Source: Chloroflexota bacterium (lineage in GTDB: Bacteria; Chloroflexota; UBA11872; JBHOQS01). Taken from it: a stretch of DNA of 64,000 bases. Shown piece after piece: positions 1 to 64,000 of the stretch (within the stretch, counting starts at the first letter, position 1; each line of letters starts with the position of its first letter). Where the stretch lies: the NCBI GenBank assembly GCA_042408875.1, contig JBHOQS010000015.1:79299-143298 (forward strand), in the 5' to 3' direction. The notes under the pieces are model-generated. The model ran no database searches and was not told the origin of the DNA. It worked only from the letters and a program-made list of their open reading frames with translations. Position numbers and translations under genes: made by a program.

Positions 1-1000
1 TGTTGACCGAGAAACCACCGCCGATGCCGCCGGCTACAGTGAGCCTGATGTTCGGGTTCACCAGTGGGAACGGGAAGTAGCCGTAGTCAAAGCCGAGGAA
101 CTGCTGCTTATTGCGCTCGTAGGTCGCCAGCGCCCACGTCCCGTTGGGCCACATCGCCACCTTGCCGGAGGGGAAGTCATTGCCGGCGTTCCACTGCGGG
201 TCGTAGGGGTTCTTGGGCAGGTACTCCAGGTTCTGGAGATCGACGATGAGCTGCGCGGCGCGGGTCGGTCCCTCGCTATCCCAGCGTCCGTTGCGGTACA
301 GGATCTCCTCCGTGCCGTCCTTGCCGATCACAGCCATGAGGATTGCGCTGTAGAGATGTCCCGGCGACGCCCGGCCGGTCGCCACGGTCAGCGGCTGCAC
401 ACCGGCGGCTTTGATCGTCTTGCACAGGGTGAGGAGCTGGTCGTAGTCCGACGGCAACTGGCAGATGCCGAGTTCGTCGAAGACTCGCTTGTTATAAAAC
501 ACGGGAATAAACTCGACCTCATGCGGCACGCCCCAGGTCTTGCCGTTGATCATGCCGCGCTTGCGTGCCCAGGGGAAGATGCGCTTAAGGTTAGGCATCG
601 TAGCGTAGTAGGGGTCAAGGGCCAGCACCTGTTCGGCATCGACCAACGGCTGCTGATAGGACGGCGGGATATCGCGTTGCCAGGTATCCGGGCCGATGCC
701 CGCGGCCAGGGCGGCGAAAAGCTTCTGCTCGCGGTTTTCGCCGGCCGGCGGGCCAATGACATTGACCGTGACCTGGGGATACACCTGCGCGAAGCTCTTC
801 AGCATCTCGTCCCAGAGCCGCCTGGCCAGGTCGCTGCCGCTCTCTGCCCAGAACTCAATCGTGCCAGACGGCGCAGCGCTCCTGGCCGGCGCCGGCTGAG
901 CTGGTGCGCTGGCGCGACACGCTGAGAGCAGTGCAGTAATTCCTGCGGCACTGGTCTGCAGCCACATGCGGCGGCTCTGACGGATCGGACGTATGTTCAC
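1..1000 (-). CDS. ABC transporter solute-binding lipoprotein (sugar type); 3' end lies beyond window start
   Basis: Minus-strand frame open from GTG 1000..998 to position 1 with no stop; AGGAGG about 7 nt upstream; N-terminus MNIRPIRQSRRMWLQTSAAGITALLSAC has a twin-arginine-like motif and lipobox Cys; C-terminal part resembles family-1 solute-binding proteins. Not in ORF track because no stop in window. Confidence 0.6.
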   Translation of the reverse strand, partial: MNIRPIRQSRRMWLQTSAAGITALLSACRASAPAQPAPARSAAPSGTIEFWAESGSDLARRLWDEMLKSFAQVYPQVTVNVIGPPAGENREQKLFAALAAGIGPDTWQRDIPPSYQQPLVDAEQVLALDPYYATMPNLKRIFPWARKRGMINGKTWGVPHEVEFIPVFYNKRVFDELGICQLPSDYDQLLTLCKTIKAAGVQPLTVATGRASPGHLYSAILMAVIGKDGTEEILYRNGRWDSEGPTRAAQLIVDLQNLEYLPKNPYDPQWNAGNDFPSGKVAMWPNGTWALATYERNKQQFLGFDYGYFPFPLVNPNIRLTVAGGIGGGFSVN

Positions 1001-1177
1001 GGCGCTACCTCCTGTGCACTGTTCCCGAGACCTCTGCCACTACCTCCTGGGGAGCCTCTGCCACACAACACGTCGTCCCATGTGTCAGGCTGTGAGCAGG
1101 GCCTGCGGCGGCATTCTGTCCCGCGCTCGTTGTGTCCTGGCCAGACCCTGCTCCGACGGCCGGTGGCCATCCTAGGA

Positions 1178-2185
1178 TCAGCTCGAGCCCCGCACGACCA
1201 GCCGGGCCGGCAGCATCTCGTGGCGCGGCTCCGGCGGGGCCTGCCCGCCCAGCCGCGCCAGCAAGAGCTCGGCGGCAGTGGCGCCGAGCATGGCGACCGG
1301 CTGGGCGACAACCGTCAGCCCTGGCTGCATCAGGGCGGTCCAGGTCGTGTCGTCGAACCCGACCAGCGCCAGGTCATCCGGGATGCGCAGGCCCCGATCG
1401 CGCACCTCCCGCACCATCCCGAGCGCGCTCAGGTTGTTCGCCGCGATGATCGCATCCGGGGGTGGGCGCAGCGCCAGGAGCTGCGCCGTCGCCGTCCGGC
1501 CGCCGGCCTCCGTGTAGTCGCCCGGGGCCACCAGCTCTGAATCGACCGGCAGCCCGTGCATGCGCAAGGCCTGCCGGTAGCCTTCGAGCTTGTCGTCGGC
1601 GGTGGAGATGCCTGGCGGCCCGGCGATGAAGCCGATGCGCCGGCGGCCGCGCGCCACCAGGTGTGCCACTGCTTCGTATGCACCAGTCCGTACATCCACC
1701 GCCACCCAGTCCCATGGTGCGCCGGGGATACGCCGGTCCATCAGGACCACCGGCAGCGATGCCGGGATCAGCGCCAGCAGTTGCGCCGCAGCGATCTGGG
1801 TGGGAGCGAGCACCAGCCCATCGACGCGGCCAGCGCAGAGTACCTGCACGTCCCGCCGTTCGGCGCCGGGGTCTCGCGCCGCGTTGGAGACCAGCGTGGC
1901 ATAGCCGGCGGTGGCCAGGGTATCCTGCGCAGCCTGCACCGCCTCGGTAAAGTGGGGGTTCATGATCGTCGGGATGACGATGCCGACGGCCTGCGTCCGC
2001 TGGGTGCGCAGGCCACGGGCCAGCGCGTTAGGCTGGTAGCCCACCCGCCGCGCTGCAGCCATAACGTGCTGGCGCAGGACGGGGTGCACCGTTGGATGTC
2101 CGTTCAGGGCCCGCGAGGCCGTCGAGACAGACACGCCCGCCTCGCGGGCCACGTCCTCTAGCTTCGGGATGCGGGGCTCAGACAT
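1178..2185 (-). CDS. LacI/GalR family transcriptional regulator
   Basis: 335 aa ORF; N-terminal HTH LEDVAREAGVSVSTASRALNG followed by periplasmic-binding-protein-like sugar-binding core typical of LacI repressors. Confidence 0.9.
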   Translation of the reverse strand: MSEPRIPKLEDVAREAGVSVSTASRALNGHPTVHPVLRQHVMAAARRVGYQPNALARGLRTQRTQAVGIVIPTIMNPHFTEAVQAAQDTLATAGYATLVSNAARDPGAERRDVQVLCAGRVDGLVLAPTQIAAAQLLALIPASLPVVLMDRRIPGAPWDWVAVDVRTGAYEAVAHLVARGRRRIGFIAGPPGISTADDKLEGYRQALRMHGLPVDSELVAPGDYTEAGGRTATAQLLALRPPPDAIIAANNLSALGMVREVRDRGLRIPDDLALVGFDDTTWTALMQPGLTVVAQPVAMLGATAAELLLARLGGQAPPEPRHEMLPARLVVRGSS

Positions 2186-2304
2186 CGATTGTCCTCAGCA
2201 AGCGTTTTCTCCCAGTGTAGCGTTGCACCGTTGCCGCGTCAAGCGGCCCCAGGGCTGCGGCTGCCGCGGCTTCCTGCCTGAAGAACTTCGTGAAAAGATG
2301 CACA

Positions 2305-2333
2305 TTGACTTGCCTGAGGCCCGGTGCTATAGT
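2305..2333 (+). promoter_or_regulatory. Sigma-70-like promoter for cytochrome bc operon
   Basis: TTGACT (2305..2310), 17-nt spacer, TATAGT (2328..2333) in the divergent LacI / cytochrome b intergenic region. Confidence 0.5.
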
Positions 2334-2424
2334 AGGGCCGGCTGTGCTGGAACAGCGCGCGTCGCGCCGGCACAGCCGGCGCGCAGGGGGCGACCCCGAC
2401 CCTCAGGGACGGAGGCTTGCAGCA

Positions 2425-3168
2425 GTGGCCACGCGCATGGCGGATATGCCGCAGCGGCTGTACGACCGGCTGCGGCAGACCAATGTATGGAAGTCGTTCT
2501 TCCGCACCGGCTACCCGGACAACCGGCGCGACCGCAACCTCATCATGGTGGAGAATACATTCCTGCATCTCCACCCGGCGCAGGTTCGGCGATCGGGCAT
2601 CCGCACGACCTACACGCTCTGTCTGGGTGGCATCTCGTTCTTCCTGTTTCTTGTGCTCACGGTCACAGGCGTGCTGTTGATGTTTTACTACGTGCCCTCG
2701 GTGGAGCGGGCGTACTCCGATATCCAGGCGCTGGAGACGTCAACGACGTTCGGCATGCTGCTGCGGAACATGCACCGCTGGGGCGCGCACGCCATGGTGA
2801 TCACGGTATTCCTGCACATGGCGCGGGTATTCTATACGGGCTCGTACAAGCCGCCGCGCGAGTTTAACTGGGTGATCGGGGTCGTGCTGCTGGTGCTCAC
2901 GCTACTGCTCTCGTTCACGGGTTACCTGCTGCCGTGGGACCAGCTGGCCCTGTGGGCAATCACCGTCGGCACGAATATGGTGGGCGCCGCGCCGTTCCTG
3001 GGCAAGCAGATCCGCTTCCTGCTGCTCGGCGGCGCTGAGGTTGGACCGAACGCCCTGATCCGCTTCTATACGCTGCATGTGATCGGCCTGCCGTTGCTTG
3101 CCGCCACGTTCATGGCAGTCCACTTCTATCGTATCCGCCGTGACGGAGGCATCTCCGGCCCGCTCTAG
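2425..3168 (+). CDS. Cytochrome b6-type subunit of cytochrome bc complex (N-terminal heme-binding domain)
   Basis: ORF 2290..3168 trimmed to GTG 2425 (GGAGG 2411..2415, 9 nt upstream; ATG 2437 alternative) because the longer ORF would include the promoter. Four hydrophobic helices with paired His ([19 protein letters not shown]...AVHFY) as in cytochrome b6. Confidence 0.85.
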
Positions 3169-3225
3169 TTGCGGCGCAGGCAGCTACGTCAGAGCCAGAC
3201 TCAACCAGAGAGGGGGCGAGACACC

Positions 3226-4218
3226 GTGGCAACTGAGCAACCGCCCAGAGCGAACCAGTCCCAGCCCGGTGAGGGTGCCGCGGGAGCTGGCCAGGGACCC
3301 CGTCCGGTGCTGCGGCCGACTACGCCGCGGCCGGTCGCTGGCCAGGGCGCGGCTCAGCAGCCGGCCGCGCCGGGCCAGCCCGCTGCGCCTCCCGCCACGG
3401 CTGCGGGCGCCGCACGCCCGGCCACCGGAGCGGCTGCGGCTGCCGCTCGTCCGGCTACTGCGGCTGCCGGCGCAGCGCCACCGCGCCCGGCTGCTGAGCC
3501 GCGCCGGCGTGAGGAGCGCGTCAATACGTGGCCCAACCTGCTCATGCCCGAGTTCACCGCCGCTGTGGCGGTTACGCTCGGCCTCTTTGTCCTGGCGATC
3601 CTGCTGAACGCGCCGCTGGAGGAGCACTCCACGGTGAGCATCACGCCGAACCCGTCGAAGGCACCGTGGTACTTCCTGAACCTTCAGGAGCTGCTCCTGC
3701 ACATGCACCCGGCGCTGGCCGGCGTGATCGTGCCCACGGTGCTCATCTTGGCGCTCATGGCGATCCCGTATATCGACACCGATCCCAAGGACGTGGGCAT
3801 CTGGTTCACCTCGCCGCGCGGCCGGACGATCGCTATTCAGAGCGCGCTTTTCGCTGCGGTAGTGAATGTCGTGCTGATCATCTTCGATGATCCACGAATC
3901 GTGGGTACTCGCCGTCTAGTGCAGAATATCTGGTCTGCGCTTGGTCTGCCGAAGATGCGGCTGTTTACGATTTTGGATCAGCCGCTTGAGCTGCCGACCT
4001 TCATCAACGAGACGCTGATCCCGGTCATCTTGATGATCGGGCTGCCGTACCTGCTGATCCAGTACTATAAGCGCCGCGGGGCGACGGTGCGGGAGCAGTG
4101 CATCGCGTTCTTCAGCGGATTCCTGGCCACGTACATCGTGCTCACCCTCTTCGGCACGGTGTTCCGCGGCCCGGCGATGCTGCTGTACTGGCCCTGGGCC
4201 ATGCCGCCGCGCACGTAA
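3226..4218 (+). CDS. Cytochrome bc complex subunit IV-like protein (cytochrome b C-terminal domain) with Pro/Ala-rich N-terminal extension
   Basis: ORF 3169..4218 starts at TTG; GTG 3226 is in frame with GAGGGGG upstream. C-terminal three-helix region (PWYFLNLQELLLHMHPALAGVIVP...) resembles PetD / subunit IV. Confidence 0.75.
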   Translation: MATEQPPRANQSQPGEGAAGAGQGPRPVLRPTTPRPVAGQGAAQQPAAPGQPAAPPATAAGAARPATGAAAAAARPATAAAGAAPPRPAAEPRRREERVNTWPNLLMPEFTAAVAVTLGLFVLAILLNAPLEEHSTVSITPNPSKAPWYFLNLQELLLHMHPALAGVIVPTVLILALMAIPYIDTDPKDVGIWFTSPRGRTIAIQSALFAAVVNVVLIIFDDPRIVGTRRLVQNIWSALGLPKMRLFTILDQPLELPTFINETLIPVILMIGLPYLLIQYYKRRGATVREQCIAFFSGFLATYIVLTLFGTVFRGPAMLLYWPWAMPPRT

Positions 4219-4387
4219 CGGCAAACGGCACGGCCGGCGGGCGAGCAGCGACGCTCCTGGCTACTGCTCGACCTCCGCGAGCGATCAGTGCGAGACGAGC
4301 AAAGACGAGCAACGACTGAGACGAGCAAAGACTGGCAAGGTCTACTCAACACGTAGACCCGGTACCTGGACGTGAAGGAGCATAACG

Positions 4388-4999
4388 ATGGCGGAAGAGC
4401 GCCCAACTCCGGCTCCTGCTGCTGCAGCAGCGGCCGCACCTGCTGTGGCGGGCACAGCCGCGCCCCGACCGCGGCCGGCTGCAGCGGAGCCGGGCCTGGA
4501 TGAGGCCACCCTGGCCCGCCGGCGCATCCTGCGCTTCGCCGGCTGGGCGGCGGTAGCCACCTTGCTTCTCGAGTTCGGCGGCTGCTTCGTCGGCTTCTTC
4601 TATCCCTTGCGCACCGGCGCCTTCGGCAGCCGCATCCCCGCCGCCAGCCTAGCCGCCCTCAAAGTGGGCGACGTGCTAGACAACGTGGAGGGCCGCTTCT
4701 ATCTGGTGCGCCTGCAGGAGGGCTTGATGGCCTACTACAAGCGCTGCACGCACCTGGGCTGCACCTACCGCTGGTTCCCTCAGGACAAGATCGACTTCGG
4801 CGGCCGCACCTACGAAGGGCTGTTCCGCTGCCCCTGCCATGGCTCGGTGTTCAACCGCTACGGCGAGGTGGTGGGTGGACCGGCGCCGCGGCCGCTGGAC
4901 ATCATGGCGATCATTATCCAGGGGGATACCGTGATCGTGGACACCGGTAAGATCACCGAACGCGAGCGCTGGGACCCCAGCCAGGCAGTCAAGGTCTGA
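4388..4999 (+). CDS. Rieske [2Fe-2S] iron-sulfur protein of cytochrome bc complex
   Basis: CTHLGC and CPCHGS Rieske boxes; RRRILRF twin-arginine signal; AGGAG 7 nt upstream of ATG. Confidence 0.9.
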
Positions 5000-5020
5000 T
5001 CACCCCCAGCGAGGAGACGC

Positions 5021-6010
5021 ATGGCCGAAGAACCGCGAACCCCGCCTGCACCGCCAGCTCCGCCCGCGGCACGGCCCGCCGCAGCGCGCCCGGCAGCCGC
5101 CGCGCCGGCTGAAGAGGCGCCGCGCGGCATGAGCTACGAGGCCCGTCGGGCCTGGGCGCTCATTCTGCCTGCGCTCATTGGCTTGGTTGCTATGCTGTAC
5201 TGGGCCTATGAGCCTGCGCGCATGCAGGCTGCCGCTGAGCGCCAGCGCCGGGTGGAGATCCAGCGCGGCGCGCATATGTTCGCCCAGTACTGCACCCCCT
5301 GCCACGGCATTAGCGGCCAGGGAGGCGCCGGGCAGAACGGCGGCTATGCTCCAGCCCTGAACTCGGCGACGTACAAGGCTACCGATGACCCGAAGATCCA
5401 TACGCACCCAGCCGATACCCCCGAATACAAGCACACCATCGATTTTCTGACCAAGACGATCGCCCGCGGTCGTGCCATTAAGCTCCCGCAGAACCCGGCC
5501 GATCCCAATAGCCCGCTGGTAGACGTCCAGGTCATGCCGAAGTGGGCCGAGAGCGAGGGCGGGCCGCTGAACCAGCAGCAGATCCTGGAGATCGCCCTGT
5601 TCATCGCCTACGGGACCGACGAGGACTGGGAGCATATGTCGGCGCAGGCGACCCCGGTGCCGGTGCCCACACCGCTGCCGATGCCGCGCTTTGCGGACCT
5701 ACCGCCGGGAGATCCCCGCCGCGGGGAGGCCCTCTTCCGTGGCGGCGCTCAGCCACCATGTATTTCGTGTCATATCTTCGGCCAGACTGCTGCGGCGCCC
5801 GACCTTCAGCGTAATGCGCCGGAGTGGGACCGGCGGAAACCCGGCATGTCGGCCCAGGAGTATGTCCTGGAGTCCATCTGGAACCCGAACGCCTACGTCG
5901 TGCAGGGGTACCAGCCGAACATCATGCCGCAGATCTACTCCCGCCAGCTCACCCCGCAGCAGATCGCTGATCTCATCGCCTATCTGATGACGCTGCGAGG
6001 TGGGAGCTAG
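5021..6010 (+). CDS. Membrane-anchored diheme cytochrome c
   Basis: Two CxxCH heme motifs (CTPCH, CISCH); N-terminal Pro/Ala-rich region and a hydrophobic anchor; GAGGAG RBS. Confidence 0.85.
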   Translation: MAEEPRTPPAPPAPPAARPAAARPAAAAPAEEAPRGMSYEARRAWALILPALIGLVAMLYWAYEPARMQAAAERQRRVEIQRGAHMFAQYCTPCHGISGQGGAGQNGGYAPALNSATYKATDDPKIHTHPADTPEYKHTIDFLTKTIARGRAIKLPQNPADPNSPLVDVQVMPKWAESEGGPLNQQQILEIALFIAYGTDEDWEHMSAQATPVPVPTPLPMPRFADLPPGDPRRGEALFRGGAQPPCISCHIFGQTAAAPDLQRNAPEWDRRKPGMSAQEYVLESIWNPNAYVVQGYQPNIMPQIYSRQLTPQQIADLIAYLMTLRGGS

Positions 6011-6159
6011 AGAGAAGAGAATAGATATAGATATAGATGTAATCCGTCGTGCGTAAGGCTCCACGAGCCAGTCCGCTATGCGGCAGAGGCATCGCTTCGT
6101 GGCGGGTCTGGTCGAGCTTCTGCGCATGATGGATTCAGCACTGCGACCCGGAGCAACCC

Positions 6160-6819
6160 ATGGGGCGTGCCGAGGCACTCGTCCGACTTTACCGCTGTGG
6201 TGTCGTCGCCATTATGCGCAAGACGGAGTCGGCGCTGGCGATCGACGCCGCAGAGGCGCTGCTCGCGGGCGGGGTGGACCTGATCGAGGTGACGATGAAT
6301 ACGCCCGGGGCCCTGGAGATGATCCGGGATCTCACGGCCCACTTTCCGCAGGACCGCGCTTTGATCGGCGCCGGCACAGTGATGGATGTTGCCGCGGCAC
6401 AGGCGGCGATCGAGGCCGGCGCCGAATTCATCGTCTGCCCGCACCTCGATGAGAAGATCGTGGCGTATGCCGGCCATCATGATGTCATGGTAGTGCCGGG
6501 CACGCTCACGCCGACAGAGGTCGTACGCGCGATGGCTGCCGGCGCAGACGCGATCAAAGTGTTCCCCGCTGGGCCGCTCGGCCCAGGCTACATCCGCGAT
6601 CTGCTCGGCCCGCTGGATACGGCCCGCCTGGTGCCCACCGGTGGCATCACGCCGGACAATGCCGAGGCGTACATCCAGGCCGGGGCCTTCGCCCTGGGCG
6701 CCGGCTCGGCGCTGGTCGATGCCAAGACCGTGGCTGCGCGCGACTTCGACACCCTTATCCAGCGCGCCCGGCGCTTTGTCAACGCTGTGCAGCGCGGCCG
6801 CAGCGCCCGCAGGGGCTAG
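6160..6819 (+). CDS. eda: 2-dehydro-3-deoxyphosphogluconate (KDPG) / 4-hydroxy-2-oxoglutarate aldolase
   Basis: VDLIEVTMNTPGA, GAGTV, FIVCP, PGTLTPTEV, IKVFPA motifs characteristic of the Eda aldolase family. Confidence 0.85.
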   Translation: MGRAEALVRLYRCGVVAIMRKTESALAIDAAEALLAGGVDLIEVTMNTPGALEMIRDLTAHFPQDRALIGAGTVMDVAAAQAAIEAGAEFIVCPHLDEKIVAYAGHHDVMVVPGTLTPTEVVRAMAAGADAIKVFPAGPLGPGYIRDLLGPLDTARLVPTGGITPDNAEAYIQAGAFALGAGSALVDAKTVAARDFDTLIQRARRFVNAVQRGRSARRG

Positions 6820-6827
6820 CTCCAGGC

Positions 6828-7745
6828 GTGTCAGTCAGCTCCCCCGATCTGAGCGTCATCATCGTCAGCTTCAACACGCGCGCGCTGCTCGAAGCGTGCC
6901 TGCGCTCCCTCGGCCAGACGCGCGTCGCGCTCGAAGTCTTCGTCGTTGACAATGGCTCCACCGATGGTTCGGTGGAGCTCGTACGGGCCCAGTTCCCACA
7001 GGTGCGGCTGCTCCTGCCGGGGCGAAACCTAGGGTTTGCCGCGGCAAACAACATGGCCCTACGCCGGGCTACGGCGCGCCATGTCCTGCTGCTTAATCCG
7101 GATGCTGCGGTCGAACCCGGCGCCCTCGAGGCTGTAGTAAACTTCCTCGACCAGCATCCTGATGTCGGCGCGCTGGGCGGGCAGCTTACCTACGGCGATG
7201 GCAGCTTCCAGCACTCGGTGTTCCACTTTCCAACACTGCCGATGATCTTTCTGGACTTCTTCCCTCTGAACCATCGCCTGCTGAACTCTCGACTGAACGG
7301 GCGCTACCCGCGCCGCTGGTACGACCGATCGTTCGATGTTGACCATCCGCTGGGGGCGTTTATGGCCGTGCGCCGCACAGTGCTCGAAGACGTCGGCCTG
7401 CTTGACCCCAGCTATTTCATGTACTGTGAGGAGATCGACTGGGCCTATCGTATCCGCCGCGCTGGCTGGCGCATCTGCTACGTTCCTGACGCGCGTGCGG
7501 TGCACCACGCCGGCCAGAGCACCAGCCGACTCCATCGGCAGATGTTCGTCGAGCTCTATCGCAGCCGCTATTTGCTGTATCGCCGCTATCGCTCTATAGT
7601 ATTTTGCCAGGCTGCCCGCGCCATCGTGCGCGCCTGTTGTCTCGTCACGATTGGACGTGACGCGCTCCTGGTGCTGGCCGGGCGACTGGATCCGGCCGTT
7701 GCCCGTGGCCGACGTGAGGTGCTGTTGGCGGCTGCAGCATTGTGA
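6828..7745 (+). CDS. Glycosyltransferase family 2
   Basis: LSVIIVSFNTRALLEACLRSL ... VVDNGSTDGS ... GFAAANN GT-A fold signature; GTG start 9 nt after eda stop. Confidence 0.85.
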   Translation: MSVSSPDLSVIIVSFNTRALLEACLRSLGQTRVALEVFVVDNGSTDGSVELVRAQFPQVRLLLPGRNLGFAAANNMALRRATARHVLLLNPDAAVEPGALEAVVNFLDQHPDVGALGGQLTYGDGSFQHSVFHFPTLPMIFLDFFPLNHRLLNSRLNGRYPRRWYDRSFDVDHPLGAFMAVRRTVLEDVGLLDPSYFMYCEEIDWAYRIRRAGWRICYVPDARAVHHAGQSTSRLHRQMFVELYRSRYLLYRRYRSIVFCQAARAIVRACCLVTIGRDALLVLAGRLDPAVARGRREVLLAAAAL

Positions 7746-8539
7746 ACGCCTTCGCTGCGCGAGCCACTGTTATGGGCGTCACCGCAATCGTGCTCACCCG
7801 CGATGAGGAGCGCCACATCGTGCCCTGCCTCCAGACGCTGGCCTGGGCCGGCGAGCTGATCGTGGTTGATTCCGGGAGCCAGGACCGCACTGTTTCCTTA
7901 GCGCGCCGTGCCGGGGCACGCATTGTGTGTCGGGAATTCGATAATTGGGCTAAACAAAGACAATTCGCGCTCGGGCTGGCGCGCTATCCCTGGGTACTCT
8001 TCGTTGATGCTGATGAGCGCGTGACACCGGAGCTGGCCGCTGAGGTGCAGGCTGTTACCGCCCAGCCAGAGGGGGAGATCGCCGGTTACTGGATGCCGCG
8101 CCGCAACTTGATCCTCGGACACTGGATGCGCGCAACTGGCTGGTATCCCGATTACCAGCTCCGCCTGATGCGCCCGGACCGCAGCGAGTATGACTTCACA
8201 CGGCCGGTCCATGAGCTCGTGCGGCTGCACGGGCCGGCAGCGTATCTCCGGGGACATCTGCTCCATTACACTGGTGATGACCTGCGCCGCTTTCTACGCA
8301 AGCAGGAGCAGTACGCTTGGTACACTGCGGAGCAGATGTTCCGTGCGGGCACTCGTCCGAAGCTGCGCAACTATGTGCTCCAGCCATGGCGCGAGTTCTG
8401 GCGCCGGATGTGGTCCTACCGTGGCTACCGTGATGGCCTGCACGGACTCGCGCTCAGCCTGCTGATGGCCTATTACACCTGGCGCACCTATGTCACGCTT
8501 GGCCGGCGGTGGCACGGGTATGGCCGCCCAGCTCAGTAG
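7742..8539 (+). CDS. Glycosyltransferase family 2
   Basis: TAIVLTRDEERHIVPCL ... VVDSGSQD ... FVDADERV; GTGA start/stop overlap with upstream GT2 (ATG 7772 is an alternative start). Confidence 0.8.
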   Translation: MNAFAARATVMGVTAIVLTRDEERHIVPCLQTLAWAGELIVVDSGSQDRTVSLARRAGARIVCREFDNWAKQRQFALGLARYPWVLFVDADERVTPELAAEVQAVTAQPEGEIAGYWMPRRNLILGHWMRATGWYPDYQLRLMRPDRSEYDFTRPVHELVRLHGPAAYLRGHLLHYTGDDLRRFLRKQEQYAWYTAEQMFRAGTRPKLRNYVLQPWREFWRRMWSYRGYRDGLHGLALSLLMAYYTWRTYVTLGRRWHGYGRPAQ

Positions 8540-9530
8540 CGCTCGGCCGGACGTCACCGTCGTAATTGTGAGCTGGAACGTCCGCGGCTTCCTGGCGCGC
8601 TGTCTCACTACTGTGCAACGAGAGGCACAGACGGCGCCGTTCGCCACACAGATCGTGGTCGTGGACAACGGATCGACCGATGGCACACTGGACATGCTGG
8701 CACGGCAGTTCCCGGAGGTCTCTGTGCTGGCGAGTTCGTCGAACTGCGGGTTCGGCGCCGCCAACAATCGGGCCCTGGCTCGCTGTGCCACCCGCTACGC
8801 CCTAGTGCTCAATCCCGACACCGAGCTCCTGCCCGGTGCGCTGGCCAGCCTGGTCGCCGAGCTTGAGGCACATCCTGATGCGGCCGTCTGCGGACCGATG
8901 CTGCTCAATGCCGATGGATCCGTGCAATCATCACGGCGTCGCCTGCCATGCGCGATGACTGGCTTTGTCGAGAGTACCCTTGTCCAGCGGTTCCTGCCTG
9001 ACCTCACACTGCTGCGCCACTATTACGCCGCCGACCGGCCCAATGACGTGGCACAGGAAGTCGATTGGGTGACCGGCGCAGCTATGCTCGTGCGCGTGAA
9101 CGCGGCACGCCAGGTAGGGCTCTTTGACGAGGGGTTCTTTATGTTCTCTGAGGAGCTCGACTGGTGCTGGCGCTTCCGGCGTGCCGGATGGACCGTGCGG
9201 TACACGCCGGCGGCGCGGGTGATCCACTATGGCGGCCAGAGCACGGCCCAGGTGCCGCTCAGGCGCCAGTTACTGTTCCTCCACGGGAAATACCGCCTGT
9301 ATCGCAAATACTTTGGCCGTGCTCTAGAATTGGCGCTGCGAGGTTTCATCTTCTGCACCTATGTGGCCCAACTTCTCGAAGAGGCAGTGAAGCTACTCTA
9401 CCGGGCTGAGCAGCGTCCCCTCCGCGCCGAACGGGCGCGGACGTTCATGCACATTCTGCGATGGCATGTACAGGGCTCGCCGCTGCCGGTCCCTCGGAGT
9501 GGCGCGCCCGCGGCGGAGCCAGTGCGATGA
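8520..9530 (+). CDS. Glycosyltransferase family 2
   Basis: VTVVIVSWN ... VVDNGSTDGT ... GFGAANN; ORF 8490..9530 trimmed to ATG 8520 (MAAQLSS...), overlapping the end of the upstream gene. Confidence 0.85.
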   Translation: MAAQLSSARPDVTVVIVSWNVRGFLARCLTTVQREAQTAPFATQIVVVDNGSTDGTLDMLARQFPEVSVLASSSNCGFGAANNRALARCATRYALVLNPDTELLPGALASLVAELEAHPDAAVCGPMLLNADGSVQSSRRRLPCAMTGFVESTLVQRFLPDLTLLRHYYAADRPNDVAQEVDWVTGAAMLVRVNAARQVGLFDEGFFMFSEELDWCWRFRRAGWTVRYTPAARVIHYGGQSTAQVPLRRQLLFLHGKYRLYRKYFGRALELALRGFIFCTYVAQLLEEAVKLLYRAEQRPLRAERARTFMHILRWHVQGSPLPVPRSGAPAAEPVR

Positions 9531-10792
9531 CGTACCGCATCTGCCTGGTCTCCGGTGAGTACCCGCCCGCTCAGGGCGGTGTGGGCGATTACACTGCCTG
9601 CCTGGTCGCTGAGCTCGCGCGCCGGGGCCATGAAGTGCTCATCGCCACCTCGCGGCGCATTCCGGCATCGGCAGGCGGCAATGTTTTCGTATACCCGCTG
9701 GTCGAGCGGTGGAATGCCGCTGCCCTGCCAGTCCTGCAGGCTTTCCTGCGCCAGGTCCGCCCCGACGTCATCCACATTCAGTATCAACCTGCCGCCTACA
9801 GTATGGAGTGGGCGATCTGCCTGCTGCCAGCAATGATCCGGCACATGAACTGGCGTCCGCAGGCGCGGGTGGCTGGCAGCCCGCTCGGCCGGCCGCTTGC
9901 CGGCGCGCGTCCCCTGGTGGCAGTGACCTGCCATGATCTGCGTGTGCCCTGGCTCTTTCCGAAGGCCGGGCCGCTGCGCGAGCTGCCGCCGCGGCTCATG
10001 CGCTGCGCCAGTGATACCGTCATCGCCGTTGCCGCCGAAGACCTGGCGCTGCTTCGGGCGCGCGGCGAGGCGATGCGTGCAACGCATATTCCGATCGGCA
10101 GCAACATCGCGGTAGCGCCACCACCCGGCTACCGGCGCGAGGCATGGCGCGCCGCCCACGGCGTCGGCCCTGACGAGCAGCTCATCGGCTTTTTCGGCTT
10201 TGCGAACGCCAGCAAAGGGCTAGACACCTGGTGGCAGGCCCTGGAGGTGCTGCTCCACGCCGGGCGGCCGGTCCGGCCCGTGCTGATCGGCGGCACAGCT
10301 GGTGACAGCGACGCGACCAATGCGGGCCAGGTGCGGGCGTTGGAGCACTGGCGTAGCAGCAGCGCTGCCGGCCGGCGCGCCATTGTGACGGGCTTCCTCC
10401 CCCCGGCCGAGGTGTCGGCCTGGCTGCTGGCGTGTGACGCTTGCGCACTGCCCTTCCGCGATGGCGCGTCGCTTCGCCGCGGGAGCCTGCTCGCCGCCCT
10501 ACTCCACGGTGTTCCCGTGGTCACGACTTTCCCGCCCAGGGCTGGGACCGCGTTGGAGCCGGGCCGACATGTGCTGTGCGTGCCGCCCGACGACGCTAGC
10601 GCGCTGGCCGCTGCCCTGGCACAGCTCCTCGACGACTCCGAGCTCCGCGAGTGCCTTGCCCGGGCCGGCCGTGCACTGGCCGGGCAGTACACCTGGACCG
10701 CCATCGCCGCACAGCACTTGCGCCTGTACCAGGACCTCCTAGCGCGCCTTCGTCCCCACACCCCGAGCATCCCTGCAGAGGAGTGTCTATGA
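9527..10792 (+). CDS. Glycosyltransferase family 4 (GT-B, retaining)
   Basis: ORF 9461..10792 trimmed to ATG 9527 (MTYRICLVSGEYPPAQGGVGDY), ATGA overlap with upstream stop; C-terminal GT4-type nucleotide-sugar binding region. Confidence 0.85.
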   Translation: MTYRICLVSGEYPPAQGGVGDYTACLVAELARRGHEVLIATSRRIPASAGGNVFVYPLVERWNAAALPVLQAFLRQVRPDVIHIQYQPAAYSMEWAICLLPAMIRHMNWRPQARVAGSPLGRPLAGARPLVAVTCHDLRVPWLFPKAGPLRELPPRLMRCASDTVIAVAAEDLALLRARGEAMRATHIPIGSNIAVAPPPGYRREAWRAAHGVGPDEQLIGFFGFANASKGLDTWWQALEVLLHAGRPVRPVLIGGTAGDSDATNAGQVRALEHWRSSSAAGRRAIVTGFLPPAEVSAWLLACDACALPFRDGASLRRGSLLAALLHGVPVVTTFPPRAGTALEPGRHVLCVPPDDASALAAALAQLLDDSELRECLARAGRALAGQYTWTAIAAQHLRLYQDLLARLRPHTPSIPAEECL

Positions 10793-10811
10793 TCCCCGGT
10801 GAGGTGCGGCA

Positions 10812-13800
10812 GTGCATGTGAGGCTGCCCGCTCGCAGCTCCTCGTCCCGTCCGGTGCACCTTCCTGGCGGTGCCACTGTGGGCGCGCCGGGCGCGCGCCC
10901 GCCCATGGTGCCGCTCGGCGTACTCGCGCTGACGCTGCCCGCGTTCCTCGTGCGGCTCTGGGGTATCGATTGGGAAAACCTCTGGTGGGATGAGGCGCTC
11001 AGCGTGTACCGTGCCAGCTCGACCTGGCCGGAGTTGCTCACGAACACGATCCGCATCCAGGGGACAGAGACGAAAGACCTGCACCCGCCGCTGTATTTCG
11101 TCTTCCTCCGCCTGTGGATGCTCGGTGCCGGCCAGAGCGAGTTCGCCGCGCGCGCGCTCTCAGCTATGCTCGGCGTGCTCCTCGTGCCCCTCGGAGCCGC
11201 GCTGGCGGCCCGGTTGGTCGGGCGCCGGGCCACGCTGCCCGCGGCAGCTCTGGCGGCGTTCTCTCCGTTTGCCGTGTGGTACGGCCAGGAAGCGCGCATG
11301 TACACGCTTGTGCCGCTGCTCAGCGCGCTCTCGGTCTACGTGCTGCTCCGGGCACTCGAAGAGCAACAGCTCAGGCTCTACGTGGCGTATCTGGCCACCA
11401 CCGCGGCGCTGCTCTACACACACTACTTCGGTCTCTTTCTCCTGGCGGTCCACGCCGGTTGCGTACTGCTAGCGGCGCGACAACAGGCGCGCCGTGGCCT
11501 GCGCTGGAGTCTCCACCCGCTGCGCGCTCCCGACCGGGCTGTGCCGCTCCTGGCGGTGCTCATCGGCGCACCGCTCACACCGTATATCGTGTGGCGGCTC
11601 ACGACGGGGCATGAGTGGGGACGCCGGCTCATCTCGCTGCCGCAGATCCTCTGGGACACCTGGCGTGTGCACCTGGCCGGCCTGGCTGGTGGCTGGCATG
11701 CCGAAGCGCTCAGCGTGGCTGTCGCGGGCGCATGCGCGGTGGTCGCGCTGGTTTTGTCCAGGCAGCGGTCCCCTCGCCCGGCACTGGCGCTGGGACCGTC
11801 GAGCGTCGGGGGGAACGGCCATCCAAGCCATACGGGCCATGCGAACTCTGCAGGTGCTGTATACCGAGCTGCCGGACCGCGCTGGGATATGCTGGCCATC
11901 TATCTCCTCGTCCCTGTAGTGGCGATCTTCCTGCTTTCGCTGATCAAGCCGCTCTTTGGCCACATCAGGTATATGAGCATCGTGTCGCCGGCGCTGTACA
12001 GTGCATTGGGTGGGGCCATCGCCTCCTCTCGCCGTGGCGGTGTGCTGCTGGCCGGCCTAGCCGGCCTGGCGATGCTCTACGGGAACGCTGCCCAGCGTCT
12101 TGACCCCGCCTCGAGGCGCGAGGCATACGCCGCGGCCATGCAGTTCGTCGAGCGCCACAGCCAGCCGGGGGACGCCGTCATCTTCTACGCGAACGGCTCG
12201 GAGCCTGCGTTCCTCTATTACGTCAAGCGCGGGCTCCCGTGGTACTCGCTGCCGCGCCCGGAGCACGACCGCACCGACCCGCGGCTGATCGGAGAAGAAT
12301 TGGCGCCTATCGCGCAGGCCCACCCGCGTGTCTGGCTGGTCACCCTGGGCGCGGAGATGGCCGACCCGCGTGGGCTGATCGTCGAATGGCTGGAGACACA
12401 TGCGGTACGCAGCCTGAGCGCCAGCTTCTGGGGTGGCGGCTTCGGCAGAGCGCTTGAGGTGGCGCGCTATGAGACCCGGCCAGTGTACGGGACTGCACGT
12501 GCGGAGGTCACCGGGCTCGGTGCCGGCGGGACTAGCACTTGGCCCGGTGCGCTGCTGGTGCAGGCGGCCAGCCCAGGCGTCAATCTGGGGAACGCGCTGC
12601 GTTTGCACCAGGCCGTTTTTATCGTTGACACCGGCGCCGGCAGCGCCACAGCAACCTATTACTGGGAGGTGCTTCGCCCGGTTACGAACGAACTCGTGGT
12701 GTCAACCCGTATCGTGGACGGTGAAGGGCGAACGTGGGCGCAGCGCGACAGCCCGCCTCTGAATGGCAGCGCCCTGGCCTCCCAGTGGCAGGCCGGCACG
12801 TTCGTCCGCGATGTTCACGACCTGACGCTTGAGGACGGGATGCCACCCGGCCACTATTACCTTGTGCTGGAGGTCTACTCGCTCCCGGCACAGCGTGGTC
12901 TGGAAATTATAAACGAGCAGGGCATCGGCAGCGGGACGCTGGTCCGTCTCGGTGAATTCACGACTGTCGCACCCGCGCCTGCTGTGCCTCCCCGGCGACT
13001 GCTCCCCGTCCGCATGGGCCCGATCGACTTGCTGGAGGCCCGCCTGGGAACCGGGAGCGCGAAACCTGGCGAGCGCCTGCGGGTCCAGGGTCTGGTGCAG
13101 CTCACTGGGCAGGGCGCCGCTGGGGTAGCTGGCGGGGCTGGCGCGCCACAGCCGGTTCTGCGCGCGCGGCTGGTAGATGCGCAGGGCCATACCGTACGGG
13201 AAGCCAGTGCGCCGCTCGGGCTACTGTTCGGGGAGGATACTGGGCAGGACCGCGGTCGCGGTGCTGTGCTGGGATGGAAGCTGGACCTCCTGCTTCCCGC
13301 GGGCTTGCCGAGCGGCCGCTACCGTGCACAGGTCGCCCTTGACGCGCCCGGCGCCAGGGCTGCTGCGATCCGCTGGGGACGCCTGCTGCACCCGTCGGTG
13401 TGGCGTCCTGCAGTCTCCAGCGATGGTGGCCCGGCCACTGCGCCGGCGTTGCGCTGGCCGCGCCCGGCGGGTCACCCGGTTGGCGGCGGCTGGGTCGAGG
13501 TCGGCGAGGTCCTCGTCCAGGGACGCACTCCTGACCTCCATTCCCCGCGGCCGCAGCATGTCATCTCGGTGCGGGTGGGCGAAGCCATCCAGCTCATCGG
13601 GTATGATGTGAGCACGACGAGCATACGGCCCGGCGAGACGCTCTACCTCACGCTCTACTGGCGCTGCACCGCAGCGATGGAGACCAGCTATACCGTCTTC
13701 ACGCACCTACTCGATCCGTCCGGCCGGCTGCGCGGCCAACATGATGACATACCCCACCGCGGTGAGCTCCCGACGACGAGCTGGGTTGCTGGGGAGTACA

Positions 13801-13985
13801 TCACCGATCGCTATGAGCTCCAGCTCGCTGCAGACGCACCGCCTGGAATATACTGGCTGGAAGTCGGCATGTATGATGCCCGTACGCTGGTCCGGTTACC
13901 GCTCTACGCTGATGGCGCGCGGCTTGCGGACGACCGCGTGCTTCTGACACAGATCATGGTGCAGCCCGCCGCACCACTGCAATGA
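10812..13985 (+). CDS. GT-C fold glycosyltransferase, PMT/ArnT (GT39/GT83)-like, with large C-terminal extracytoplasmic domain
   Basis: 1057 aa; multi-helix N-terminal membrane domain with a DE motif in the first loop (WWDEALSVY); GTG start with GAGGTG upstream; C-terminal domain carries repeated PPG.Y.L..G.YD motifs. Confidence 0.75.
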   Translation: MHVRLPARSSSSRPVHLPGGATVGAPGARPPMVPLGVLALTLPAFLVRLWGIDWENLWWDEALSVYRASSTWPELLTNTIRIQGTETKDLHPPLYFVFLRLWMLGAGQSEFAARALSAMLGVLLVPLGAALAARLVGRRATLPAAALAAFSPFAVWYGQEARMYTLVPLLSALSVYVLLRALEEQQLRLYVAYLATTAALLYTHYFGLFLLAVHAGCVLLAARQQARRGLRWSLHPLRAPDRAVPLLAVLIGAPLTPYIVWRLTTGHEWGRRLISLPQILWDTWRVHLAGLAGGWHAEALSVAVAGACAVVALVLSRQRSPRPALALGPSSVGGNGHPSHTGHANSAGAVYRAAGPRWDMLAIYLLVPVVAIFLLSLIKPLFGHIRYMSIVSPALYSALGGAIASSRRGGVLLAGLAGLAMLYGNAAQRLDPASRREAYAAAMQFVERHSQPGDAVIFYANGSEPAFLYYVKRGLPWYSLPRPEHDRTDPRLIGEELAPIAQAHPRVWLVTLGAEMADPRGLIVEWLETHAVRSLSASFWGGGFGRALEVARYETRPVYGTARAEVTGLGAGGTSTWPGALLVQAASPGVNLGNALRLHQAVFIVDTGAGSATATYYWEVLRPVTNELVVSTRIVDGEGRTWAQRDSPPLNGSALASQWQAGTFVRDVHDLTLEDGMPPGHYYLVLEVYSLPAQRGLEIINEQGIGSGTLVRLGEFTTVAPAPAVPPRRLLPVRMGPIDLLEARLGTGSAKPGERLRVQGLVQLTGQGAAGVAGGAGAPQPVLRARLVDAQGHTVREASAPLGLLFGEDTGQDRGRGAVLGWKLDLLLPAGLPSGRYRAQVALDAPGARAAAIRWGRLLHPSVWRPAVSSDGGPATAPALRWPRPAGHPVGGGWVEVGEVLVQGRTPDLHSPRPQHVISVRVGEAIQLIGYDVSTTSIRPGETLYLTLYWRCTAAMETSYTVFTHLLDPSGRLRGQHDDIPHRGELPTTSWVAGEYITDRYELQLAADAPPGIYWLEVGMYDARTLVRLPLYADGARLADDRVLLTQIMVQPAAPLQ

Positions 13986-15952
13986 GCCGGCGTGCGGGTC
14001 GTGGAGGCAGCATGACGAGAACGGTGCTCAGCCCGCCTGAGCAAGCCGCGTACTCTGTACCGGCACAACAGGCCGCGCCTCATCCACCGCACCGTGCTGC
14101 CAGCGTGGCCGTAGCTCTCCTTGCTGTCTGGTGCTTCTTCGTCAGTGCGGTGTACAGCGTTGCCACGCCGATCTTTGAGGCGCCGGATGAGCCCTTCCAC
14201 TTCGCCTATGTCCGCTGGCTTGCCTCCGGCCGCGGCCTGCCCGTGGTCGATCCGCTCCGGCCGGAAGCCTGGCGCCAGGAAGGCACGCAGCCGCCGCTCT
14301 ACTACGCGATCGGGGCGCTGCTCACCAGTTGGCTTGATACGGGCGACCTCCCGCTCGTGCTCGCATTCAATCCGCACGCCCGTCTAGGCGTCCCCGACGC
14401 CACGGACAATCGCAATGCGGTGATCCATACCCCTCGTGAGCATTTTCCGTACCGAGGCTCCGTGTTCGTGGTGCATCTCCTGCGGCTGCTCTCTGCCGCG
14501 CTGGCCGCCCTCACCATCCTGGCCACGTACATGCTGGCGAGAGCGGTGTGGCCAGAGCGGCGGAGCGCGGCCCTGCTCGCTGCGGCGCTCGTGGCCGCGA
14601 ATCCTATGTTCCTATTCATCAGCGCATCAGTGAACAACGACGCGCTGGCTACGCTGCTTGCGACGACTTGCCTGACACTCACGGTATACGCCGCAGTGCG
14701 GCCCTCTCGCTGGGGTGCGCTGGCAGCCGGGGCAGCTGGTGGGCTGGCGCTGCTGGCGAAGCTGAACACTGCGTGGGTTATCCCACTGGCCGCGCTCTAT
14801 ACCGGCATGTGCACATACCGTCGGGAGGGGCCGGGCGCGGCGCTGCGCGCTGTCAGTGCGATGCTGCTGGCCGCCGTCGCGGTGGCCGGCTGGTGGCCGG
14901 CGCGCAATCTGCTGGTCTACGGCGACCTGGCTGGCCTGGCCGCGCACCTGGCCGTGATGGGCAGCGCGCCCCGCCGCGAGGTCGCCCAGCTTCTCGACGA
15001 GCTGGCAGGGCTGCGTTTCGCTTTCTGGGGCATCTTCGGCTGGTTCAATGTCCTGCCACCGCTCGCCTACTACATCCCCTTCTGGAGCGCCACCTGCGCG
15101 GGGCTAGTCGGGCTGGCCTTGCAGGTAGGTTCGGGACGCCGGGGCAGCTCACCCGTGACTGTGCCCGCGCGACCTGGCCAGGCGCCACTGTGGCTGCTTA
15201 CCGGGGCGGTCCTCTCGGCCCTGGGCAGCCTGCTGTGGTGGACCCTCCAGACACAGGGCGCACAAGGGCGGCTGCTCTTTCCGGCGTGGCCCGCTGCGGC
15301 GGTCCTGCTGGTCTACGGCTGGGAGCGGCTTGCCGGCGCGCGCCGGTTGCTCCCCTTCGGGAGCGCTCTCGTAGCTGCACAGGCCGTGCTCGCTGCCGTG
15401 ACCCCGCTCGCCGTGATCGCCCCGGCCTATCACCTTCCGGCCGACAGCCAGCCAGGGCTCGGCCAGGCCCGTCCCGCGGCAGCGGGGACCGGCGAGCTCT
15501 GGCGGTATGACGGCCGTATCGCTCTGCTCGCAGCGGAGCTTCCAGCCACTGTGCGCCCCGGCGAGCCAGTAGTAGTTACCCTGCACTGGCGAGCGCTGGA
15601 CGCGCCGGGCCGGAACCTGTCGGTGTACGTCCAAGTCCTGGCGCCGTCGGGCCGTAAAGTCGGGCAGCGCGATAGCTTCCCCGGCGGAGGCCTCGCACCC
15701 ACAGTCTACTGGCGTGCCGGTGATGAACTCATCGAGCGCGTTACCGTACCGCTGGAGCCCGACCTGCCACCTGGGGAGTATACGGTCCTGGTCGGCCTGT
15801 ACGATCTCGCGCCGCCGGCCCATCTGTTCCTGCCAGCGCCGGCCTCCAGCGACCGCATCCGTGACTCCCGCTACATCGTCGCCGGAACAGTGCGCCTCGT
15901 AGCTACGCAGCCCGAGGCAGGACAGGCTGCCGGGGAGGGCGGACGGCAGTGA
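13982..15952 (+). CDS. GT-C fold glycosyltransferase, PMT/ArnT-like
   Basis: 656 aa; ATGA overlap with upstream gene; first loop APDEPFHFAYV; multiple TM helices; C-terminal LPPGEYTVLVGLYD motif shared with the upstream paralog. Confidence 0.75.
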   Translation: MSRRAGRGGSMTRTVLSPPEQAAYSVPAQQAAPHPPHRAASVAVALLAVWCFFVSAVYSVATPIFEAPDEPFHFAYVRWLASGRGLPVVDPLRPEAWRQEGTQPPLYYAIGALLTSWLDTGDLPLVLAFNPHARLGVPDATDNRNAVIHTPREHFPYRGSVFVVHLLRLLSAALAALTILATYMLARAVWPERRSAALLAAALVAANPMFLFISASVNNDALATLLATTCLTLTVYAAVRPSRWGALAAGAAGGLALLAKLNTAWVIPLAALYTGMCTYRREGPGAALRAVSAMLLAAVAVAGWWPARNLLVYGDLAGLAAHLAVMGSAPRREVAQLLDELAGLRFAFWGIFGWFNVLPPLAYYIPFWSATCAGLVGLALQVGSGRRGSSPVTVPARPGQAPLWLLTGAVLSALGSLLWWTLQTQGAQGRLLFPAWPAAAVLLVYGWERLAGARRLLPFGSALVAAQAVLAAVTPLAVIAPAYHLPADSQPGLGQARPAAAGTGELWRYDGRIALLAAELPATVRPGEPVVVTLHWRALDAPGRNLSVYVQVLAPSGRKVGQRDSFPGGGLAPTVYWRAGDELIERVTVPLEPDLPPGEYTVLVGLYDLAPPAHLFLPAPASSDRIRDSRYIVAGTVRLVATQPEAGQAAGEGGRQ

Positions 15953-18408
15953 CCCGTGGCGACCTCGCGGCGATCGCCGCCGTGCTGCTGCTTCCGGTGG
16001 CGCTGTTCTGGCGCGTGCTGTTCGACGGCGCGACCATGCCGCCGGGCGGCGGTGACTTCGCCGCGTTCGTCTACCCCAACTTCGTCTTCGCCGCACGCTG
16101 GCTCCAGCAGGGCACACTGCCCCTGTGGAATCCCCACTTCTTTTCCGGCGCGCCGTTCCAGGCCGACGTGCAGACCGGGCTCTTCTATCCATTGAACCTC
16201 CTCGCGCTGCTCAGTGCACGGCCATTCACCTACCGGGCGCTTGAGCTTCTGGCCATCGCCCACTACAGCCTGACTGGCCTGCTTATGTGGCTCTACCTGC
16301 GGCGCCTGGGTGTCGGACAGCTTGCCTCCCTGGCCGGGGCTGCGGCGTGGCAGGCCTGCGGGTTCCTGGTCGCACACCTCGGGCATTACAACATGCTGGC
16401 TGTAGCGGCCTGGCTGCCTGGCCTGCTCCTTGCCCTGGAGGCCGCCCTGCCGGCCCTGCGAGGGCCCGCGCTCGGGCGCGCGGCGCGGCCGGTGGGAGCC
16501 GCTGCCCTGGTGTACGGGCTGTCGGCGCTGGCCGGACACACGCAGATGACACTGTACCTGGGCCTCGCCGGGACGATCTACCTGCCGGCTCGTCTGCTGA
16601 CTAGCCTGGATGCCGGACCGGCCGCCAGCGCCCTGCGCGGCAAGCTGCTGGCGCGCGGGCTCGCTGCTGCGGCGCTCGTGCTTATGCTCGGTGGCGGCAT
16701 CGCTGCGGTGCAGTACCTGCCCACCCTGGAGCTAGCGCGGGTCTCGGTACGCGCAGCTATCACGTTTGAGCAGGGCCGTGAGTTCGCCCTGCCTGCGGCC
16801 GCCCTGCTGCTGTTCCTGGCGCCGGGCTTCTTCGGCTCGGCCCAGACCGGGATATGGTATCTTTCCAGCCTGACCGAGAGCTACACCTACACCGGCATCG
16901 TCGTGCTGGTGCTCGCCTCCGCCGGGGTCCTGCTGCCACGCCCACAGGTGCGGCGCCTTGCGCTCCTGCTGGCAGCCCTGGCGGCGGGGAGCTTGCTGCT
17001 CGCCCTCGGCGATGAGACCGCGTTGTATGGATGGCTGTGGCGAGGGGTGCCGCTCTTCGATCGATTGCGTGCGGCAGGGCGTTTCCTGCTGCTCACGCAC
17101 GTTGCCCTTGCGACCCTCGCTGCGCTCGGGCTCGACGGCCTACGGCCGCCCTGGGGCACCCGCCACCGCCTGTTTGTTGATCGCCTGCTAGCGGCCTGGG
17201 GGCTGCTGCTGGCCGCCCTGGTCCTGCTGGCGCTGCCCACTGGCTATCTGGGTCTGGCGCTATATGCCAGCCGCGATGCCGTACTGGCCCAGCGAGCCGG
17301 CGCAGCACTGGGATCGCTGACGGTCGCCGCGCTGCTTCTAGGCCTGACCCTGGGGCTCCTGGCCCTCTACCGGTCCGGCCGGCTGGGCTGGACATCCTTC
17401 GCTGGACTCATGCTTGTCCTGTTGCTGGCCGACCTCCACGGCGCGAACGGGCGCTACAACCCTACGACTGCTGATATCCTCTCAGCCTACCGCCATCCCG
17501 AGGCTGTGCAGTTCCTTGCCTCCCAGCCAGGCATCTTCCGAGTGGACAGCGACACCGGCATCGACGATATCTGGCACCCCAGCCTGCCGGCGCTGGCTGG
17601 CTATGAGAGCACCTGGGGCCTGTTCAACCCGCTCGGCCTGGCCGAGTATCAGGTGCTGCTCAAGGGCCACCTCCGCGACCGCTCGAGCAGGCTCTACCAG
17701 TTCCTGAATGCACGCTATCTGGTGGTGAAGAAGGGCGAGCGCCCGCCCGGTGAAACGTTCCGTCCGGTGTTCCTCCAGGACCCGCGGGTCGACATTTACG
17801 AAAACGCCCAGGCGCTCCCGCGGGCGTTCGTCGTGTACGACGCTCAGGTCGTGGACGGCCGCGCGGCCGCGCTGGCAGCCATCACCACCCCCGGTTTCGA
17901 TCCGGCGCGCACGGTTGTGCTCGAACGCAGCCAGGGAGATATACCGGCCAGCGCTGCCCCGTCGCCGCAGCCCTCCTTCACACCCGCTGAGCTCGAACAG
18001 ACAGGACCTGGACGGCTGCGCGTGCGCGTGCAGGCAGCGCGTCCAGGCTGGCTGGTGCTGAGCGAGGTCTGGTACCGCGGTTGGCATGCGAGGGTGGACG
18101 GCCAAGCTGCACCGGTGCGACGTGCCAACTGGCTCTTCCGCGCCGTGCCGGTGGATACGGGAGAGCACATCGTCGAGCTCTGGTTTGCCCCTGCCACCTT
18201 CGTCGCAGGAGCGGCGATCAGTGTCGCATCGCTGCTGGCGTGCCTGGTCCTGCTCTCACCGCTCCCCCAGCGCCTGGGCAGAGGCAGAGTGCAGGCGCCG
18301 TCTTCAGGGCGCTGTACGCCAGATATGTGCGATCCGCTGCACGACGGTGATGCTCGAGATGATGGCCAGCGCAGCAATAGCGATTTCCAGCGTCGGCCGG
18401 CCGAGTAG
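15949..18408 (+). CDS. YfhO family membrane glycosyltransferase-like protein
   Basis: 819 aa; GTGA overlap with upstream gene; N-terminal FDGATMPPGGGDFAAFVYPNFVFAARWLQQGTLPLWNPHFFSGAPFQADVQTGLFYPLN is characteristic of YfhO; many TM helices. Confidence 0.8.
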   Translation: MTRGDLAAIAAVLLLPVALFWRVLFDGATMPPGGGDFAAFVYPNFVFAARWLQQGTLPLWNPHFFSGAPFQADVQTGLFYPLNLLALLSARPFTYRALELLAIAHYSLTGLLMWLYLRRLGVGQLASLAGAAAWQACGFLVAHLGHYNMLAVAAWLPGLLLALEAALPALRGPALGRAARPVGAAALVYGLSALAGHTQMTLYLGLAGTIYLPARLLTSLDAGPAASALRGKLLARGLAAAALVLMLGGGIAAVQYLPTLELARVSVRAAITFEQGREFALPAAALLLFLAPGFFGSAQTGIWYLSSLTESYTYTGIVVLVLASAGVLLPRPQVRRLALLLAALAAGSLLLALGDETALYGWLWRGVPLFDRLRAAGRFLLLTHVALATLAALGLDGLRPPWGTRHRLFVDRLLAAWGLLLAALVLLALPTGYLGLALYASRDAVLAQRAGAALGSLTVAALLLGLTLGLLALYRSGRLGWTSFAGLMLVLLLADLHGANGRYNPTTADILSAYRHPEAVQFLASQPGIFRVDSDTGIDDIWHPSLPALAGYESTWGLFNPLGLAEYQVLLKGHLRDRSSRLYQFLNARYLVVKKGERPPGETFRPVFLQDPRVDIYENAQALPRAFVVYDAQVVDGRAAALAAITTPGFDPARTVVLERSQGDIPASAAPSPQPSFTPAELEQTGPGRLRVRVQAARPGWLVLSEVWYRGWHARVDGQAAPVRRANWLFRAVPVDTGEHIVELWFAPATFVAGAAISVASLLACLVLLSPLPQRLGRGRVQAPSSGRCTPDMCDPLHDGDARDDGQRSNSDFQRRPAE

Positions 18409-18888
18409 CAACCCCAGGCCCAGCGCCACCACCCGCTCCGGACGCTGAAAGAGGCCGACCTTACACTCGAGCCCCAACCCCTCGGCGCGAGCACGGGCAT
18501 AGCTAACCATGAGCGAGCCGATCACCGCCATGTACGTGAGCGCCAGCTCCAGCAGCGAGCCACCGTGCTGGTAGTAGTATAGGAGCACGCCGAAGAACAG
18601 CGCCGCCTCGGAGATGCGGTCCATAGTTGAATCGAAGAAGGCCCCGAAAACAGTCTTCCTGTTCGCCACGCGGGCGAGCGCACCGTCGAGCATATCGAAG
18701 GCGCCGGAGAACAGCACCAGCGCGCCGCCCCAGGCGAGGTGGCCGCTAGCGATCACCGCAGCCGTGGCCAGGTTCAACAGGAAGCCGACCAGGGTCAGGG
18801 CGTTGGGCGAGACGCCGAGGCGCGCCAGCGGCGTAACGCTGCCCTCTGCCACGCGGCGAGCCAGATCAACCAGCCAGGAGGCGAACAT
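18304..18888 (-). CDS. CDP-alcohol phosphatidyltransferase (candidate phosphatidylinositol-phosphate synthase)
   Basis: FDMLDGALARVANRKTVFGAFFDSTMDRISE matches D-x2-DG-x2-AR...G-x3-D-x3-D; last gene of the PI/PIM operon. Confidence 0.85.
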   Translation of the reverse strand: MFASWLVDLARRVAEGSVTPLARLGVSPNALTLVGFLLNLATAAVIASGHLAWGGALVLFSGAFDMLDGALARVANRKTVFGAFFDSTMDRISEAALFFGVLLYYYQHGGSLLELALTYMAVIGSLMVSYARARAEGLGLECKVGLFQRPERVVALGLGLLLGRPTLEIAIAALAIISSITVVQRIAHIWRTAP

Positions 18889-18891
18889 AGG

Positions 18892-20058
18892 CTAGCCCGT
18901 GCTCGGCAGCAGCACACCCGGCACTGGGCGCCGCTGCGCAGCAAGGATGTCTTCGTAATAGGCCAGGATACGCCTGGCGATGCGGTCCCAGGCATAGGCC
19001 TGCACGCGGCGCCGGCCAGCCTCGGCCAGCCGGGCCCGATAGCCGTCATCGGCAATCAGACGGGTCAGCGCCACCGCCAGCGCCGTCGCATCCCCAGGCG
19101 GCACCAGCAGGCCGGCCTCACCCGCCGCCAGGACTGTGCGATAGCCCTCAATGTTAGAGGCCACCACCGGCTTGCCCGCCGCCATGGCCTCCAGCAGGAC
19201 GATCCCCTGGCTCTCCCGGCCGATCGCCGGGGCGCAGAACAGATCGCAGGACTTATAGTAGCGGATCTTGTCCTCGGGCGAGACGAAGCCCTTGAAGAGC
19301 ACGTCGGTCAGACCAGCCTGCCGCACGAACGTCTCGTAGGCCGCGCGCTGCTCGGCCTCGAAGGCGCCGACCACGAGCAGGCGCACGCTGGGGAATTGCT
19401 GCTTCACGTACGTGAGCGCCTGAAGTAGGTAGAGCAGCCCCTTGCGCTTCTCCAGGCGCCCTACGAAGAGGATGTTCAGGTAACCGTCGCGCAGCTCTGG
19501 GAAGGGCGCCAGGCGCGGGTCGGCGAACTGCTCCAGGTCCACGCCGTTGGGAATGATCTCGTACGTGGCCGGGAAGTACGTGCTGATGAACCGCATGGCC
19601 GCCGTCGAGACAGCAATGCGCCCATGAAGCTTGGCGAAGTAGCGCGCCAAGATCGGCTTACCCAGGCGGTAGCCGGTGTAGGAGCGGCGCGCCGCATGGA
19701 AGGTCGCCACGTTGACGGTCGTGGAATGGCGCAGCACAGTAATCGGTACTGCTGGCGCGAACGGCTCGTGTAGATGGATAATATCGAAGTTCTCGGCGGC
19801 AAGGATCTGCTTCACCCGCCGGGAGAGGGTGAGCGACAGGTTGATGCGCGCCACCGCCTGATTGGCCGGCACACCAATGATCCGCTCTCCCACGCGGTAG
19901 AGGTTGTCGCACGGGAGCTCACGCTCGTCTTTCGAGGACGGCGCCAGAATGCGCACCTGGTGGCCCAGCCGCCGAAACTGCTGGTCAAGGTGCCGGATGT
20001 GCTCGGTGACGCCGCCCGGATAAGCAAAGTCGTATGGCGAGACCAGGGCGATCTTCAT
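18892..20058 (-). CDS. pimA: GT4 glycosyltransferase, PimA-like (phosphatidylinositol mannosyltransferase candidate)
   Basis: ORF 18892..20139 trimmed to ATG 20058 (ATGA overlap with upstream stop). MKIALVSPYDFAYPGGVTEHIRHLDQQFRRLGHQVRILAPSS resembles the N-terminus of mycobacterial PimA as I recall it (recalled, not aligned); C-terminal GT4 motif region. Confidence 0.8.
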   Translation of the reverse strand: MKIALVSPYDFAYPGGVTEHIRHLDQQFRRLGHQVRILAPSSKDERELPCDNLYRVGERIIGVPANQAVARINLSLTLSRRVKQILAAENFDIIHLHEPFAPAVPITVLRHSTTVNVATFHAARRSYTGYRLGKPILARYFAKLHGRIAVSTAAMRFISTYFPATYEIIPNGVDLEQFADPRLAPFPELRDGYLNILFVGRLEKRKGLLYLLQALTYVKQQFPSVRLLVVGAFEAEQRAAYETFVRQAGLTDVLFKGFVSPEDKIRYYKSCDLFCAPAIGRESQGIVLLEAMAAGKPVVASNIEGYRTVLAAGEAGLLVPPGDATALAVALTRLIADDGYRARLAEAGRRRVQAYAWDRIARRILAYYEDILAAQRRPVPGVLLPSTG

Positions 20059-21017
20059 GGGCGTTCCCCTGCAAGTGTACCGGCGGCCGACTGCGACGCG
20101 GTCTCTTCTGCTGGCCACATGCGACGGAACAGCACCCACTGGCCGGGATCGGCTGCGATCGCCCGCTCCATCATCTCGGCTAATCGCTGCGTCCCGGCGA
20201 TAAGGTCGGCAAGCTCATCTGCCGTGCGCGGCACCTGGAAGAGCGGCTCCACCCAGGCATGGAAGCGGTCACCCGGCAGGCGCCTGGCAAAGGCCATCGA
20301 GATAGGTGCGCCGCTCAGGCGCGCCAGGCCCGCCGGACCTTCCGGCAATCTAGTCGTGCGCCCGAAGAAGCGCACCGGCACGCCCTGTCCCCCGCGGGGT
20401 AGGAAGTCTGCTGCGATGCCGACGATCTCGTTTCGGCGGAGGGCTCGCAGCAATGTGCGCAGACTATTGTGCTCCGGTACGATATGCAGGCCCTTGCTCC
20501 CACGCAGGTGCACTAGCAGTTCCCACAGCCGCTGAGAGCGAGGCACCTCCATCGGCACCCACGCCTGAAACCCGTGCAAGGCGAAGTACTGCCCTACCCA
20601 GTCGATGTTGCCGTAGTGGGCCATGCAGAGCACCAGCCCTTTCCCTTCGCCCAGCGCGGCCTCGATATGCTCCCACCCCTCTATATGTAACACCCGGTCG
20701 AGCTCTTCGGCACGCAGCAGCGGGATACGAAACAGGTCGACGTAGTTCCGTGCTGCGGTGCGAAAGCAGCGGCGCATCGTCTGGTGCACCAGCCGTCTCT
20801 GCTCCTGAGGCGGCAGCGTGGCGAAGACCACCTGAAGGTTCGCGCAGAGGTTCCGCCGCGCCGGACGGGCCGCATAGCAGGCCCCCAGCGCGGCGGCATC
20901 GGCCAGGGCATAGGCAGCCCGGCGCGGCAGCTTCGGGACCGCCCAGGCCCCGGCGCGAAAAAGCCAGTACACGACCGTGTCGCTCAGGCGCTCCGCGGCC
21001 ACGGCCGTCTCACTCAT
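20055..21017 (-). CDS. Lysophospholipid/lipid A-type acyltransferase (LpxL/HtrB/PatA-like)
   Basis: 323 aa; HYGNIDW acyltransferase motif region; overlaps both neighbours by 4 nt. Confidence 0.8.
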   Translation of the reverse strand: MSETAVAAERLSDTVVYWLFRAGAWAVPKLPRRAAYALADAAALGACYAARPARRNLCANLQVVFATLPPQEQRRLVHQTMRRCFRTAARNYVDLFRIPLLRAEELDRVLHIEGWEHIEAALGEGKGLVLCMAHYGNIDWVGQYFALHGFQAWVPMEVPRSQRLWELLVHLRGSKGLHIVPEHNSLRTLLRALRRNEIVGIAADFLPRGGQGVPVRFFGRTTRLPEGPAGLARLSGAPISMAFARRLPGDRFHAWVEPLFQVPRTADELADLIAGTQRLAEMMERAIAADPGQWVLFRRMWPAEETASQSAAGTLAGERP

Positions 21018-21955
21018 GCGAGGCCGGTGCCCGCCTCAGGCTGCGCCGCCGGCCCTGGCGCTTCCAGAAGCCCGCGTTCCGCCGGCTGGACCGGCGCACT
21101 GGGCCACATCGGCCGGAACATGTACCACTGATCGGGATGCAGGCGGATAATCCCCTCCAGGCCCTGGACGATCTGCTGCATCAGCGCCTGGACCTCCTGC
21201 TCGAAGTTGCCCGTCGAGGCCGGGATGATCGGCGGCGCAATCACGCCGGAGTAGGTGTTGTCTCGGTTCCGCCACATGCCCATCGGCACGACCACCGCGC
21301 CCGTCTTTAGCGCCAGCGCCGCGGCGCCAGCCGGCACGTTCGTGCGCTGTCTGAAAAAGGTCACCTCGACACCGCTGGCGTCAACGGGCCGGTCGATCAG
21401 GAGGCCGACGATCTGGTTTCGCCGCAGCACCCGGAAGAGCTTGCGCGCTGCGCCGTCCACGTCGATCACTTCGATGCCAGTGTGCCGGCGGATGCCCTGG
21501 ACCAGCTCGTTGAGCTGGGGCGGCTTGAAGGTATCCGCCACCACAGTGACTTTGAAGGTACGGGCCAGGAACGCCGCGCCCACATCCCAGTTCCCGAAGT
21601 GCCCGCTGACGAAGATGACCCCCTTCCCGTGCGCCAGCGCCTCCTCCAGGTGCTCCCACCCGCGCACGTGCCGGACAGCGCGGGCGATCTCTTCGGGCGA
21701 GAGGTGCCGCAGGCGCAAGAACTCCGCCAGGTACTTGGTGTAGTTGCGCATAGAGCGCCGGGCGACGAGCTTGACCTGCGGATGGTCGGGCGGCAGACCA
21801 AGCACCTGGGCCATGTTCTGCAAGGTGATCTGGCTCTTCTCGCGCCACAGCCAGTAGAAGCACTCGCCGGCGATTACTGCGACCAGGTAGACCAGCCAGC
21901 TAGGCAGTACCTTCACCAGCGCGCTGCACACGCGCATCAGTACGTAGGTAAGCAT
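21014..21955 (-). CDS. Lysophospholipid/lipid A-type acyltransferase (LpxL/HtrB/PatA-like), paralog
   Basis: 313 aa; GHFGNWD motif; ATGA-type overlap with downstream acyltransferase. Confidence 0.8.
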   Translation of the reverse strand: MLTYVLMRVCSALVKVLPSWLVYLVAVIAGECFYWLWREKSQITLQNMAQVLGLPPDHPQVKLVARRSMRNYTKYLAEFLRLRHLSPEEIARAVRHVRGWEHLEEALAHGKGVIFVSGHFGNWDVGAAFLARTFKVTVVADTFKPPQLNELVQGIRRHTGIEVIDVDGAARKLFRVLRRNQIVGLLIDRPVDASGVEVTFFRQRTNVPAGAAALALKTGAVVVPMGMWRNRDNTYSGVIAPPIIPASTGNFEQEVQALMQQIVQGLEGIIRLHPDQWYMFRPMWPSAPVQPAERGLLEAPGPAAQPEAGTGLA

Positions 21956-22012
21956 ACCTTTCCCACCGCTCCCGTCCTGCGCCCACTCCTAAAGCACACG
22001 CCGTCTACGAGT

Positions 22013-23236
22013 CTACGAGCACTCACCTGCGTCGTTGTGGGGGCGTGCCTGGTCAGCGCCTGCGCCTTCGCTACTGCCGGCCCGTGCTGAGCGGGGACGT
22101 GCCCGCTCGGCTGCCGGGCCGCCCTCGCGCTCCGCCGCCGCGCGCAGCGTTGCCGAAGTCAGGTTTGACTCGCCACGGATAAACGCCTCGACGAGATTAC
22201 GCGCCTCGGTATCGCTGTACTGCACCGGCGGCGACTTCATGAAATACGCCGATGGCCCTAGCACTGTGCCAGCCAGCCCGCGATCCATCGCCAGCTTGCA
22301 GCAGCGCACCGCATCGATCACGACACCAGCAGAGTTCGGTGAGTCCCACACCTCCAGCTTGAGCTCGATGTTCAGCGGCACATCACCGAACGAGCGCCCT
22401 TCCAACCGGATGTACGCCCATTTGCGGTCGGCCAGCCACGGCACGTAGTCGCTGGGGCCGATGTGCACGTTCTCGGACCCGATGTCGTAATCGAGCTGTG
22501 AGGTCACCGCGTTGGTCTTGCTTTCTTTCTTGGAGGCCAACCGTGCGCGCTCGAGCATGTTCAGGAAGTCGGTATTGCCGCCCACGTTGAGCTGGTAGGT
22601 GCGCTCCAGGCGCACGCCGCGCTCACGGAACAGGTTCACGAGTACGCGGTGAAGGATCGTGGCGCCCACCTGCGACTTAATGTCATCACCGATCACCGGC
22701 AAGCCACGGCTCTCGAAGCGCCGTTGCCAGTACCGCTCGCGCGCGATGAACACAGGGATGCAGTTGACAAAGCCACAGCCGGCGTCGAGCACCTGCTCGA
22801 CATACCACTTGGTCGCTTCTTCTGATCCCACTGGCAGGTAGTTCACCACCACGTCGGTCCCGGTGTCTCGTAGGATCTCCACGATGTCATCGGTTGAACC
22901 CGGCGCTTTCCGGATGACCCCGGCCAGATACTGGCCGATGCCGTCGTGCGTCATACCCCGATACACCGGCACACCCAGGTGCGGGACATTGGCGAACTTT
23001 ACGGTATTGTTCGGCGCGGTGAAGATCGCCTCGCTCAGATCGCGGCCCACCTTGCGTTCATCGATGTCGAACGCAGCGCTGAACTCGATATCGCCGATGT
23101 GATAGCCACCCAGATCAACATGCATGAGCCCCGGCACGAACTCATCGGTCGGGGCATGGCGATAGTAATGAACACCCTGGACCAGTGCCGACGCGCAGTT
23201 GCCGACGCCGACGATCGCCACGCGAACCTTGCTCAC
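22013..23236 (-). CDS. ino1: myo-inositol-1-phosphate synthase
   Basis: [28 protein letters not shown] ... [22 protein letters not shown] ... [19 protein letters not shown], typical of bacterial/archaeal MIPS; GTG start with AGGAGA RBS; about 50-aa C-terminal tail beyond the usual end. Confidence 0.88.
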
Positions 23237-23243
23237 CCACCGT

Positions 23244-23340
23244 CTCCTTTTATATTTATTTTATTATATTTATTTTTTTATTATATTATTTTTTATTATG
23301 CTATTTATGTTAGCTTGCATTATCTTTTGGTTGTATTATT
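23244..23340. promoter_or_regulatory. Extreme AT-rich island upstream of ino1 operon (probable promoter / unwinding element)
   Basis: About 95 bp almost entirely A/T in a GC-rich genome, directly upstream of the ino1 RBS and downstream of the ArsR gene stop. Confidence 0.5.
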
Positions 23341-23444
23341 GACTTCTCGTCCTAGCCCGGTTGCCCGGCGTCAAGCGTGCCGGGTATGCCCAGCACGGGC
23401 TCACGCCCAGGCAGTACGCCTGGCACACCGTCCAAGCCAGTGCC

Positions 23445-23831
23445 CTACCCAAGCGGCGCCTGTGCTTCCTCACCGACACGTGAAGTCCCGGCAGCGTTCT
23501 GGAGGCCTAGCTCGGGCACCGGCCCGCCTGCCGTGCCAGTGTAGACGAGCGCTTCGAGCTGCCGCAGGGCGCTGTGGAGGACAGCGTGGTCCAGCGTGCA
23601 GTAGACCTGCCGGCCCAGCTTCTGCGTGCGCACCAGCCCTGCCTTGCGCAGAATACGCAGGTGCCACGACATCAGCGGCTGGCTGATCCGCAGCGCACGC
23701 CCTAGCTCAGATACCGTCGTCTCGCCTGAGCGCGCCAGATGCTGCACCACCCGCAGGCGCGAGCGATCGCCCAGCGCCTTGAACAGCGCAGCCAGCTCGC
23801 GCAGCGCAGCCGCATCAGCCCCGCGTGACAT
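23445..23831 (-). CDS. ArsR/SmtB family transcriptional regulator
   Basis: LKALGDRSRLRVVQHLARSGETTVSELGRALRISQPLMSWHLRILRKAGLV winged-helix HTH typical of ArsR. Confidence 0.8.
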   Translation of the reverse strand: MSRGADAAALRELAALFKALGDRSRLRVVQHLARSGETTVSELGRALRISQPLMSWHLRILRKAGLVRTQKLGRQVYCTLDHAVLHSALRQLEALVYTGTAGGPVPELGLQNAAGTSRVGEEAQAPLG

Positions 23832-24195
23832 GCCGAACCGAACTCTTCCAGGTGACTCGTTCCGTCGCGCCTACCATCTCTCCGGTGCGCGCCCAGCCCG
23901 GATGCATCAAGCGGCGTTGATCAAACAAGTATTGAATAAACGACTATTAATTAAACACTCGTTGATGCATTCCAGCGTGTATGCTACCGTAGCGCTGGAC
24001 GCCTGTCAAGCACAGCGCCTGCGGCCGTGGGTCAGGGCGAGGGCTGCCCGGCGCGCCGCCGGCAGCGCCCGCTGGAGGTGCCAGCGGGCCGCTTGCATCC
24101 CTCGCCAGAACGGCCTACCATAGCAGCCGAAGGCTAGCTGCCGAACGCTGGCGGCTACAGGCTACACATCAGGAACGCAGTGCGATTGGCTCGCC

Positions 24196-24231
24196 GCAGC
24201 GATCGCTGGACCGGCAGCGATCGCTGGACCG
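24196..24231. repeat. Two tandem 18-bp repeats each containing the perfect palindrome CAGCGATCGCTG
   Basis: gcagcgatcgctggaccg x2 immediately upstream of the GGAGG RBS of the E1 alpha gene. Confidence 0.7.
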
Positions 24232-24252
24232 GCAGCGAAGGAGGCAGGACCG

Positions 24253-25257
24253 ATGGCCACGACTGTGCCCCGCACGCAGCTTGAGATCCAGGAGCTCGGC
24301 CTCGACCGCGCCAGGCTGGCCTGGATGTACCGCACGATGCTGCGCATCCGCCGCTTCGAGGAGCGGGTGAAGCAGCTCTTCCGGGACGCTCGCCTGCGTG
24401 GCAGCGTGCACCTGTATATCGGCGAAGAGGCCGTGGCGACCGGTGCCTGCGCCGCGTTGCGCCCGGACGATTACATCACCAGCACCCACCGCGGCCATGG
24501 CCACTGTATCGCCAAGGGGGGCCGGCTCGATCGTATGATGGCCGAGCTCTACGGACGTGAGACCGGCTACTGCAAGGGCAAGGGCGGCTCGATGCACATC
24601 GCCGACCTGGACTCCGGGATCCTGGGGGCCAACGGGATCGTCGGCGCAGGCATCCCTATCGCCGCCGGCGCGGCCCTGGGGGCACGCATTTTGGGGCGAG
24701 ACCGAGTCGCGCTCGCCTTCTTCGGCGATGGGGGTGCCAACCAGGGCGCCTTCCACGAGGGTATCAACTTCGCCGCGGTGCAGAAGCTGCCGGTCGTGTT
24801 CGTCTGCGAGAATAACCTGTACTCGCAGACCACACCGAACAAGTACACTATCGCCGGCGGCTCAGTAGCGCGCCGCGCCGAGGCATACGGCATCCCCGGC
24901 GAGCAGGTGGATGGCCAGGACGTGCTGGCAGTATACCGCGCGGTTAAGGCGGCCGTGGACCGCGCCCGCGCCGGCCAGGGGCCCTCGCTGATCGAGTGCT
25001 TGACCTACCGCTTCGAGGGGCACTTCCTGGGCGACCCCGAGACGTACCGCTCGCGTGAAGAGGTGCAGGAGTGGCGCGAGAAGCGTGATCCGATCCCGCT
25101 CTTCGCCGCCAAGCTGATCGCGGCCGGCCAGTTCTCGCAGGCCGAGCTCGACCAGATGGACCAGGAGGTGCTGGCCGAGGTCGAGGACGCGGTGCGCTTC
25201 GCCGAGAGCAGCCCGCTGCCACGCCTCGAGGCGCTCTGGGAAGATGTGTATGCCTGA
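24253..25257 (+). CDS. Thiamine-diphosphate-dependent 2-oxoacid (pyruvate/acetoin-type) dehydrogenase E1 alpha subunit
   Basis: GDGGANQGAFHEGINFAA ... YRFEGH TPP-binding E1 alpha signatures. Confidence 0.9.
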   Translation: MATTVPRTQLEIQELGLDRARLAWMYRTMLRIRRFEERVKQLFRDARLRGSVHLYIGEEAVATGACAALRPDDYITSTHRGHGHCIAKGGRLDRMMAELYGRETGYCKGKGGSMHIADLDSGILGANGIVGAGIPIAAGAALGARILGRDRVALAFFGDGGANQGAFHEGINFAAVQKLPVVFVCENNLYSQTTPNKYTIAGGSVARRAEAYGIPGEQVDGQDVLAVYRAVKAAVDRARAGQGPSLIECLTYRFEGHFLGDPETYRSREEVQEWREKRDPIPLFAAKLIAAGQFSQAELDQMDQEVLAEVEDAVRFAESSPLPRLEALWEDVYA

Positions 25258-25332
25258 GCATGAGCCTGGGCGCAGCGTGAGCCCAGGCTCAAGTGGACGC
25301 GAGCATGTGCAGTGGCGGGGAAGGGAGCACCG

Positions 25333-26304
25333 ATGCGTGAGATAACCTACTCTCAGGCGCTGAACGAAGCGCTGCGCGAAGAGATGCTGCGCGACCCGGC
25401 GGTCTTCCTCATCGGCGAGGACCTGATCCAGCCGACCTACGGTGTAACGCGCGGTCTCTATGAGGAATTCGGGCCGCAGCGCGTGATCTGCACGCCGATC
25501 TCCGAGGTCGCCATCGCTGGCGCGGCCACGGGCGCGGCGGTGGTGGGCGCCAGGCCGGTGGCCGAGATCATGTACTCCGACTTCTCCACCATCGCCATGG
25601 ACCAGATCGTCAACCAGGCGGCCAAGATGCGCTACATGTTCGGCGGCAAGGCACGGGTGCCGTGGGTCATGCGCATGACTACCGGCGCCGGCCGCGGCAA
25701 TGCCGCCCAGCACATGCAGAGCCTGGAAGCCTGGTTCGTGCATGTGCCCGGCCTGAAGGTCGTGCTCCCCTCAACGCCATACGACGCCAAGGGCCTGCTG
25801 AAGAGCTCCATCCGCGATGACAATCCGGTCATCTTCCTGGAGCACAAGCTGCTCTATGCCACCAAGGGCCCGGTGCCTGAAGGCGAGTATACGGTGCCGC
25901 TGGGCAAGGCCGACATCAAACGCCGTGGCGAGCACGTGACCATCGTTGCCACCTCGCGGCAGGTGCTTTTCGCCCTCGAGGCCGCCGACAAGCTGGCTGA
26001 AGAGGGTATCTCGGCCGAGGTGATCGATCCCCGCTCGCTCATGCCGCTTGACAAGGAGACGATCCTGGAGTCGGTGAAGCGTACCCACCGCGCGGTAGTC
26101 GTGCATGAGGCCGTCGAGCGCGGCGGCGTGGCCAACTGGATCGCTTCGATCATCCAGGAAGAGGTCTTCGATTACCTGGATGCGCCGGTTGTACGCGTCT
26201 GTGGCGAGAATGTGCCCATTCCCTTCGCCCAGAACCTGGAAGCTGCGGCCATCCCGAACCCCGAGCGCATCGCTGAGGCTGTGCGGAAGATCACGATTTT
26301 GTGA
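25333..26304 (+). CDS. 2-oxoacid dehydrogenase E1 beta subunit (transketolase-like)
   Basis: ORF 25312..26304 trimmed to ATG 25333 with AAGGGAG RBS; MREITYSQALNEALREEM ... typical E1 beta. Confidence 0.9.
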   Translation: MREITYSQALNEALREEMLRDPAVFLIGEDLIQPTYGVTRGLYEEFGPQRVICTPISEVAIAGAATGAAVVGARPVAEIMYSDFSTIAMDQIVNQAAKMRYMFGGKARVPWVMRMTTGAGRGNAAQHMQSLEAWFVHVPGLKVVLPSTPYDAKGLLKSSIRDDNPVIFLEHKLLYATKGPVPEGEYTVPLGKADIKRRGEHVTIVATSRQVLFALEAADKLAEEGISAEVIDPRSLMPLDKETILESVKRTHRAVVVHEAVERGGVANWIASIIQEEVFDYLDAPVVRVCGENVPIPFAQNLEAAAIPNPERIAEAVRKITIL

Positions 26305-26366
26305 GCGATCCCACCCTCCCGCGCGGGCAGGAGCTGGGGTGGGGTAACTACAACTACAGGTGCTCC

Positions 26367-27671
26367 ATGCCATCGCCGTTGACGATGCCGCAGCTCGGCA
26401 TCACCATGACTGAGGGAAAGATCACGCGCTGGCTCAAGCGCGAGGGTGACACTGTCTCTGCCGGAGAGCCGGTGTGCGAGATTGAGACCGACAAGATCAG
26501 CACGACCGTCGAGGCAACGACGGCCGGCACGCTCGGGCGCATCCTGGTCCCGGAGGGCGCCAGCGCCCCGGTTGCGGCGCCCATCGCCCTGATCCTGGCA
26601 CCGGGAGAGTCGCTGGAGGGCGCCCCGACCGCCCCCGCGGCGGTGACCGCAGGGCCCAGGCCGCCTGCCGCGCAGAGCGCCGCGGAGCCAGCCGCCGGCG
26701 TGGCTGTCGCGGAAGCCGCTGCGCCGGCAGCTCCGGCCGAAGTCGAGCGGGTGCGCGCGACGCCGATGGCCCGGCGGGTGGCTGAAGAGCTCGGCATCGA
26801 CCTGCGTACCGTGCGCGGCAGCGGCCCGCACGGCCGTATCGTCGAGGCCGATGTGCGCCGTGCTGCTGCTGAGCGAGCGGCCGCAGCGCCTGCTGCTGCC
26901 GCGGCCGCGCCACCGCCGGTGATGCCACCCCCCGCCCCGGCCGCGCCAGCCCCGGCGGCTCCGCCGGCCATCCGTACGATCCCTCTGACCGGGATGCGCC
27001 GCACGATCGCCCGGCGGATGCTAGAGAGCCTTCAGCAGTCGGCGCAGCTCACCCTCACCACCGAGGCCGACGCCACGGCACTCGTGGCGGCGCGCACTCG
27101 GCTGGTCGAGGACTGGCAGGCCGTCGCGCGCGCGCAGGGCCAGGAGACGCGCGGGCCCAGCTACAACGACCTGCTGATCAAGCTCTGCGCTCGCGCGCTC
27201 ACTGAGCACCCCATGCTCAATGCGCGCCTTGCCGGCGACCAGATCGAACTGCTCGCCGAGGTGCACATCGGCCTGGCTGTGGCCCTGGACGATGGCCTGA
27301 TCGTGCCGGTCGTGCGCAACGCCCACCAGAAAGACCTGCGCCAGATCGCCGCCGAGACGGCCGAACTGGTGCAGCGAGCGCGCACTGGCATGCTCACTCT
27401 CGACGAGATCACCGGCGGCACGTTCACGATCACCAACCTGGGCATGTACGATGTGGACTTCTTTACACCGATCCTGAACCCGCCGGAATGTGCCATCCTG
27501 GGTGTCGGGCGCATCGTGGACCGCCTGGTGCCCTCGCCTGCCGGGCCTGTCACGCGTCAGTTCATGCCGCTGAGCCTGACGTTCGACCACCGTATCGTGG
27601 ACGGCGCACCTGCTGCACGGTTTCTCCAGCGGATCAAGCAACTGATCGAAGACCCGGTGCTGGCCCTGTGA
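26367..27671 (+). CDS. Dihydrolipoamide acyltransferase E2 (lipoyl, E3-binding and catalytic domains)
   Basis: ORF 26301..27671 trimmed to ATG 26367 (MPSPLTMPQLGITMTEG); lipoyl-lysine motif EIETDKIST; Ala/Pro linkers; catalytic DHRIVDGA. Confidence 0.85.
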   Translation: MPSPLTMPQLGITMTEGKITRWLKREGDTVSAGEPVCEIETDKISTTVEATTAGTLGRILVPEGASAPVAAPIALILAPGESLEGAPTAPAAVTAGPRPPAAQSAAEPAAGVAVAEAAAPAAPAEVERVRATPMARRVAEELGIDLRTVRGSGPHGRIVEADVRRAAAERAAAAPAAAAAAPPPVMPPPAPAAPAPAAPPAIRTIPLTGMRRTIARRMLESLQQSAQLTLTTEADATALVAARTRLVEDWQAVARAQGQETRGPSYNDLLIKLCARALTEHPMLNARLAGDQIELLAEVHIGLAVALDDGLIVPVVRNAHQKDLRQIAAETAELVQRARTGMLTLDEITGGTFTITNLGMYDVDFFTPILNPPECAILGVGRIVDRLVPSPAGPVTRQFMPLSLTFDHRIVDGAPAARFLQRIKQLIEDPVLAL

Positions 27672-27684
27672 AGGAGAGAGTGCA

Positions 27685-28926
27685 GTGGCTATTGCGGTAA
27701 GCAAGCAAACGGTGCGCATCCCCTGGGCAGCGTTCTTCGGCGATACGGAGATCGAGCTGGCGTTCCCGGCGGAGTGGGACGTCGAGGTCTATCCGCCAGC
27801 GGACGGGCCGGACATCGGTGAGGATGGCATCGCCCAGGCGTTCGCCAACCCTATCGGCACGCCGCGCCTCGCTGAGCTCGCCCATGGCCGGCGCTCGGCG
27901 GTTATCATCGTGGATGACCTCTCTCGGCCGACCCCGGCGCACCGCCTGGTCCCGCGTGTGCTGGCCGAGCTCGAAGCTGGCGGTCTCAGCCGCGACCAGA
28001 TGCTCGTCATCATGGGCGTGGCCAACCACCGGCCGCTCACTCGCGAGGACATGGTGAAGAAGCTGGGCGAAGCGGTCGTCTCTACCGTACGCGTGAAGAA
28101 CCACTTCTCCTGGGCGCATTGCGCGTATATCGGCACGACCTCCCGCGGCACGCCAGTGGCGCTGAACAAAGACTTCCTCGCTGCCGATCTGAAGATCCTG
28201 GTCGGGAGCATTGTCCCGCACGGGAAGCCCGGTTTCGCCGGTGGCGCTAAGCTGGTGCTTCCCGGCGTGGCCTCGATCGACACTGCCTACGCCTGGCACG
28301 GTCCCGACGGCCCGCCGGGCGGGCTGATGAAGGTGGAGACCGAGGCGCGCCTGGACGCCGAAGAGGCGGCGCGCATGGCCGGGGTTGATGCCATCGTCAA
28401 TGTGATCCCGAACTCACGGCGTGGCATCGCCGGACTGGTCGTGGGTGACCTCGTGGCGGCCCATCGCGCTGGTGTGGCTATTGCCCAGCGCGTCTTCGCC
28501 ACGCGAGTGCCTGCCGGCGTGGATATCGGCGTCTTCACGGCATATCCAAAGGACACCGAGTACTGCCAGCTCAGCCTGGCGTTCAATGTGTGGTGGTCGG
28601 CGGCAGAGCCGATCGTGCACGAGCGCGGCACGATCGTAGCTTGCACCGCCGCCAGCGAGGGCCCGGGCTTCCATTCACTGATGGGGCCGGGGATGCGCCT
28701 GGGCGGTGAGTGGGGCGCCATGCGCAATCTCCGCCGTCCCTTCATGCCGCGGCAGATGATCATCTTCTCCCCCGGCATCTGCGAGAACGATCTCTCTCCA
28801 GAGGCACGTGCCGAGATGACCCTGTGCCGCACCTGGTCTTGCGTAGTTGAGCGGCTGCGCGAGCTCCACGGCAGCTCTGCCCGCGTGGCCGTCTTCCCGT
28901 GCTCGGCCATGCAGCTCGCTGCCTGA
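27685..28926 (+). CDS. LarA-like (DUF2088, lactate racemase family) protein
   Basis: GTG start with AGGAGAGAG RBS 4 nt upstream; IIVDDLSRPTP and HGKPGFAGGAK motifs resemble LarA family signatures as I recall them (not aligned). Confidence 0.65.
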   Translation: MAIAVSKQTVRIPWAAFFGDTEIELAFPAEWDVEVYPPADGPDIGEDGIAQAFANPIGTPRLAELAHGRRSAVIIVDDLSRPTPAHRLVPRVLAELEAGGLSRDQMLVIMGVANHRPLTREDMVKKLGEAVVSTVRVKNHFSWAHCAYIGTTSRGTPVALNKDFLAADLKILVGSIVPHGKPGFAGGAKLVLPGVASIDTAYAWHGPDGPPGGLMKVETEARLDAEEAARMAGVDAIVNVIPNSRRGIAGLVVGDLVAAHRAGVAIAQRVFATRVPAGVDIGVFTAYPKDTEYCQLSLAFNVWWSAAEPIVHERGTIVACTAASEGPGFHSLMGPGMRLGGEWGAMRNLRRPFMPRQMIIFSPGICENDLSPEARAEMTLCRTWSCVVERLRELHGSSARVAVFPCSAMQLAA

Positions 28927-28934
28927 GCGTCTCC

Positions 28935-28966
28935 TCGTACAATAGACACATCGTACAATAGACACA
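28935..28966. repeat. Tandem direct repeat 16 bp x2 (tcgtacaatagacaca)
   Basis: Perfect duplication just downstream of the LarA-like stop, within a lower-GC 439-bp intergenic region. Confidence 0.8.
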
Positions 28967-29022
28967 GTGGCGTTGTCCGGTGATAACGCCCCTGTGCTTG
29001 AAACGTGCTCCTGTCCAGAATG

Positions 29023-29037
29023 TTTACTACTAGTAAA
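29023..29037. promoter_or_regulatory. Perfect palindrome TTTACTA-C-TAGTAAA (candidate operator)
   Basis: 7-bp inverted arms around a central C in the leader of the sugar ABC transporter operon. Confidence 0.4.
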
Positions 29038-29230
29038 TTGATAAATGGTGCACATCAGCACAAGCCACTGCACCGATTGTGTCCTTTTCAGGGATTCAGT
29101 AGAATAGCCTATGCCTTATAGGCGTCACATGCTTTACAGACAGGCAGAAACGTCTGGCACACCGCAGGCGCTCTCTGCCATGAGGTTTGCGACGCACTGT
29201 ACGACATACGTACGATATACTGTCCTCTAT

Positions 29231-29294
29231 GAAGACACGCATGGCGCGGAAGACACGCATGGCGCGGAAGACACACATGGCGCGTCAAGACACG
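29231..29294. repeat. Tandem 18-bp repeat, about 3.5 copies (gaagacacgcatggcgcg)
   Basis: Copies at 29231, 29249, 29267 (one mismatch) and a partial fourth; non-coding, upstream of the permease start. Confidence 0.8.
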
Positions 29295-29365
29295 TTGTTT
29301 CGACGTATGAGGTAGTCGTGCCGCTGCTGCCGCAGAGGCAGCGCCGCTGGAAAACTGGAGGTGCT

Positions 29366-30307
29366 ATGTCGGCTGACCGTGTTCTGGCACCGCCATCACC
29401 GCTCACCATAGCGCGACGAGCACGCTGGTCTGCCCTGGGGCCGGACTGGAAGATCGGGTACGCGCTGGTTCTACCGGTCGTCAGCATCCTGCTCGCATTC
29501 ATCGCTGTTCCCTTCCTGACCTCGATCTTGATGAGCTTCCAGGACATACGAGCCGGCGGGGACGCGGTGTTCGTCGGCCTGCGCAACTACACCAGTCTGC
29601 TGTTCGGTGCGAACCGGGCGCGCTTCCTCAATAGCGTGTGGGTGAGCTTCCTGTATACGTTCGCCGCTATTGTGTTGAAGTTCATCCTGGGTATGACGCT
29701 GGCGCTGGTGCTGCATAGCGCTATCCGCGGCCGCAACTTCTTCCGCGCGCTCCTCTTCCTGCCGTGGTCTATCCCCGCTGTGGTCAGCGCGTACGCCTGG
29801 AAGTGGATCTACGACGATATGCGCGGCGTCCTGAACGTGGAGCTCAGCTACTTCGGCCTGATCAAGGAGCCCATTCTCTGGACTGCCGACATCAACCTGG
29901 CGCTCTGGGCGGTGGTCGCAGCAGTAGTCTGGCAGGGCACGCCCTTCTGGACTATGACCTTCCTCGCCGGGCTCCAGTCGATCCCTCATGAGCTCTACGA
30001 TGCCGCGCATATCGACGGCGCCGGCGCCTTGCAGAGCTTCTTTTATGTCACATTACCCAGCCTGGCCAATGTGATCCTGGTGACGGTGCTGCTCTCGACT
30101 ATCTGGACAGCCAACGGCCTCCAGTACGTGTACATCCTCACGGCGGGCGGGCCGGCGAACAGCACAGAGATCTTCCCCATGCTAGCGCTGAACCTGGGTC
30201 TGCGGGCGTACGACCTGGGCATGGGGGCCACGGTGCCGCTGATGTTCTTCCCGTTCTTTGCCGTGCTGATCGTTATTCTGACCAGGCGCATGCTTCAGCA
30301 TGAGTAG
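29366..30307 (+). CDS. ABC transporter permease (MalF/UgpA-type sugar permease)
   Basis: ORF 29111..30307 trimmed to ATG 29366 with GGAGGT RBS; the upstream part of the ORF spans the tandem repeats; EAA-type loop region. Confidence 0.85.
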   Translation: MSADRVLAPPSPLTIARRARWSALGPDWKIGYALVLPVVSILLAFIAVPFLTSILMSFQDIRAGGDAVFVGLRNYTSLLFGANRARFLNSVWVSFLYTFAAIVLKFILGMTLALVLHSAIRGRNFFRALLFLPWSIPAVVSAYAWKWIYDDMRGVLNVELSYFGLIKEPILWTADINLALWAVVAAVVWQGTPFWTMTFLAGLQSIPHELYDAAHIDGAGALQSFFYVTLPSLANVILVTVLLSTIWTANGLQYVYILTAGGPANSTEIFPMLALNLGLRAYDLGMGATVPLMFFPFFAVLIVILTRRMLQHE

Positions 30308-30391
30308 CGCCGGGACCGCCGGGCTGAAGCCCGGAGTCGCGCTGGCGCCTGCGCCGTGGAAGAGCGAGGAGCAAGAAGCACAAGGAGACAG

Positions 30392-31291
30392 ATGACGGTG
30401 GAGCGAGCGACGACGCTGGGAACAGGGATGCGGGCGCGGAGCTCCGTGCTGGCCGTCCTGACCCACAAGAACCGCCACTGGCTGGCGCTGGCGTACGTCA
30501 TCGTGGTCGTGGCCAGCCTGTGGGCGATCTTCCCCTTCTACTGGATGCTGCTTACGTCGGTGCGCCATGAAAGCGAGATGTACAGCCGCGATCCGGCGCT
30601 GTGGCCGAAGTCTTTCACGTTGCAGCATTACCATTCCGCGCTGTTTGCATCAGGCTTCCCGCGCTTCTTTGCGAACAGCTTCATCGTCGCTGCCAGCACG
30701 ACGGTGGTCTCCGTTATCGCCGGAGCGATGGCGGCCTACGCGCTCACCCGGCTCCGCTTCGCCGGCCGTCCGCTGATCGCCCGCATGCTGGTGGTCAGCT
30801 ATCTGGCCCCTGGTTCAGTGCTGTTCATCCCGCTCTTCGCCCTGTTCGTGTCCCTCCGCCTCACCAATACGCTGCACGGCCTGGTGCTGGCGCACCTGAC
30901 GTTCACCGTGCCGTTCTCCACCTGGATGCTGATGGGCTATTTCCGCACCATCCCGGTCGAGCTCGAAGAGGCCGCGCTTGTGGACGGGGCTACGCGCTGG
31001 GGCGCCCTGTGGCGCGTGGTCGCTCCGCTCTCGGCGCCGGCGCTGGTCGTTGTCGCGGTGTTCTCGTTCACGCTCTCATGGAACGAATTCCTCTATGCCC
31101 TGGTGCTGGTCCAGCGCAAGGAGCTCATGACCGCGCCGGTCGGGCTGACCTTCTTCCAGACCGCCGATCTCTTCTACTGGGGCGCGATCATGGCGGCGTC
31201 TACCCTGATGGCGCTCCTGCCGGTGCTGCTGTATATCATCGGGCAACGCTGGGTGATCGCTGGCTGGACTGCCGGCGCAGTCAAGCACTAG
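30392..31291 (+). CDS. ABC transporter permease (MalG/UgpE-type sugar permease)
   Basis: ORF 30356..31291 trimmed to ATG 30392 with AGGAG RBS; EAA loop VELEEAALVDGATRWGALWRVVAP. Confidence 0.85.
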   Translation: MTVERATTLGTGMRARSSVLAVLTHKNRHWLALAYVIVVVASLWAIFPFYWMLLTSVRHESEMYSRDPALWPKSFTLQHYHSALFASGFPRFFANSFIVAASTTVVSVIAGAMAAYALTRLRFAGRPLIARMLVVSYLAPGSVLFIPLFALFVSLRLTNTLHGLVLAHLTFTVPFSTWMLMGYFRTIPVELEEAALVDGATRWGALWRVVAPLSAPALVVVAVFSFTLSWNEFLYALVLVQRKELMTAPVGLTFFQTADLFYWGAIMAASTLMALLPVLLYIIGQRWVIAGWTAGAVKH

Positions 31292-31369
31292 CACGCGTTG
31301 TCGAGGGTAGCAGGCATCAATAGTCCTCATGCTGACATCATGCCAACAATCATCAAGGGAGGCACACAG

Positions 31370-32704
31370 ATGCGTACCGCATTGACGCGACGAACGGCCC
31401 TCGGTCTGTTCAGCGCCGGGATGGGAGCTGGCCTGGCGGCTGCCTGCGCACCCGGCGCAGGCGGGGGGCAGGTCACGACCGGCGGAAAGGGCGCCCAGAT
31501 CACCGTCTGGCGCGGCAGCGACTACATCCCCGAGGTCAATGCCTACTTAAAGGAGATGTGGGAGCAGTACGCCAGGGAGAAGGAGCTCAAAGTCGCCCTG
31601 GAAGAGAAGAGCGGCAACTGGAACGACCAGCTCATTGCCGCTGTCCAGGCCGGTACGCCGCCCGATATTGTGGGTGTGTTCGACTACCAGACCCAGTACT
31701 GGCGCAGCCAGGGCCAGACCATCGATGTCACCGACATGGTCACCCGCTACCGCAGCGCGGAAGGCGGCTTCTTCGACTATGTGAACGCCACCACGATGCA
31801 CCAGGGCAAGTACTACGGTGTGCCGCTGGCGGTGAATGCCTGGCCCTTCCACGTGCGTCAGGACATCCTGGACCGGCAGGGCGGGAAGTGGCCGGATAGC
31901 TGGGAACAGTTCCGCGCCATCTCGCGGGCCGTGACCAGAGCGCCGGACTTCTACGCCTACGGCATGACCCTCGGCCGGACGAACGACGTGAACAACCACT
32001 TCCTGGGTACCTTGTGGACCTTCGGTGGCAAGCTCCAGAACGACGATGGCAGCCTGGCCGTGGATGCGCGCAACAGCGCCTGGCTGGAGACGTTGAACCT
32101 CATCAAGAGAATGTATGAGGAGGACAAGATCATCCCGCCGGGCGCGATCAACTGGGACGACGGCGCCAACAACAACGCCTACCAGGGCGAGCAGATCGCC
32201 TGGACCTCTAACCCCACCAGCATCTACACCTGGCTGGCGCGCAATAACAAGCCGGATATCCTGAAGGCCACGAAGTTCTACCCCTATCCGAAGGGGCCGG
32301 CAGGCCAGTACGGCCAGGTCGATGTGTGGGCACACGTGATCTTCAAAGCGAGTAAAGCGCAGGCAGAGGCGAAGGGCGCGCTCGAATACGTGCTGCGGCC
32401 CGAGCGCTACAAGACCTACATCGAGAATCTCAAGGGCCGCTTCCTGCCGGTGTACAAGAACTTCGTGGACCTGCCAATGTGGAAGGAGAACCCGGCGTAC
32501 GCCGAGTATGGCAACATCGCCCGGAACGGCCGCATCATGGCCTATTCCTCGTCGCCGTCGCCGGCATACTCCGATATTACGACGAAGTTCCTGATCGGCG
32601 ATATGATGCAGGACCTACTGGTCAAAAAACAGACGCCCCAGCAGGCGTTGCAGACTTTTGTCGAGGCAGCCAAGGCAATCTACGAACGCTACCGGGGACG
32701 CTAG
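31370..32704 (+). CDS. ABC transporter solute-binding protein (sugar type), Tat/lipoprotein-like signal
   Basis: ORF 31298..32704 trimmed to ATG 31370 with GGGAGG RBS; MRTALTRRTALGLFSAGMGAGLAAAC signal with lipobox. Confidence 0.85.
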   Translation: MRTALTRRTALGLFSAGMGAGLAAACAPGAGGGQVTTGGKGAQITVWRGSDYIPEVNAYLKEMWEQYAREKELKVALEEKSGNWNDQLIAAVQAGTPPDIVGVFDYQTQYWRSQGQTIDVTDMVTRYRSAEGGFFDYVNATTMHQGKYYGVPLAVNAWPFHVRQDILDRQGGKWPDSWEQFRAISRAVTRAPDFYAYGMTLGRTNDVNNHFLGTLWTFGGKLQNDDGSLAVDARNSAWLETLNLIKRMYEEDKIIPPGAINWDDGANNNAYQGEQIAWTSNPTSIYTWLARNNKPDILKATKFYPYPKGPAGQYGQVDVWAHVIFKASKAQAEAKGALEYVLRPERYKTYIENLKGRFLPVYKNFVDLPMWKENPAYAEYGNIARNGRIMAYSSSPSPAYSDITTKFLIGDMMQDLLVKKQTPQQALQTFVEAAKAIYERYRGR

Positions 32705-32728
32705 CGCGACGGGCCGACCGCACGCACT

Positions 32729-32758
32729 GACCCCTCCCCGCCATGGCGGGGAGGGGTC
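32729..32758. terminator. GC-rich hairpin between convergent genes (bidirectional terminator candidate)
   Basis: gacccctccccgcc atgg cggggaggggtc perfect inverted repeat; no clear U-tract. Confidence 0.4.
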
Positions 32759-32796
32759 TCTCCAAGCGGCAGGGGATGCCTGGCCGTCCTGCTGTG

Positions 32797-34419
32797 CTAG
32801 CGCTTCCTCACCACGACATCCCGCAGCCAGGGCAGCACCACCGGGGCGACGATGGCGTTCTGCACGTGCGGCTTCATCAGCACGTAGTTTCGGCTGTGGT
32901 ACAGGGGCACGATCGGCGCTTCGTTCACGATGAGCTGCTCTGCTTCATGGTAAAGGCGGTACCGCTGGCCCTGGTCCCGCTCAGTGCGCGCTTGCTCGAG
33001 CAGGCGGTCCACCTCGCTGTTGGCGTAGAACGTATGGTTCTCCCCGCTCTCGCTGTGAAAGAGCAGGTCGAGGAAGTTCTGTGGGTCGGGGTAATCGGCC
33101 ACCCAGCCGAGCTCAAACATCTGCGGGCGGTTGCGCGGCCGGTCGAGCTCCTGCATGAACGTGCGGAAGTCTACCTGCCGCACCGTGACATCGACGCCAA
33201 GGTTGCGCTTCCACATGTCGAGCACTGCCCGCAGCACGCGACCCAGACCGCCAGTTTCGCCGCTGGTGACTAGGGTGACAGGTGGCAGGCCCGAAGCATC
33301 GTGGTACGAGGTCTCCGCGAGCAGGCGGCGCGCCCGCGCCGGGTCGAAGTCCAGCCCGACGAGCTTCTCGTTGTAGCCCGGCAGACCCGGCGGAAGCACC
33401 CCTCGCGCCGGAATGGCCATGCCCCGCAGCACCACGCGGGCGAGCTTCTCTTTGTCGATGGCGAGGGCAAAGGCCTGGCGGACTTTGACCTCGTCGAAGG
33501 GGCGAGCGCGCACGTTGAACCCGATGTAGTTCACGTCCAGCATATCGACAGTGCGGAGCTCTTTGCTAAGCGGGTTCTTCTTGTCGGTCGCCCGATCAAT
33601 GTCGGCCAGCGTCACCGGAGCAACATCGAGCTCGCCGCGCTCGTACAGCGCCATCGCGGCTTGCGGGCCAAGGTCCAGCAGGAACTCAACGCGCGCTAGC
33701 GCCGGCTTGCGTCCGTAATAGGCATCGTTCCGCACGAGTACGATGCGCTCGTCTTCGTCCCAGCGCGCCAGACGGAACGGCCCGGTGCCGTTCGGCTCAC
33801 GATACCAGTCCCTGCCCTTGTCGACGTTCGCCCGATCGACCACAAACGCCGTAGGATAGGTCAGCTTGGCCAGGAAGTACGGCTTCGGCGCGTCAATGGT
33901 AATCTCGATGGTGAAGTCGTCCTTGACCTGTACACCGGCGATCTCACGGGCGTTGCCCCGCAGCCGCTCGCGCACGCCCTGGATGTCGCCCAGGTACGTC
34001 TGCGCTACCGGCGATTGTAGCGCCGGATCAGTCGCCCGCTCGAGCGAGTACTTAACGTCCTGGGCGGTGACCTCCCTCCCGCTGTGAAAACGCACGCCCC
34101 GCCGGAGCTCGAAGGTATAGGTGCGACCGTCCGGGCTCACCGTCCATCTAGCAGCGAGATCTGGCACCACCTGGAGCTTCGTATCGAGGGCGACCAGGCC
34201 GCTGAAGATCTCTACGAGGTAGTTCGCTGAGGTGACGTCCTGGGCCACGGCCGGGTCGAGCGTGGTCGGGCTGCTGCCGATCAGGGCAAGGACCTGCTCG
34301 CCCCGCGCGCCACCGACCAGCCTGTCTAGCTCAGGCAGGCGGACGCGGCAGCCGGTTGCAGCGACAGCCGGCAGAGTCGTCAGGAGATACGCTAGGGCGC
34401 GCCGACGGTTCGTACGCAT
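32797..34419 (-). CDS. ABC transporter solute-binding protein, family 5 (peptide/nickel/oligosaccharide type)
   Basis: 540 aa; signal peptide with lipobox (LPAVAATGC); family-5 SBP architecture; no adjacent permease genes. Confidence 0.8.
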   Translation of the reverse strand: MRTNRRRALAYLLTTLPAVAATGCRVRLPELDRLVGGARGEQVLALIGSSPTTLDPAVAQDVTSANYLVEIFSGLVALDTKLQVVPDLAARWTVSPDGRTYTFELRRGVRFHSGREVTAQDVKYSLERATDPALQSPVAQTYLGDIQGVRERLRGNAREIAGVQVKDDFTIEITIDAPKPYFLAKLTYPTAFVVDRANVDKGRDWYREPNGTGPFRLARWDEDERIVLVRNDAYYGRKPALARVEFLLDLGPQAAMALYERGELDVAPVTLADIDRATDKKNPLSKELRTVDMLDVNYIGFNVRARPFDEVKVRQAFALAIDKEKLARVVLRGMAIPARGVLPPGLPGYNEKLVGLDFDPARARRLLAETSYHDASGLPPVTLVTSGETGGLGRVLRAVLDMWKRNLGVDVTVRQVDFRTFMQELDRPRNRPQMFELGWVADYPDPQNFLDLLFHSESGENHTFYANSEVDRLLEQARTERDQGQRYRLYHEAEQLIVNEAPIVPLYHSRNYVLMKPHVQNAIVAPVVLPWLRDVVVRKR

Positions 34420-34464
34420 CGTCCTCGTCAGTCAGTATACCACTAGGTCGGTAGTTTATTGGTT

Positions 34465-35316
34465 TCAAACCGATAAAGTCCCCCCAATACCAAAGACCTC
34501 CTGTGCCCGCTCCAGGAACCAGCGATGGGCGCGAGGACGCCCGGCGACCCATTCACCGCGCCAGATCGTCGGCGGCCGCCCGGCCCAGTCGCTGGCGGCG
34601 CAGCCTGCCTCCTGAACGAGCAGAGCCGCCGCGGCGACATCCCAGGGGTTAAGGCTGGGGTGGTAATGCAAGTCCAGACGTCCGGCGGCTACATAGGCCA
34701 GCGCCAGTGCCGCGGAGCCGAGCACCCGTACAGCTTCGGCCTCCGGCGCCAACCGCGCGGCCAGGGTATAGGCGCGTCGGCGCATCTCTGGATGGGAGGA
34801 TGCATCGAAGGACACCAGCCAAGCGCGGTCAGCCTCTGCGTCTTCTGGTGGCACCGACAGCGGCTCGCCATTGCGTTGCGCGCCGCGGCCGGCCACAGCG
34901 GTGAACAGCTCGTCTCGCAGCGGATCGTACAGCGCTGCGACGACCGGCGTGCCGTCACACACGAGGGCGACCGACACACAGAAGAACGGCACACCCCAGG
35001 CGAAGTTGGTCGTGCCATCTAACGGATCGACGATCCACTGGCAGCCAGCGTGCCGTGGCACTGCCTGGGGCGCCAGCTCCTCGGACAGGAAGCCGTGGTC
35101 GGGGAACTCCCTCCGCACGAGTTCACGGACGGCCGTATCCGCGGCTACGTCGATTTCTGTGACGATGTTCCCGTGTCCTTTGGAGGCGCGCCAGAAAGTG
35201 CCACCGAAGCCCTTGCGCACGATCTCCCCGGCGCGACGCGCTGCCTCAGTAGCAACATTGAGCGCGCTGCGCCCGCTTGCAGCGCGCAGGACGGACCGGC
35301 CTTCGCCTGCCGGCAC
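34465..35316 (-). CDS. Inositol monophosphatase family protein (IMPase/SuhB-like)
   Basis: ORF 34465..35376 trimmed to GTG 35316 after a purine-rich RBS; WIVDPLDGTTNF and downstream IMPase metal-binding motifs. Confidence 0.8.
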   Translation of the reverse strand: MPAGEGRSVLRAASGRSALNVATEAARRAGEIVRKGFGGTFWRASKGHGNIVTEIDVAADTAVRELVRREFPDHGFLSEELAPQAVPRHAGCQWIVDPLDGTTNFAWGVPFFCVSVALVCDGTPVVAALYDPLRDELFTAVAGRGAQRNGEPLSVPPEDAEADRAWLVSFDASSHPEMRRRAYTLAARLAPEAEAVRVLGSAALALAYVAAGRLDLHYHPSLNPWDVAAAALLVQEAGCAASDWAGRPPTIWRGEWVAGRPRAHRWFLERAQEVFGIGGTLSV

Positions 35317-35591
35317 CCTGTTCTCTCTCTTCTCTTCTCCCTCCGCTACTCTCCGCTGCTCCCTGCTGCTCTCCATAAGAGCCCTGCTGCTCCAAAAATA
35401 TTCCTATTTCTCATACTCTCTCATATACCCTTGAAAGGCAACGCTGGCATTCTAGCACCGCCGAGGAGCCGCCCCCAAACCGGCTCCCGCCCGGCGTCGC
35501 AGCGAAGATCCACCGTCTTGTTCCAACGATAGGCGCGTGCTATTGTTGTCCTACGAAAGGGCTTCCTGAAGAGACCGAAGCAGAGGCGTCC

Positions 35592-36644
35592 ATGGTACGT
35601 GACAGGGCGCTCGTCACGCATGGCTCTCGTCGCGTGCTGGGCCGGCGCCTGGTCCTGGCGGCGAGCAGCCTGCTGATGGCCTGTGCCACGCGCAGTGCCT
35701 CGACGGATGCACCCGCCACTCAGCCGCGGGACACGCCCGTCGTGCCGGGAGGGCCGGCGGTCGAGCGCGGCCCGGGCCGCTGGTACAGCCTCGCGCCAGC
35801 GCCGACACCGCGCAGCGAGGTGGCCGCTGCCGCAGTGCAGCGCAGTATTCTCCTGGTCGGTGGCTTCGTGCAGAATGGCGGCGTCTCCAACGTTGCCGAA
35901 GAGTACGATATCCCCGCCGACCGCTGGCGGCCGCGGGCGTCTCTCCCGAAGCCCGTGCACCACCCTGCTGCGGCGGCGCTGGATGGAAGGCTCTTCGTGG
36001 CCGGTGGTTTCGATGAGCGCGGGGCGCCGCTAGCCGACCTCTGGGAGTTCGACCTCACCGCTGATCGCTGGATCGCCCGTGCCCCCATGCCATCGCCGCG
36101 TGGCGCGCTCGCTCTCGTTGCGCTCGATGGACAGCTCTACGCTGTAGGGGGCGTTGGCCCCGGTGGTGATGTCGGCGCGAATGAGGCGTACGATCCAGTT
36201 GCGGACCGCTGGACACGCCGGCGGCCCATGCCGACGGCTCGCGACCATCTCGCCGCAGCTGTAGTGCGCGGCCGCCTCTACGTGATCGGCGGCCGCGTCG
36301 GTGGCTTCGATCGGAATCTAGATCGCAACGAAGTGTACGATCCGCAGAGTGATAGCTGGGCGCTACGCCGGCCCATGCCCACTCCGCGCAGCGGCATTGC
36401 CGCCGCAGCCGTCGGAGAGCGCATCTATGTCTTCGGTGGCGAAGCGCCCTCGAAGACATTCAACGAAAATGAAGAGTATGACCCGGCCGCCGATGCCTGG
36501 GCCGCGCGCGCTGCCATGCCGGTGGCGCGGCATGGCCTGGCGGCGGTCACAGTGGGCGGGACAATCTATGTGCTTGCCGGCGGCCGCACGCCTGGCCTCT
36601 CGGTCAGCGGGCTGAATGAGGCATTCACGCCCGGCGCGGGATAG
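35592..36644 (+). CDS. Kelch-repeat beta-propeller lipoprotein
   Basis: Repeated GG..Y.FGG / R...P.PR.. units; N-terminal signal with LLMAC lipobox. Confidence 0.75.
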   Translation: MVRDRALVTHGSRRVLGRRLVLAASSLLMACATRSASTDAPATQPRDTPVVPGGPAVERGPGRWYSLAPAPTPRSEVAAAAVQRSILLVGGFVQNGGVSNVAEEYDIPADRWRPRASLPKPVHHPAAAALDGRLFVAGGFDERGAPLADLWEFDLTADRWIARAPMPSPRGALALVALDGQLYAVGGVGPGGDVGANEAYDPVADRWTRRRPMPTARDHLAAAVVRGRLYVIGGRVGGFDRNLDRNEVYDPQSDSWALRRPMPTPRSGIAAAAVGERIYVFGGEAPSKTFNENEEYDPAADAWAARAAMPVARHGLAAVTVGGTIYVLAGGRTPGLSVSGLNEAFTPGAG

Positions 36645-36674
36645 AGAGGCTCCGGGCCGGCGCCTGCCGGAGCA

Positions 36675-38804
36675 GTGGGCTGTGCAGACGCGCACGCTGA
36701 ATCGGACCAGGTGACTATTCGCGTTAAAGTCGCGTTCCTCTTCACGGTGGGCGCGGCGCTGGTGCTCGGCAGCGCTACCTTCCTGGCGCTGTCCCTGTAC
36801 CAGCAGCAGGCCGACCAGTACCGCCGCCAGGCCGACCAGGCCCTCCGGGCGCAGCTCCAGCGCGGGCTTGACTCCGTCACCCCGCTGCTTGACCAGGAGC
36901 GCCTGAAGGCGTTGTCCGGCGCCGAAGTGGTGGCCAGTCGCGTGGCCGTGCAGAATGCCCTCTCGGGGGGCGATACACGCCAGCTCCTCCAGCTCTTAAA
37001 CACGCTGCGCGGGCAGTTGCGTCTGAGCCGCTTGGTGGCCGTCGATGCCAGCGGGAAGGTACTCGTCGCACAGCCTGCTACGAACCAGGCGTTCGACAGC
37101 TTCGGCCCGGTCAGGCAGGCGCTGCGGGGCCAGCCGGCTCCCGTAGCGCTGGTCGAGGCCGACGGGATCCTGGCCTACCTCTCGGCCGCGCCCGTAACGT
37201 CAGGCGGCGAAGTTATCGGCGCCGTCGTGGCCCTGGCGCAGCTTGACAATACGTTTTTCGCCAACGTCGCCCGCGTGACTGGGCACGAGGCCGCGCTGGT
37301 GATGGTGCAATCCCGCGAGCCGCGCCGGCTGCGGCTGGCAGCGCTCTCGCCGGGCATCAACCGCGGCTGGGCCTTTGCGGAAGATAAAACCGTCGATCCA
37401 CAGCTCTGGCTAGACAGCGGGGACAGGGTTACCCAGACCCGCCTCGGTGATGTTACCTATACCGTTGCTCTGCGCGCCCTGCGCAGCGGCAACCAGACGC
37501 TGGCCAACTTCCTGGTCGCCCAGCCGGTGCCGGTGCCGGGCGACCCGCTCGGGCCAACGCGCCAGTCGTTCATCATCCTGAGCATTGGCGCCACACTGCT
37601 CGCCGCTGTGGTCGGCTGGCTGATCGGCTGGGTGCTATCGCGCCGGCTCACTGTCCTGGCCACGGTGCTGCGCGCCGCGCGCGCCGGCACGCTGGCACCA
37701 CGCCTGCCTGCGGGGCGCGACGAGCTCGGCCGCCTTGCCAGTGAGGTGGTAGCCTTCCGAGACGAGCTGGCCGGCCGGCTGGCCCAGACCGCCAGGGTGC
37801 GCGACCGGCTGCGCGCAGTGCTGGACAGCCTCTCTGACGGCATCGTCGTCACGGACTCCCAGGGGGCGCTCCTCTATGTCAACCACGCTGCCTGCTGCCT
37901 GCTCGGCTTGCCAGAGCGCGAGGACCTGGGGGAGCAGGCGGTAGCGCCGCTGCTGGCCGCGCTGCCGGCCGCTGGAGAAGCGCATGAACTTCGCACCGGT
38001 GACCGCATGCTGCTCCTGCGCAGCGAGGAGGTCGCCGCCTGTGACAGCGCGGAGCGCGTGCGGGTGACCACGATCCGCGATGTGACCCAGGAGCATGCGC
38101 TGGAGCGCTTGAAAAGCGATTTCGTCTCCAGTGTCTCACACGAGCTGCGCACGCCACTTACGTCGATCAAGGGCGCTGTGGATCTGCTGCTGGAAGAACA
38201 GACCGGCAGGCTCACCGCCGTGCAGCGGCGCTTCCTCCACGCCATTCACCGGAACAGTGAGCGGCTGATTGCGCTTGTCAGCGACCTCCTCGATCTCTCG
38301 CGCATTGAGGCCGGCCGCGTGGAGCTAGACGTGCGGGCCCTGGACACCTTCGCGCTAGTGCGCGGCGCGGTGCTGGCGCACAGCGACCTCTTCGCTGCGC
38401 GAGAGCAGCAGGTCAGCCTGGAGGTGCCCGCGGACATCGCTCCCGTGCGCGGTGATCGCCAGCGCGTCGAGCAGATCCTGGCCAACCTCTTGAGCAACGC
38501 AGCCAAGTACACCCCGCGGGGCGGACGCATCTATGTCTCGGCGCGTGCCTGCGACGGTTATGTCGAAGTCGCCGTCGCAGACAGCGGGCCCGGCGTGCCG
38601 CCGGAGGAGCGTGAGCTCGTGTTCGAGAAATTCTACCGCGGCGGCGACGCCCTCACGCGCCAAGAGCAGGGCACCGGTCTGGGCTTGACGATCGTCAGAT
38701 CGCTGGTGGAGCTCCAGGGCGGCCGCGTGTGGGTAGAGGATGCGCCTGGCGGCGGCGCCCGCTTCGTGTTTACCCTTCCGCGAGCCGAGGGCGAGGAGGA
38801 GTAG
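36675..38804 (+). CDS. Sensor histidine kinase (HAMP, PAS, HisKA, HATPase)
   Basis: H-box SHELRTPLTSIKGAVDLL; N, G1, G2 boxes at C-terminus; start uncertain (GTG 36675 per ORF track, GTG 36711 alternative). Confidence 0.85.
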   Translation: MGCADAHAESDQVTIRVKVAFLFTVGAALVLGSATFLALSLYQQQADQYRRQADQALRAQLQRGLDSVTPLLDQERLKALSGAEVVASRVAVQNALSGGDTRQLLQLLNTLRGQLRLSRLVAVDASGKVLVAQPATNQAFDSFGPVRQALRGQPAPVALVEADGILAYLSAAPVTSGGEVIGAVVALAQLDNTFFANVARVTGHEAALVMVQSREPRRLRLAALSPGINRGWAFAEDKTVDPQLWLDSGDRVTQTRLGDVTYTVALRALRSGNQTLANFLVAQPVPVPGDPLGPTRQSFIILSIGATLLAAVVGWLIGWVLSRRLTVLATVLRAARAGTLAPRLPAGRDELGRLASEVVAFRDELAGRLAQTARVRDRLRAVLDSLSDGIVVTDSQGALLYVNHAACCLLGLPEREDLGEQAVAPLLAALPAAGEAHELRTGDRMLLLRSEEVAACDSAERVRVTTIRDVTQEHALERLKSDFVSSVSHELRTPLTSIKGAVDLLLEEQTGRLTAVQRRFLHAIHRNSERLIALVSDLLDLSRIEAGRVELDVRALDTFALVRGAVLAHSDLFAAREQQVSLEVPADIAPVRGDRQRVEQILANLLSNAAKYTPRGGRIYVSARACDGYVEVAVADSGPGVPPEERELVFEKFYRGGDALTRQEQGTGLGLTIVRSLVELQGGRVWVEDAPGGGARFVFTLPRAEGEEE

Positions 38805-38830
38805 CCAGGGGCGAGAAGGAGCCGGGGAGC

Positions 38831-39517
38831 ATGGAGATCCTGCTCGTCGATGACGATCCCGATATCGTGGACATCGTGAGCTACTCGCTACGGCGGGATG
38901 GCCATCAGGTGCTGGTCGCTCGCGACGGGCGGCAGGCACTGGAGATCGTCGAGCGTTCAGAGCCGGACCTGATCCTGCTGGACGTAATGCTCCCGTACAT
39001 CTCCGGGTTCGAGGTGTGCCGCCGCATTCGCCAGCGCAGCCGCGTACCGATCATCCTGCTCACTGCCCGTGGCGAAGAGGGCGACAAGGTGTGGGGCCTC
39101 GATCTGGGTGCGGACGACTATATCACGAAGCCCTTCAGCCATAAAGAGCTGCTCGCGCGGGTGCGGGCGGTCGCTCGCCGCACGCTGCTCGATGAACCGC
39201 GCGGCGAGCACGGGTCGCTCACCATCGGTGACCTGCACATTAACTTCTCGACCCGCGAGGTTTTCGTCGGAAGCCGGCAGGTTGAGCTCACCCCCAAAGA
39301 GTACGACCTGCTGCGCTGCCTGGCGCTCAACGCCGGCCGCCCGGTCACACACGAGGTGCTGCTGAACTTCGCCTGGGGCAGCAGCCGCTCTGAAGGCGAC
39401 ACCGATATGCTGAAAGTGCACATCCGTCACCTCCGTGAGAAGATCGAACGCAATCCCAGCGCGCCCGAGTACATCCTGACCGTGCGTGGGGTCGGCTACC
39501 GCATGCGGCGGCCGTAA
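38831..39517 (+). CDS. OmpR-family response regulator
   Basis: ORF 38729..39517 trimmed to ATG 38831 with GGGGAG RBS; receiver domain (LLVDDD, LILLDVMLP) plus winged-helix (ILTVRGVGYR). Confidence 0.9.
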   Translation: MEILLVDDDPDIVDIVSYSLRRDGHQVLVARDGRQALEIVERSEPDLILLDVMLPYISGFEVCRRIRQRSRVPIILLTARGEEGDKVWGLDLGADDYITKPFSHKELLARVRAVARRTLLDEPRGEHGSLTIGDLHINFSTREVFVGSRQVELTPKEYDLLRCLALNAGRPVTHEVLLNFAWGSSRSEGDTDMLKVHIRHLREKIERNPSAPEYILTVRGVGYRMRRP

Positions 39518-39593
39518 GCCGGGATCAATCAGGCAAAACTCCTGATGCGCAGCGCCCCGCCAGCCAGTACAACAAGCAGTGTGAACAAACTAT

Positions 39594-39617
39594 GTGGATG
39601 ATCACCTGATCATCCAC
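39594..39617. promoter_or_regulatory. Perfect palindrome GTGGATGATCA-CC-TGATCATCCAC
   Basis: 11-bp arms with a 2-nt centre, between the response regulator stop and the RBS of the NnrS-like gene. Confidence 0.45.
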
Positions 39618-39634
39618 CCGCCGGGGAGGAAGTA

Positions 39635-41080
39635 GTGACGCTTTCTGCCAATATGACGCATGCCCAGCCACTGCCAACGCGCCAGGCAGTGACACACGAA
39701 GGGCCGTTCAGCTTCCGTTCTTATCTTGTTGCCGCTTTCGCCCTTGCGCTCACCGCGGGGTTCGGCACCGGTGCTTACCTGGCAGCCGCTGCCTGGATCC
39801 AACCGTTGCCCGGCACGCTTTGGCCGGCGCTCGTGCAGATGCACGGCCACGCGCAGCTTTTCGGCTGGGCTGCGCTCTTCGTCTTCGGTATTCTGTTCCA
39901 TCTGCTGCCGCGTATGCGCGGTGCTGCGCCAACGCTGGCCCGGCCGGCGCTGCCGCTGCTGGGGCTGTACCTGACCGGGGTGCTCCTTCGTCTCGGCGGC
40001 CAGCTCGCGCTGGCGCTGGCTGGTGGCGCGGGCTTCTGGGCCCTGCTTCTTGGAGCGGGCGCGCTGCTGGAGCTGGCCGCCGGACTCGGCTTCACCGCCA
40101 TCATCGCTCGCATCTTGCGCGCTGGGCCCTCCCTGGCGACGCGCCAGGGGCTGAGCGCTGCGTTGCCCCTATTGATCCTGAGTGCGCTGAGCTACGTCAG
40201 CGCCACTCTGCTGGCCGGTGGGGGCGGGCTTGTGGCCGCCCTGGCGCGTTCTGCGGCCATCCCGGCTGCGCTCGCTGCATCGAGCGAGACCCTGGCTCTA
40301 TATGGCTTTCTGCTCGGTATCGCTTTCGGTGTATCGGCGCGTATGCTTCCGCTCTTCCTTACCGTGCCGGGCATCTCCGCCGCCCGGCTGCGCGCTCTCG
40401 CTGCACTCCTGGCGTTGGGCGTGGCGGGCCGCGCCATCGAGCCGTGGCTCGACGCTGCCACGGGGATTCTTGCTGGAGCCACAGGCTCGCTCGCGCTGGG
40501 CCTCGCCTTTCTCCTCTATGTGTGGGAGCTCGATCTGCCTCTGCGGCGCCGCCCGGTGCCGTGGCGAGCCAATCTGGAGCGCCGCAACGCGGCCCTGCGA
40601 GCCGCAGGCAAGCCCGACCGCGGGATTATGCCGGACAACGGAGAGTACGGCCGGTTCGAGTGGGCGGTGGTGCCGGCACACACCTGGCTGGCCCTTGCTG
40701 GGCTGCTGGCGCTGGCTGCGGGGGCAGGCAGGCTGCTGGGGTGGCCGGTGGCGGGGCTGCACGACGCCGAGCGGCACGCGGTCGCTGCTGGCTACCTGAC
40801 GGCGCTCATGCTGGGCATGGCCGTGCGGCTCCTACCGAACTTCACCGGCCGCCACCTGCGCCACCTCTGGCTGGTTGATATCCTGGCCGCAACCCTGGCC
40901 CTTGCGGCAGCCGGACGGACCGGCGGGCCGATCCTGGCGGCGCTGGGCGTCTCTTGGGCGCTGGCTGGAGCGCTGCCCGCCCTCGCCGGCATCGCCGGGC
41001 TGGCTGCGCTGGTGCTCACCCTCGTCCTGATCATGCCGCTGCTCTACCCGGTTCGGCCCCGCCAGCCCGCCACAGCGTGA
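39635..41080 (+). CDS. NnrS-like polytopic membrane protein (putative heme-copper NO-stress protein)
   Basis: GTG start with GGGGAGGAAG RBS; QMHGHAQLFGWA and internally duplicated LPNFTG / His-containing helices reminiscent of NnrS; about 12 TM helices. Confidence 0.6.
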   Translation: MTLSANMTHAQPLPTRQAVTHEGPFSFRSYLVAAFALALTAGFGTGAYLAAAAWIQPLPGTLWPALVQMHGHAQLFGWAALFVFGILFHLLPRMRGAAPTLARPALPLLGLYLTGVLLRLGGQLALALAGGAGFWALLLGAGALLELAAGLGFTAIIARILRAGPSLATRQGLSAALPLLILSALSYVSATLLAGGGGLVAALARSAAIPAALAASSETLALYGFLLGIAFGVSARMLPLFLTVPGISAARLRALAALLALGVAGRAIEPWLDAATGILAGATGSLALGLAFLLYVWELDLPLRRRPVPWRANLERRNAALRAAGKPDRGIMPDNGEYGRFEWAVVPAHTWLALAGLLALAAGAGRLLGWPVAGLHDAERHAVAAGYLTALMLGMAVRLLPNFTGRHLRHLWLVDILAATLALAAAGRTGGPILAALGVSWALAGALPALAGIAGLAALVLTLVLIMPLLYPVRPRQPATA

Positions 41081-41103
41081 TGGCATGCGCTCCCCAGGCA
41101 TGG

Positions 41104-41976
41104 CTACGGTGCAAGGGCAAGGCCGAAGACCCCGGCGGCGATCAAGAACGACCCGGCGACGCGGTAGCGCCCGTACGGCTCGCCCAGCACGATGGTGCCG
41201 AGCAGGGCGCCGAAGACGATCCCCAGCTCGCGGGCTGGGGCGATGTAGCTCACGCGGCTGAAGGTCAGCGCCAGCAGCACCAGCAGGTACGCCAGGGGTG
41301 CCAGCACTGCCGCCGCGATGATGGCGCGCTTGTGCAGCTCCCACTCCTCCACCAGCGCCGCGCGCCCGCGCCCCAGCACGACCGGCGCCGCGGCCAGGCC
41401 CTGGGACAGGAACACAAAATAGTTGTAGAGCGGCGGCGCGACCAGCTCGACACCGCGCTTGTCCCAGGTGCTGTACGCAGCGATCACCACACCCGTCGCC
41501 AGGGCGTACAGGAGGCCGGGATCACGCAGGGACGCGCGCAGCGCCGCCATGCTGGACGGCCTGAGCCCGCGCAGGTGCACCAGAAAGACGCCCAGCACAA
41601 TGGCGATGATCGCCGTGGCGCCACCAGGAGAGACGTGCTCTCCCAGCGCGAGCACGGCAATAAGCGGGATGAGGGCGATGCCGGTGCCGCGGGCCACCGG
41701 ATAGACCAGCGAGAGATCGCCGTGGCGGTAGGCCAGGCTGAGCAGGAAGAAGTAGGCGATGTGGAAGGCCATGGTCCCGCCGATGTAGAGCCAGCCCTCG
41801 GCCGGCACCGGGCGGACGAGCGCGGTCATGGCCGCCAGCGGCAGATAGAGCATCGCTGCTGTCGCGGTGAACGCCCAGCTAAAGACCAGCGGATCGCGGC
41901 TGCGCTTGGTGAGGAAGTTCCAGGCAGCGTGGGCGAAGGCAGATGCCAGCACAAGCGCCAGCGCTACCCCGGTCAT
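41104..41976 (-). CDS. EamA/DMT superfamily transporter
   Basis: 290 aa, about 10 TM helices, duplicated EamA-like halves. Confidence 0.8.
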   Translation of the reverse strand: MTGVALALVLASAFAHAAWNFLTKRSRDPLVFSWAFTATAAMLYLPLAAMTALVRPVPAEGWLYIGGTMAFHIAYFFLLSLAYRHGDLSLVYPVARGTGIALIPLIAVLALGEHVSPGGATAIIAIVLGVFLVHLRGLRPSSMAALRASLRDPGLLYALATGVVIAAYSTWDKRGVELVAPPLYNYFVFLSQGLAAAPVVLGRGRAALVEEWELHKRAIIAAAVLAPLAYLLVLLALTFSRVSYIAPARELGIVFGALLGTIVLGEPYGRYRVAGSFLIAAGVFGLALAP

Positions 41977-42018
41977 ATGCGCCGCCCGGCCGGCCGCCTG
42001 CCCGCGCTGCCCAGGTAG

Positions 42019-43995
42019 CTAGATGCCCCGGCCGGCGCCCGACCGGTCCAGCGCCGGCACTGTCGAGGCGAGCTCCAGGCCGGCCTCCGCACGGGGGCGC
42101 TGGCGGAACTGCAAGCGGTAGAGCCGTGCATACAGGCCATTGCGTGCCAGAAGCTCCTCGTGCGTGCCCTGCTCGACCAGCCGGCCCCGGTCGAGCACCA
42201 GGATCAGGTCGGCCGCCAGGATCGTTGAGAGCCGGTGCGCGATCACTAGGCTGGTCCGGCCCTTCATCAGCGGCTCCAGCGCAGCCTGGATCAGCGCCTC
42301 AGAGGTGGAGTCCAGGGCACTGGTAGCCTCGTCGAGGATCAGGATGCGCGGGTTCTTCAGGATAGCACGCGCGATCGAGACGCGCTGCTTCTCTCCGCCT
42401 GAGAGCCGAAAGCCGCGCTCGCCGACAACAGTATCATACCCCTGCGGCAGCGACATGATGAAATCGTGGATGTACGCGGCCTTGCACGCCGCGATCATCT
42501 CTTCCTCGGTAGCGTCCGGGTTGGCGTACAAGAGGTTCTCCCGCAGGCTGGCGTGGAATAGGAACGTTTCCTGCGTGACCATGGCGATCTGCCGCGTCAG
42601 CGACTCCAGGGTGACGTCGCGCACGTCGTAGCCATCGATCAGCACCCGGCCGGCCGTCGGATCGTAGAAGCGCGGCACGAGGTAGGTGATCGTGGTCTTG
42701 CCGGCGCCGCTCGGGCCCACCAGCGCCACAAGTTGGCCAGGCTGGATATCGAACGAGACATCGTGGAGCGCCAGCCGCCGCTCCTGCCGCGCCGCAGCCT
42801 GCCCTCGGCGCCCGACCTCCGCGGCTTCATCCAGGGGCTGGTAGGCAAACGACACATGCTCGAAGGTAATGCGGCCTTTGATAGAGGACAGTACGATGGC
42901 ATTCGGCCGCTCCTCGATCTCCGGGCGCATGTCCAGGTACTCGAAGATGCGATCGAAGAGCGCCAGCGCGCCCTGGATATCCACGTAGATGTTGGCGAGC
43001 TGCGTGACCGGACGGTAGAGGTTGCTCAGATACGCCACGAAGGCGACCACCGTCCCGACGCTGAGCTCCTGCTGAATAGCCAGGTGGCCGCCGTACCAGT
43101 AGATCACTGCCGGACCGGCCGCGCTCAGAGCCCCCAGCGCCATGAAGAACCAGCGCCCCACCATGGCCTGCTTGATCTGCAGGGCCATGAGCTCAAGGTT
43201 CTTCCGGCGGAAGCGCTCTCGTTCGTAGGCCTCCCGCCCGAAGATCTTGGCCAGCACGAAGCCGCTGATCGAGAGCGTCTCCTGCATGATACTGGTGAGT
43301 TCTGCCTGCTTCTCCTGGGCCTGCCGCGAGATGCGATGGCGGATCCTGCCCACGCCGCGCGTCGGCAGCACAAATGCCGGCAGCACCACCAAGGCCAGGA
43401 GCGCCAGCTTCCAGTTCATGGCGAAGATGACGACCAGCGTGGACAGGACCGTGAGCACGTTGGTCACGATGCTGACCAACGTGCCGGTGACCACCCCCTG
43501 GACACCGCCGACATCGTTGGAGACGCGAGACATGATCTCGCCGGTGCGGGTGGCCGTGTAGAAGCGCAGGCTCATGCGCTGGAGGTGCGCATAGAGCTGG
43601 TTCCGCAGATCGAACATGATGCCCTGGCCGACCCGCACGTTGAGGTAGTTCTGCGCCACGCCGATCAAGCCGTTGGCTACCGGCACAGCTAGCATGGCCA
43701 GCACCAGCAGGTTGAGCAGGCTGGCCTCGCCGTACGGAATGGCATGGTCGATGATGGCGCGGACGATCAGGGGGGGCAGCAGACCGATGACGCTGGTTGC
43801 CGCCACGCAGGCCAGGATCAGCAGCCAGCTCTGCCAGTACGGCGTCAGGTACCCGGCGATACGGCGAAGCTGTGCGACCTCGACCTGGACCGGCGGGCCG
43901 TCATGGCTGAAGCGCATGTGATCCAGGCCAAAGGTGCGTCCCCCCATGCCGCCAAACGCGCGGCCGCCTCCACCGTATCCCCCGTACCAGCTCAC
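42019..43995 (-). CDS. ABC exporter, fused permease/ATPase (MsbA/multidrug type)
   Basis: 6-TM domain then Walker A GPSGAGKTT, signature LSGGEKQR, Walker B ILILDEATSALD; Gly-rich N-terminal tail; start overlaps MerR stop. Confidence 0.9.
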   Translation of the reverse strand: MSWYGGYGGGGRAFGGMGGRTFGLDHMRFSHDGPPVQVEVAQLRRIAGYLTPYWQSWLLILACVAATSVIGLLPPLIVRAIIDHAIPYGEASLLNLLVLAMLAVPVANGLIGVAQNYLNVRVGQGIMFDLRNQLYAHLQRMSLRFYTATRTGEIMSRVSNDVGGVQGVVTGTLVSIVTNVLTVLSTLVVIFAMNWKLALLALVVLPAFVLPTRGVGRIRHRISRQAQEKQAELTSIMQETLSISGFVLAKIFGREAYERERFRRKNLELMALQIKQAMVGRWFFMALGALSAAGPAVIYWYGGHLAIQQELSVGTVVAFVAYLSNLYRPVTQLANIYVDIQGALALFDRIFEYLDMRPEIEERPNAIVLSSIKGRITFEHVSFAYQPLDEAAEVGRRGQAAARQERRLALHDVSFDIQPGQLVALVGPSGAGKTTITYLVPRFYDPTAGRVLIDGYDVRDVTLESLTRQIAMVTQETFLFHASLRENLLYANPDATEEEMIAACKAAYIHDFIMSLPQGYDTVVGERGFRLSGGEKQRVSIARAILKNPRILILDEATSALDSTSEALIQAALEPLMKGRTSLVIAHRLSTILAADLILVLDRGRLVEQGTHEELLARNGLYARLYRLQFRQRPRAEAGLELASTVPALDRSGAGRGI

Positions 43996-44528
43996 GCGTC
44001 CCTCTCCTCCTCGAGCTGCGCCAGACGCTCTCGCAGCCTGGCCAGCCGATGGGCATATCGTTCACGCAGCGCCTGCATCTGGGCGATGCGCCCGTCGATG
44101 GTGGCAAGCTGCTCCTGGAGCACCTCGAGGGCCTGCTGGATCACCGCGCGCTTTTCAGCGGGATCGCTCGCTCGCTTGCGCTCTTGCCGGAGCTGGTGCA
44201 GGAGCTCGTCAGCCTCGACAATACGCTTAATCTCGGCGAGCGAGATGCCCAGCAGCCGCTTGAGCTGCACGATATTTTCCAGGCGGCGCACATCCGCTTC
44301 CGTGTACAGGCGGAAGCCACCTTCCATGCGCGCCGCTGGCGGCAGCAGGCCGATTTCCTCGTAGTAGCGCAGGGTGCGTTGGGTGAGCCCGGTGCGCTCT
44401 GCTACTTCGCCGATCTGCATGTAGCGCGGCTCGCCGCCGTTCGTCTGGCCGCCCTCTGGCGGATCAGACAACGCCACGTTCTCCGCGGCGCGCTCCGTTG
44501 AGCTCTTCCGCATAGCCCCTGCCTTCAT
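43992..44528 (-). CDS. MerR family transcriptional regulator
   Basis: MQIGEVAERTGLTQRTLRYYEEIGLL HTH and C-terminal coiled coil; GGAGAGAGGAG RBS. Confidence 0.85.
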   Translation of the reverse strand: MKAGAMRKSSTERAAENVALSDPPEGGQTNGGEPRYMQIGEVAERTGLTQRTLRYYEEIGLLPPAARMEGGFRLYTEADVRRLENIVQLKRLLGISLAEIKRIVEADELLHQLRQERKRASDPAEKRAVIQQALEVLQEQLATIDGRIAQMQALRERYAHRLARLRERLAQLEEERDA

Positions 44529-44627
44529 CGCAGGCTCCTCTCTCCAGAGACTAGCATACCTTTACGTTAACGTCAAATTTTGAGGCGCGATATCACGCGA
44601 GAGCGTGTGCCAGTGGGGCCGGCAGCC

Positions 44628-46205
44628 TCAGCGCCGCCGCTTGCGCCGGAAGAACATATCCCGCAGCGGCTGTCCCTGGCGGTAGTGGAACCAGATGCGG
44701 TTCACCTCGTCCAGCGGCTGGGGCTGCGCCGGAGGCGCCTGGGGCGCAGCGTCCGGTTCGGCTGCTGAAGAGGCTGGAGCTGGAGAGACGACATCGGCCA
44801 GCGTCGAAGGCTGAGCCGGCTGGGCGGGCCGCGAGGCTTCCTCCGGCGGAGGCTCGCTGTGGCGTAGAGGTGGCGCCGCGCTCTGGCGCACCGACGCCGG
44901 CGCCGCAGAAGGATTTCCCAGCTGCGCGGGAACGGGCTGTGGCTCAGCTGTCGGGGTCGGCATCTCCAGTGGCACGCCGGCCCGCTGCGAAGGCGGCTCG
45001 GCCGGTCGGCGCGGGGCGTCCTCCTTTGAAGGCGAAGCCGGACGAGGCTGGGAAGGCGGTACGTCCGGCTGCACAGGGGGCGCGGGCCGCGGCGGCGGGC
45101 GCACCGCTCTCGTCGGTGCCGCTGCCTCGAGCGTGCTGGCCAGAGCAGGGTCATGGCCGCGCAGCAGCTCGACCAACCAGGTGAATACCGGGAGGCGGTG
45201 TTCGATAGCGATGGCATGCGCCGCTGCCACCTCACGGGCGATCAGTGCTACAAGCTGCGGATGGACCTCGATCAGCGCCGCAGCCAGCCGGCGCCATTCA
45301 CTCCGCACCTCCTCGCGCCGGCCGGCGTCGGGGAAGTAGATCAGTCGCAGCGCCACCTGCCCGCTAGACATGCTGTCGTTGAAGCCAAGCTCTCGGAACG
45401 CCAGCGCCTCGGCGCCAGGCTGCATCGAAGCGGGCTGCGTGGAACCAGGCGCGATCCCGGCCATGGCGAGCCACTGGTAGCGCGCCAGCACCCGGCTGAG
45501 CACAGATGCCTGCGCGTCTCTCGACGGCCCGTGCATGCTTAGGTACAGGTACGCGCGATAGTAGTCGGCAGCGCGCTCTCTATCCTGCCGCTGGAGCTGG
45601 GCACTCCTAGCAAGCAAAGCGGCATGCAGAGCAGTGGCGCGCGCCAGGGCATAGCGCGCCAGGAGCTGGCCGAGTGGCGCTGCGGGCTCGGGCGCGCCGT
45701 GCGCTCCTCTAGCGGCCAGGCGCTGCGTCACTGCCTGGAGAATCGTTCCGGCGGTATCACTAGCACCCGGCTGCTCCGGGTGCGGCGGCGTTGAGGACTG
45801 CTGCATCGCCTGGCGCACGTCATCGACGAGCAACTCCGTCCAGGTATAGCCGTCAGGCAGGCCAAGCTGCGCCGGGGTGACGAACCGGTGAGGCCGGTCT
45901 AGTTGCACGCGGGGTGGCGGCGCTGCGCCGGGCTCGGCGCCAGTCCGGGCCTGCGGCGAATGACCGAGCGGCGCACGCGCTGCCGCATGCGCTTCCGCAC
46001 CACACCATCCCTCCTGCAACAAGGCTGTGGCGACGCGCAGGGCATCCCAGGCGCGGCGAAAGGCAGCGCGCGCCTCCCCTGTATGCCCTCGCTCATCCGC
46101 CGCCAGTGTCTCCCGCAGGGCGGTCGCGGCCAGGCTCAGGGCTGCCACAGCCGGCTCATGCGGTGTCGCCATGGCTGATAGCTCCCTTTGGCGCCCCCAG
46201 GCCAA
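44628..46205 (-). CDS. Hypothetical protein with long Pro/Ala-rich disordered C-terminal region
   Basis: 525 aa ORF, no competing long ORF on the opposite strand; no recognised domain; basic C-terminal tail RIWFHYRQGQPLRDMFFRRKRRR. Confidence 0.45.
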   Translation of the reverse strand: MAWGRQRELSAMATPHEPAVAALSLAATALRETLAADERGHTGEARAAFRRAWDALRVATALLQEGWCGAEAHAAARAPLGHSPQARTGAEPGAAPPPRVQLDRPHRFVTPAQLGLPDGYTWTELLVDDVRQAMQQSSTPPHPEQPGASDTAGTILQAVTQRLAARGAHGAPEPAAPLGQLLARYALARATALHAALLARSAQLQRQDRERAADYYRAYLYLSMHGPSRDAQASVLSRVLARYQWLAMAGIAPGSTQPASMQPGAEALAFRELGFNDSMSSGQVALRLIYFPDAGRREEVRSEWRRLAAALIEVHPQLVALIAREVAAAHAIAIEHRLPVFTWLVELLRGHDPALASTLEAAAPTRAVRPPPRPAPPVQPDVPPSQPRPASPSKEDAPRRPAEPPSQRAGVPLEMPTPTAEPQPVPAQLGNPSAAPASVRQSAAPPLRHSEPPPEEASRPAQPAQPSTLADVVSPAPASSAAEPDAAPQAPPAQPQPLDEVNRIWFHYRQGQPLRDMFFRRKRRR

Positions 46206-46516
46206 GCTCCCCCCACACCATCCTGTGCACTAACACCAGTACTGCGCCCAGTCTACACGATGGCATGCCCGGGGCATAGGGGCGATCTCCCTGATCCCGC
46301 CCGGCCAGGCCCTCAGATACAGGAGCGATTCTCCCCTCTGCCCTGGCGCACTGCTCTATGCGAAACCGCACCGGCAATGCCAAGCGCGCCGGGCGGTGCC
46401 AGGGAGGCAATGCTACAATACTGGTGCGCAATGCTGGTGTGGCAGCTCCGAACGAATGCCTGGAGGCGAACGCGCGCCGATCGGGACCGGCGCGCCCTGC
46501 ACGGTGATGCTTTGCT

Positions 46517-48544
46517 GTGAGGGAACCCACCGTGGTCCAGGTTGATGCGGCCCTGAGTGAGCAGGCGTTGCGGTACTGGGAGGCCGTGCTCGCGGGCGCC
46601 GACCCGCAGGCGCCCCTGATCGAGGACTGGCAGCAATGGCACGCTGAGTCGCTCGCGGCAGCTGGTCGCGCTGCTGCGCACCTGTGCCGTGAGTGGCTCC
46701 CGCTTGCCACCTGCATCGAGCGGCTGGGCCGGGGGTTCGAGGCGTGTGTTGGCGCTGCTCGACCGCAGCCCGACGCACAGGCGGCGTTACGCTGTCTTCA
46801 GGAGCTGGTGCTGGCGGTCACTCGCGTCTATGAGACGAGCGGCGGCATGGCGGCGCGAGAGACCGAGCGACTGCTGGCCGCGCGGGTACGTCAGCTTGCT
46901 GCCGTGCACCGGGTCACCTCGGCGGCAAACTCGAGCCTGGATCTGGACCACACGCTTGCCGAGATCGTCGCTGCCGTCCACGAAGTAATCCAGAGCGACC
47001 GGGTGTCGATCTTCTTGTATGATCCGGCGACCGACCGGCTGGTGCTGCGCGCCACCATCGGGCTCAATCCGGCAGCAGTTGGCTCGGTATCGCTGCGGAT
47101 GGGTGAGGGTGTCACCGGCTGGGCCGCGCTCCAGGGCAAGCCCGTGAGCGTGCGGGACGGCTGGACCGACCCGCGCTTCAAGTACGTGCCCGAGCTGGCT
47201 GAGGAGCCCTACCATAGCTTCCTGTCTGTCCCGATCATCCTCTTCACCGGTGGCTCCGACAAGCTGATTGGTGTACTGAATATCCAGACCAAGGAGATCA
47301 AGGACTTCACGCCGGAGGAGATAGCCTTCGCTGAGACAGTGGCTGGCCAGATCGCCATCGCTATTGAGAACGCGCGGTTGTACGAGCAGACCGACGAGCA
47401 ACTCCAGGAGAAGATCCGCCAGCTTGCCACGCTCAGCCGTGTGACGGCCGATATCGCCCGCCATCTTGACGTCCAGACGGTGCTGGACAACATCGCCAGT
47501 GCAGCCGTGACGCTGAGCCGCGCCGACATGGCGGCGATCTTTCGCCTCGACCCCGAGACCGGCGAGCTCTCGATCGTCGCCTCGCATGGCCTGTCTGAGC
47601 AATACCGCTCGATCCGCGTGCGCGTAGGCGAGGGCGCCATTGGCATTGCGGTCGCCACGAAACAGCCAGTGGCGATTACCGATGCACTCACCGACCCCCG
47701 CCTTGCCTTCGTCGCCGAGCAGGTTCGGGACGAGGGCTATCGCTCCATGTTCTGCGTGCCGCTGGTGAGCCGCGACCGCGTCCTCGGTGGTATCTCGCTG
47801 TACACCCGCGAGCGCCACGAATTCAGCCAGGAGCAGATCGACCTGCTGTTCACCTTCGCGAACGAGGCCGCCATTGCTATCGAGAACGCCCAGCTCTACG
47901 AGGAGGCACAGCGCGGGCTAGCAGTGAAGGACATGCTGCTCAAGGAGATGCACCACCGCGTCAAGAACAATCTCCAGACGGTCGCCTCGCTGTTGAAGCT
48001 CCAGATGCGCCACAGTGAGCCGGGCGCTAATGTTGAGCCGCTGGCGCACTCCATCGCCCGTATCGAGAGTATTGCCGCCGTGCATGACCTGCTCTCTCAG
48101 GAGGAAATCGGGCTCACCACGGTCAGGCAGATTGTGCGCAAGATCATTGACATCGCCAGCCACTCCCTGATTGAGCCGCAGGTCCAGGTGCAGTTCAGCA
48201 TCAACGGCGCCGAGGAGCGTATCTCCTCCCGCCACGCCACCGTGCTGGCCCTGGTGCTCAATGAGCTCATCGCCAACGCGGTCACCCATGGCTTCGAGGG
48301 TCGCCAGAGCGGCACCATTCGCATCAGCAGCTCCAGCGATGGTCGGATGCTGCGTATCGAAGTGGCGGACGACGGCATTGGCCTGCCGCCCGGCTTCGAT
48401 GCCGAGCGGGACAAGGGGCTGGGGCTCACCATCATCCGCACGCTCGTCACCGAAGACCTCAAGGGCTGCTTCGAGCTCCGCTCGGCCCCCGGCGGTGGCA
48501 CCGTGGCTATCGTCGTTTTCCCCCATACCCTGGCCGCAGCCTGA
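46517..48544 (+). CDS. GAF-domain sensor histidine kinase (HisKA_2/HWE-type H-box)
   Basis: Two GAF-like regions then H-box MHHRVKNNLQTVASLL and HATPase motifs (LNELIANAVTHGF, DDGIGLP, GLGLTI). Confidence 0.85.
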   Translation: MREPTVVQVDAALSEQALRYWEAVLAGADPQAPLIEDWQQWHAESLAAAGRAAAHLCREWLPLATCIERLGRGFEACVGAARPQPDAQAALRCLQELVLAVTRVYETSGGMAARETERLLAARVRQLAAVHRVTSAANSSLDLDHTLAEIVAAVHEVIQSDRVSIFLYDPATDRLVLRATIGLNPAAVGSVSLRMGEGVTGWAALQGKPVSVRDGWTDPRFKYVPELAEEPYHSFLSVPIILFTGGSDKLIGVLNIQTKEIKDFTPEEIAFAETVAGQIAIAIENARLYEQTDEQLQEKIRQLATLSRVTADIARHLDVQTVLDNIASAAVTLSRADMAAIFRLDPETGELSIVASHGLSEQYRSIRVRVGEGAIGIAVATKQPVAITDALTDPRLAFVAEQVRDEGYRSMFCVPLVSRDRVLGGISLYTRERHEFSQEQIDLLFTFANEAAIAIENAQLYEEAQRGLAVKDMLLKEMHHRVKNNLQTVASLLKLQMRHSEPGANVEPLAHSIARIESIAAVHDLLSQEEIGLTTVRQIVRKIIDIASHSLIEPQVQVQFSINGAEERISSRHATVLALVLNELIANAVTHGFEGRQSGTIRISSSSDGRMLRIEVADDGIGLPPGFDAERDKGLGLTIIRTLVTEDLKGCFELRSAPGGGTVAIVVFPHTLAAA

Positions 48545-48712
48545 GCAGCCTGGCACGTCGATGTGCGTGCTGTACCGCCGGGCCTCTCTCCTCCGGTTGC
48601 CGATCTCTCGTGCACGCGCCGGTGCACGGTGAAACACGTCAACGTGCCTCGTACGTTATGCGTAATGGTATCGCTCGTGAGAGCACGAAGACCCGGCGCA
48701 TGCGAGGTGTCC

Positions 48713-50983
48713 ATGGCTATCGGCTCTGGCACACTCAAGCTCCTCGCGGCGCGCCCGGCCCGCGGGCGTGTCGTAGTCCTCGCGCTTGCCCTGCCCATCG
48801 CACTGCTGGTTACGATCCTTGCAGGAGTAGCCGTCTGGCAGTTCAGCGTGGGCGACCGCATCGTGCCAGGCGTCCGCGCTGCCGGCCTCGATCTCTCCGG
48901 CCGCACGGTCGAGGAGGCGCGGGCACACATTGCCGCGCGGCTGGAGGAGCAGGGTCGGTCGACGCTCACGCTGCTGGCCGGCGAGCAGCGCTTTGCGGCC
49001 ACGCTGAGCGAACTCGGGCTGGAGATCCACCCGGGCGAGGTGGAGACGCTCGCGCTGCGCGCCTGGCAGCTGGGCCGCCGCGGCACCCTCCTGGCACGGC
49101 TCCGCGAGCAGCTTGCCCTGCTGCGCCAGCCGGTCGAGCTCACCGTGCAGACCCAGGTGAACCGCATGCAGCTCGAAGCCACGCTGGCACGCCTGGGCGG
49201 CGAGATCAACCGCCAGCCGGTTGACGCCGCGCTAGTGATCAGCGACGACGTTTCGGTGCCCTCGCGCGCCGTGCAGATCACGGCGTCCCAGCCGGGCCGG
49301 CGCCTGGACGTCGAGGCGAGCATCTATCCGCTGCTCCGGGCCGTCGGGCGCGCCTCCAGCGATCCTGTGGAGCTCATAGTCGATACGATCCCTCCCCGCA
49401 TCGTCGAGGCGGATCTGGAGACGGCACGCCAGCAGGCGATACAGGCGCTCAGCGCACCGTTGCTGCTGGAGCACCAGGGCCGCACCTGGCAGCTTGATCC
49501 GGCCGCCATCGCTGGGATGCTCCAGGTTGCGTACGACGCCGGACCGCCCTACCACCTGTCACTCGACCCGGCGGACGTGCGCGCCTTTGTGGAGAAGGCC
49601 GCGGGTGAGGTTGGTACCCCGGCGCGCAACGCCCGGCTTGAACTCACTGGCACGGAGGTCACCGTACGGCCGGGGACTGCCGGCCTCGTGGTAGACATGG
49701 ATGCCACGGTCGCGGCGCTCCAGCATGCCGTCTTCAGCACCGCGCGCACGGTGCCGCTGGCCGTGCACGCGCGCGAGCCGGCGATCAATGCAGCGGCGCT
49801 CGAGCCGCTCAGGACCCGGGCGAACCGCTTGATCTCGCGACCTGTCACGGTGACGTATGCCGATCAACGCTGGACACTGGAGCCGGCGGATCTGGCGAAG
49901 GCGTTGCGCCTGCCTGACACTGCAAGGGCAGAGAGCGCAGCCCAGCTCAGCGTAGGTCTGGACCAGGCTGCGCTGGAGAAGCAGATCCGCACGCTGGCGG
50001 CGAAGCTGCGTCTTGAGCCCGAGGATGCTGTGCTGGCCGTTCAGGGTACGGAAGTGGTCATCCGGCCGGGCAAGGACGGGCAGGCCGTCGACGCCGCCGC
50101 TGCTGCCCAGGCGGTCATCGCCGCGGTCCAGGCATCCGGCGATGGCCCTATTCCTCCGGTGCCGCTCCGGCTCGTCCCGGTGCAGCCACAGCGCACTGCA
50201 CAGTCGCTGGAGCCGGCGCGCCGGCGCGCGCAGCAGTTGATCGGCGCACCGATCGTGCTACGCTCCGGCACTGCCACGTGGAGCCTCACCCCTGCGGAGC
50301 TGGCCGCGGCGCTCGTCTTCGGGGAGACGAACGATAGGGAGGTTTTCCCGTACCTCAGCCGGTCGAAGATCATCGAGTACCTCCAGCGCCTGGCACCTCA
50401 GATCGAAGCGACGGCCGGGGGGAGCCCTGCTGGTAGCCCTACCCCCACTGGAACGCCCGGCCAGCCCGCCGCGCCGCCCAGGAAAGTTGACCTGGAAAAG
50501 ACCGCCCTGGCAGTGTGGGCTCGTGCCAACAGCGATGACCGCACAGTCACCGTGGAGTTTGTCACCGGGGAGACCGCGCGGCCGGAAGCGCCGCAGAAGA
50601 TGCCGCCGCTGGCCGGCAAGTGGATCGAGGTCAACCTGGCAGCGCAGCGCCTCACCGCGTACGAGGGCGACTGGCCGGTCATGTCCACCCTGATCAGCAG
50701 TGGATTACCTCGCACCCCAACCCCGAAGGGCACGTTCGAGATCTTCACCAAGCTCCGCTACGATGACATGCGCGGTGGCTCCGTGGCCGCGGGCGATTAC
50801 TACTACCTCCCGAAGGTGCCGTACGTGATGTACTTCGCCGCCGGTGGGTATGCGCTGCACGGCACCTACTGGCACAACAACTTCGGCCGGCCGATGAGCC
50901 ACGGCTGCGTGAACCTGACCACCCGAGACGCCGAATGGCTGTTTAACTGGGCCCCAATAGGCACAAAGGTCGTCATTTTCTAG
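48713..50983 (+). CDS. L,D-transpeptidase (YkuD domain) with large N-terminal extracytoplasmic repeat region
   Basis: ORF 48563..50983 trimmed to ATG 48713 with GAGGTG RBS; N-terminal TM anchor; C-terminal HGTYWHNNFGRPMSHGCVNL catalytic His/Cys motif. Confidence 0.8.
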   Translation: MAIGSGTLKLLAARPARGRVVVLALALPIALLVTILAGVAVWQFSVGDRIVPGVRAAGLDLSGRTVEEARAHIAARLEEQGRSTLTLLAGEQRFAATLSELGLEIHPGEVETLALRAWQLGRRGTLLARLREQLALLRQPVELTVQTQVNRMQLEATLARLGGEINRQPVDAALVISDDVSVPSRAVQITASQPGRRLDVEASIYPLLRAVGRASSDPVELIVDTIPPRIVEADLETARQQAIQALSAPLLLEHQGRTWQLDPAAIAGMLQVAYDAGPPYHLSLDPADVRAFVEKAAGEVGTPARNARLELTGTEVTVRPGTAGLVVDMDATVAALQHAVFSTARTVPLAVHAREPAINAAALEPLRTRANRLISRPVTVTYADQRWTLEPADLAKALRLPDTARAESAAQLSVGLDQAALEKQIRTLAAKLRLEPEDAVLAVQGTEVVIRPGKDGQAVDAAAAAQAVIAAVQASGDGPIPPVPLRLVPVQPQRTAQSLEPARRRAQQLIGAPIVLRSGTATWSLTPAELAAALVFGETNDREVFPYLSRSKIIEYLQRLAPQIEATAGGSPAGSPTPTGTPGQPAAPPRKVDLEKTALAVWARANSDDRTVTVEFVTGETARPEAPQKMPPLAGKWIEVNLAAQRLTAYEGDWPVMSTLISSGLPRTPTPKGTFEIFTKLRYDDMRGGSVAAGDYYYLPKVPYVMYFAAGGYALHGTYWHNNFGRPMSHGCVNLTTRDAEWLFNWAPIGTKVVIF

Positions 50984-50989
50984 CGCCAA

Positions 50990-51628
50990 ATGTCCTTGCT
51001 GCCCGCCCGGCGCTGTGTTAAGATTCCCATGCGCCGGAGAGTTGGGCCAGGCACGTACCGAAGTGAACCCGCTGGGGACATAGCGGAGCGACGCGGACCG
51101 CCACCGGCGGTCCGCTTTGCCGATTCGCAGGCGGCAGATGCGTCGCAAGCGGCGCTGGGGATGGTGCCCGGTTCCGGGACCGGGGTGTTTGAGAACGAGG
51201 TGGAGGCAACGCACGTGGCGAAGCCGTCACGGGCGGGCGACCCTGCGAGCGGGCGAGGCACAGGCGGAGCGGCACCGCGGCAGGCAGAGCGTAGCCGAGA
51301 GCGCCTGCCTGATGATGACCCGCTGGCCGTCGTAGCAAACGCGGAAGTCAACACAGCGTTTGCGTTCGCGCTGCGCCAGGCCCTCAAGGAGGCAGCGCCC
51401 GAAAAACCTGAAGCAAAAGAAACAAAAGAAGAAAAGAAGGCTGAGGTCAAGCGGAAGCGCTGCGCCGACTGCTGGAACTGTATTATCTTCAAAGACGAGA
51501 ACGGTCACCTGATGGGCCGCTGCAAGAAGAATCTGTGGCTTAAACCCACGTATTCGTACGAGGACATTAATAACGATCGCGTGCGGCGCTGGCACGCCGA
51601 TTGCCCCGAGTACGACGACAGCGAGTAA
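50990..51628 (+). CDS. Hypothetical protein with Lys/Glu-rich linker and C-terminal Cys/His cluster (zinc-ribbon-like)
   Basis: C-terminus CADCWNCIIFKDENGHLMGRCKKN...RWHADCPEYDD; local drop in GC in the 3' part; start uncertain (GTG 51215 with GGAGG RBS is an alternative). Confidence 0.45.
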   Translation: MSLLPARRCVKIPMRRRVGPGTYRSEPAGDIAERRGPPPAVRFADSQAADASQAALGMVPGSGTGVFENEVEATHVAKPSRAGDPASGRGTGGAAPRQAERSRERLPDDDPLAVVANAEVNTAFAFALRQALKEAAPEKPEAKETKEEKKAEVKRKRCADCWNCIIFKDENGHLMGRCKKNLWLKPTYSYEDINNDRVRRWHADCPEYDDSE

Positions 51629-51661
51629 CAAGCACGCCCACGTATCTGTTCTGGTAGACCG

Positions 51662-51697
51662 AGCGCTGCCCGGCCACAAGCGCGGCCGGGCAGCGCT
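51662..51697 (+). terminator. Intrinsic terminator hairpin
   Basis: agcgctgcccggcc (loop acaagcgc) ggccgggcagcgct, 14-bp perfect stem, followed by ATTTCT. Confidence 0.55.
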
Positions 51698-52115
51698 ATT
51701 TCTGCGCTACGCTAATACGCTACAGCCTCGCTCTTGTCTATCACACCGCGATCTCGCCTGCTGCCGCTCGCGCTGGCATGCCTCTTGCACGGTGTCCCCT
51801 GACGCAACTACCAGGGCTGGTGTGACGATGGTGGAATGGGCTCCGGGTTCTTGAGCGGGTTGCGCAGGCGCAGCAGCCTCTACCTCCTCTGGCGCAGGCA
51901 GCGGTGGTATAGCTTCGGGTGGTCTCCGTTCAGCCGCCTTGCCCGCGCAGCTGCACAGGACCTGGTAGGAGAGGTAGCGCATACGCCACCTCTCCTACCA
52001 CCACAAAGCCAGAGACCACCCGCGTGGCACAGTCCCGAGGCGCAGACGTGACCAAGAACAGTGCCGCGGTCCGCCACCTGCCCATCGCCATCACTGATAG
52101 TCTGGAGAGGTGAGT

Positions 52116-52541
52116 ATGGCAGAGAGCGAGGGCCCCGGCCATACCAGCGCCACGGCTGCGCACATCCTTGTCGTGGATGATAGCGCCCAGATCCGTGCCC
52201 TGCTGGTGGAAGCGCTCCAGCAGGCTGGCTATCGGGTGCATGCCGCTGCGAACGGTGCGGAGGCGCTGGCAATCGTGGAGCGAGACCACGTGGATCTGCT
52301 GCTCCTGGACCTGATGATGCCTCAGATGAGCGGGTGGACCGTGCTCCAGTACCTGAGCCAGTGCTCGCCACCTGTGCCACGCGTCATCGTCATCAGCGCC
52401 GCGGTCAATCTTCGAGGCGTCCAGGGCGCTCCCCTAGTTATTGCAACGCTGCGCAAGCCCTTTGATCTAGAGCACCTGCTTGACCTGGTGGGTAAGGCGA
52501 CCAGCTCCCCTTCGGCTCCACTACCGCCGCCGGCACGCTGA
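52116..52541 (+). CDS. Single-domain response regulator (CheY-like receiver)
   Basis: ATG 52116 with GGAGAGG RBS; ILVVDDS, LLLLDLMMP, VIVISA, LRKPF receiver signatures. Confidence 0.8.
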   Translation: MAESEGPGHTSATAAHILVVDDSAQIRALLVEALQQAGYRVHAAANGAEALAIVERDHVDLLLLDLMMPQMSGWTVLQYLSQCSPPVPRVIVISAAVNLRGVQGAPLVIATLRKPFDLEHLLDLVGKATSSPSAPLPPPAR

Positions 52542-52629
52542 CCGGCATGCGGTGAGCGGCTGCGCTGGCACAGGACAGTGGAGGACGGGAGAGTGCCACC
52601 GCAGCGCGCCGAGGTCTCGCCCGGTGCCC

Positions 52630-53793
52630 TCACCAGGTCTTGGCGTAGACGCCAGACGAAAGCGCTGCGGCAACGCGCTCCTGTGCACGCAGGAGCTCAG
52701 CGTGATAGTCCGGTACCAGCACGCGCTCCAGGTGCCCGTCCACACGCACGAGGTCCCACAGGCCCCAATGGTCGAACCGGCCGGTATGCCATTGCGGGAA
52801 GTCGATGATCGGATACAGGCAGATCCCATGGAGATCGACACCGTGCTCCATGGCCGCTAGCGACTCGTCCACCACATAGCGCAGCCATGGGGCCCGCCAC
52901 TCGCCCCAGCACGCTGTCTCCCCGATGATCATCGGGCGTCCGTAGCGACGGTGGGCGTCGAGCAGTTGCTCTCGCAGCGGTTTGCGCCGCGGGTCACGCA
53001 TGTCCAGCGGCTCGAGCGGCCGGCCGTATTCATACTGGCCGGTCCAGTAGACGTTCACTGCGACGATGTCCAGGTGCCGCGGCGTGCCGCCAAGCTCGGG
53101 CTCGAGCCTGCCACACAGCATATCCCAGCCGTGCCACATATAGCTCTCATAGGTTGCTGCCGCCTCGGCTAGCTCGGGGTGCCCCACCGGCACGGCGACA
53201 TGGATCATCGGGTCCGCATGCACGAACCGGGCATCGGGCTGCACCTGCCAGATGGCGTTCATACCGGCGATGGCCGCCCGCACTAAGCTCTTCTTGAGCT
53301 CCCAGCCGCGCTGGTGCTGGAACGGCGCCCACCAGGCGACCTCGGCCCCAGCCCACGAGAAGAACGAGATCTCGTTCACCGGCGTGTAGAAGCGCGTCTC
53401 CGGGTATTCCCGGCGCACGTGCCGTGCGAACGCCTCGCAGAACCGCGCGAACCGTTCTGCCAGTTGCGGAGAAAAGGGATCGATGTCCTGGGGATACCCG
53501 TAGTGAAACAGGTCCCAGATCTGGACCATGCCCGTGCGGCGCCCGGCGTCGATGAGCGGCTGTATCGCTGAGAAGTCATACTCGCCGGGCACACGCTCGA
53601 TGAGGTTCCACGGTGCGCCTTCGCGCACTGCCTGGATATGTACGGCACGAAGCCGTTGGTAGTCGTCGTAGGCGAAGCGATCGTGCTGCGTTGCCTGAAG
53701 CTGGTTCATCATCCGTCCTTCCCGAGTGACCGGTGTCGAACACTCGAAGCCGGCCAGGAAGAAGCTCGGAAAGAGACGCTCGCGTCCTTCCAT
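52630..53793 (-). CDS. Clan GH-A glycoside hydrolase (GH1/GH5-like TIM barrel)
   Basis: Candidate acid/base NE (YTPVNEISF) and nucleophile E (IIGETACWG) in positions typical for clan GH-A; family not assigned. Confidence 0.55.
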   Translation of the reverse strand: MEGRERLFPSFFLAGFECSTPVTREGRMMNQLQATQHDRFAYDDYQRLRAVHIQAVREGAPWNLIERVPGEYDFSAIQPLIDAGRRTGMVQIWDLFHYGYPQDIDPFSPQLAERFARFCEAFARHVRREYPETRFYTPVNEISFFSWAGAEVAWWAPFQHQRGWELKKSLVRAAIAGMNAIWQVQPDARFVHADPMIHVAVPVGHPELAEAAATYESYMWHGWDMLCGRLEPELGGTPRHLDIVAVNVYWTGQYEYGRPLEPLDMRDPRRKPLREQLLDAHRRYGRPMIIGETACWGEWRAPWLRYVVDESLAAMEHGVDLHGICLYPIIDFPQWHTGRFDHWGLWDLVRVDGHLERVLVPDYHAELLRAQERVAAALSSGVYAKTW

Positions 53794-54030
53794 GACCTCC
53801 TTCTATCCTCCTATCGCGTGCATTGCGTGCCACACGGTCACGCGTCTGCTAGCGAAGGCGCTTTAGCCCCTTTAGCATAGAAACAACGTATAGCAGGAAA
53901 CGTATAGCAGGATTCGTGCCATACGTGGCTACGAAGCCGAAGGCGGTCCCATGCGTCCCACGACGCGCCGGGCATACCGCTCCACCGCCCCGGTAGAACT
54001 TCTCGGATAGATGTTGGATAGATGGCAGCG

Positions 54031-54093
54031 ACATTGTTCATTAAGACATTGCTCATTAAGACATTGTTCATTAATAAGACATTGTTCGTTAAG
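54031..54093. repeat. Tandem 15-bp repeat, 4 copies (acattgttcattaag, one with 3-bp insertion)
   Basis: Copies at 54031, 54046, 54061, 54079 in a low-GC stretch; additional short duplications at 53885..53913 and 54005..54023. Confidence 0.8.
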
Positions 54094-54269
54094 ATGATCG
54101 TCTCGTCTGTGAGCCGGTCGAGCAGGGAGCGGTCGTGTGAGACGAGAAGCAGCGTGCCGGCGAAGTGTCTGAGCGCTGCTTCGATCTGCTCGCGGGTCGG
54201 GATATCCAGATGGGTCGGCTCGCCCAGCAGCCGGACGTCCGGCTGCGTACCATGGATTACTTCCAGCAT
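54075..54269 (-). pseudogene. Remnant of an ABC-type ATPase (Walker B / D-loop / H-loop region only)
   Basis: ORF 53838..54269 begins MLEVIHGTQPDVRLLGEPTHLDIPTREQIEAALRHFAGTLLLVSHDRSLLDRLTDETIIL, resembling the C-terminal end of an ABC nucleotide-binding domain with Walker B Asp replaced by Gly; no Walker A or signature motif; then runs into the tandem repeat. Confidence 0.4.
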
Positions 54270-54607
54270 CGTCTCTCCCTCCCGGTGCCCGGACCGCCGA
54301 GCGCCGCCCGAACGGCAGCGCTGAGAACGCAGCCGCGCCCATGGCAGGATAGGAGTGCAGTCGGGCAGAGAAGGGAAGGACCCGCCGGGTATCTACTGTG
54401 GGGACACGGCTGCGCTTCGCGCGCTACACCGTCTGCACCGTGACTGCGCAGCGTTCTCGGCTGTCCCTTACCGCAGCATCGTACGTCCCGGCCTTGGCGC
54501 GAGGCTTAGACTCGAAAGTAGCCTGTCCGCGGGAACATTGATATACTACGACATCGAGGCCGCGTGCGCAACCTGGGTGAGTTCCGGCAGCGAGAAGCGC
54601 TGGACAC

Positions 54608-55240
54608 ATGATCATTCACGTCTTTACCGGTGGGCCGGTGGCGACGAACGGCTACCTGGTCGTGGACGAGCCCACCCGCCAGGCAATGATCGTGGACGCG
54701 CCGATGGGCGCGGCCCGCGCTATGCTGAGCTGGGTCCATCAGGACCAGGCCACGATCGCCCTCATTGTGGCCACACACGGCCACTGGGACCACATCGTGG
54801 ACCTCGCTGAGCTGCACGAGCGCACCGGCGCGCCGGTAGCTGTCCATCCTGACGATCGCCCCAAGCTTGAGCAGCCGGGCAGCGCGCTGGTTCAACTCCC
54901 CTTCACCATCCGGCCGGTCACGCCGCAGCGGGAGCTCCGGGAGGGGGAGATCGTGGAGACCGGCCTGCTGCGCTTTGAGGTGCTGCACACGCCGGGCCAC
55001 TCACCCGGCGGGATCTGCCTCTATGAGCGCCAGCAGGGAGTGCTCTTCGCCGGGGATACGCTCTTCGCCGGCAGCTATGGCCGCACTGATCTCCCCGATG
55101 CCGATGAGGCGGCGATGATGGCTAGCTTGCGCCGGCTTGCGGCCCTGCCACCTGAGGTGCAAGTCTACAGCGGCCACGGCGAGATGACCACGATCGGGCG
55201 CGAGGCGGGGTGGATCAGACGCCTGGCAGGCAGCAGGTAA
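54608..55240 (+). CDS. MBL-fold metallo-hydrolase (glyoxalase II-like)
   Basis: THGHWDH metal-binding motif, HTPGHSPGG, later conserved Asp/His. Confidence 0.85.
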   Translation: MIIHVFTGGPVATNGYLVVDEPTRQAMIVDAPMGAARAMLSWVHQDQATIALIVATHGHWDHIVDLAELHERTGAPVAVHPDDRPKLEQPGSALVQLPFTIRPVTPQRELREGEIVETGLLRFEVLHTPGHSPGGICLYERQQGVLFAGDTLFAGSYGRTDLPDADEAAMMASLRRLAALPPEVQVYSGHGEMTTIGREAGWIRRLAGSR

Positions 55241-55340
55241 CACTCCAGAGGCAATAATTTTTTTTATTTTATTTTTTCTCATTTTCGTAGGGCCGTACCG
55301 CCAGGGCCGTACATCGGGCAGTCGTGGTGCATCCCGGAAC

Positions 55341-56591
55341 TCATGCTCCAGCGGCGGCCGGCTCAGCCTGCTGCACGCCCACCTCGCTCACCCCACGCTC
55401 TGCGACCTGCCGGCAGTCTCTGAGTGCCAGTACGATCTCCTCGCGTACGCTGGGGTCCTGCTCGACATCGAGACGACGCTCCAGGGCAGCCACGGCCTGC
55501 TGCTTGAGCGCGGGCGGAACAGCAGAGCTCGCCGCGAGACGTCCCAGTGCCCAGGCGGCGTGCCCGCGCACAACTGGATGGTCGTGCTGCTCTAGCACCC
55601 GGATCAGCGGCGGCACTGCTGCCGGGTCGCCGCTGTTGCCCAGCGCCACACACACGTTGCGCTGCAGGCCCCAGCGCTTGGCCCGCAGCACCGGCGAGCC
55701 GCGGAATCGCTGGCGAAACGCAGCGTCGTCCAGCTCGAGAAGCGGGATGAGCTCAGGCAGCGCCTGCTCCGGCGAGGCCGGCTCGAACTCAGCGACCCGC
55801 GTCAGCACCGGCCGGGCGTTGTAGGGGCACACATCCTGGCAGATGTCGCAGCCGAAGATCCAGTCACCCATCTGCGCCCGCAGCTCGCGCGGGATCGGAC
55901 CGCGGTTCTCGATCGTGTGATAGGAAATGCACTTGCGGTTATCCAGCACACCTGGTGCCACCAGTGCGCCGGTAGGGCAGGCGCGCAGGCACAGCGTACA
56001 GCGCCCGCAGGGTTGCTTCTGCGACGGCGCGTCGGGCACGAGCTCGCAGTCCACGATGAGCTCGGCCAGAAACACGAACGAGCCCTTGGGCGTGAGCAGG
56101 CAGGTGTTCTTGCCGGGCGAGCCCAGACCCGCTCGACGTGCCACCGCGCGTTCAGCGAGCGGGCCGGAGTCCACGAAGTAGCGAAAACGTGGCCGACGCC
56201 CGGTGGCCCGCTCCAGATAGTCCACAATTTGGAAGAGCTTCTTCTTGAGCACGTCGTGGTAGTCACGCCCCCAGGCGTAGCGGGCGATGCGGCCGCGCGG
56301 GCGGCCCGGCTCTCCAGCAGGCAGGCGCGCCGCCGAGCGATACGAGACGCCCAGTGCAATGATCGCCCGCGCCTCGGGCAAGAGCGCTCGCGGATCGGTC
56401 GCCCGCCGCACACGCTCGGCGGTGAACCAGTGGTAGCCGTCCATCAGGCCGGCCTCCAGGCGCTCCAGCATACGCGCCCGATCCTCCTCGAACAGCTCCG
56501 GCCCGGTGATGCCGACCAGGTCGAAGCCTAGTGAGCGCGCATAGCGTTTGAGCTCGTTCGTCAGCGTCTGCGGGTCAGGCGACATCGACAT
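55341..56591 (-). CDS. queG: Epoxyqueuosine reductase
   Basis: Two ferredoxin-type Cys clusters (CGRCTLCLRACP, CDICQDVCPYN) and C-terminal HEAT-like repeats typical of QueG. Confidence 0.85.
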   Translation of the reverse strand: MSMSPDPQTLTNELKRYARSLGFDLVGITGPELFEEDRARMLERLEAGLMDGYHWFTAERVRRATDPRALLPEARAIIALGVSYRSAARLPAGEPGRPRGRIARYAWGRDYHDVLKKKLFQIVDYLERATGRRPRFRYFVDSGPLAERAVARRAGLGSPGKNTCLLTPKGSFVFLAELIVDCELVPDAPSQKQPCGRCTLCLRACPTGALVAPGVLDNRKCISYHTIENRGPIPRELRAQMGDWIFGCDICQDVCPYNARPVLTRVAEFEPASPEQALPELIPLLELDDAAFRQRFRGSPVLRAKRWGLQRNVCVALGNSGDPAAVPPLIRVLEQHDHPVVRGHAAWALGRLAASSAVPPALKQQAVAALERRLDVEQDPSVREEIVLALRDCRQVAERGVSEVGVQQAEPAAAGA

Positions 56592-56686
56592 AGCCGGGTG
56601 TCGCTGTGGAAGAGTGTGCGGACCTCTCCATGCCGTGTCCCCTTCGGTTACGGTGTGAGGCCCCGGCCACCTGTCCGCTCTATGTT

Positions 56687-56723
56687 CCCCTCCCCTCTTA
56701 GGGGAGGGCCGGGGGAGGGGTCC
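56687..56723 (-). terminator. GC-rich hairpin downstream of the MscS gene (terminator candidate), same motif family as 32729..32758
   Basis: cccctcccc tctta ggggaggg plus adjacent gggggaggggtcc; shares CCCCTCCCC / GGGGAGGGGTC cores with the hairpin at 32729..32758; no U-tract. Confidence 0.35.
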
Positions 56724-56730
56724 TCACCTG

Positions 56731-57519
56731 CTACTTCGGTGCGGTGATATCGGCTTCCGGCGCCACGTTGCGCAGCTCCCACACGACTTGTGGCAGCACC
56801 TGCTCGACCAACGGGGCCCAGAAGCGCAGGCGGAATGTCGCTTTGCCGCCGGCCGTGCCTTCCAGCCACACCGCTGGCTGAGGCTCAGGCGCGAGCTCTG
56901 CCACCTTCCTCACTGCAGCCTCCAGCCGCTCTTTTATAAGGTGCAGGTCTTCTTCACCGGGCGCCACCGTAATCAGGAGCTCGCCCCGCTGCGCCGGGTA
57001 TGCCGATCGGTTAATAATCACCGACGAGTAAATCGTAGCATTCGGCACGATGATACGCATATTGTTTTCCGTGCGCAGCATCGTGGTCCGCAGGGCAATG
57101 GTCTCGACCTCGCCACGGTGCCCGCCCGGCAGCTCAATGCGGTCGCCGATGCGGAACGGCCGCTCGATAAGGATGTAGAGCCCGGCCACCAGATTGGAGA
57201 GCACATCGCGGAGCGCCAGGCTGATCGCCAGGCCGGCCACGCCGAAGACCGTGACCGACGCCTCAGGCGGGATCCCCAGCAGTGGCAGCGCCACGAGCAC
57301 GCCCAGCGCGATGAGCCCGAAATAGACCAGGTTCTCCAAGATCAGGATCACATGGGCGTCGGCGCGAGCGCGCAAGAGGGCATGCTTCAGGCCTCGCTGG
57401 CTCCAGCGCGCCAGGAAGTAGGCTACGCCGACGACCAGCAGCGCAGCGATGAGCTGGCGCAGCACGACGTACGGATCGATGGCCGGAAACGGGATCTGAT
57501 ACGTCATGACCGGTGGCAT
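56731..57519 (-). CDS. Small-conductance mechanosensitive channel (MscS family)
   Basis: Three N-terminal TM helices then the MscS beta-domain (GDRIELPGGHRGEVETIALRTTMLRTENNMRIIVPN). Confidence 0.85.
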   Translation of the reverse strand: MPPVMTYQIPFPAIDPYVVLRQLIAALLVVGVAYFLARWSQRGLKHALLRARADAHVILILENLVYFGLIALGVLVALPLLGIPPEASVTVFGVAGLAISLALRDVLSNLVAGLYILIERPFRIGDRIELPGGHRGEVETIALRTTMLRTENNMRIIVPNATIYSSVIINRSAYPAQRGELLITVAPGEEDLHLIKERLEAAVRKVAELAPEPQPAVWLEGTAGGKATFRLRFWAPLVEQVLPQVVWELRNVAPEADITAPK

Positions 57520-57580
57520 GGCCTGGACCGCTCGTCTTCCGCGTGTCTGTGTGGAGCGTACTTCTGGTACTCACAACGTC

Positions 57581-57608
57581 ACAGGGGCGCACGGCCGTGC
57601 GCCCCTGT
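57581..57608. other. Perfect 28-bp palindrome ACAGGGGCGCACGG/CCGTGCGCCCCTGT
   Basis: Fully self-complementary; lies between the aminotransferase stop and the MscS start; followed by two direct repeats of ccgaaatcgtactg (57624..57654). Confidence 0.7.
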
Positions 57609-57717
57609 ACCGGAACAGCTCTCCCGAAATCGTACTGTACCGAAATCGTACTGAAAATGGCGCTGAAAGTGGCATCGAAAAATCACAAAGAAACCGCAAC
57701 ACGCACGCCGCGCGACG

Positions 57718-58860
57718 CTATGCGGCCGGGAAACGGCGCAGCCGCTCGAGCGTCTCCTCCAGCACGGCCATAGAGGCAGCATAGCTCATGCGGATGTGCC
57801 CTTCGCCGTAGAACGCCGCGCCAGGCACCGTTGCAATGTGCGCCTCGTTCAGCAGCCGTTCGGCGAAGGCCATGGAATCGCCCCCCGGAACCCGTGGAAA
57901 GACGTAGAAGGCGCCCTCGGGCGTGGGGCAACTCCAGCCTAGCTCGGTCAGGCCCTGCACCAGGAACGTGCGCCGCCGCGCGAACTCGGCGATCATGGTC
58001 TGCACACAGTCCTGCGGACCATTCAGGGCGGCCACTGCGGCAACCTGCGCGATCGACGTAGCGTTCGACGTGCTGTTGCTGTTGAGGTCGATGATACCTT
58101 TGATGATGGGTGCCGGCCCGGCAGCGTAGCCAACCCGCCAGCCAGTCATGCCATACGTCTTGGAGAGGGTGTTGACCACGATCGTCAGCGCCTTGACGTC
58201 GGGGCCGAACGACGCCACGCTCGGCTGCATCCCACGCTCGTAAATAAAGTGCTCGTACGTCTCGTCAGAGATCAGCAGGAACCCGCGTTCCACAGCCAGC
58301 CGGGCAATAGCCCGCAGCTCCTCCTGCTCGATGATCACCCCGGTGGGATTTGAGGGGCTATTCAGCACGAGGGCGCGGGTGCGGGGCGTGAGGCAGGCAG
58401 CGACATCGGCCGCGCGCAGCTTGAGGTCTGCCTGCATGGGCGCCAGCACCGGCACGCCGCCGGCCAGCTTCACCTGCTCGATGAAGGTCGGCCAGATCGG
58501 CACCGGGACAATCACCTCGTCGCCCGGATCGAGGATAACCTGGAACAGGTTATACAGCACATGCTTACCGCCGGCGCAGATCACGACCTCAGACGGCGCA
58601 TAGGCCAGTCCGTTCTCACGCTGGAGCTTGGCAGCGACGGCCTCGCGCAGCTCCGGAATGCCGGCAGAGGGCGTATACTTCGTGAAGCCATCCCGGATCG
58701 CTCGAATCGCGGCCTCTTTGACATGCTCAGGCGTGTCGAAATCCGGCTCGCCGACGCTCAGGTTCAGCACCTTGGCACCGCGGCGCGCCAGCTCCTTCGC
58801 GCGGGTATCCATCGCCAGCGTAGGCGATGGAGCCAGCTCGCGGATGCGCCGCGAGACCAT
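57718..58860 (-). CDS. Aspartate/aromatic aminotransferase (class I, PLP-dependent)
   Basis: ORF 57718..58926 trimmed to ATG 58860 (MVSRRIRELAPSPTLAMD, typical AspAT N-terminus); SVGEPDFDTP, NSPSNPTG, PLP-lysine region TLSKTYGMTGWR. Confidence 0.85.
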   Translation of the reverse strand: MVSRRIRELAPSPTLAMDTRAKELARRGAKVLNLSVGEPDFDTPEHVKEAAIRAIRDGFTKYTPSAGIPELREAVAAKLQRENGLAYAPSEVVICAGGKHVLYNLFQVILDPGDEVIVPVPIWPTFIEQVKLAGGVPVLAPMQADLKLRAADVAACLTPRTRALVLNSPSNPTGVIIEQEELRAIARLAVERGFLLISDETYEHFIYERGMQPSVASFGPDVKALTIVVNTLSKTYGMTGWRVGYAAGPAPIIKGIIDLNSNSTSNATSIAQVAAVAALNGPQDCVQTMIAEFARRRTFLVQGLTELGWSCPTPEGAFYVFPRVPGGDSMAFAERLLNEAHIATVPGAAFYGEGHIRMSYAASMAVLEETLERLRRFPAA

Positions 58861-58952
58861 CCGCACGCTTCCGGCCGTGCCCGGCGCCTGCCCCTGCACT
58901 GTCACCACTTTCTCCCTCTCTTGCAACCGGCTACCTCGTGCAATCCGTGGCG

Positions 58953-58994
58953 TACTGCCTATACATACTGCCTATACAGCATACTGCCTATACA
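58953..58994. repeat. Three direct copies of tactgcctataca
   Basis: Copies at 58953, 58966, 58982 in the intergenic region upstream of the aminotransferase gene. Confidence 0.8.
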
Positions 58995-59097
58995 GGGCTC
59001 TTCCAGGGCAAAAGCTACTTCTTCCCTGCACACCTCACAGGGATTTGGCGCAACAAGAGTCCTTCGGCAGTGCGACGTTCCTGCCACACCTGCAGAA

Positions 59098-59670
59098 CTA
59101 TACCATCCGGCTACGGAGGGAGTCGAGACGCGCGGCGAGCTGGGCGGCATGTGCGTCGCAGCAGCGATCGGTCTTGCGGTCGGTGTCGTCGAGCGTGTTC
59201 GAAAAGTACATCACGCAGGCCGGGTCAGCGCAGTGCTCCAGGCCATACGTATGTCCGAGCTCGTGCACGGCCTCCTTGACCGCCCGCGCTAGCAGCACCT
59301 GCTGGTCGGGAGGCTGCCCCCAGAATTCGGGGCGTAGGCGCGCCAAGGCGATCACAGCGGCAGGACCGCCGCGCTGGGCCTGGCCGAAAATGAAGTTCAG
59401 GCCAGGGGCAAACAGATCAAGGTCAGCCACGCCCAGCAGACGCTCTGCGTTGCCACGGAGCGCGAGCAGCCGTTGCAGGATCGGCGCAGCCAGATACTGC
59501 CTGCGCCGCGGCACAAAGGCCTCGTGGGGAGGGGAGGGTCCGTGGGGCTCCAGGCGAACGGCGCGGCCGGGAAACCGCGCCGCAATGGCCGGCAGCAGCC
59601 CGCTGAGGATGTCGTGGGGCACGTCTCCGATAGGCACAAGCACGATAACTGGCTGGTTCGTCTGCACCAT
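59098..59670 (-). CDS. Archaemetzincin-like zinc metalloprotease (M54 family)
   Basis: HELGHTYGLEHCADPACVMYFSNTLDDTDRKTDRCC matches HExxHxxGxxHCxxxxCxM...CxxC. Confidence 0.8.
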   Translation of the reverse strand: MVQTNQPVIVLVPIGDVPHDILSGLLPAIAARFPGRAVRLEPHGPSPPHEAFVPRRRQYLAAPILQRLLALRGNAERLLGVADLDLFAPGLNFIFGQAQRGGPAAVIALARLRPEFWGQPPDQQVLLARAVKEAVHELGHTYGLEHCADPACVMYFSNTLDDTDRKTDRCCDAHAAQLAARLDSLRSRMV

Positions 59671-59841
59671 ACGCCCTAGCCTTTCACGTAGTTTTATATA
59701 TTTTTCCTTACTTTTCCTCCCTAACCCGTATCCCTAACTCGTACCTCCATTGACTCAGGTCGTTGAGTATGCTACCCCGGTCATGGAGTCACAGCATAGG
59801 AGCGCCTGCAGGGAGCCAGCGCCACCGAGGAGGAGACGCAC

Positions 59842-60627
59842 ATGTACACCTACGAAGGGATGCTTGCTGAGACGATCACCATGGCCGGCCACAACGGCGA
59901 CCTGATCGAGGCCTACCTGGCACGCCCGCTGGGCATGATCCAGGTGCCCGGCGTGGTGGTCATCCATCACATGCCCGGCTGGGATGAATGGAGCAAAGAG
60001 GTCACCCGCAAGCTGGCCTACCACGGCTACGCGGCTATCTGCCCGCATCTCTTCTCCCGCTGGGGACCGGGCCGCTGGGATGACCTGGCCGCAGCCGCTC
60101 GCGCTGCCGGTGGGCCACCAGATGCCCAGGTGATGGGCGATATTGCGGCGGCAGCACAGCTCCTGCGCACGCAGCCCTGGGCGAACGGCAAGGTAGGGGT
60201 GATTGGCTTTTGCTCCGGCGGCCGCCACGCCTACATCGCTGCCTGCCGCGTCCCCGGCCTCGATGCGGCGGTTGATTGCTGGGGCGGTCGGGTGGTGGTA
60301 CGTCCAGAGGAGCTGAACGAGCGCCAGCCGGAGGCCCCGATTGATATGACCAAAGATATGGCCTGCCCCCTGCTGGGCATCTTCGGCAACGAGGATACCA
60401 ACCCCGACCCGGCGCAGGTGGACCGCATCGAGGAAGAGCTCCGCAAGTACGGGAAACAGTACGAGTTCTACCGCTACGATGGCGCCGGCCATGGGTTCTT
60501 CGCCGTGGACCGGCCGTCGTACCGACCGCAGCAAGCGGTTGATGGCTGGCAGAAGGTGTTTGCCTTTTTCGAGCGGTACCTGCGCACCGCTCCATCCGGA
60601 GCGGCAGCTGCTGGCTCGCCGTGGTGA
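59842..60627 (+). CDS. Dienelactone hydrolase family protein
   Basis: GAGGAGGAG RBS; alpha/beta-hydrolase with nucleophile motif GFCSGG and C-terminal Asp/His. Confidence 0.85.
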   Translation: MYTYEGMLAETITMAGHNGDLIEAYLARPLGMIQVPGVVVIHHMPGWDEWSKEVTRKLAYHGYAAICPHLFSRWGPGRWDDLAAAARAAGGPPDAQVMGDIAAAAQLLRTQPWANGKVGVIGFCSGGRHAYIAACRVPGLDAAVDCWGGRVVVRPEELNERQPEAPIDMTKDMACPLLGIFGNEDTNPDPAQVDRIEEELRKYGKQYEFYRYDGAGHGFFAVDRPSYRPQQAVDGWQKVFAFFERYLRTAPSGAAAAGSPW

Positions 60628-60670
60628 GCAATCAGGAGACGACCAGGGCACGAACTAGGAGACGCAGACG

Positions 60671-60958
60671 ATGTGTACGATGATCTGCCGGACTGTTGAC
60701 ATCCAGGGCCAGGGCAAGGGCCCGGCCGGATGGATTACTCTGACGCAGGCGCATGTCGCATATGACCACCCTGTCAGCGCGCCATTCGACCACGCTCTGC
60801 TGCTCGACTTCGTTGACAGCGCAGCGGGGCCGGGCGCGCGTGTCATCGTTGAGCTCAGCCCCGACGCCGCCCGCGCCCTGGTCCAGGCGATCGAGGCAGC
60901 CCTGCAAGAGGCTGAAGTCCAGCACGCCCTTGGTGCAGCCGGCGGCCATGCCGGGTAG
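60671..60958 (+). CDS. Small hypothetical protein
   Basis: 95 aa, GGAGACG RBS, coding-like composition; no recognised motif. Confidence 0.5.
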   Translation: MCTMICRTVDIQGQGKGPAGWITLTQAHVAYDHPVSAPFDHALLLDFVDSAAGPGARVIVELSPDAARALVQAIEAALQEAEVQHALGAAGGHAG

Positions 60959-61126
60959 TGAGGGCCGCGACGCCGCAACGCTCTTTCGCAACGCTCTTTA
61001 GAGAGGCGGCTGCGGTGCTCGTACGGCGCCGCAGACATCACAGCGGCTTCGAGGCAGCCCGGACGCGAGCGAGGCCCCCCGTGGAGAGGGCCTCGTTGTG
61101 CCCGGAAGATTGGATACCCGTAGAAG

Positions 61127-61494
61127 TGGTGGAGATGGGGGAGAGTCGAACTCCCCGTCCAGAGCCGATCCGCCGAAAGTGCCTACAAGCTTAGCCGACC
61201 TTTTGCTCTCGCACATCCGGCACCGATCGGCGGGTGCGACGGATGCGCCAGCTCATGCGTCTTTGCCGGATCCTATGAGCCTCAGACCCGGCGCACTCCG
61301 GCATTGTCACGCCCGTTCACTCCCCACCGGAGCGAGGGAGTGGCGGACGACGCTGTGCGGCTTCGTTAGGCCGCCAGAGCGTAGCTGTACTGCGGCTTGG
61401 CAGTTATTTTTTCGCCGGTTGTTTTACGAGACGGTTACCGGCACCTCGGCTTGCCACTTCCGACCAATCGACCCTGTCGAAACCCGACATCCCC
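61127..61494 (-). ncRNA. ssrA: tmRNA (transfer-messenger RNA)
   Basis: Minus-strand 5' end GGGGAUGUCGGGUUUCGACAGGG and 3' end ...GGGGAGUUCGACUCUCCCCCAUCUCCACCA (T-arm, acceptor stem pairing with the 5' end, encoded CCA); internal tag frame ends ...YSYALAA then UAA. Confidence 0.85.
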
Positions 61495-61524
61495 GCTTGG
61501 ATGCCCGGTTTAGGGCAGCCGGCA

Positions 61525-61545
61525 CCTTACTATTATACACTACCG
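61525..61545 (-). promoter_or_regulatory. Candidate -10 element (TATAAT) for tmRNA precursor
   Basis: Reverse complement of 61532..61537 is TATAAT, about 40 nt upstream of the mature tmRNA 5' end; no good -35. Confidence 0.35.
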
Positions 61546-61595
61546 TGGGTGCCGCCGGTAGCGCGCCGGCGGGCCTGGTGCATCACAGGCGCGAG

Positions 61596-61838
61596 TCACT
61601 GTCCGCCCATGGAGCGGACGACAACGAGCAGGAGCACCAGCACAAGCACCAGGACGATTCCCAGCTCGAAGACGTGTCCGAGAAGGCTGACGAGCCAGTC
61701 GCCAACCCCTCCCTCATTATCTCGCGGGTGGACCCGGTAGTTCACGGCTGCGCTCTCCTCCCTGGCCACAGTGTCATATCGTCGCCACCATACCAGGAAG
61801 GTCCATCCAGGGCAGCCTCTCAGGTCCCGGCCGGCCAC
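61596..61838 (-). CDS. Possible small tail-anchored membrane protein (hypothetical)
   Basis: 80-aa ORF with C-terminal hydrophobic helix LGIVLVLVLVLLLVVV; GTG start, weak RBS; overlapped only by an ORF judged spurious. Confidence 0.25.
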   Translation of the reverse strand: MAGRDLRGCPGWTFLVWWRRYDTVAREESAAVNYRVHPRDNEGGVGDWLVSLLGHVFELGIVLVLVLVLLLVVVRSMGGQ

Positions 61839-62028
61839 ACCAGCCTAGCCCGGTCGGATGCATCCGGCAGGCCATGGCGGTCACAGTGCCGCAGCGCCAT
61901 CCAGGAGCCGTCACCGCCCGTCATGGAGCGCCGGGCTCTCCCAATAGCTCCACTGTGGTTTGTGGTTAAGGGCGCCACACAGAGATAGGCGTGCCGGATC
62001 GCTCTGCCTGCGGCGCCCCACGGATGCC

Positions 62029-63393
62029 TCAGTCCAGGTATTTCGCAAACACCGAATTGGCGAAGTCCTCGGCCTGCTTCATACCCTCACGGACGCCGAT
62101 CTTCCCCATCAGCGCGTCGGTCACGATCTGCGTCACCTGCGCGCGGTATTCGGCCAGCGGCGCCTTGTAATGAGCCGGCAGCGGACGCGTCGCCAGCAGC
62201 GACTCCCGCAGCAGGCGCCGGCCGGAGGGCGGGCCGGCCTTCTCGGGATTGGCGTAGGTCTCCGTCGCCGAGTCAAGGCGCGCTGGCACTTCTTGGAACA
62301 GGCTGACGATCCGATCCTGCACCGGCTTGGTCAGCATGTACTTCATGAACTCCCAGGTGGCTTCGACCTGCTTCGTCTGCGCGTTCATCACCAGGGCGCG
62401 CAGGTTGGCTGCGCTCCCCGTCTTGCCCGTCTGCGGGGACTTGGGGACGAAGCTGGCGTCCCAGCGCAGCCCGGCCACTTGCATGTTTTGCTGGAATACC
62501 CAGTCGCCCACCGTGCTGATCGCCGCCAGACCCTGGTGGAACATCTGCGTGGTGTTAAGGCCCGTCGCTGCGATCTCCTCTTGGATGGGCGCGACGCGAT
62601 GCTTCTGGATCAGGCTTGCCAGGAACTCGATGGCTTCGACTGCCTGGGGCGCGGCAAGCGTGCAGCGCTTCAGATCAGGGGTGAAGTAGCTGCCGCCGTT
62701 GGCGTAGACGAAGTTCAACCAGCCGCTTTCGTCGCCCGTGATGACAATGAAGCCAAATCGTGTCTCCTGCGGCGTGGTCCCGCGGCGAGTGAGCTTCTGC
62801 GCGTATTCCAGCAGGGCGTTCCAGTCCCACCTGTCGCCGAGCTCCACCGGGGACTTCAGCCCGGCAGCTTCGAGGTAGGCCAGGTTGAACACGCTGGCGA
62901 TCGTGCTGTAGTCCCAGGGCCAGCCAGTGATCTTGCCCTCGATACGGTACCACTCGTCGTACGCCCTCAGCACCGCAGCGTGGTCGCTGGTGGCTGCCTT
63001 GTCTCTGCTGATCAGGGCGGAGAGGTCGCGCAGAAGACCCTGGGCCGCCCAGGAGCGAGCGTTGGTGTTCATAAGAAAGACATCTGGTCCTACGTTGCCG
63101 GCCAGCGCGGCGGTAAGCTTGTTCCAGTAGTCCGGTAGCGCCGGCACGAAGGTGACCGTCACGCCGGTCTGCCGCGCATTGAACTCGTTCACCAGGGTTT
63201 CGAAGCCGGGGTTGTAGCCGGTGCCCCACTGCCAGAACTCAGGCGTACCCGTTACCTGTGCAGCAGGTGCCTGGGCACCAGGTGCTGTGCCGGCGCGCGT
63301 GCAGGCCGCCAGCGCGCCCGCGCCGGCGAGCCCGGCGATTCCCAGAGCAGAGCGCAACAAACCGCGCCGTGTGGTCCCAGTACTCTGCAACAT
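62029..63393 (-). CDS. ABC transporter solute-binding protein (sugar type) with Tat/lipoprotein signal
   Basis: MLQSTGTTRRGLLRSALGIAGLAGAGALAAC signal; family-1 SBP features. Confidence 0.85.
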   Translation of the reverse strand: MLQSTGTTRRGLLRSALGIAGLAGAGALAACTRAGTAPGAQAPAAQVTGTPEFWQWGTGYNPGFETLVNEFNARQTGVTVTFVPALPDYWNKLTAALAGNVGPDVFLMNTNARSWAAQGLLRDLSALISRDKAATSDHAAVLRAYDEWYRIEGKITGWPWDYSTIASVFNLAYLEAAGLKSPVELGDRWDWNALLEYAQKLTRRGTTPQETRFGFIVITGDESGWLNFVYANGGSYFTPDLKRCTLAAPQAVEAIEFLASLIQKHRVAPIQEEIAATGLNTTQMFHQGLAAISTVGDWVFQQNMQVAGLRWDASFVPKSPQTGKTGSAANLRALVMNAQTKQVEATWEFMKYMLTKPVQDRIVSLFQEVPARLDSATETYANPEKAGPPSGRRLLRESLLATRPLPAHYKAPLAEYRAQVTQIVTDALMGKIGVREGMKQAEDFANSVFAKYLD

Positions 63394-63443
63394 GGTCTTT
63401 CCCTCCCGCGAGCGTTAAAAAGTCTTGCCCGTGCATGTGCGGG

Positions 63444-64000
63444 TTACGCCGTCTGCGCGCGGCGTAGGAGCTCGTTCATCGGCCCGCGTAGATCGTTCAT
63501 CGCTCCCTGCACGCTCTTCTCCCCGCGCAGCACAGCGTTCCACTGCTGGTCAAAGAGCGTCTGCACCTCGGGGCCTGCCTTGGGGATACGCCATACCCGC
63601 ACGATGCGTGCAGTCTCTACATAAGTGTCGTAGTTTTCCCATGGGAGCAACAGTTTGCGGAACGTGCCGTTGTCGTAGAGCGACTTGCGCACCGGCTGCG
63701 GACGGCTCGATTCCAGCAGGATCTGCGCACCCCCTTCCCACTGGGTCACGAAGGCACACAGCTTATACGAGTCATCGTGTTGCTTGGAGTCTTTGAGGAT
63801 GCCAAAGCCATTGTTGCCGTCCCGGGTCCAGCGACCGGCCGGCCCTTTGGGGACAGGGGCGATCCCCAGCTCAAACGTAGCTACGTCTTTCAGGTCGGGC
63901 ACATAGAACTTCCCGCCGTACTGAATGCCAATACGCCCGGAGTTGATGCGCCGGCTGTTGATCGCCGGAATGGCTTGCACCTCCGGCCCTACCGGCACCA
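63444..64000 (-). CDS. ABC transporter solute-binding protein, C-terminal part (5' end beyond window)
   Basis: Frame open to the window edge; C-terminal sequence typical of sugar SBPs (...FDQQWNAVLRGEKSVQGAMNDLRGPMNELLRRAQTA). Confidence 0.65.
   Translation of the reverse strand, partial: VPVGPEVQAIPAINSRRINSGRIGIQYGGKFYVPDLKDVATFELGIAPVPKGPAGRWTRDGNNGFGILKDSKQHDDSYKLCAFVTQWEGGAQILLESSRPQPVRKSLYDNGTFRKLLLPWENYDTYVETARIVRVWRIPKAGPEVQTLFDQQWNAVLRGEKSVQGAMNDLRGPMNELLRRAQTA

Follow-up and report, generated by a model that had tools for sequence, protein, structure and literature searches.

A nearly pure A/T tandem-repeat tract at the ino1 start of a GC-rich Chloroflexota genome: a candidate unstructured leader of the ribosome standby or enhancer type

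UP elements, as at rrnB P1, are about 20 bp long and lie upstream of a −35 hexamer. Contingency loci carry short repeats near a promoter or leader (TAAA ahead of Neisseria nadA, TA within the Haemophilus hif promoter), and in E. coli papBA a hairpin together with an AU-rich RNase E site uncouples a regulator gene from the abundant gene downstream. Also near to the locus described here are the ribosome standby sites and the A/U- or CA-rich translation enhancers (the MS2 coat gene, tisB, the S1-dependent AU-rich enhancers and ACA motifs; PMC5934652, PMC3879156, PMC5389652). In E. coli, single-stranded tails of CA or AU repeats beside a structured start site strongly raise translation, with an effect that saturates at 16–18 nt (PMC5934652). 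ACA motifs upstream of the Shine-Dalgarno sequence (SD) are likewise translation enhancers (PMC3879156), and efficient E. coli 5' UTRs are C-poor and may hold several SDs (PMC5389652).

The locus that we compare with these systems is the 208-nt spacer between an ArsR-family regulator gene (hereafter arsR) and ino1 in a 64-kb window (the whole stretch of DNA that was analysed, 64,000 nt). All genes around it lie on the minus strand, and in the sense direction the spacer consists of a GC-rich half followed by an A/T tract that runs up to the SD:

23445..23831, minus strand: ArsR/HTH_20-family regulator gene (128 aa), co-directional with ino1
23346..23444, minus strand: GC-rich, hairpin-forming half of the spacer (99 nt; mean P(unpaired) 0.27; hairpins without a U-tract)
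23248..23345, minus strand: A/T-rich tract (98 nt, 87% A/T)
23248..23299, minus strand: pure A/T core of the tract (52 nt without G or C), a degenerate tandem repeat
23244..23249, minus strand: SD AAGGAG of ino1, 7 nt ahead of its GTG (23236..23234)
22013..23236, minus strand: ino1, myo-inositol-1-phosphate synthase (407 aa; Pfam PF01658, E = 3.6e-38, and homologues)
21955..21014 and 21017..20055, minus strand: two Lip_A acyltransferases downstream of ino1
20139..18892, minus strand: GT4 glycosyltransferase downstream of the Lip_A pair
18891..18409, minus strand: CDP-alcohol phosphatidyltransferase, the last listed gene of the operon (18409..21955)

Like the standby sites and enhancers, the tract is A-rich, G-poor, predicted to be single-stranded, and located 5' of an SD beside stable structure. 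It differs in being intercistronic, in lying in a 66% GC genome, in consisting of tandem repeats that turn over between lineages, and in being known here from its sequence; its length of about 100 nt, which saturation at 16–18 nt in E. coli leaves unexplained, speaks against assigning it to this class. The CA/A-rich repeats that occupy the spacer in a related lineage (lineage B, below) resemble the CA-repeat tails and ACA motifs tested in E. coli. With UP elements and the AT-rich promoter upstream regions typified by rrnB P1 the tract shares A/T-rich upstream DNA and −10-like hexamers, but it has neither a −35 hexamer nor a defined −40 to −60 position, it reaches the SD, its length is about fivefold that of a UP element, and it is missing from syntenic relatives. 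As at contingency loci, an A/T-rich short tandem repeat upstream of a gene differs between lineages, and the neighbouring E1 dehydrogenase leader does vary in copy number; the units at ino1, however, are of 13–15 nt rather than 1–7 nt, no variation of their copy number is seen within a lineage, and the ino1 operon serves a housekeeping lipid precursor rather than a surface antigen. To judge by the relatives of its Ino1, the bacterium is apparently an environmental one related to Chloroflexota. The papBA-type processing regions also have a regulator gene first, stable hairpins, a single-stranded A/U-rich stretch and then a highly needed gene, a likeness of layout.

We tentatively favour, at somewhat less than an even chance, the reading that the tract is a transcribed and unstructured intercistronic leader that would serve as a ribosome standby or translation-enhancer region. 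The sequence-only reading had described an island of about 95 bp of near-pure A/T in GC-rich DNA, and this is confirmed by a tract of 87% A/T in a window of 66% GC; the plus-strand letters that it quoted are found as given at 23247–23309, and the claim that the island ends at the ino1 ribosome binding site is borne out by the SD (23249..23244). Its placement of the other end at the ArsR stop (23447..23445) was off by about 100 nt, with the 99-nt GC-rich, hairpin-forming segment intervening. On the sense (minus) strand the tract (23248–23345) contains 64 A, 21 T, 8 C and 5 G, and the core (23248–23299) 39 A and 13 T. This core of 52 nt is the longest A/T-only run in the window (the runner-up has 25 nt, at 55253–55277), and the 100-nt window at 23248–23347 has a GC content of 14%, compared with 35% for the next lowest 100-nt window and 66.3% for the 64 kb as a whole. 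The chance expectation of a 52-nt A/T-only run in 64 kb at this composition, about 1e-20, overstates the rarity: the tandem repetition of a unit of about 15 nt within the tract brings the number of independent positions nearer to 15. The corrected value, 0.337^15 × 64,000, is about 0.005 per window (hand arithmetic, with about 15 independent positions). Origin of the tract by chance is thus still unlikely, though far less extremely so.

The tract is not an artefact of one assembly, since a second, independent one (L081, from the Logan assemblies, run SRR24490439) shows no difference in 751 aligned bases that include all of it; this assembly encodes the same ArsR-family protein and may come from the same strain. 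The leader of ino1 from −60 to −13 is 100% A/T; in a set of 48 gene starts from the window the second highest value is 67% and the median 34%. With ino1 as the sole outlier among these starts, A/T-rich leaders are no general habit of the genome, which weighs against the leader reading.

The core is resolved by TRF as a repeat of period 15 with 2.9–3.5 copies and 82–90% matches, built from roughly three to four copies of a AAATATAATAAAAAT-like unit, and its final copy fuses with the SD of ino1. In the sense direction the units of the tract read AAGCTAACATAAAT / AGCATAATAAAAAAT / AATATAATAAAAAAAT / AAATATAATAAAAT / AAATATAAAAGGAG, the last of which enters the SD. One unit recurs in relatives, with CCAAAAGA just upstream of it:

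23308..23316, minus strand: AAGCTAACA, the sole repeat unit common to relatives

The tract may have been built up locally, through slippage that amplified a short A-rich unit, and it counts against the leader reading that amplifying one such unit would yield both the purity and the strand bias without selection. The sequence-only reading had itself named a dispersed repeat as the result that would tell against it. A 20-mer from the tract matches the 64-kb window once only, even with 3 mismatches; of the 171 fetched loci, 169 lack an 11-mer taken from it, and one of the remaining two is L081, the same locus in another assembly; and no match was found in viral contigs. A dispersed repeat or mobile-element remnant is therefore rejected for the window, the fetched loci and the viral contigs. 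No Rfam covariance model gave a match overlapping the tract at E ≤ 1 (the only match in the window above its gathering score is tmRNA), and a known RNA family such as a riboswitch, thermometer or sRNA is accordingly not supported. A hydrophobic peptide encoded on the plus strand was also rejected: the T-rich strand falls inside a 246-aa ORF antisense to ino1 and arsR that looks like a typical spurious high-GC ORF, and its tract portion is not conserved in relatives.

Two sets of relatives were used for comparison. In the distant set, 80 ino1 loci from other phyla or classes with Ino1 69–80% identical (among the matches listed), no comparable tract was found upstream of ino1; the longest A/T run, in a 45% GC genome, is 21 nt, and where other GC-rich genomes have AT-rich promoter boxes ahead of ino1, no A/T run in them exceeds 15 nt. 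With 0 of these 80 loci comparable (again among the matches listed), a conserved feature of ino1 upstream regions is rejected. The closer set comes from a protein search, which gave three groups, metagenome-only and with Ino1 89–94% identical. In what follows lineage A is the window itself; among the relatives, lineage B comprises L082–L084, and lineage C comprises L085 and L166–L171. A metagenome scan with the ArsR protein gave relatives at ≤67% identity only, and exact-sequence look-ups of the Ino1 and E1 proteins of the window gave no match.

Gene order is the same in these closer relatives, with the E1/E2 dehydrogenase genes divergent from arsR, ino1, two acyltransferases, GT4 and the CDP-alcohol transferase. 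The arsR-ino1 spacer keeps a length of about 194–230 nt while its sequence differs and is essentially unalignable between lineages, at 84–88% identity of the coding DNA. Lineage B has AAAAGCTAACAAC in 4.9 copies, an array of a 13-nt unit that ends at the SD, has 54% A and 11% G on the sense strand, and carries GCTAACA five times as the counterpart of AAGCTAACA. Lineage C has GCTAACTACTAACAC followed by a 2-copy repeat, CCCTGAT(C/G)CTAATA..., with GCTAAC, ACTAAC, CCTAAT and GCTAAT as the counterparts. What is shared with the window across lineages is only the 5' anchor (CCAAAAGA, AAGCTAACA; the former is also present in lineage B) and the SD region, where AAGGAG is unchanged in all three. Whole-tract homology with the array of lineage B was rejected: the global identity is 50%, against 27 ± 18 for shuffles, and since the shuffle maximum of 69 lies above it the similarity is not significant, leaving only the anchor CCAAAAGA ... 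AAGCTAACA as convincingly shared.

In the 100 nt before the SD the GC content is 14% in the window, 34% in lineage B and 38–39% in lineage C, in loci that have 63–67% GC as a whole. Low GC is therefore kept at this position in three lineages despite sequence turnover, which favours the leader reading; the tract would occupy a position that different short-repeat arrays hold in the sister lineages. Copy number at ino1 does not vary among the 3 samples of lineage B (4.9 copies each) or the 7 of lineage C, and with L081 identical to the window a phase-variable contingency repeat is rejected here.

Two blocks further upstream bear on how the tract is transcribed:

23981..24009, minus strand: TTGACA-17-TAGCAT promoter-like site upstream of arsR, conserved in three lineages (promoter scan, alignment)
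23917..23973, minus strand: AT-rich operator-like block directly downstream of the −10, conserved, with the palindromic core TTAATTAA

The TTGACA-17-TAGCAT site, the sole promoter-like match that the promoter scan found in relatives, is the probable promoter of an arsR-ino1 operon, and the block downstream, which is rich in TAAT/TTAA (core also given as TTAATTAAT), is its probable operator. On the opposite strand of the divergent region between arsR and E1 we read TTGCAT-17-TACCAT, a candidate promoter for the E1 operon. Conservation of these blocks at 84–88% coding identity means that real regulatory DNA is kept here, and the ino1-proximal tract is not; with the spacer unalignable, this indicates that the tract is not a specific binding site. 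Taken with the different repeats that sister lineages hold at the same position, it points to selection on composition or structure rather than on sequence.

By contrast with the arsR upstream region, the promoter scan found no promoter-like site in the arsR-ino1 spacer of lineages B and C, and no terminator-like site was found between arsR and ino1 in any of the three lineages, so that an intrinsic terminator for arsR or for antisense transcripts is rejected. An arsR-family gene directly upstream of and co-directional with ino1 is found in 82 of the 171 fetched loci (Chloroflexota, Dormibacterota, Actinomycetes and soil metagenomes), and in some distant relatives the gap narrows to 12–40 nt, which implies co-transcription there. 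From the conserved upstream promoter-like site, the lack of a terminator-like site and this widespread pairing, we infer that arsR and ino1 probably form one operon and that the tract is probably transcribed. The placement of the island upstream of ino1 and its operon in the sequence-only reading thus stands, apart from the strand and except that the transcription unit probably starts with the arsR-family gene rather than with ino1. The genes that follow (ino1, the two Lip_A acyltransferases, GT4 and the CDP-alcohol phosphatidyltransferase) resemble a phosphatidylinositol or acylated PI-mannoside-like pathway.

At the RNA level the tract is fully unpaired in the predicted minimum-energy fold; with almost no G or C in this stretch of mRNA, it cannot fold. 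The mean P(unpaired) of the tract leader (−75..−15) is 0.81 at 37 °C and 0.90 at 65 °C, compared with 0.26–0.27 for the GC-rich half of the spacer and with 0.72 and 0.49 for the leaders of lineages B and C. The predicted cost of opening the ribosome binding site (−18..+13) is 8.8 kcal/mol in the native sequence and 15.6 ± 2.8 kcal/mol when the tract is swapped for random sequence of 66% GC, with 2% of the swaps as good as native; deleting the tract in silico gives 10.0 kcal/mol, an increase of only 1.2. By the same measure, lineages B and C gain nothing from their leaders over random spacers (fractions 0.33 and 0.28). Because the leaders of the relatives do no better than random, and that of lineage C is half paired, accessibility is not a conserved property.

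In the mechanism that we propose, the tract would form the 3' half of the 208-nt spacer, most or all of which is probably transcribed. It would be an intercistronic leader if transcripts come from the promoter ahead of arsR, and a 5' UTR if they start internally. The mRNA would then carry, after a strongly folded GC-rich segment, about 100 nt of roughly 65% A that end at the SD. This single-stranded stretch could act as a landing (standby) or enhancer region that keeps the ino1 start free of its GC-rich neighbours, and it may allow efficient ribosome loading onto ino1 downstream of a low-abundance regulator gene. The position of the tract, which ends exactly at the SD and fuses with it through its final repeat copy, fits this reading. 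An RNA-level role would explain the A:T strand asymmetry of 64:21, which a role of the duplex DNA does not require.

The physical properties of the duplex were considered as well, since the sequence-only reading had offered curved DNA and an unwinding element as possibilities. In a simplified one-bubble superhelical-destabilisation calculation of the Benham type, the tract alone reaches a P(open) > 0.1, whether the domain is set to 5 or 10 kb; this applies over sigma −0.035 to −0.055 at 37 °C, and at lower superhelical densities at 65 °C. In this it is like the stress-induced duplex destabilisation sites and unwinding elements, as the predicted dominant opening site in 5–10 kb; it differs from those at origins in having no DnaA boxes, skew inflection or origin genes nearby. 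Matches to DnaA boxes occur at chance level, with none within 13 kb of the tract, the cumulative GC skew is monotonic across the window and runs straight through it, and no origin genes lie near. With no nearby DnaA boxes and no skew switch, nothing suggests an origin and an origin unwinding element is rejected; the unwinding proposal therefore survives as predicted easy opening and fails as an origin role. That the tract relays superhelical stress to a promoter is conjecture. In a Bolshoy-type wedge model the tract bends by at most 32 degrees, while the 95th percentile of the surrounding 7 kb varies with the size of the sliding window between 22 and 43 degrees. When 27 nt of flank are added at either end, the largest bend is 43 degrees, against a mean of 56 for composition-matched shuffles and 143 for a phased A-tract control, and a repeat of about 15 nt does not keep phase with the helix. 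The idea of curved DNA finds no support in a predicted bend within the regional background and below the shuffle mean, and intrinsically curved DNA with phased A-tracts is rejected for lack of a large net bend in the wedge model.

Several other explanations have to be weighed against the leader reading. It is unlikely, though to be taken seriously, that the tract is instead a promoter of ino1 inside the operon, peculiar to this lineage: easily melted A/T DNA, furnished with −10 hexamers and flanks of the UP type, that would work independently of the arsR promoter. The motifs that bear most directly on this are:

23268..23263 and 23285..23280, minus strand: two perfect TATAAT hexamers, candidate internal −10 elements

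These hexamers end 26 and 43 nt ahead of the ino1 GTG and favour promoter activity. They are joined by a GATAAT at the 5' edge of the tract and by a match to CTAACA-17-AATAAT in 9 of 12 positions found inside it by the promoter scan (23313..23285). The position of the tract as the only predicted superhelically destabilised site in 5–10 kb also fits, as does the possibility that the GC-rich hairpins after arsR are terminators without a U-tract, since hairpins of this kind can terminate transcription in GC-rich bacteria. Neither TATAAT, however, has a properly spaced −35-like hexamer on our reading of the sequence, the relatives have the same operon and SD without a promoter-like site in the spacer, and all three lineages conserve the promoter-like site upstream of arsR. 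The A/T runs of ≤15 nt in the AT-rich boxes upstream of ino1 in other GC-rich genomes also argue against a promoter, which moreover needs neither the excess of A over T on the sense strand nor the fusion with the SD. The UP-element-rich promoter envisaged in the sequence-only reading fares accordingly: two sense-strand TATAAT hexamers are there, while the extent of the tract to the SD, the lack of a spacer promoter in relatives and the conserved promoter-like site ahead of arsR tell against it as the main role, and because the tract reaches −12 relative to the start codon most of it would lie downstream of any UP position. Even with the internal TATAAT or 9-of-12 site firing, the last 20–75 nt of the tract would be 5' UTR. 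Slightly less probable is a tract that is merely the neutral product of slippage amplification, a short tandem repeat decayed toward AT in a weakly constrained spacer, tolerated as harmless and without specific function. Its tandem-repeat structure, the three different sequences at one site in three lineages and the unalignable spacer between flanking genes that are 84–88% identical are all what neutrality would give. Other intergenic short tandem repeats add to this: 9 of the 11 tandem arrays scoring at least 50 in the window are intergenic, although intergenic DNA makes up only about 14% of it, and array density is 1.7 per 10 kb compared with 0.6–0.9 in distant loci, a two- to threefold difference. 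Copy number also varies at the neighbouring E1 dehydrogenase leader, where an SD-containing 15-mer is present in 3.9, 1.9 or 1 copies. Neutrality sits poorly with the persistence of low GC at the exact position in three lineages, with the conserved spacer length of about 194–230 nt, with arrays that always end at the SD, with the constant copy number among the 3 lineage B and 7 lineage C samples, and with an ino1 leader that is a unique outlier among 48 gene starts.

We regard as improbable that the TAAT or CTAA(C/T) units form a binding array, whether for the ArsR-family regulator (as a second operator or roadblock), for an A/T-preferring nucleoid-associated protein or for an RNA-binding protein. 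One or other motif occurs 4–5 times in the leader of each lineage, and the conserved block after the arsR promoter is likewise TAAT/TTAA-rich around TTAATTAAT. Such a motif carries very little information, however, and it is spaced differently in each lineage, at about 15 nt in A, at 13 nt in B and irregularly in C. Sequence conservation is seen in the block after the arsR promoter but not in the tract, and CTAAC is not enriched elsewhere in the window. ArsR/SmtB proteins, moreover, typically bind inverted repeats. Least credible of all, and close to negligible, are a replication-origin unwinding element and a translated leader peptide, the latter encoded by a short upstream ORF:

23320..23270, minus strand: uORF MQANINSIIKNNIIKK, 16 codons, without an SD

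Predicted easy unwinding speaks for the origin, and for the peptide there are the ATA, AAT and AAA codons of the uORF, which are rare in the genome (1.0, 4.6 and 2.8 per 1000). The chance-level DnaA-box matches, with none within 13 kb, and the unbroken GC skew weigh against the origin; the uORF lacks an SD, lineages B and C lack its ATG, and the leader peptide is rejected on these grounds.

A broader possibility, which we hold to be quite doubtful, is that tandem-repeat arrays abutting an SD are evolvable expression dials and a general tuning device in this lineage. The ino1 arrays would then be the A/T-only 15-mer of the window, the 13-mer in five copies of lineage B and the 2-copy repeat of lineage C, with the A/T island as one end state. 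The copy differences of the E1 dehydrogenase leader array support such a dial. If true, it would be a case of repeat-driven translation tuning in a GC-rich genome, apparently undescribed for environmental bacteria; a literature search on tandem repeats in GC-rich Chloroflexi found nothing relevant.

Each of the candidate mechanisms is of a known kind, and the tract is unusual by its composition, its length, its tandem-repeat build and the turnover of arrays at the SD; overall we grade it as striking, yet as a fairly ordinary kind of element. Were it a promoter or a neutral slippage product, it would be a curiosity with little wider bearing. If the RNA-level reading is true, it would be an unusually clean natural case of an amplified leader free of G and C that isolates a start site in a GC-rich genome. 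The tract also offers a simple experimental handle on ino1 and inositol-lipid synthesis, downstream of a widely conserved ArsR-family regulator.

The region between the divergent arsR and E1 dehydrogenase genes contains blocks that are kept across the three lineages compared (the window lineage, lineage B and lineage C), and it leads into a repeat-bearing leader on the E1 side:

Window 23981-24009, minus strand: promoter-like TTGACA-17-TAGCAT for arsR, conserved in the three lineages
Window 23917-23973, minus strand: conserved AT-rich block resembling an operator, with TTAATTAA as its palindromic core, directly downstream of the arsR promoter-like site
Window ~24079-24122, plus strand: TTGCAT-17-TACCAT for the E1 operon, read by eye, in a block conserved in the three lineages
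Window 24196-24252, plus strand: E1 dehydrogenase leader, with a tandem repeat before the ATG at 24253
L082 2917-2975 and L084 99-127 (lineage B loci): E1 leader 15-mer array

The window's E1 leader carries 2.4 copies of the 18-mer GCAGCGATCGCTGGACCG, fused to the Shine-Dalgarno (SD) sequence AGGAGG. In relatives the 15-mer AGGAGGCAGGACCGA, with the SD included within the unit, is found in tandem before the E1 ATG. The copy number of this 15-mer ahead of the ATG is 3.9 in L082, 1.9 in L084 and 1 in both the window and L166 (lineage C). The E1 dehydrogenase leader is a multi-SD leader with variable copy number.

Tandem repeats of 13-18 nt, in 2-4 copies, are also seen in many other leaders and intergenic regions of the window:

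Window 4293-4334, 28935-28966, 29231-29294, 53885-53912, 54030-54094, 58953-58995 and 59718-59743: short tandem-repeat arrays

The density of arrays is 1.7 per 10 kb in the window vs. 0.6-0.9 in distant loci, and 9 of the 11 window arrays with a TRF score of at least 50 are intergenic. When an ABC permease gene is taken as its longest ORF, it includes the array at 29231-29294, though the array probably lies upstream of the true start of that gene, near 29366.

The arsR-ino1 spacer of lineage B holds a perfect 20-bp hairpin after the arsR stop (L082 3826-3891), the 26-nt loop of which, CTCCCGGTGCGGCCGCACCATGTGCC, is exactly inverted in L082 and L083 relative to L084. A template-switch event probably produced this short inversion, which lies between inverted repeats.

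Two other A/T-rich sites occur in the window. The second-longest A/T-only run (25 nt, 55253-55277, T-rich on the plus strand) lies between two convergent genes: a metallo-beta-lactamase-fold gene (54608-55240, plus strand), with the run starting 13 nt past its stop, and a queG-like gene (55341-56591, minus strand). The run could be the U-tract of a terminator, although scoring gave no clear hairpin there. The second most A/T-rich leader (59671-59720, minus strand, 67% A/T), reading GGAGGAAAAGTAAGGAAAAATATATAAAAC, precedes a gene for an M54 (archaemetzincin-like) peptidase (59670..59098, minus strand). The window has a single Rfam hit above gathering score:

Window 61127-61494, minus strand: tmRNA gene, tag peptide AKPQYSYALAA

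The ino1 regulator described in Corynebacteria and Mycobacteria is IpsA, which is LacI-type (PMC3899939); in our literature search, no paper turned up that describes an ino1 regulator of the ArsR type. In 82 of the 171 fetched loci (within L019-L165), ino1 is directly preceded, in the same direction, by a gene of the ArsR/HTH_20 family. The pair occurs in Chloroflexota, Dormibacterota and Actinomycetes and in many contigs from soil. Some loci have 12-40 nt between the two genes, and many soil contigs have ~750 nt, the latter distance suggesting an intervening gene.

Follow-up and report, generated by a model that had tools for sequence, protein, structure and literature searches.

A LarA-superfamily gene of an uncharacterised clade adjoins an E1/E2 operon in a narrow Chloroflexota lineage

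The window analysed here, a 64,000-nucleotide stretch of Chloroflexota DNA, encodes a protein of the LarA superfamily (LarAh) directly behind the E1alpha, E1beta and E2 genes of a 2-oxoacid dehydrogenase-type complex. Only a single narrow lineage within the Chloroflexota shows this E2-LarAh arrangement, which makes it a modest curiosity and not a novel coupled system. Roughly half of the LarA superfamily has yet to be assigned a reaction (PMC11770544), and the clade to which LarAh belongs has a complete set of cofactor and histidine machinery yet lacks Lys298, which is found in every characterised member. The recurrent neighbours of the clade, an ABC importer, an enolase-superfamily dehydratase and a sugar dehydrogenase, suggest a concrete and testable substrate class, and the PDH-linked gene in the window is a lineage-specific oddity that could reveal co-regulation at the level of a pathway or, with lower probability, a kind of substrate new to nickel-pincer enzymes.

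Organization of the operon

Prediction of open reading frames and domain profile searches across the 64-kb window place four genes head to tail on the + strand, in the order and within the span that the initial annotation had given for E1alpha, E1beta, E2 and a LarA-family gene:

24253-25257, + strand: E1alpha (TPP-binding), PDH/acetoin-dehydrogenase branch; PF00676 E1_dh, 332 bits
25312-26304, + strand: E1beta; Transket_pyr and Transketolase_C
26301-27671, + strand: E2 dihydrolipoyl acyltransferase; Biotin_lipoyl (lipoyl), E3_binding and 2-oxoacid_dh (catalytic)
27685-28926, + strand: LarAh, 413 amino acids, LarA superfamily, uncharacterised clade without Lys298; Lar_N, 160.9 bits

The E2 start is probably the ATG at 26367 rather than the GTG at 26301. 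The E2 stop codon (27669-27671) is followed by AAGGAGAgagtgca and then by the LarAh GTG at 27685, leaving a gap of 13 nt within which lies the ribosome-binding site AAGGAGA; both the gap and the strong site had been reported previously and are confirmed from the sequence. Because the gap is this short and no terminator-like site is predicted between the two genes, E2 and LarAh are likely to be co-transcribed, and separate transcription of LarAh, which the initial annotation had raised as an objection to its own reading, is the less likely arrangement. Among the approximately 56 predicted genes of the whole window there is no profile match to Pyr_redox (E3), AIRC (LarB), DUF111 (LarC) or a LarE-type protein, in agreement with the earlier description of the window as devoid of E3 and of larB, larC and larE; a six-frame check of the window found no E3 redox-disulfide motif, and larB, larC and larE are also absent among the families listed for the immediate neighbours in 66 related loci.

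The E1/E2 complex

The domain sets of E1alpha, E1beta and E2 are complete, with a TPP motif (GDG...NN) in E1alpha, and a lipoyl-lysine motif (ETDKI) and a catalytic DHRxxDG motif (DHRIVDG) in E2. E1alpha narrowly misses the PDH equivalog model TIGR03182 (384.9 bits, cutoff 393.85), E1beta passes NF006667, the PDH E1beta subfamily model, at subfamily level (406.1 bits, cutoff 321), and E2 is below the PDH equivalog cutoff of TIGR01349 (326.4 bits, cutoff 445), with NF011457 matching only its lipoyl part. The best solved relative of E1alpha is human PDH E1alpha (253 bits, with BCKDH-type chains at 119-192 bits), and those of E2 are PDH E2 chains. The best annotated plasmid-borne relatives of E1alpha are 50-54% identical to it and are named generically as 'TPP-dependent dehydrogenase E1 alpha', some being labelled acoA; we discarded these annotations as a means of choosing between AcoA and PdhA, as the identity is about 50-54% to both labels. 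The Aco-type accessory genes acoR, acoX, acoL and butanediol dehydrogenase are all absent from the window, nothing in it qualifies as a hydrolase-type AcoC, and the cluster is without a 2-hydroxyacid dehydrogenase, the enzyme that would connect a racemase with a 2-oxoacid complex.

E2 carries an E3-binding domain, which implies a supply of E3 in trans. An E3-less E1-E2 operon is ordinary in this E1 clade, with E3 missing from three of four related operons (L089, L090, L093 and L094; 66-67% E1alpha identity), and E2 is followed in these by the gene of a beta-propeller-like protein or by genes of both an NAD-binding dehydrogenase and E3. The absence of E3 to which the initial annotation drew attention thus holds for the window, but not as a special feature of it.

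LarAh is a member of the LarA superfamily

We are confident, from profile scores and a structural model, that LarAh is a LarA-superfamily member with the two-domain LarA fold. The PF09861 (Lar_N) score is far from marginal (160.9 bits, cutoff 23.3), the AlphaFold model has a pLDDT of 93.5, and a Foldseek search with this model matches the substrate-bound LarA_Ip structures 9EIA and 9EID (E 2e-31, TM 0.80-0.82). Domain score, fold and residues therefore all agree with the original assignment to the LarA (DUF2088) family. [quoted passage not shown] The cofactor-binding lysine and catalytic histidine that had been proposed as a check on the family assignment are thus accounted for, with the tether lysine, the Ni-binding histidine and both catalytic histidines all conserved.

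Other active-site positions depart from those of characterised enzymes. LarAh has a leucine at the position of Lys298, where the clade has T in 12 sequences, L in 11, M in 11, R in three, A in two and N in one (n=40), such that T, L or M is present in 34 of 40; the loss is securely aligned because the YPxDxxxxQ register is ungapped. The position of Tyr294, a ligand of the 2-OH group, is a cysteine in LarAh and C, L, I, V or Q in the clade, with a Tyr or Phe one residue earlier, at 293. The positions of F175 and F176 are occupied by G180 and K181, and no published subgroup signature is matched. Desguin et al. 2020 (PMC7583248) count Lys298 among the catalytic residues, and it is also a carboxylate ligand in LarA_Ip; isomerase activity of LarAh is therefore not assured. 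As both Lys298 and Tyr294 are substrate contacts in the characterised LarAs, LarAh is unlikely to be a canonical lactate racemase.

LarAh falls under every NCBIfam cutoff for the characterised LarAH subgroups (LAR, MAR, HGR, GntE and HHR/LarAH10) and carries the signature of none of them. Its top NCBIfam match is to MAR-LarAH6 (227.6 bits, cutoff 500), followed by MAR-LarAH5 (182.4 bits, cutoff 462), the LarA lactate racemase model (177.7 bits, cutoff 460), LarAH10 (153.8 bits, cutoff 540) and LarAH14-16 (32.2 bits, cutoff 740). These scores, together with the lack of Lys298 and Tyr294, place LarAh in a widespread and uncharacterised clade. A comparison of the clade motif strings with the first ~400 residues of each supplementary sequence of Desguin 2020, in 25 groups, gave no match.

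Distribution and gene neighbourhoods

The LarAh clade is represented in 267 genome stretches (from Chloroflexota, Actinomycetota, Myxococcota, Poribacteria, Fervidibacter and others) and in more than 1,100 protein clusters. Adjacency of E2 and LarAh is restricted to close relatives with 81-91% LarAh identity (L084, L085, L087 and L091), in five contigs and at least two sublineages; a metagenome scan for further close relatives contributed only L091 as new and close, plus one distant locus. In L085 the E2-LarAh pair is retained and followed by a different gene, that of an ABC exporter, which argues that E2 is the conserved partner within this lineage. Beyond it, tblastn searches for E1alpha, E1beta and E2 (at E<=1e-10 and then at E<=1e-5) found none of the three within 10 kb of LarAh in any of 80 species-representative loci of the clade, and a general coupling is therefore rejected. 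Nor does LarAh follow E2 in any of the four next-closest E1 operons, described above. The initial proposal that racemisation feeds the TPP-dependent complex is not borne out by this distribution, nor by the lack of a 2-hydroxyacid dehydrogenase.

Different genes recur beside LarAh in the 80 loci. An enolase-superfamily gene resembling acid-sugar dehydratases lies directly 3' of LarAh in 15 Chloroflexota-type and four Fervidibacter loci, the two sets belonging to separate MR_MLE lineages, and a DppC-type ABC permease gene lies directly 5' of the LarAh homologue in 14 loci. A GFO/IDH/MocA dehydrogenase gene adjoins the homologue in seven Poribacteria loci and a PTE-family (lactonase-like) gene does so in L001 and L004. 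The window contains no enolase-superfamily, GFO or PTE gene. What follows LarAh in the window is a spacer and a transporter:

28927-29365: spacer of ~440 nt with lower G+C, between LarAh and permease 1
28937-28966: direct repeat GTACAATAGACACA, two copies, in the spacer
29023-29037: palindrome TTTACTAcTAGTAAA, in the spacer
29231-29284: tandem array of three 18-nt copies of GAAGACACGCATGGCGCG, in the spacer
29366-32704, + strand: CUT1-type ABC importer; two BPD_transp_1 and one SBP_bac_1, with MalF/MalG/UgpA/GlcU-like matches
29366-30307, + strand: permease 1, start ATG at 29366
30356-31291, + strand: permease 2; BPD_transp_1
31298-32704, + strand: solute-binding protein; SBP_bac_1

The spacer does not align with those of L084 and L087 except at the permease ribosome-binding site and start, and the importer set is without an ATPase gene. 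In L001 and in L086, LarAh is adjoined by probable orthologues of the importer (permeases 47-50% identical), and in L058 by a weaker set. The synteny across the family favours a substrate that is imported and resembles a sugar acid over lactate.

The upstream region

An ArsR-family regulator and palindromic repeats had been noted just upstream of the operon, and both are present:

23445-23831, - strand: ArsR/SmtB-family HTH regulator, divergent from the E1 operon; HTH_20/HTH_5, NF033788 82.6 bits, cutoff 55
23981-24009, - strand: promoter-like site of the ArsR gene, TTGACA-17-TAGCAT, from a consensus scan
24093-24121, + strand: conserved, putative promoter-like element 5' of E1alpha, TTGCAT-17 nt-TACCAT
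24197-24208 and 24215-24226: palindrome CAGCGATCGCTG, 12 nt, two copies in the E1alpha 5' leader, inside an 18-nt tandem duplication

The position of the ArsR gene is kept in L087, L088 and L091, and these loci share with the window an invariant block, GCTTGCATCCC..AGAAC.GCCTACCATAGCAGCCG, upstream of E1alpha. The AT-rich repeats TTGATGAA and ATTAATTAAA (~23915-23970) lie beside the ArsR promoter-like site and are kept in the relatives in a four-sequence alignment, and we regard them as candidate operators. In the same alignment the palindromes are specific to the window and are shared by none of L087, L088 and L091, which rules them out as a conserved operator; they were also rejected as a HIP1-like element, since GCGATCGC occurs in the window about as often as expected (five found, 5.4 expected). 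An Rfam scan of the intergenic regions for riboswitches or leaders gave a tmRNA, far away, as its sole match.

Possible functions of LarAh

The explanation that we prefer, and hold with about even confidence, is that LarAh is an NPN-dependent enzyme that epimerises or racemises a 2-hydroxy (sugar) acid at C2 after its import, its gene being transcribed together with E1/E2 through a lineage-specific operon arrangement. In a single narrow lineage of Chloroflexota, a PDH/acetoin-type E1alpha-E1beta-E2 operon, served by E3 in trans, would have gained a LarA-superfamily gene as its final cistron; the product most likely binds the nickel-pincer nucleotide and would invert the configuration at C2 of a 2-hydroxy carboxylate via proton-coupled hydride transfer involving the His115/His179 pair. 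The link to E1/E2 is then most likely one of pathway-level co-expression or accidental operon accretion, with no obligatory partnership with the complex. Against this, the 13-nt gap, the ribosome-binding site and the lack of a terminator tie LarAh to E2 while the ~440-nt spacer sets the transporter apart, and the window shows neither larBCE nor the enolase-superfamily, GFO and PTE genes seen elsewhere.

It is also conceivable, but unlikely, that the operon is itself the functional unit, with LarAh racemising D/L-lactate or another 2-hydroxy acid, a stereospecific dehydrogenase encoded elsewhere producing the 2-oxo acid, and the co-transcribed E1/E2 converting this to acyl-CoA. The tight linkage persists in the five contigs and at least two sublineages, including L085 with its different downstream neighbour; the slot after E2 can hold a substrate-processing enzyme, as with the NAD-binding hydroxyacid-dehydrogenase-like gene of L094; and E1/E2 are of PDH type, so that pyruvate derived from lactate would fit. 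However, the cluster has no hydroxyacid dehydrogenase, the association is missing in all 80 other species of the clade and in all four next-closest E1 operons, and LarAh itself lacks Tyr294 and Lys298, has G and K where the LAR signature has F175 and F176, and scores well under the lactate-racemase cutoff (177.7 against 460).

We consider it improbable that LarAh is neither a racemase nor an epimerase, and either performs some other NPN-mediated hydride reaction or has lost its activity. Lys298, regarded as catalytic, is missing here, and 34 of the 40 clade sequences have T, L or M in its place; but the catalytic histidine pair and all of the cofactor ligands are invariant in a widely distributed clade whose conservation amounts to 50-90% identity, which argues for a selected enzymatic function, and the dehydratase genes alongside are in keeping with an epimerase like those of the GntE/ManD kind. 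Least probable is an acetoin-type, alpha-hydroxyketone-cleaving E1/E2 with LarAh as an alpha-hydroxyketone racemase, such as an acetoin racemase, in a four-gene unit needing no extra dehydrogenase. If so, an NPN enzyme would for the first time have a substrate that is not a carboxylate, and the acetoin racemase, long postulated, would have its gene. In favour of this reading are the near miss of E1alpha at the PDH equivalog cutoff (384.9 against 393.85), the acoA labels of some plasmid-borne relatives (50-54%), the loss of a carboxylate-binding lysine as might suit a neutral substrate, and a hydride-transfer chemistry that should work on a secondary alcohol beside a ketone. Against it, the Lys298 loss is clade-wide, most of the clade adjoins enolase-superfamily enzymes, which act on carboxylates, the other carboxylate ligands R81 and Q295 are kept, acoR, acoX, acoL and butanediol dehydrogenase are absent from the window, and the acoA labels are automatic.

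Comparison with known systems

The E1/E2 genes have full E1alpha/E1beta/E2 domain sets in common with the heterotetrameric-E1 PDH complex (pdhA-pdhB-pdhC, mitochondrial/alphaproteobacterial) and with the acetoin dehydrogenase system, and differ from the PDH complex in that E1alpha and E2 score under the PDH equivalog cutoffs, the operon is without E3, and its fourth cistron is a LarA-family gene.

LarAh shares its predicted fold (TM 0.76-0.82) with LarA_Ip/Sar (LarAH2, the Isosphaera pallida broad-spectrum 2-hydroxyacid racemase; 9EIA/9EID) and with L. plantarum LarA (5HUQ), as well as the NPN-tethering Lys, the Ni-binding His, Arg75, Asp72, the catalytic His pair and Gln295, although identity is only 25-29%. 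It differs from both in the replacement of Tyr294 by Cys, of Lys298 by Leu and of F175/F176 by G and K, the last at the first two positions of the LAR signature F,F,W,E/Q (F175/F176/W358/T359), and the alpha14 loop bearing W358/T359 is shorter in LarAh and not alignable. The malate racemase Mar2 (LarAH6; 6D6Z) is the top NCBIfam and top profile-PDB match and shares the YPKD motif, but its MAR signature (H/Q and K at W358/T359, plus K298) is missing in LarAh. The D-gluconate 2-epimerase GntE (LarAH19/20), of mannonate/gluconate catabolism, has a pathway logic like that of the clade synteny, with a LarA homologue beside sugar-acid genes (PMC7583248); its signature (E, V/S, A, H, with K298 kept) is absent from LarAh, which, unlike the GntE-type context, has no dehydratase nearby in the window, and the T. 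maritima protein 4NAR (Q9WYS3; LarAH20 in the paper's dataset) matches LarAh weakly (24-50 bits). When LarAh was compared with six sequences from groups 1, 23, 24 and 25 of Desguin et al. 2020, the best of the six was from the functionally unassigned LarAH group 23 (Anaerolinea thermophila ANT_08010; 34% identity, 164 bits), in which, unlike in LarAh, K298 is present and the C-terminal part is longer, but which shares with it the N-terminal IPWG...W motif and the DDxSRPTP motif.

Organization of the LarAh locus

Four open reading frames called in the window follow one another on the plus strand between positions 24253 and 28926, with a regulator gene transcribed divergently upstream. The features are as follows:

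23445-23831, minus strand (divergent): ArsR/SmtB regulator, by profile matches
24093-24121: TTGCAT-17-TACCAT element upstream of E1alpha, conserved in relatives
24253-25257, plus strand: E1alpha (Pfam E1_dh, 332 bits)
25312-26304, plus strand: E1beta (Pfam Transket_pyr and Transketolase_C)
26301-27671, plus strand: E2, likely true start ATG 26367 (Pfam Biotin_lipoyl, E3_binding and 2-oxoacid_dh)
27685-28926, plus strand: LarAh, a LarA-superfamily protein of 413 residues (Pfam Lar_N, 160.9 bits)

E1alpha contains the TPP motif GDG...NN, and E2 carries the lipoyl motif ETDKI and the catalytic motif DHRIVDG. The E2 stop codon (27669-27671) is followed by AAGGAGAgagtgca and then by the GTG start of LarAh at 27685; because a scan of the window found neither a terminator-like nor a promoter-like site between the two genes, LarAh is likely to be co-transcribed with E1/E2. 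The initial annotation described this gene order, with an ArsR gene and palindromes upstream, and every observed detail holds in the window sequence. Its report that E3, LarB, LarC and LarE are missing agrees with Pfam scans of the approximately 56 predicted genes in all 64 kb, and a six-frame motif search of the window found no E3 disulfide motif.

Upstream of E1alpha, a divergent ArsR promoter-like site and AT-rich TTGATGAA repeats are also conserved in relatives; the palindrome CAGCGATCGCTG occurs twice in the E1alpha leader, and the two leader palindromes are not conserved. The window shows no enrichment of the sequence GCGATCGC. Downstream of LarAh is a spacer of about 440 nt (28927-29365) with lower G+C and several repeats: a direct repeat of GTACAATAGACACA in two copies (28937-28966), the palindrome TTTACTAcTAGTAAA (29023-29037) and three tandem 18-nt copies of GAAGACACGCATGGCGCG (29231-29284). 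It can be aligned with close relatives only at the ribosome binding site and start ATG (29366) of the permease that follows. An Rfam scan revealed no RNA elements in the region; the sole gathering-level match in the window is a full-length tmRNA gene at 61127-61494 on the minus strand (RF00023, 182.7 bits).

The locus is flanked (18892-23236 and 34465-35376) by genes resembling those of phosphatidylinositol-mannoside synthesis: one for inositol-3-phosphate synthase (TIGR03450, 532 bits), one for inositol monophosphatase, one for a GT4 glycosyltransferase and two for lipid-A-type acyltransferases. Directly upstream of the synthase gene is a nearly pure A/T run of about 80 nt (23250-23330, TTATATTTATTTTATTATATTTATTTTTTTATTATATTATTTTTTATTATGCTATTTATG...) in a genome of about 66% G+C, with a weak promoter-like site inside it on the minus strand. 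Elsewhere, a cytochrome b/Rieske/cytochrome c cluster lies within 2290-6819, followed by a KDPG/KHG aldolase gene (6160-6819), and includes a 349-residue Ala/Pro-rich unannotated protein (3169-4218).

The E1 and E2 components

The solved structures nearest to E1alpha are mitochondrial-type pyruvate dehydrogenase (PDH) E1alpha chains (253 bits, versus 119-192 for BCKDH-type chains), and those nearest to E2 are PDH E2 chains. E1alpha narrowly misses the PDH equivalog (384.9 against a cutoff of 393.85), E1beta passes the PDH subfamily model (406 against 321), and E2 fails its own equivalog (326 against 445). Among annotated plasmid-borne sequences, the best relatives of E1alpha are 50-54% identical; their labels are generic, acoA or pdhA, so the annotation does not tell pyruvate from acetoin-type substrates.

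As E2 has an E3-binding domain, E3 is presumably supplied in trans. E3 is missing from three of four related E1-E2 operons (66-67% E1alpha identity); in L089, L090 and L093 the gene behind E2 encodes a beta-propeller-like protein, and in L094 E2 is followed by an NAD-binding dehydrogenase and E3, so that the E3-less state is ordinary and the slot after E2 variable. The gene after E2 in the first three contigs (L089 10930-11604, L090 10915-11589, L093 3686-4354) encodes a conserved protein of about 222 residues with only faint Pfam hints of a beta-propeller type (SGL, Vgb_lyase, DUF6923).

Extent of the linkage between LarAh and E1/E2

Three related contigs (L084, L087 and L091; LarAh 90-91% and E1alpha 96-97% identical) keep the E1alpha-E1beta-E2-LarAh order and the 13-nt gap that separates E2 from LarAh in the window, and the two longer ones, L087 and L091, also keep the flanks, with INO1 and ArsR upstream and permease-permease-SBP (solute-binding protein) downstream. 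All three have some 310 extra nucleotides between E1beta and E2 (L084 1900-2212, L087 4937-5252, L091 4322-4634), where two of them have a called ORF of 58 residues; this stretch is missing from the window counterpart (26305-26366). In a further contig, L085 (LarAh 81%, E2 79%), the E2-LarAh pair is kept with a 120-nt gap and is followed by an ABC exporter.

Beyond these, LarAh has no E1alpha, E1beta or E2 gene within 10 kb in any of 80 species-representative genome loci with clade members of 35-64% identity; these loci span Chloroflexota/Dehalococcoidia, Actinomycetota, Myxococcota, Armatimonadota/Fervidibacter, Poribacteria, Latescibacterota and a Thaumarchaeote. Nor was the linkage found in two metagenome contigs, L001 and L086 (LarAh 65-68%). 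It is confined to a lineage of close relatives. The initial annotation had proposed a coupling to the TPP-dependent complex in which racemisation feeds a stereospecific oxidative step, and the tight operon and the pair retained in L085 speak for such coupling; but the cluster has no dehydrogenase to link the two reactions and there is no comparative support outside the lineage, and we regard the proposal as unlikely, though the strongest of the alternatives.

LarAh fold and active-site residues

The AlphaFold model of LarAh, built from 40 homologues, is confident (pLDDT 93.5, pTM 0.92), and matches substrate-bound LarA of Isosphaera pallida (LarA_Ip) at TM 0.80-0.82 and L. plantarum LarA at TM 0.76-0.80. 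Aligned by sequence and by profile with solved LarAs, LarAh has these equivalent residues (L. plantarum numbers in brackets): D78 (D72), R81 (R75), H115 (H108), H179 (H174), K189 (K184, the cofactor tether), H205 (H200, a Ni ligand) and Q295 (Q295). The cofactor lysine and histidine, whose loss the initial annotation had named as refuting its view, are thus in place (K189, H205). The first six residues are invariant in all 40 clade members compared (52-90% identity), and Q295 is kept in 39.

Two other positions differ. Tyr294 is replaced by Cys in LarAh and by L, I, V or Q in the rest of the clade, and at the Lys298 position LarAh has Leu and 34 of the 40 members have T, L or M; no gap interrupts the YPxDxxxxQ register, which makes this alignment secure. 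LarA_Ip binds the substrate carboxylate through Arg73, Gln295, Lys298 and both His, and holds the 2-OH with His107 and Tyr294. K298 is counted among the catalytic residues, and some uncharacterised groups do not have it (Desguin et al. 2020, PMC7583248). That LarAh, with Lys298 missing, is inactive or not an isomerase strikes us as improbable.

LarAh falls under the cutoff of every NCBIfam LarAH equivalog, the top match being malate racemase LarAH6 (227.6 against 500). Its best match among six sequences from groups 1, 23, 24 and 25 is to group 23, whose function is unassigned (34% identity), and none of its motif strings turns up within the first 400 or so residues of each sequence in the Desguin 2020 supplementary set. 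From the alignments, sub-cutoff scores and residue pattern, LarAh is therefore a superfamily member within an uncharacterised clade without Lys298.

Usual neighbors of the clade and a predicted function

In 15 Chloroflexota-type loci (56-64% identity) an enolase-superfamily gene lies immediately downstream of LarAh; the two scanned (from L046 and L059) score below cutoff against models of L-rhamnonate, galactonate and arabinonate dehydratases. A DppC-type ABC permease gene is immediately upstream in 14 of the 15, with an SBP and a second permease downstream. Another enolase-superfamily lineage directly follows LarAh in four Fervidibacter loci, a GFO/IDH/MocA dehydrogenase adjoins it in seven Poribacteria loci, and a PTE-family (lactonase-like) gene is adjacent in L001 and L004. 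Tandem LarAh paralogues occur in several Poribacteria loci; across L076-L082 (about 10001-13400 or equivalent) the two paralogues, in tandem or 2-3 kb apart, are 33-38% identical to the window LarAh, and the conserved upstream neighbor is CTP synthase. The window itself contains no enolase-superfamily, GFO/IDH/MocA or PTE-family partner gene. A probable orthologue of its CUT1 transporter adjoins LarAh convergently in L001 and L086, with permeases 47-50% identical to those of the window (those of another CUT1 system in L086 reach 36-39%). Across these loci LarAh recurs together with import of a substrate and with either an acid-sugar dehydratase or a sugar dehydrogenase.

[quoted passage not shown] On this reading, the placement of LarAh as the fourth gene, behind E1alpha, E1beta and E2 in an operon of PDH/acetoin type, is lineage-specific and reflects pathway-level co-expression at most. 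A self-contained acetoin-type unit, in which LarAh racemises an alpha-hydroxyketone that E1/E2 cleave, is very improbable, as the clade associates with carboxylate-specific enolase-superfamily enzymes and LarAh still has R81 and Q295.

E1-E2 operons without E3 are commonplace, and the literature already recognises LarA homologues of no known function, some groups of them without K298. What is new is a defined, widespread LarA clade without Lys298 and a testable substrate hypothesis for it. The presence of a LarA-family gene in a PDH-type complex operon is apparently also undescribed; a full-text literature search combining DUF2088 with pyruvate dehydrogenase returned nothing. At the two positions directly after the second catalytic His, published signatures give F and F for lactate racemases and E and V or S for gluconate epimerases, whereas LarAh has G and K; the neighborhood logic of the clade is that of the known gluconate 2-epimerase GntE (PMC7583248).

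Follow-up and report, generated by a model that had tools for sequence, protein, structure and literature searches.

The 439-bp leader of a sugar ABC transporter operon in an uncultured Chloroflexota bacterium is best explained as an ordinary terminator–promoter–5′ untranslated region (5′UTR) spacer that carries recent slippage duplications, which are probably near-neutral; we put the probability of this reading at about 0.78. Its three tandem repeats (16 bp × 2, 11 bp × 2 and 18 bp × 3.5) would be young, lineage-specific duplications of local sequence, most likely made by replication slippage or by a microhomology-mediated route, and they would persist since non-coding DNA tolerates changes that break reading frames. 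The conserved and presumably functional parts of the leader are instead a hairpin, a promoter-like block and the Shine–Dalgarno sequence with its start codon (29357–29368). The original prediction had taken the number of distinct repeats in one leader as the sign of a complex regulatory region. Against this proposal stand the absence of the repeats from relatives, a palindrome at the chance level, similar arrays in other spacers of the same DNA and a repeat density that is no clear outlier.

The leader and its repeats

We analysed a 64-kb stretch of DNA (hereafter referred to as the window), in which the leader extends from the stop codon of a LarA-like gene to the start codon of a permease gene (Table 1). 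The LarA-like gene is the last in a cluster encoding 2-oxoacid dehydrogenase E1α, E1β and E2, and the permease is the first gene of an operon of two BPD_transp_1 permeases followed by an SBP_bac_1 binding protein. The GC content is 0.49–0.54 in the leader versus 0.62–0.72 in the flanking genes; both the extent of the predicted lower-GC leader upstream of a sugar ABC operon and its drop in GC content were thereby confirmed. Among the annotated neighbours, no regulator gene adjoins the operon, and the nearest one, an ArsR/HTH_20 gene, lies about 5 kb upstream of it with a conserved AT-rich site of its own.

The 16-bp tandem duplication, the palindrome and the 18-bp repeat in about 3.5 copies, on which the original prediction was built, are all present at the positions that it gave. 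An 11-bp tandem pair and a strong hairpin, absent from that prediction, also lie in the leader. The second copy of the 16-bp duplication forms the outer 5′ arm of this hairpin, and no flanking microhomology is evident for the duplication, so that simple slippage is less certain in its case. In the 18-bp array, copy 3 departs by one mismatch from copies 1 and 2, which are identical (copy identities of 100%, 100% and 94%), and the last copy is partial and diverged; the array ends 72 nt upstream of ATG 29366, within the predicted 5′UTR. Because the copies are identical or nearly so, the repeats appear to be of recent origin.

Tandem Repeats Finder (TRF) gave scores of 64 and 105 for the leader arrays, with copy identities of 94–100%, and tandem identity in the leader runs for up to 26 nt, whereas none of 500 dinucleotide shuffles exceeded 11 nt. 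The tandem repeats of the leader are far beyond chance. For the palindrome, we searched shuffled leaders for perfect inverted repeats (arms ≥ 7 nt, loop ≤ 4 nt), and 13.8% of them hold an equal or better one, which places it at the chance level. A search for the palindrome elsewhere, proposed in the original prediction and run within the 64 kb, returned this single site. Neither the 16-bp nor the 18-bp unit occurs again within the window, and a BLAST comparison of the leader with the rest of the window yielded 13-nt chance matches only. The leader is identical at every base in an independent Logan assembly (SRR24490439), and its arrays are therefore not an assembly artefact.

Table 1 Features of the leader, its flanking genes and the other non-coding arrays of the window
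Feature	Position	Strand	Details
Lar_N-domain (LarA-like) gene, upstream	27685–28926	+	Pfam PF09861, E = 3e-47
Leader (spacer), 439 bp, non-coding	28927–29365	+	From LarA-like TGA to permease ATG 29366
Perfect 16-bp tandem duplication, × 2	28935–28966		TCGTACAATAGACACA; Tandem Repeats Finder and repeat finder
Strong hairpin	28960–28998	+	About 35 nt past the LarA-like stop; ΔG −21.8 kcal/mol, z = −4.64
Palindrome, 7-1-7	29023–29037		TTTACTA-C-TAGTAAA; single site in 64 kb; AT-rich patch
Promoter-like block	29077–29105	+	TTGTGT-17-TAGAAT; conserved island
11-bp tandem repeat, × 2	29199–29220		GTACGACATAC / GTACGATATAC; Tandem Repeats Finder/repeat finder
18-bp tandem array, × 3.5	29231–29294		GAAGACACGCATGGCGCG; Tandem Repeats Finder and repeat finder
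Shine–Dalgarno sequence	29357–29363	+	GGAGGTG; 2 nt before ATG; conserved with the ATG in all orthologues
ABC transporter permease, 313 aa	29366–30307	+	Pfam PF00528
Other non-coding array	4303–4334		TRF
Other non-coding array	23248–23306		TRF
Other non-coding array	24196–24238		TRF
Other non-coding array	53885–53912		TRF
Other non-coding array	54030–54094		TRF
Other non-coding array	58953–58995		TRF
Other non-coding array	60974–60999		TRF

Predicted translation start of the permease

An open reading frame spanning 29111–30307 runs through the repeats into the permease and translates the 18-bp array as EDTHGA × 3. It is extremely improbable that this frame is used, with translation starting at ATG 29111, perhaps on a leaderless mRNA, to give a permease with an 85-residue N-terminal extension. 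Such a reading would account for the uninterrupted frame and for a repeat period that is a multiple of three, and it would suit the location of ATG 29111 at the predicted transcription start, 6 nt past the −10-like TAGAAT as judged from the coordinates, but codon usage, homologues and orthologues all count against it. Under a codon log-odds model trained on the window's own genes, 29111–29365 scores −0.121 per codon, below every one of 165 same-size windows from genuine genes (minimum −0.016), and its GC3 of 0.58, versus 0.82 in the flanking genes, is non-genic. The 120 best homologues of the permease are 292–366 residues long, and all but three of those listed (328, 352 and 366 residues) fall within 292–318 residues. 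Eleven aligned homologues start at M86 of the long frame, which is ATG 29366, and the gene callers in public contigs, including the Logan contig, choose the equivalent ATG. The 29111 frame contains in-frame stops in 5/5 orthologous leaders, and the ATG that corresponds to 29111 is out of frame in one of them (L051).

In addition, a conserved GGAGGTG precedes ATG 29366, and the 85-residue stretch has no match to a Pfam family. On these sequence grounds the leader repeats are non-coding and translation is predicted to start at 29366. Homologue lengths, orthologue stops, codon score, GC3 and the conserved Shine–Dalgarno sequence thus agree with the start site and the non-coding status originally predicted, and the start at 29111 that was named there as the observation to the contrary is opposed by codon usage, homologue starts and orthologue stops. 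Annotation pipelines may nevertheless stretch the permease reading frame to 29111 and thereby create a spurious N terminus of EDTHGA repeats.

Comparison with orthologous leaders

We obtained syntenic LarA-like/leader/permease loci through a protein search followed by contig look-up. Their permeases are 94% identical to the present one in L050–L054 (four samples and one metagenome-assembled genome), 89% in L055 and L130 and 80% in L056, and the leader comparison covers about four independent lineages. The synteny of the LarA-like and permease genes is kept in L050–L055 and L130. The GTDB species representatives, in which the permease is 56–66% identical at best and has other neighbours, were useless for leader alignment.

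The orthologous leaders measure 369 bp (94% permease identity), 257 bp (89%) and at least 264 bp (80%). In the alignment with the closest of them (369 bp), 234/439 positions are identical, despite 94% identity between the permeases, and the leader appears by this measure to be fast-evolving. None of the three tandem repeats, nor the palindrome, occurs in the syntenic leaders at 94%, 89% or 80% permease identity, and TRF detected no array in any of these leaders. The 18-bp array, the 11-bp pair and their surroundings fall in alignment gaps. The 18-bp array aligns as an insertion, at whose site the orthologues keep one related copy (..GGGACGCATCGTT..), and this arrangement suggests that the array expanded around one ancestral copy. 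The 16-bp duplication and the AT-rich patch with the palindrome align to unrelated orthologue sequence, which is GC-rich opposite the palindrome, and relative to L051 the leader has several lineage-specific insertions. The palindrome would have arisen by chance within an AT-rich patch peculiar to this lineage.

As judged from these alignments, the absence of the repeats in relatives means that they are not ancestral, while they may still have an effect in this strain. The original prediction had pointed to orthologous loci as the place to look for copy-number variation; the repeats and the palindrome are missing there, which argues against a conserved regulatory device.

A second locus in the window records a gain in copy number. 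Directly upstream of the E1α Shine–Dalgarno sequence lies an 18-bp × 2.4 array (24196–24238), which is present in 1.4 copies, one copy fewer, in L132 and L134 (E1α 98% identical) and is absent in L130 and L131 (E1α 96% identical). In the relatives' 1.4-copy state, an 8-nt sequence recurs directly at a spacing of 18 nt, the kind of substrate on which slippage is expected to act; partial terminal copies are present in the 18-bp arrays. Upstream of E1α, an AT-rich block and a promoter-like element, TTGCAT-17-TACCAT, are conserved in 5/5 sequences. The alignment at this locus therefore indicates that the promoter- and operator-like elements of the clade are conserved islands, and that the tandem arrays are single-lineage gains.

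Conserved elements of the leader

The hairpin downstream of the LarA-like gene is more stable than chance would provide (0/200 shuffles as stable), and L051 and L055 each have a hairpin at the matching position, in which both partners of some pairs have changed. A terminator scan reported nothing, as no T-run follows the stem; the hairpin probably ends or stabilizes the upstream transcript without a U-tract.

The promoter-like block, consisting of TTGTGT (29077–29082), a 17-nt spacer and TAGAAT (29100–29105), is the best-conserved island of the leader in the comparison of the window with L051. It reads TTGTGT-17-TATCAT in L050 and L054, and TACAAT is kept in L055. TTGTGT matches the σ70 consensus at 3/6 positions and TAGAAT at 5/6, under the 9/12 threshold of the consensus promoter/terminator scan, which found 0 sites. 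Acting as a σ70-like promoter, the block would start the mRNA near 29112 (predicted range about 29111–29113), with a 5′UTR of about 250 nt. On this layout, 16 bp of the sequence ahead of the promoter and about 65 bp of the 5′UTR would come from the repeats. Further short conserved islands lie at 29143–29158 and 29296–29312.

Tandem arrays across the window

We counted TRF arrays with a period of at least 9 and a score of at least 50 throughout the 64-kb window, and divided the window into coding and non-coding DNA with a codon-usage heuristic gene finder, which assigned 8.2 kb to the non-coding fraction. This fraction holds 9/11 arrays, a density of 1.10 per kb, compared with 0.036 per kb for the coding fraction (binomial P = 4e-7), and dinucleotide-shuffled intergenic DNA contains 0.09 arrays on average. 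The two arrays in coding DNA repeat every 21 and 27 nt, both divisible by three, as selection against duplications that break the frame would predict. Several arrays of the window precede a start codon by no more than 100 nt. No motif is common to the nine non-coding array units (P = 0.5); an apparent AGAC[A/T] motif that we had seen by eye across array units was rejected.

The window has 0.125 high-identity short-period arrays per kb. Control loci totalling about 760 kb have fewer (Poisson P = 3e-6): 0.023 per kb across 352 kb taken from 47 other genomes, and 0.005 per kb across 412 kb of unrelated metagenome contigs. This genome would accordingly make or retain tandem duplications at an unusually high density, an enrichment sampled here from 64 kb of its length. 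Given that background, the leader does not stand out clearly: from the rest of the window's non-coding DNA, 0.40 arrays are expected in 439 bp, and two are found (P = 0.06). L130 has intergenic arrays of its own, which are different ones.

Scanned against JGI metagenome contigs, the 18-mer matched at 73 sites, each a single copy in unrelated and apparently coding DNA. Several of these sites share one recurring conserved sequence context, and the scan revealed no tandem copies, no leader homologue and no copy-number variant of the locus. The wide search for the 18-bp unit that the original prediction had envisaged thus yields no dispersed family, the unit being absent elsewhere in the window and single-copy in its metagenome matches.

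Alternative explanations

Operators usually take the form of direct repeats or palindromes, and the original prediction may be put in its strongest form as arrays of sites, in which the repeats and the palindrome bind one or more transcription factors and place the sugar ABC operon under multi-input control. All of the features sit in the 400 bp preceding the operon, the 11-bp pair is in helical phase, and by eye a loose CGTACrATAkAC-like core seems common to the 16-mer and the 11-mer pair. We nonetheless consider operator arrays unlikely, as the candidate sites are missing from the orthologous leaders at all three levels of permease identity while the promoter-like block and the Shine–Dalgarno sequence are conserved. 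Moreover, the 16- and 18-bp periods do not match the helical repeat, the palindrome is a chance-level single site, the nearest regulator gene is the distant ArsR/HTH_20 gene, and similar arrays with unrelated units occupy many other intergenic regions. The repeats might alternatively serve as a contingency or tuning device, with slippage altering the number of 18-bp copies in the 5′UTR, and of units in similar arrays elsewhere, and with it mRNA stability, translation or promoter geometry, so that heritable, reversible expression variants would result. The location of the array downstream of the predicted −10 element and upstream of the start codon, the difference of exactly one unit at the E1α locus, the arrays close upstream of other start codons and an array density unusually high for a bacterium would all fit this idea. 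Units of 11–18 bp in 2–4 copies, however, slip far less than the 1–8-bp, many-copy tracts of phase-variable genes. The leader's units (11–18 nt in 2–3.5 copies) are unlike such tracts, both assemblies of the strain have identical copy numbers, and the 16-bp duplication sits about 145 nt upstream of the promoter-like block, beside the end of the upstream gene. On sequence evidence of this kind, a tuning role is unlikely.

We regard it as very unlikely that the leader encodes a structured cis-regulatory RNA, such as a riboswitch, an attenuator or a protein-binding leader, with the repeats in its fold. The predicted 5′UTR is long, small islands within it are conserved (29143–29158 and 29296–29312), and hairpins that partly pair with the Shine–Dalgarno sequence are predicted in all four lineages; yet a search of 28000–30500 with Rfam 15 at E values up to 10 returned none in the leader and two chance-level matches outside it, and the fold of the 5′UTR is ordinary (z = −1.06; 27/200 shuffles as stable). 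In the consensus helix near the Shine–Dalgarno sequence, 1/16 pairs has a two-sided change and the covariation term is +1.64, and the repeats, being absent in orthologues, cannot belong to a conserved fold. A compensatory-looking hairpin upstream of the Shine–Dalgarno sequence was dismissed after RNAalifold gave another helix with almost no covariation; the z-scores of the single sequences ranged from −0.9 to −2.5. The footprint of a mobile or foreign element, whether target-site duplications, a MITE or a decayed CRISPR-like array, has hardly any likelihood: the lower GC content and the lineage-specific insertions relative to L051 would be compatible with it, but apart from 13-nt chance matches no leader segment recurs in the window, the metagenome scan gave no sign of a dispersed 18-mer, the copies stand head to tail with no spacers, the units come from local ancestral sequence, and no transposase gene is nearby. 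Target-site duplications are further disfavoured by arrays that reach up to 4 copies and by a 16-bp length that is atypical for them, and the CRISPR-like array by the missing spacers. Replication-origin iterons were also considered and rejected, the locus lying inside ordinary operons with no GC-skew switch. Recent slippage duplication in an ordinary spacer thus stays our preferred explanation, with repeats that are probably neutral or nearly so and are probably not protein- or RNA-binding arrays.

Relation to known systems and implications

The closest known kind is VNTR-like intergenic tandem duplication. Like the intergenic VNTRs of bacteria (the MLVA loci), the leader's arrays consist of head-to-tail units of 10–20 bp with high identity in non-coding DNA, the units derive from local sequence, and copy number or presence differs between close relatives. 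They depart from bacterial VNTRs in their very low copy numbers (2–3.5) and their unusually high density (about 1.1 per kb of non-coding DNA), and from the mycobacterial MIRUs, which form a dispersed sequence family, in that the present units do not. Phase-variable tracts include the 7-bp repeats upstream of the Haemophilus hmw genes and the tetranucleotides upstream of Neisseria nadA and Moraxella uspA2. In such contingency loci, too, a tract separates the promoter region from the start codon of a surface or transport operon, whereas the unit here is much longer (18 bp) and few in copies, with the same length in two assemblies. Direct-repeat operators and iteron-like arrays, of the response-regulator and AraC types, resemble the leader in their adjacent upstream repeats and in the 11-bp helical spacing, and differ from it in that the repeats here are not conserved in orthologous promoters, have 16- and 18-bp periods that are out of phase and lack an adjacent regulator.

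A few prokaryotes have an extreme intergenic over-representation of medium-length tandem repeats (PMC4060949), among them Methanococcus voltae, M. aeolicus and Natrialba magadii, with units of 6–11 bp (PMC4060949). As in these organisms, medium-length repeats in our window are enriched in intergenic and not in coding DNA; the present case differs in concerning a member of the Chloroflexota, in its longer units (11–18 bp) and in the 64 kb sampled. Our literature searches on Chloroflexi turned up nothing specific on intergenic tandem repeats. The array pattern therefore has precedent in other prokaryotes, and we found none for Chloroflexota.

We take the repeats to be, most probably, recent mutational debris in a fast-evolving spacer, and they should be annotated neither as regulatory sites nor as coding sequence. 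In the window, high-identity short-period arrays are about 5–25 times more frequent than in control DNA; nearly all are intergenic, and they turn over between relatives whose compared proteins are 89–98% identical. It is improbable, on present sequence comparisons, that the lineage generates 11–18-bp duplications in promoters and 5′UTRs at a high rate as expression tuning knobs, or else through a lineage mutational bias. Under the tuning version, the 18-bp copy number in the 5′UTR would set transporter expression; under the weaker version, the array density would stem from a peculiarity, be it a defect or a bias, in how the lineage replicates or repairs its DNA. For the sugar ABC operon itself, the repeats would matter little. 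If the pattern holds genome-wide, the arrays would provide strain markers and a natural record of the slippage and duplication spectrum of this lineage.

Tandem arrays in the intergenic regions

Many of the other intergenic regions of the window also carry short tandem arrays, with periods of 13–18 bp, 2–4 copies and mostly 90–100% identity between copies. In non-coding DNA the arrays number about 1.1 per kb, compared with 0.036 per kb in coding DNA, and their density is 5–25 times that of the control loci (~760 kb). The units of the different arrays show no kinship to one another.

Intergenic tandem arrays of the window outside the leader, and other features
Positions	Feature	Details
4303–4334	Intergenic tandem array	
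23245–23340	Low-GC tract (~90 bp)	T/A-rich, overlapping 5/15-bp repeats
23248–23306	Intergenic tandem array	
23445–23831	ArsR/HTH_20 regulator gene	Minus strand, divergent from E1alpha
23917–23970 and 24093–24121	Two conserved elements	One an AT-rich block, TTGAATAAA..ATTAATTAAAC..TTGATG; the other TTGCAT-17-TACCAT
24196–24238	Intergenic tandem array	18 bp × 2.4, just upstream of the E1alpha Shine–Dalgarno sequence
29107–29123	Palindrome in the leader	GCCTAT-GCCTT-ATAGGC
29366–32704	ABC operon	Encodes two permeases plus one solute-binding protein (family 1)
53838–54269	Marginal coding potential	Codon score 9.4
53885–53912	Intergenic tandem array	
54030–54094	Intergenic tandem array	15 bp × 4.1, unit GACATTGTTCATTAA, inside 53838–54269
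58953–58995	Intergenic tandem array	
60974–60999	Intergenic tandem array	

The stretch at 53838–54269 may be a decayed gene or non-coding DNA.

Lineage-specific changes

The array upstream of E1alpha, in the 2-oxoacid dehydrogenase cluster, has 1.4 copies in relatives whose E1alpha is 98% identical (L132, ~1400–1450) and is absent where it is 96% identical (L130, ~2870–2918); the lineage of the window has gained one unit. The extremely low-GC tract (genome GC 66%), flanked by the genes for myo-inositol-1-phosphate synthase and the ArsR-family protein, is not kept in the relatives of 96–98% identity.

Within the leader, the predicted transcription start falls on the small hairpin-forming palindrome. 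The sequence around it is matched by a gap in the alignment with L051, the closest orthologue, so the palindrome is one more lineage-specific insertion. A public gene caller places a 38-residue minus-strand open reading frame in the orthologous leader (L051, 1602–1718; also L052 and L053). This frame has no Pfam match, sits where the leader is poorly conserved and is probably a spurious call.

The ABC operon has no ATPase subunit gene and presumably uses a shared ATPase encoded elsewhere; such sharing is common among CUT1-type sugar transporters. Downstream of the solute-binding protein gene, the relative with an 89% identical permease carries an array with 2.2 copies of a 42-bp unit (L130, 11518–11610, equivalent to L055, 6404–6496); the unit is purine- and pyrimidine-rich and contains an internal palindrome (AGGGAGAGGGGGGAGGACCCCCTCCCCTGCTCCCTCTCCCAG). 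The window has no such array, and its gap at this place spans only 92 bp.

Conserved elements upstream of E1alpha

The two elements between the ArsR/HTH_20 gene and E1alpha are kept in all five related sequences and are a likely operator and promoter of the 2-oxoacid dehydrogenase/LarA-like cluster.
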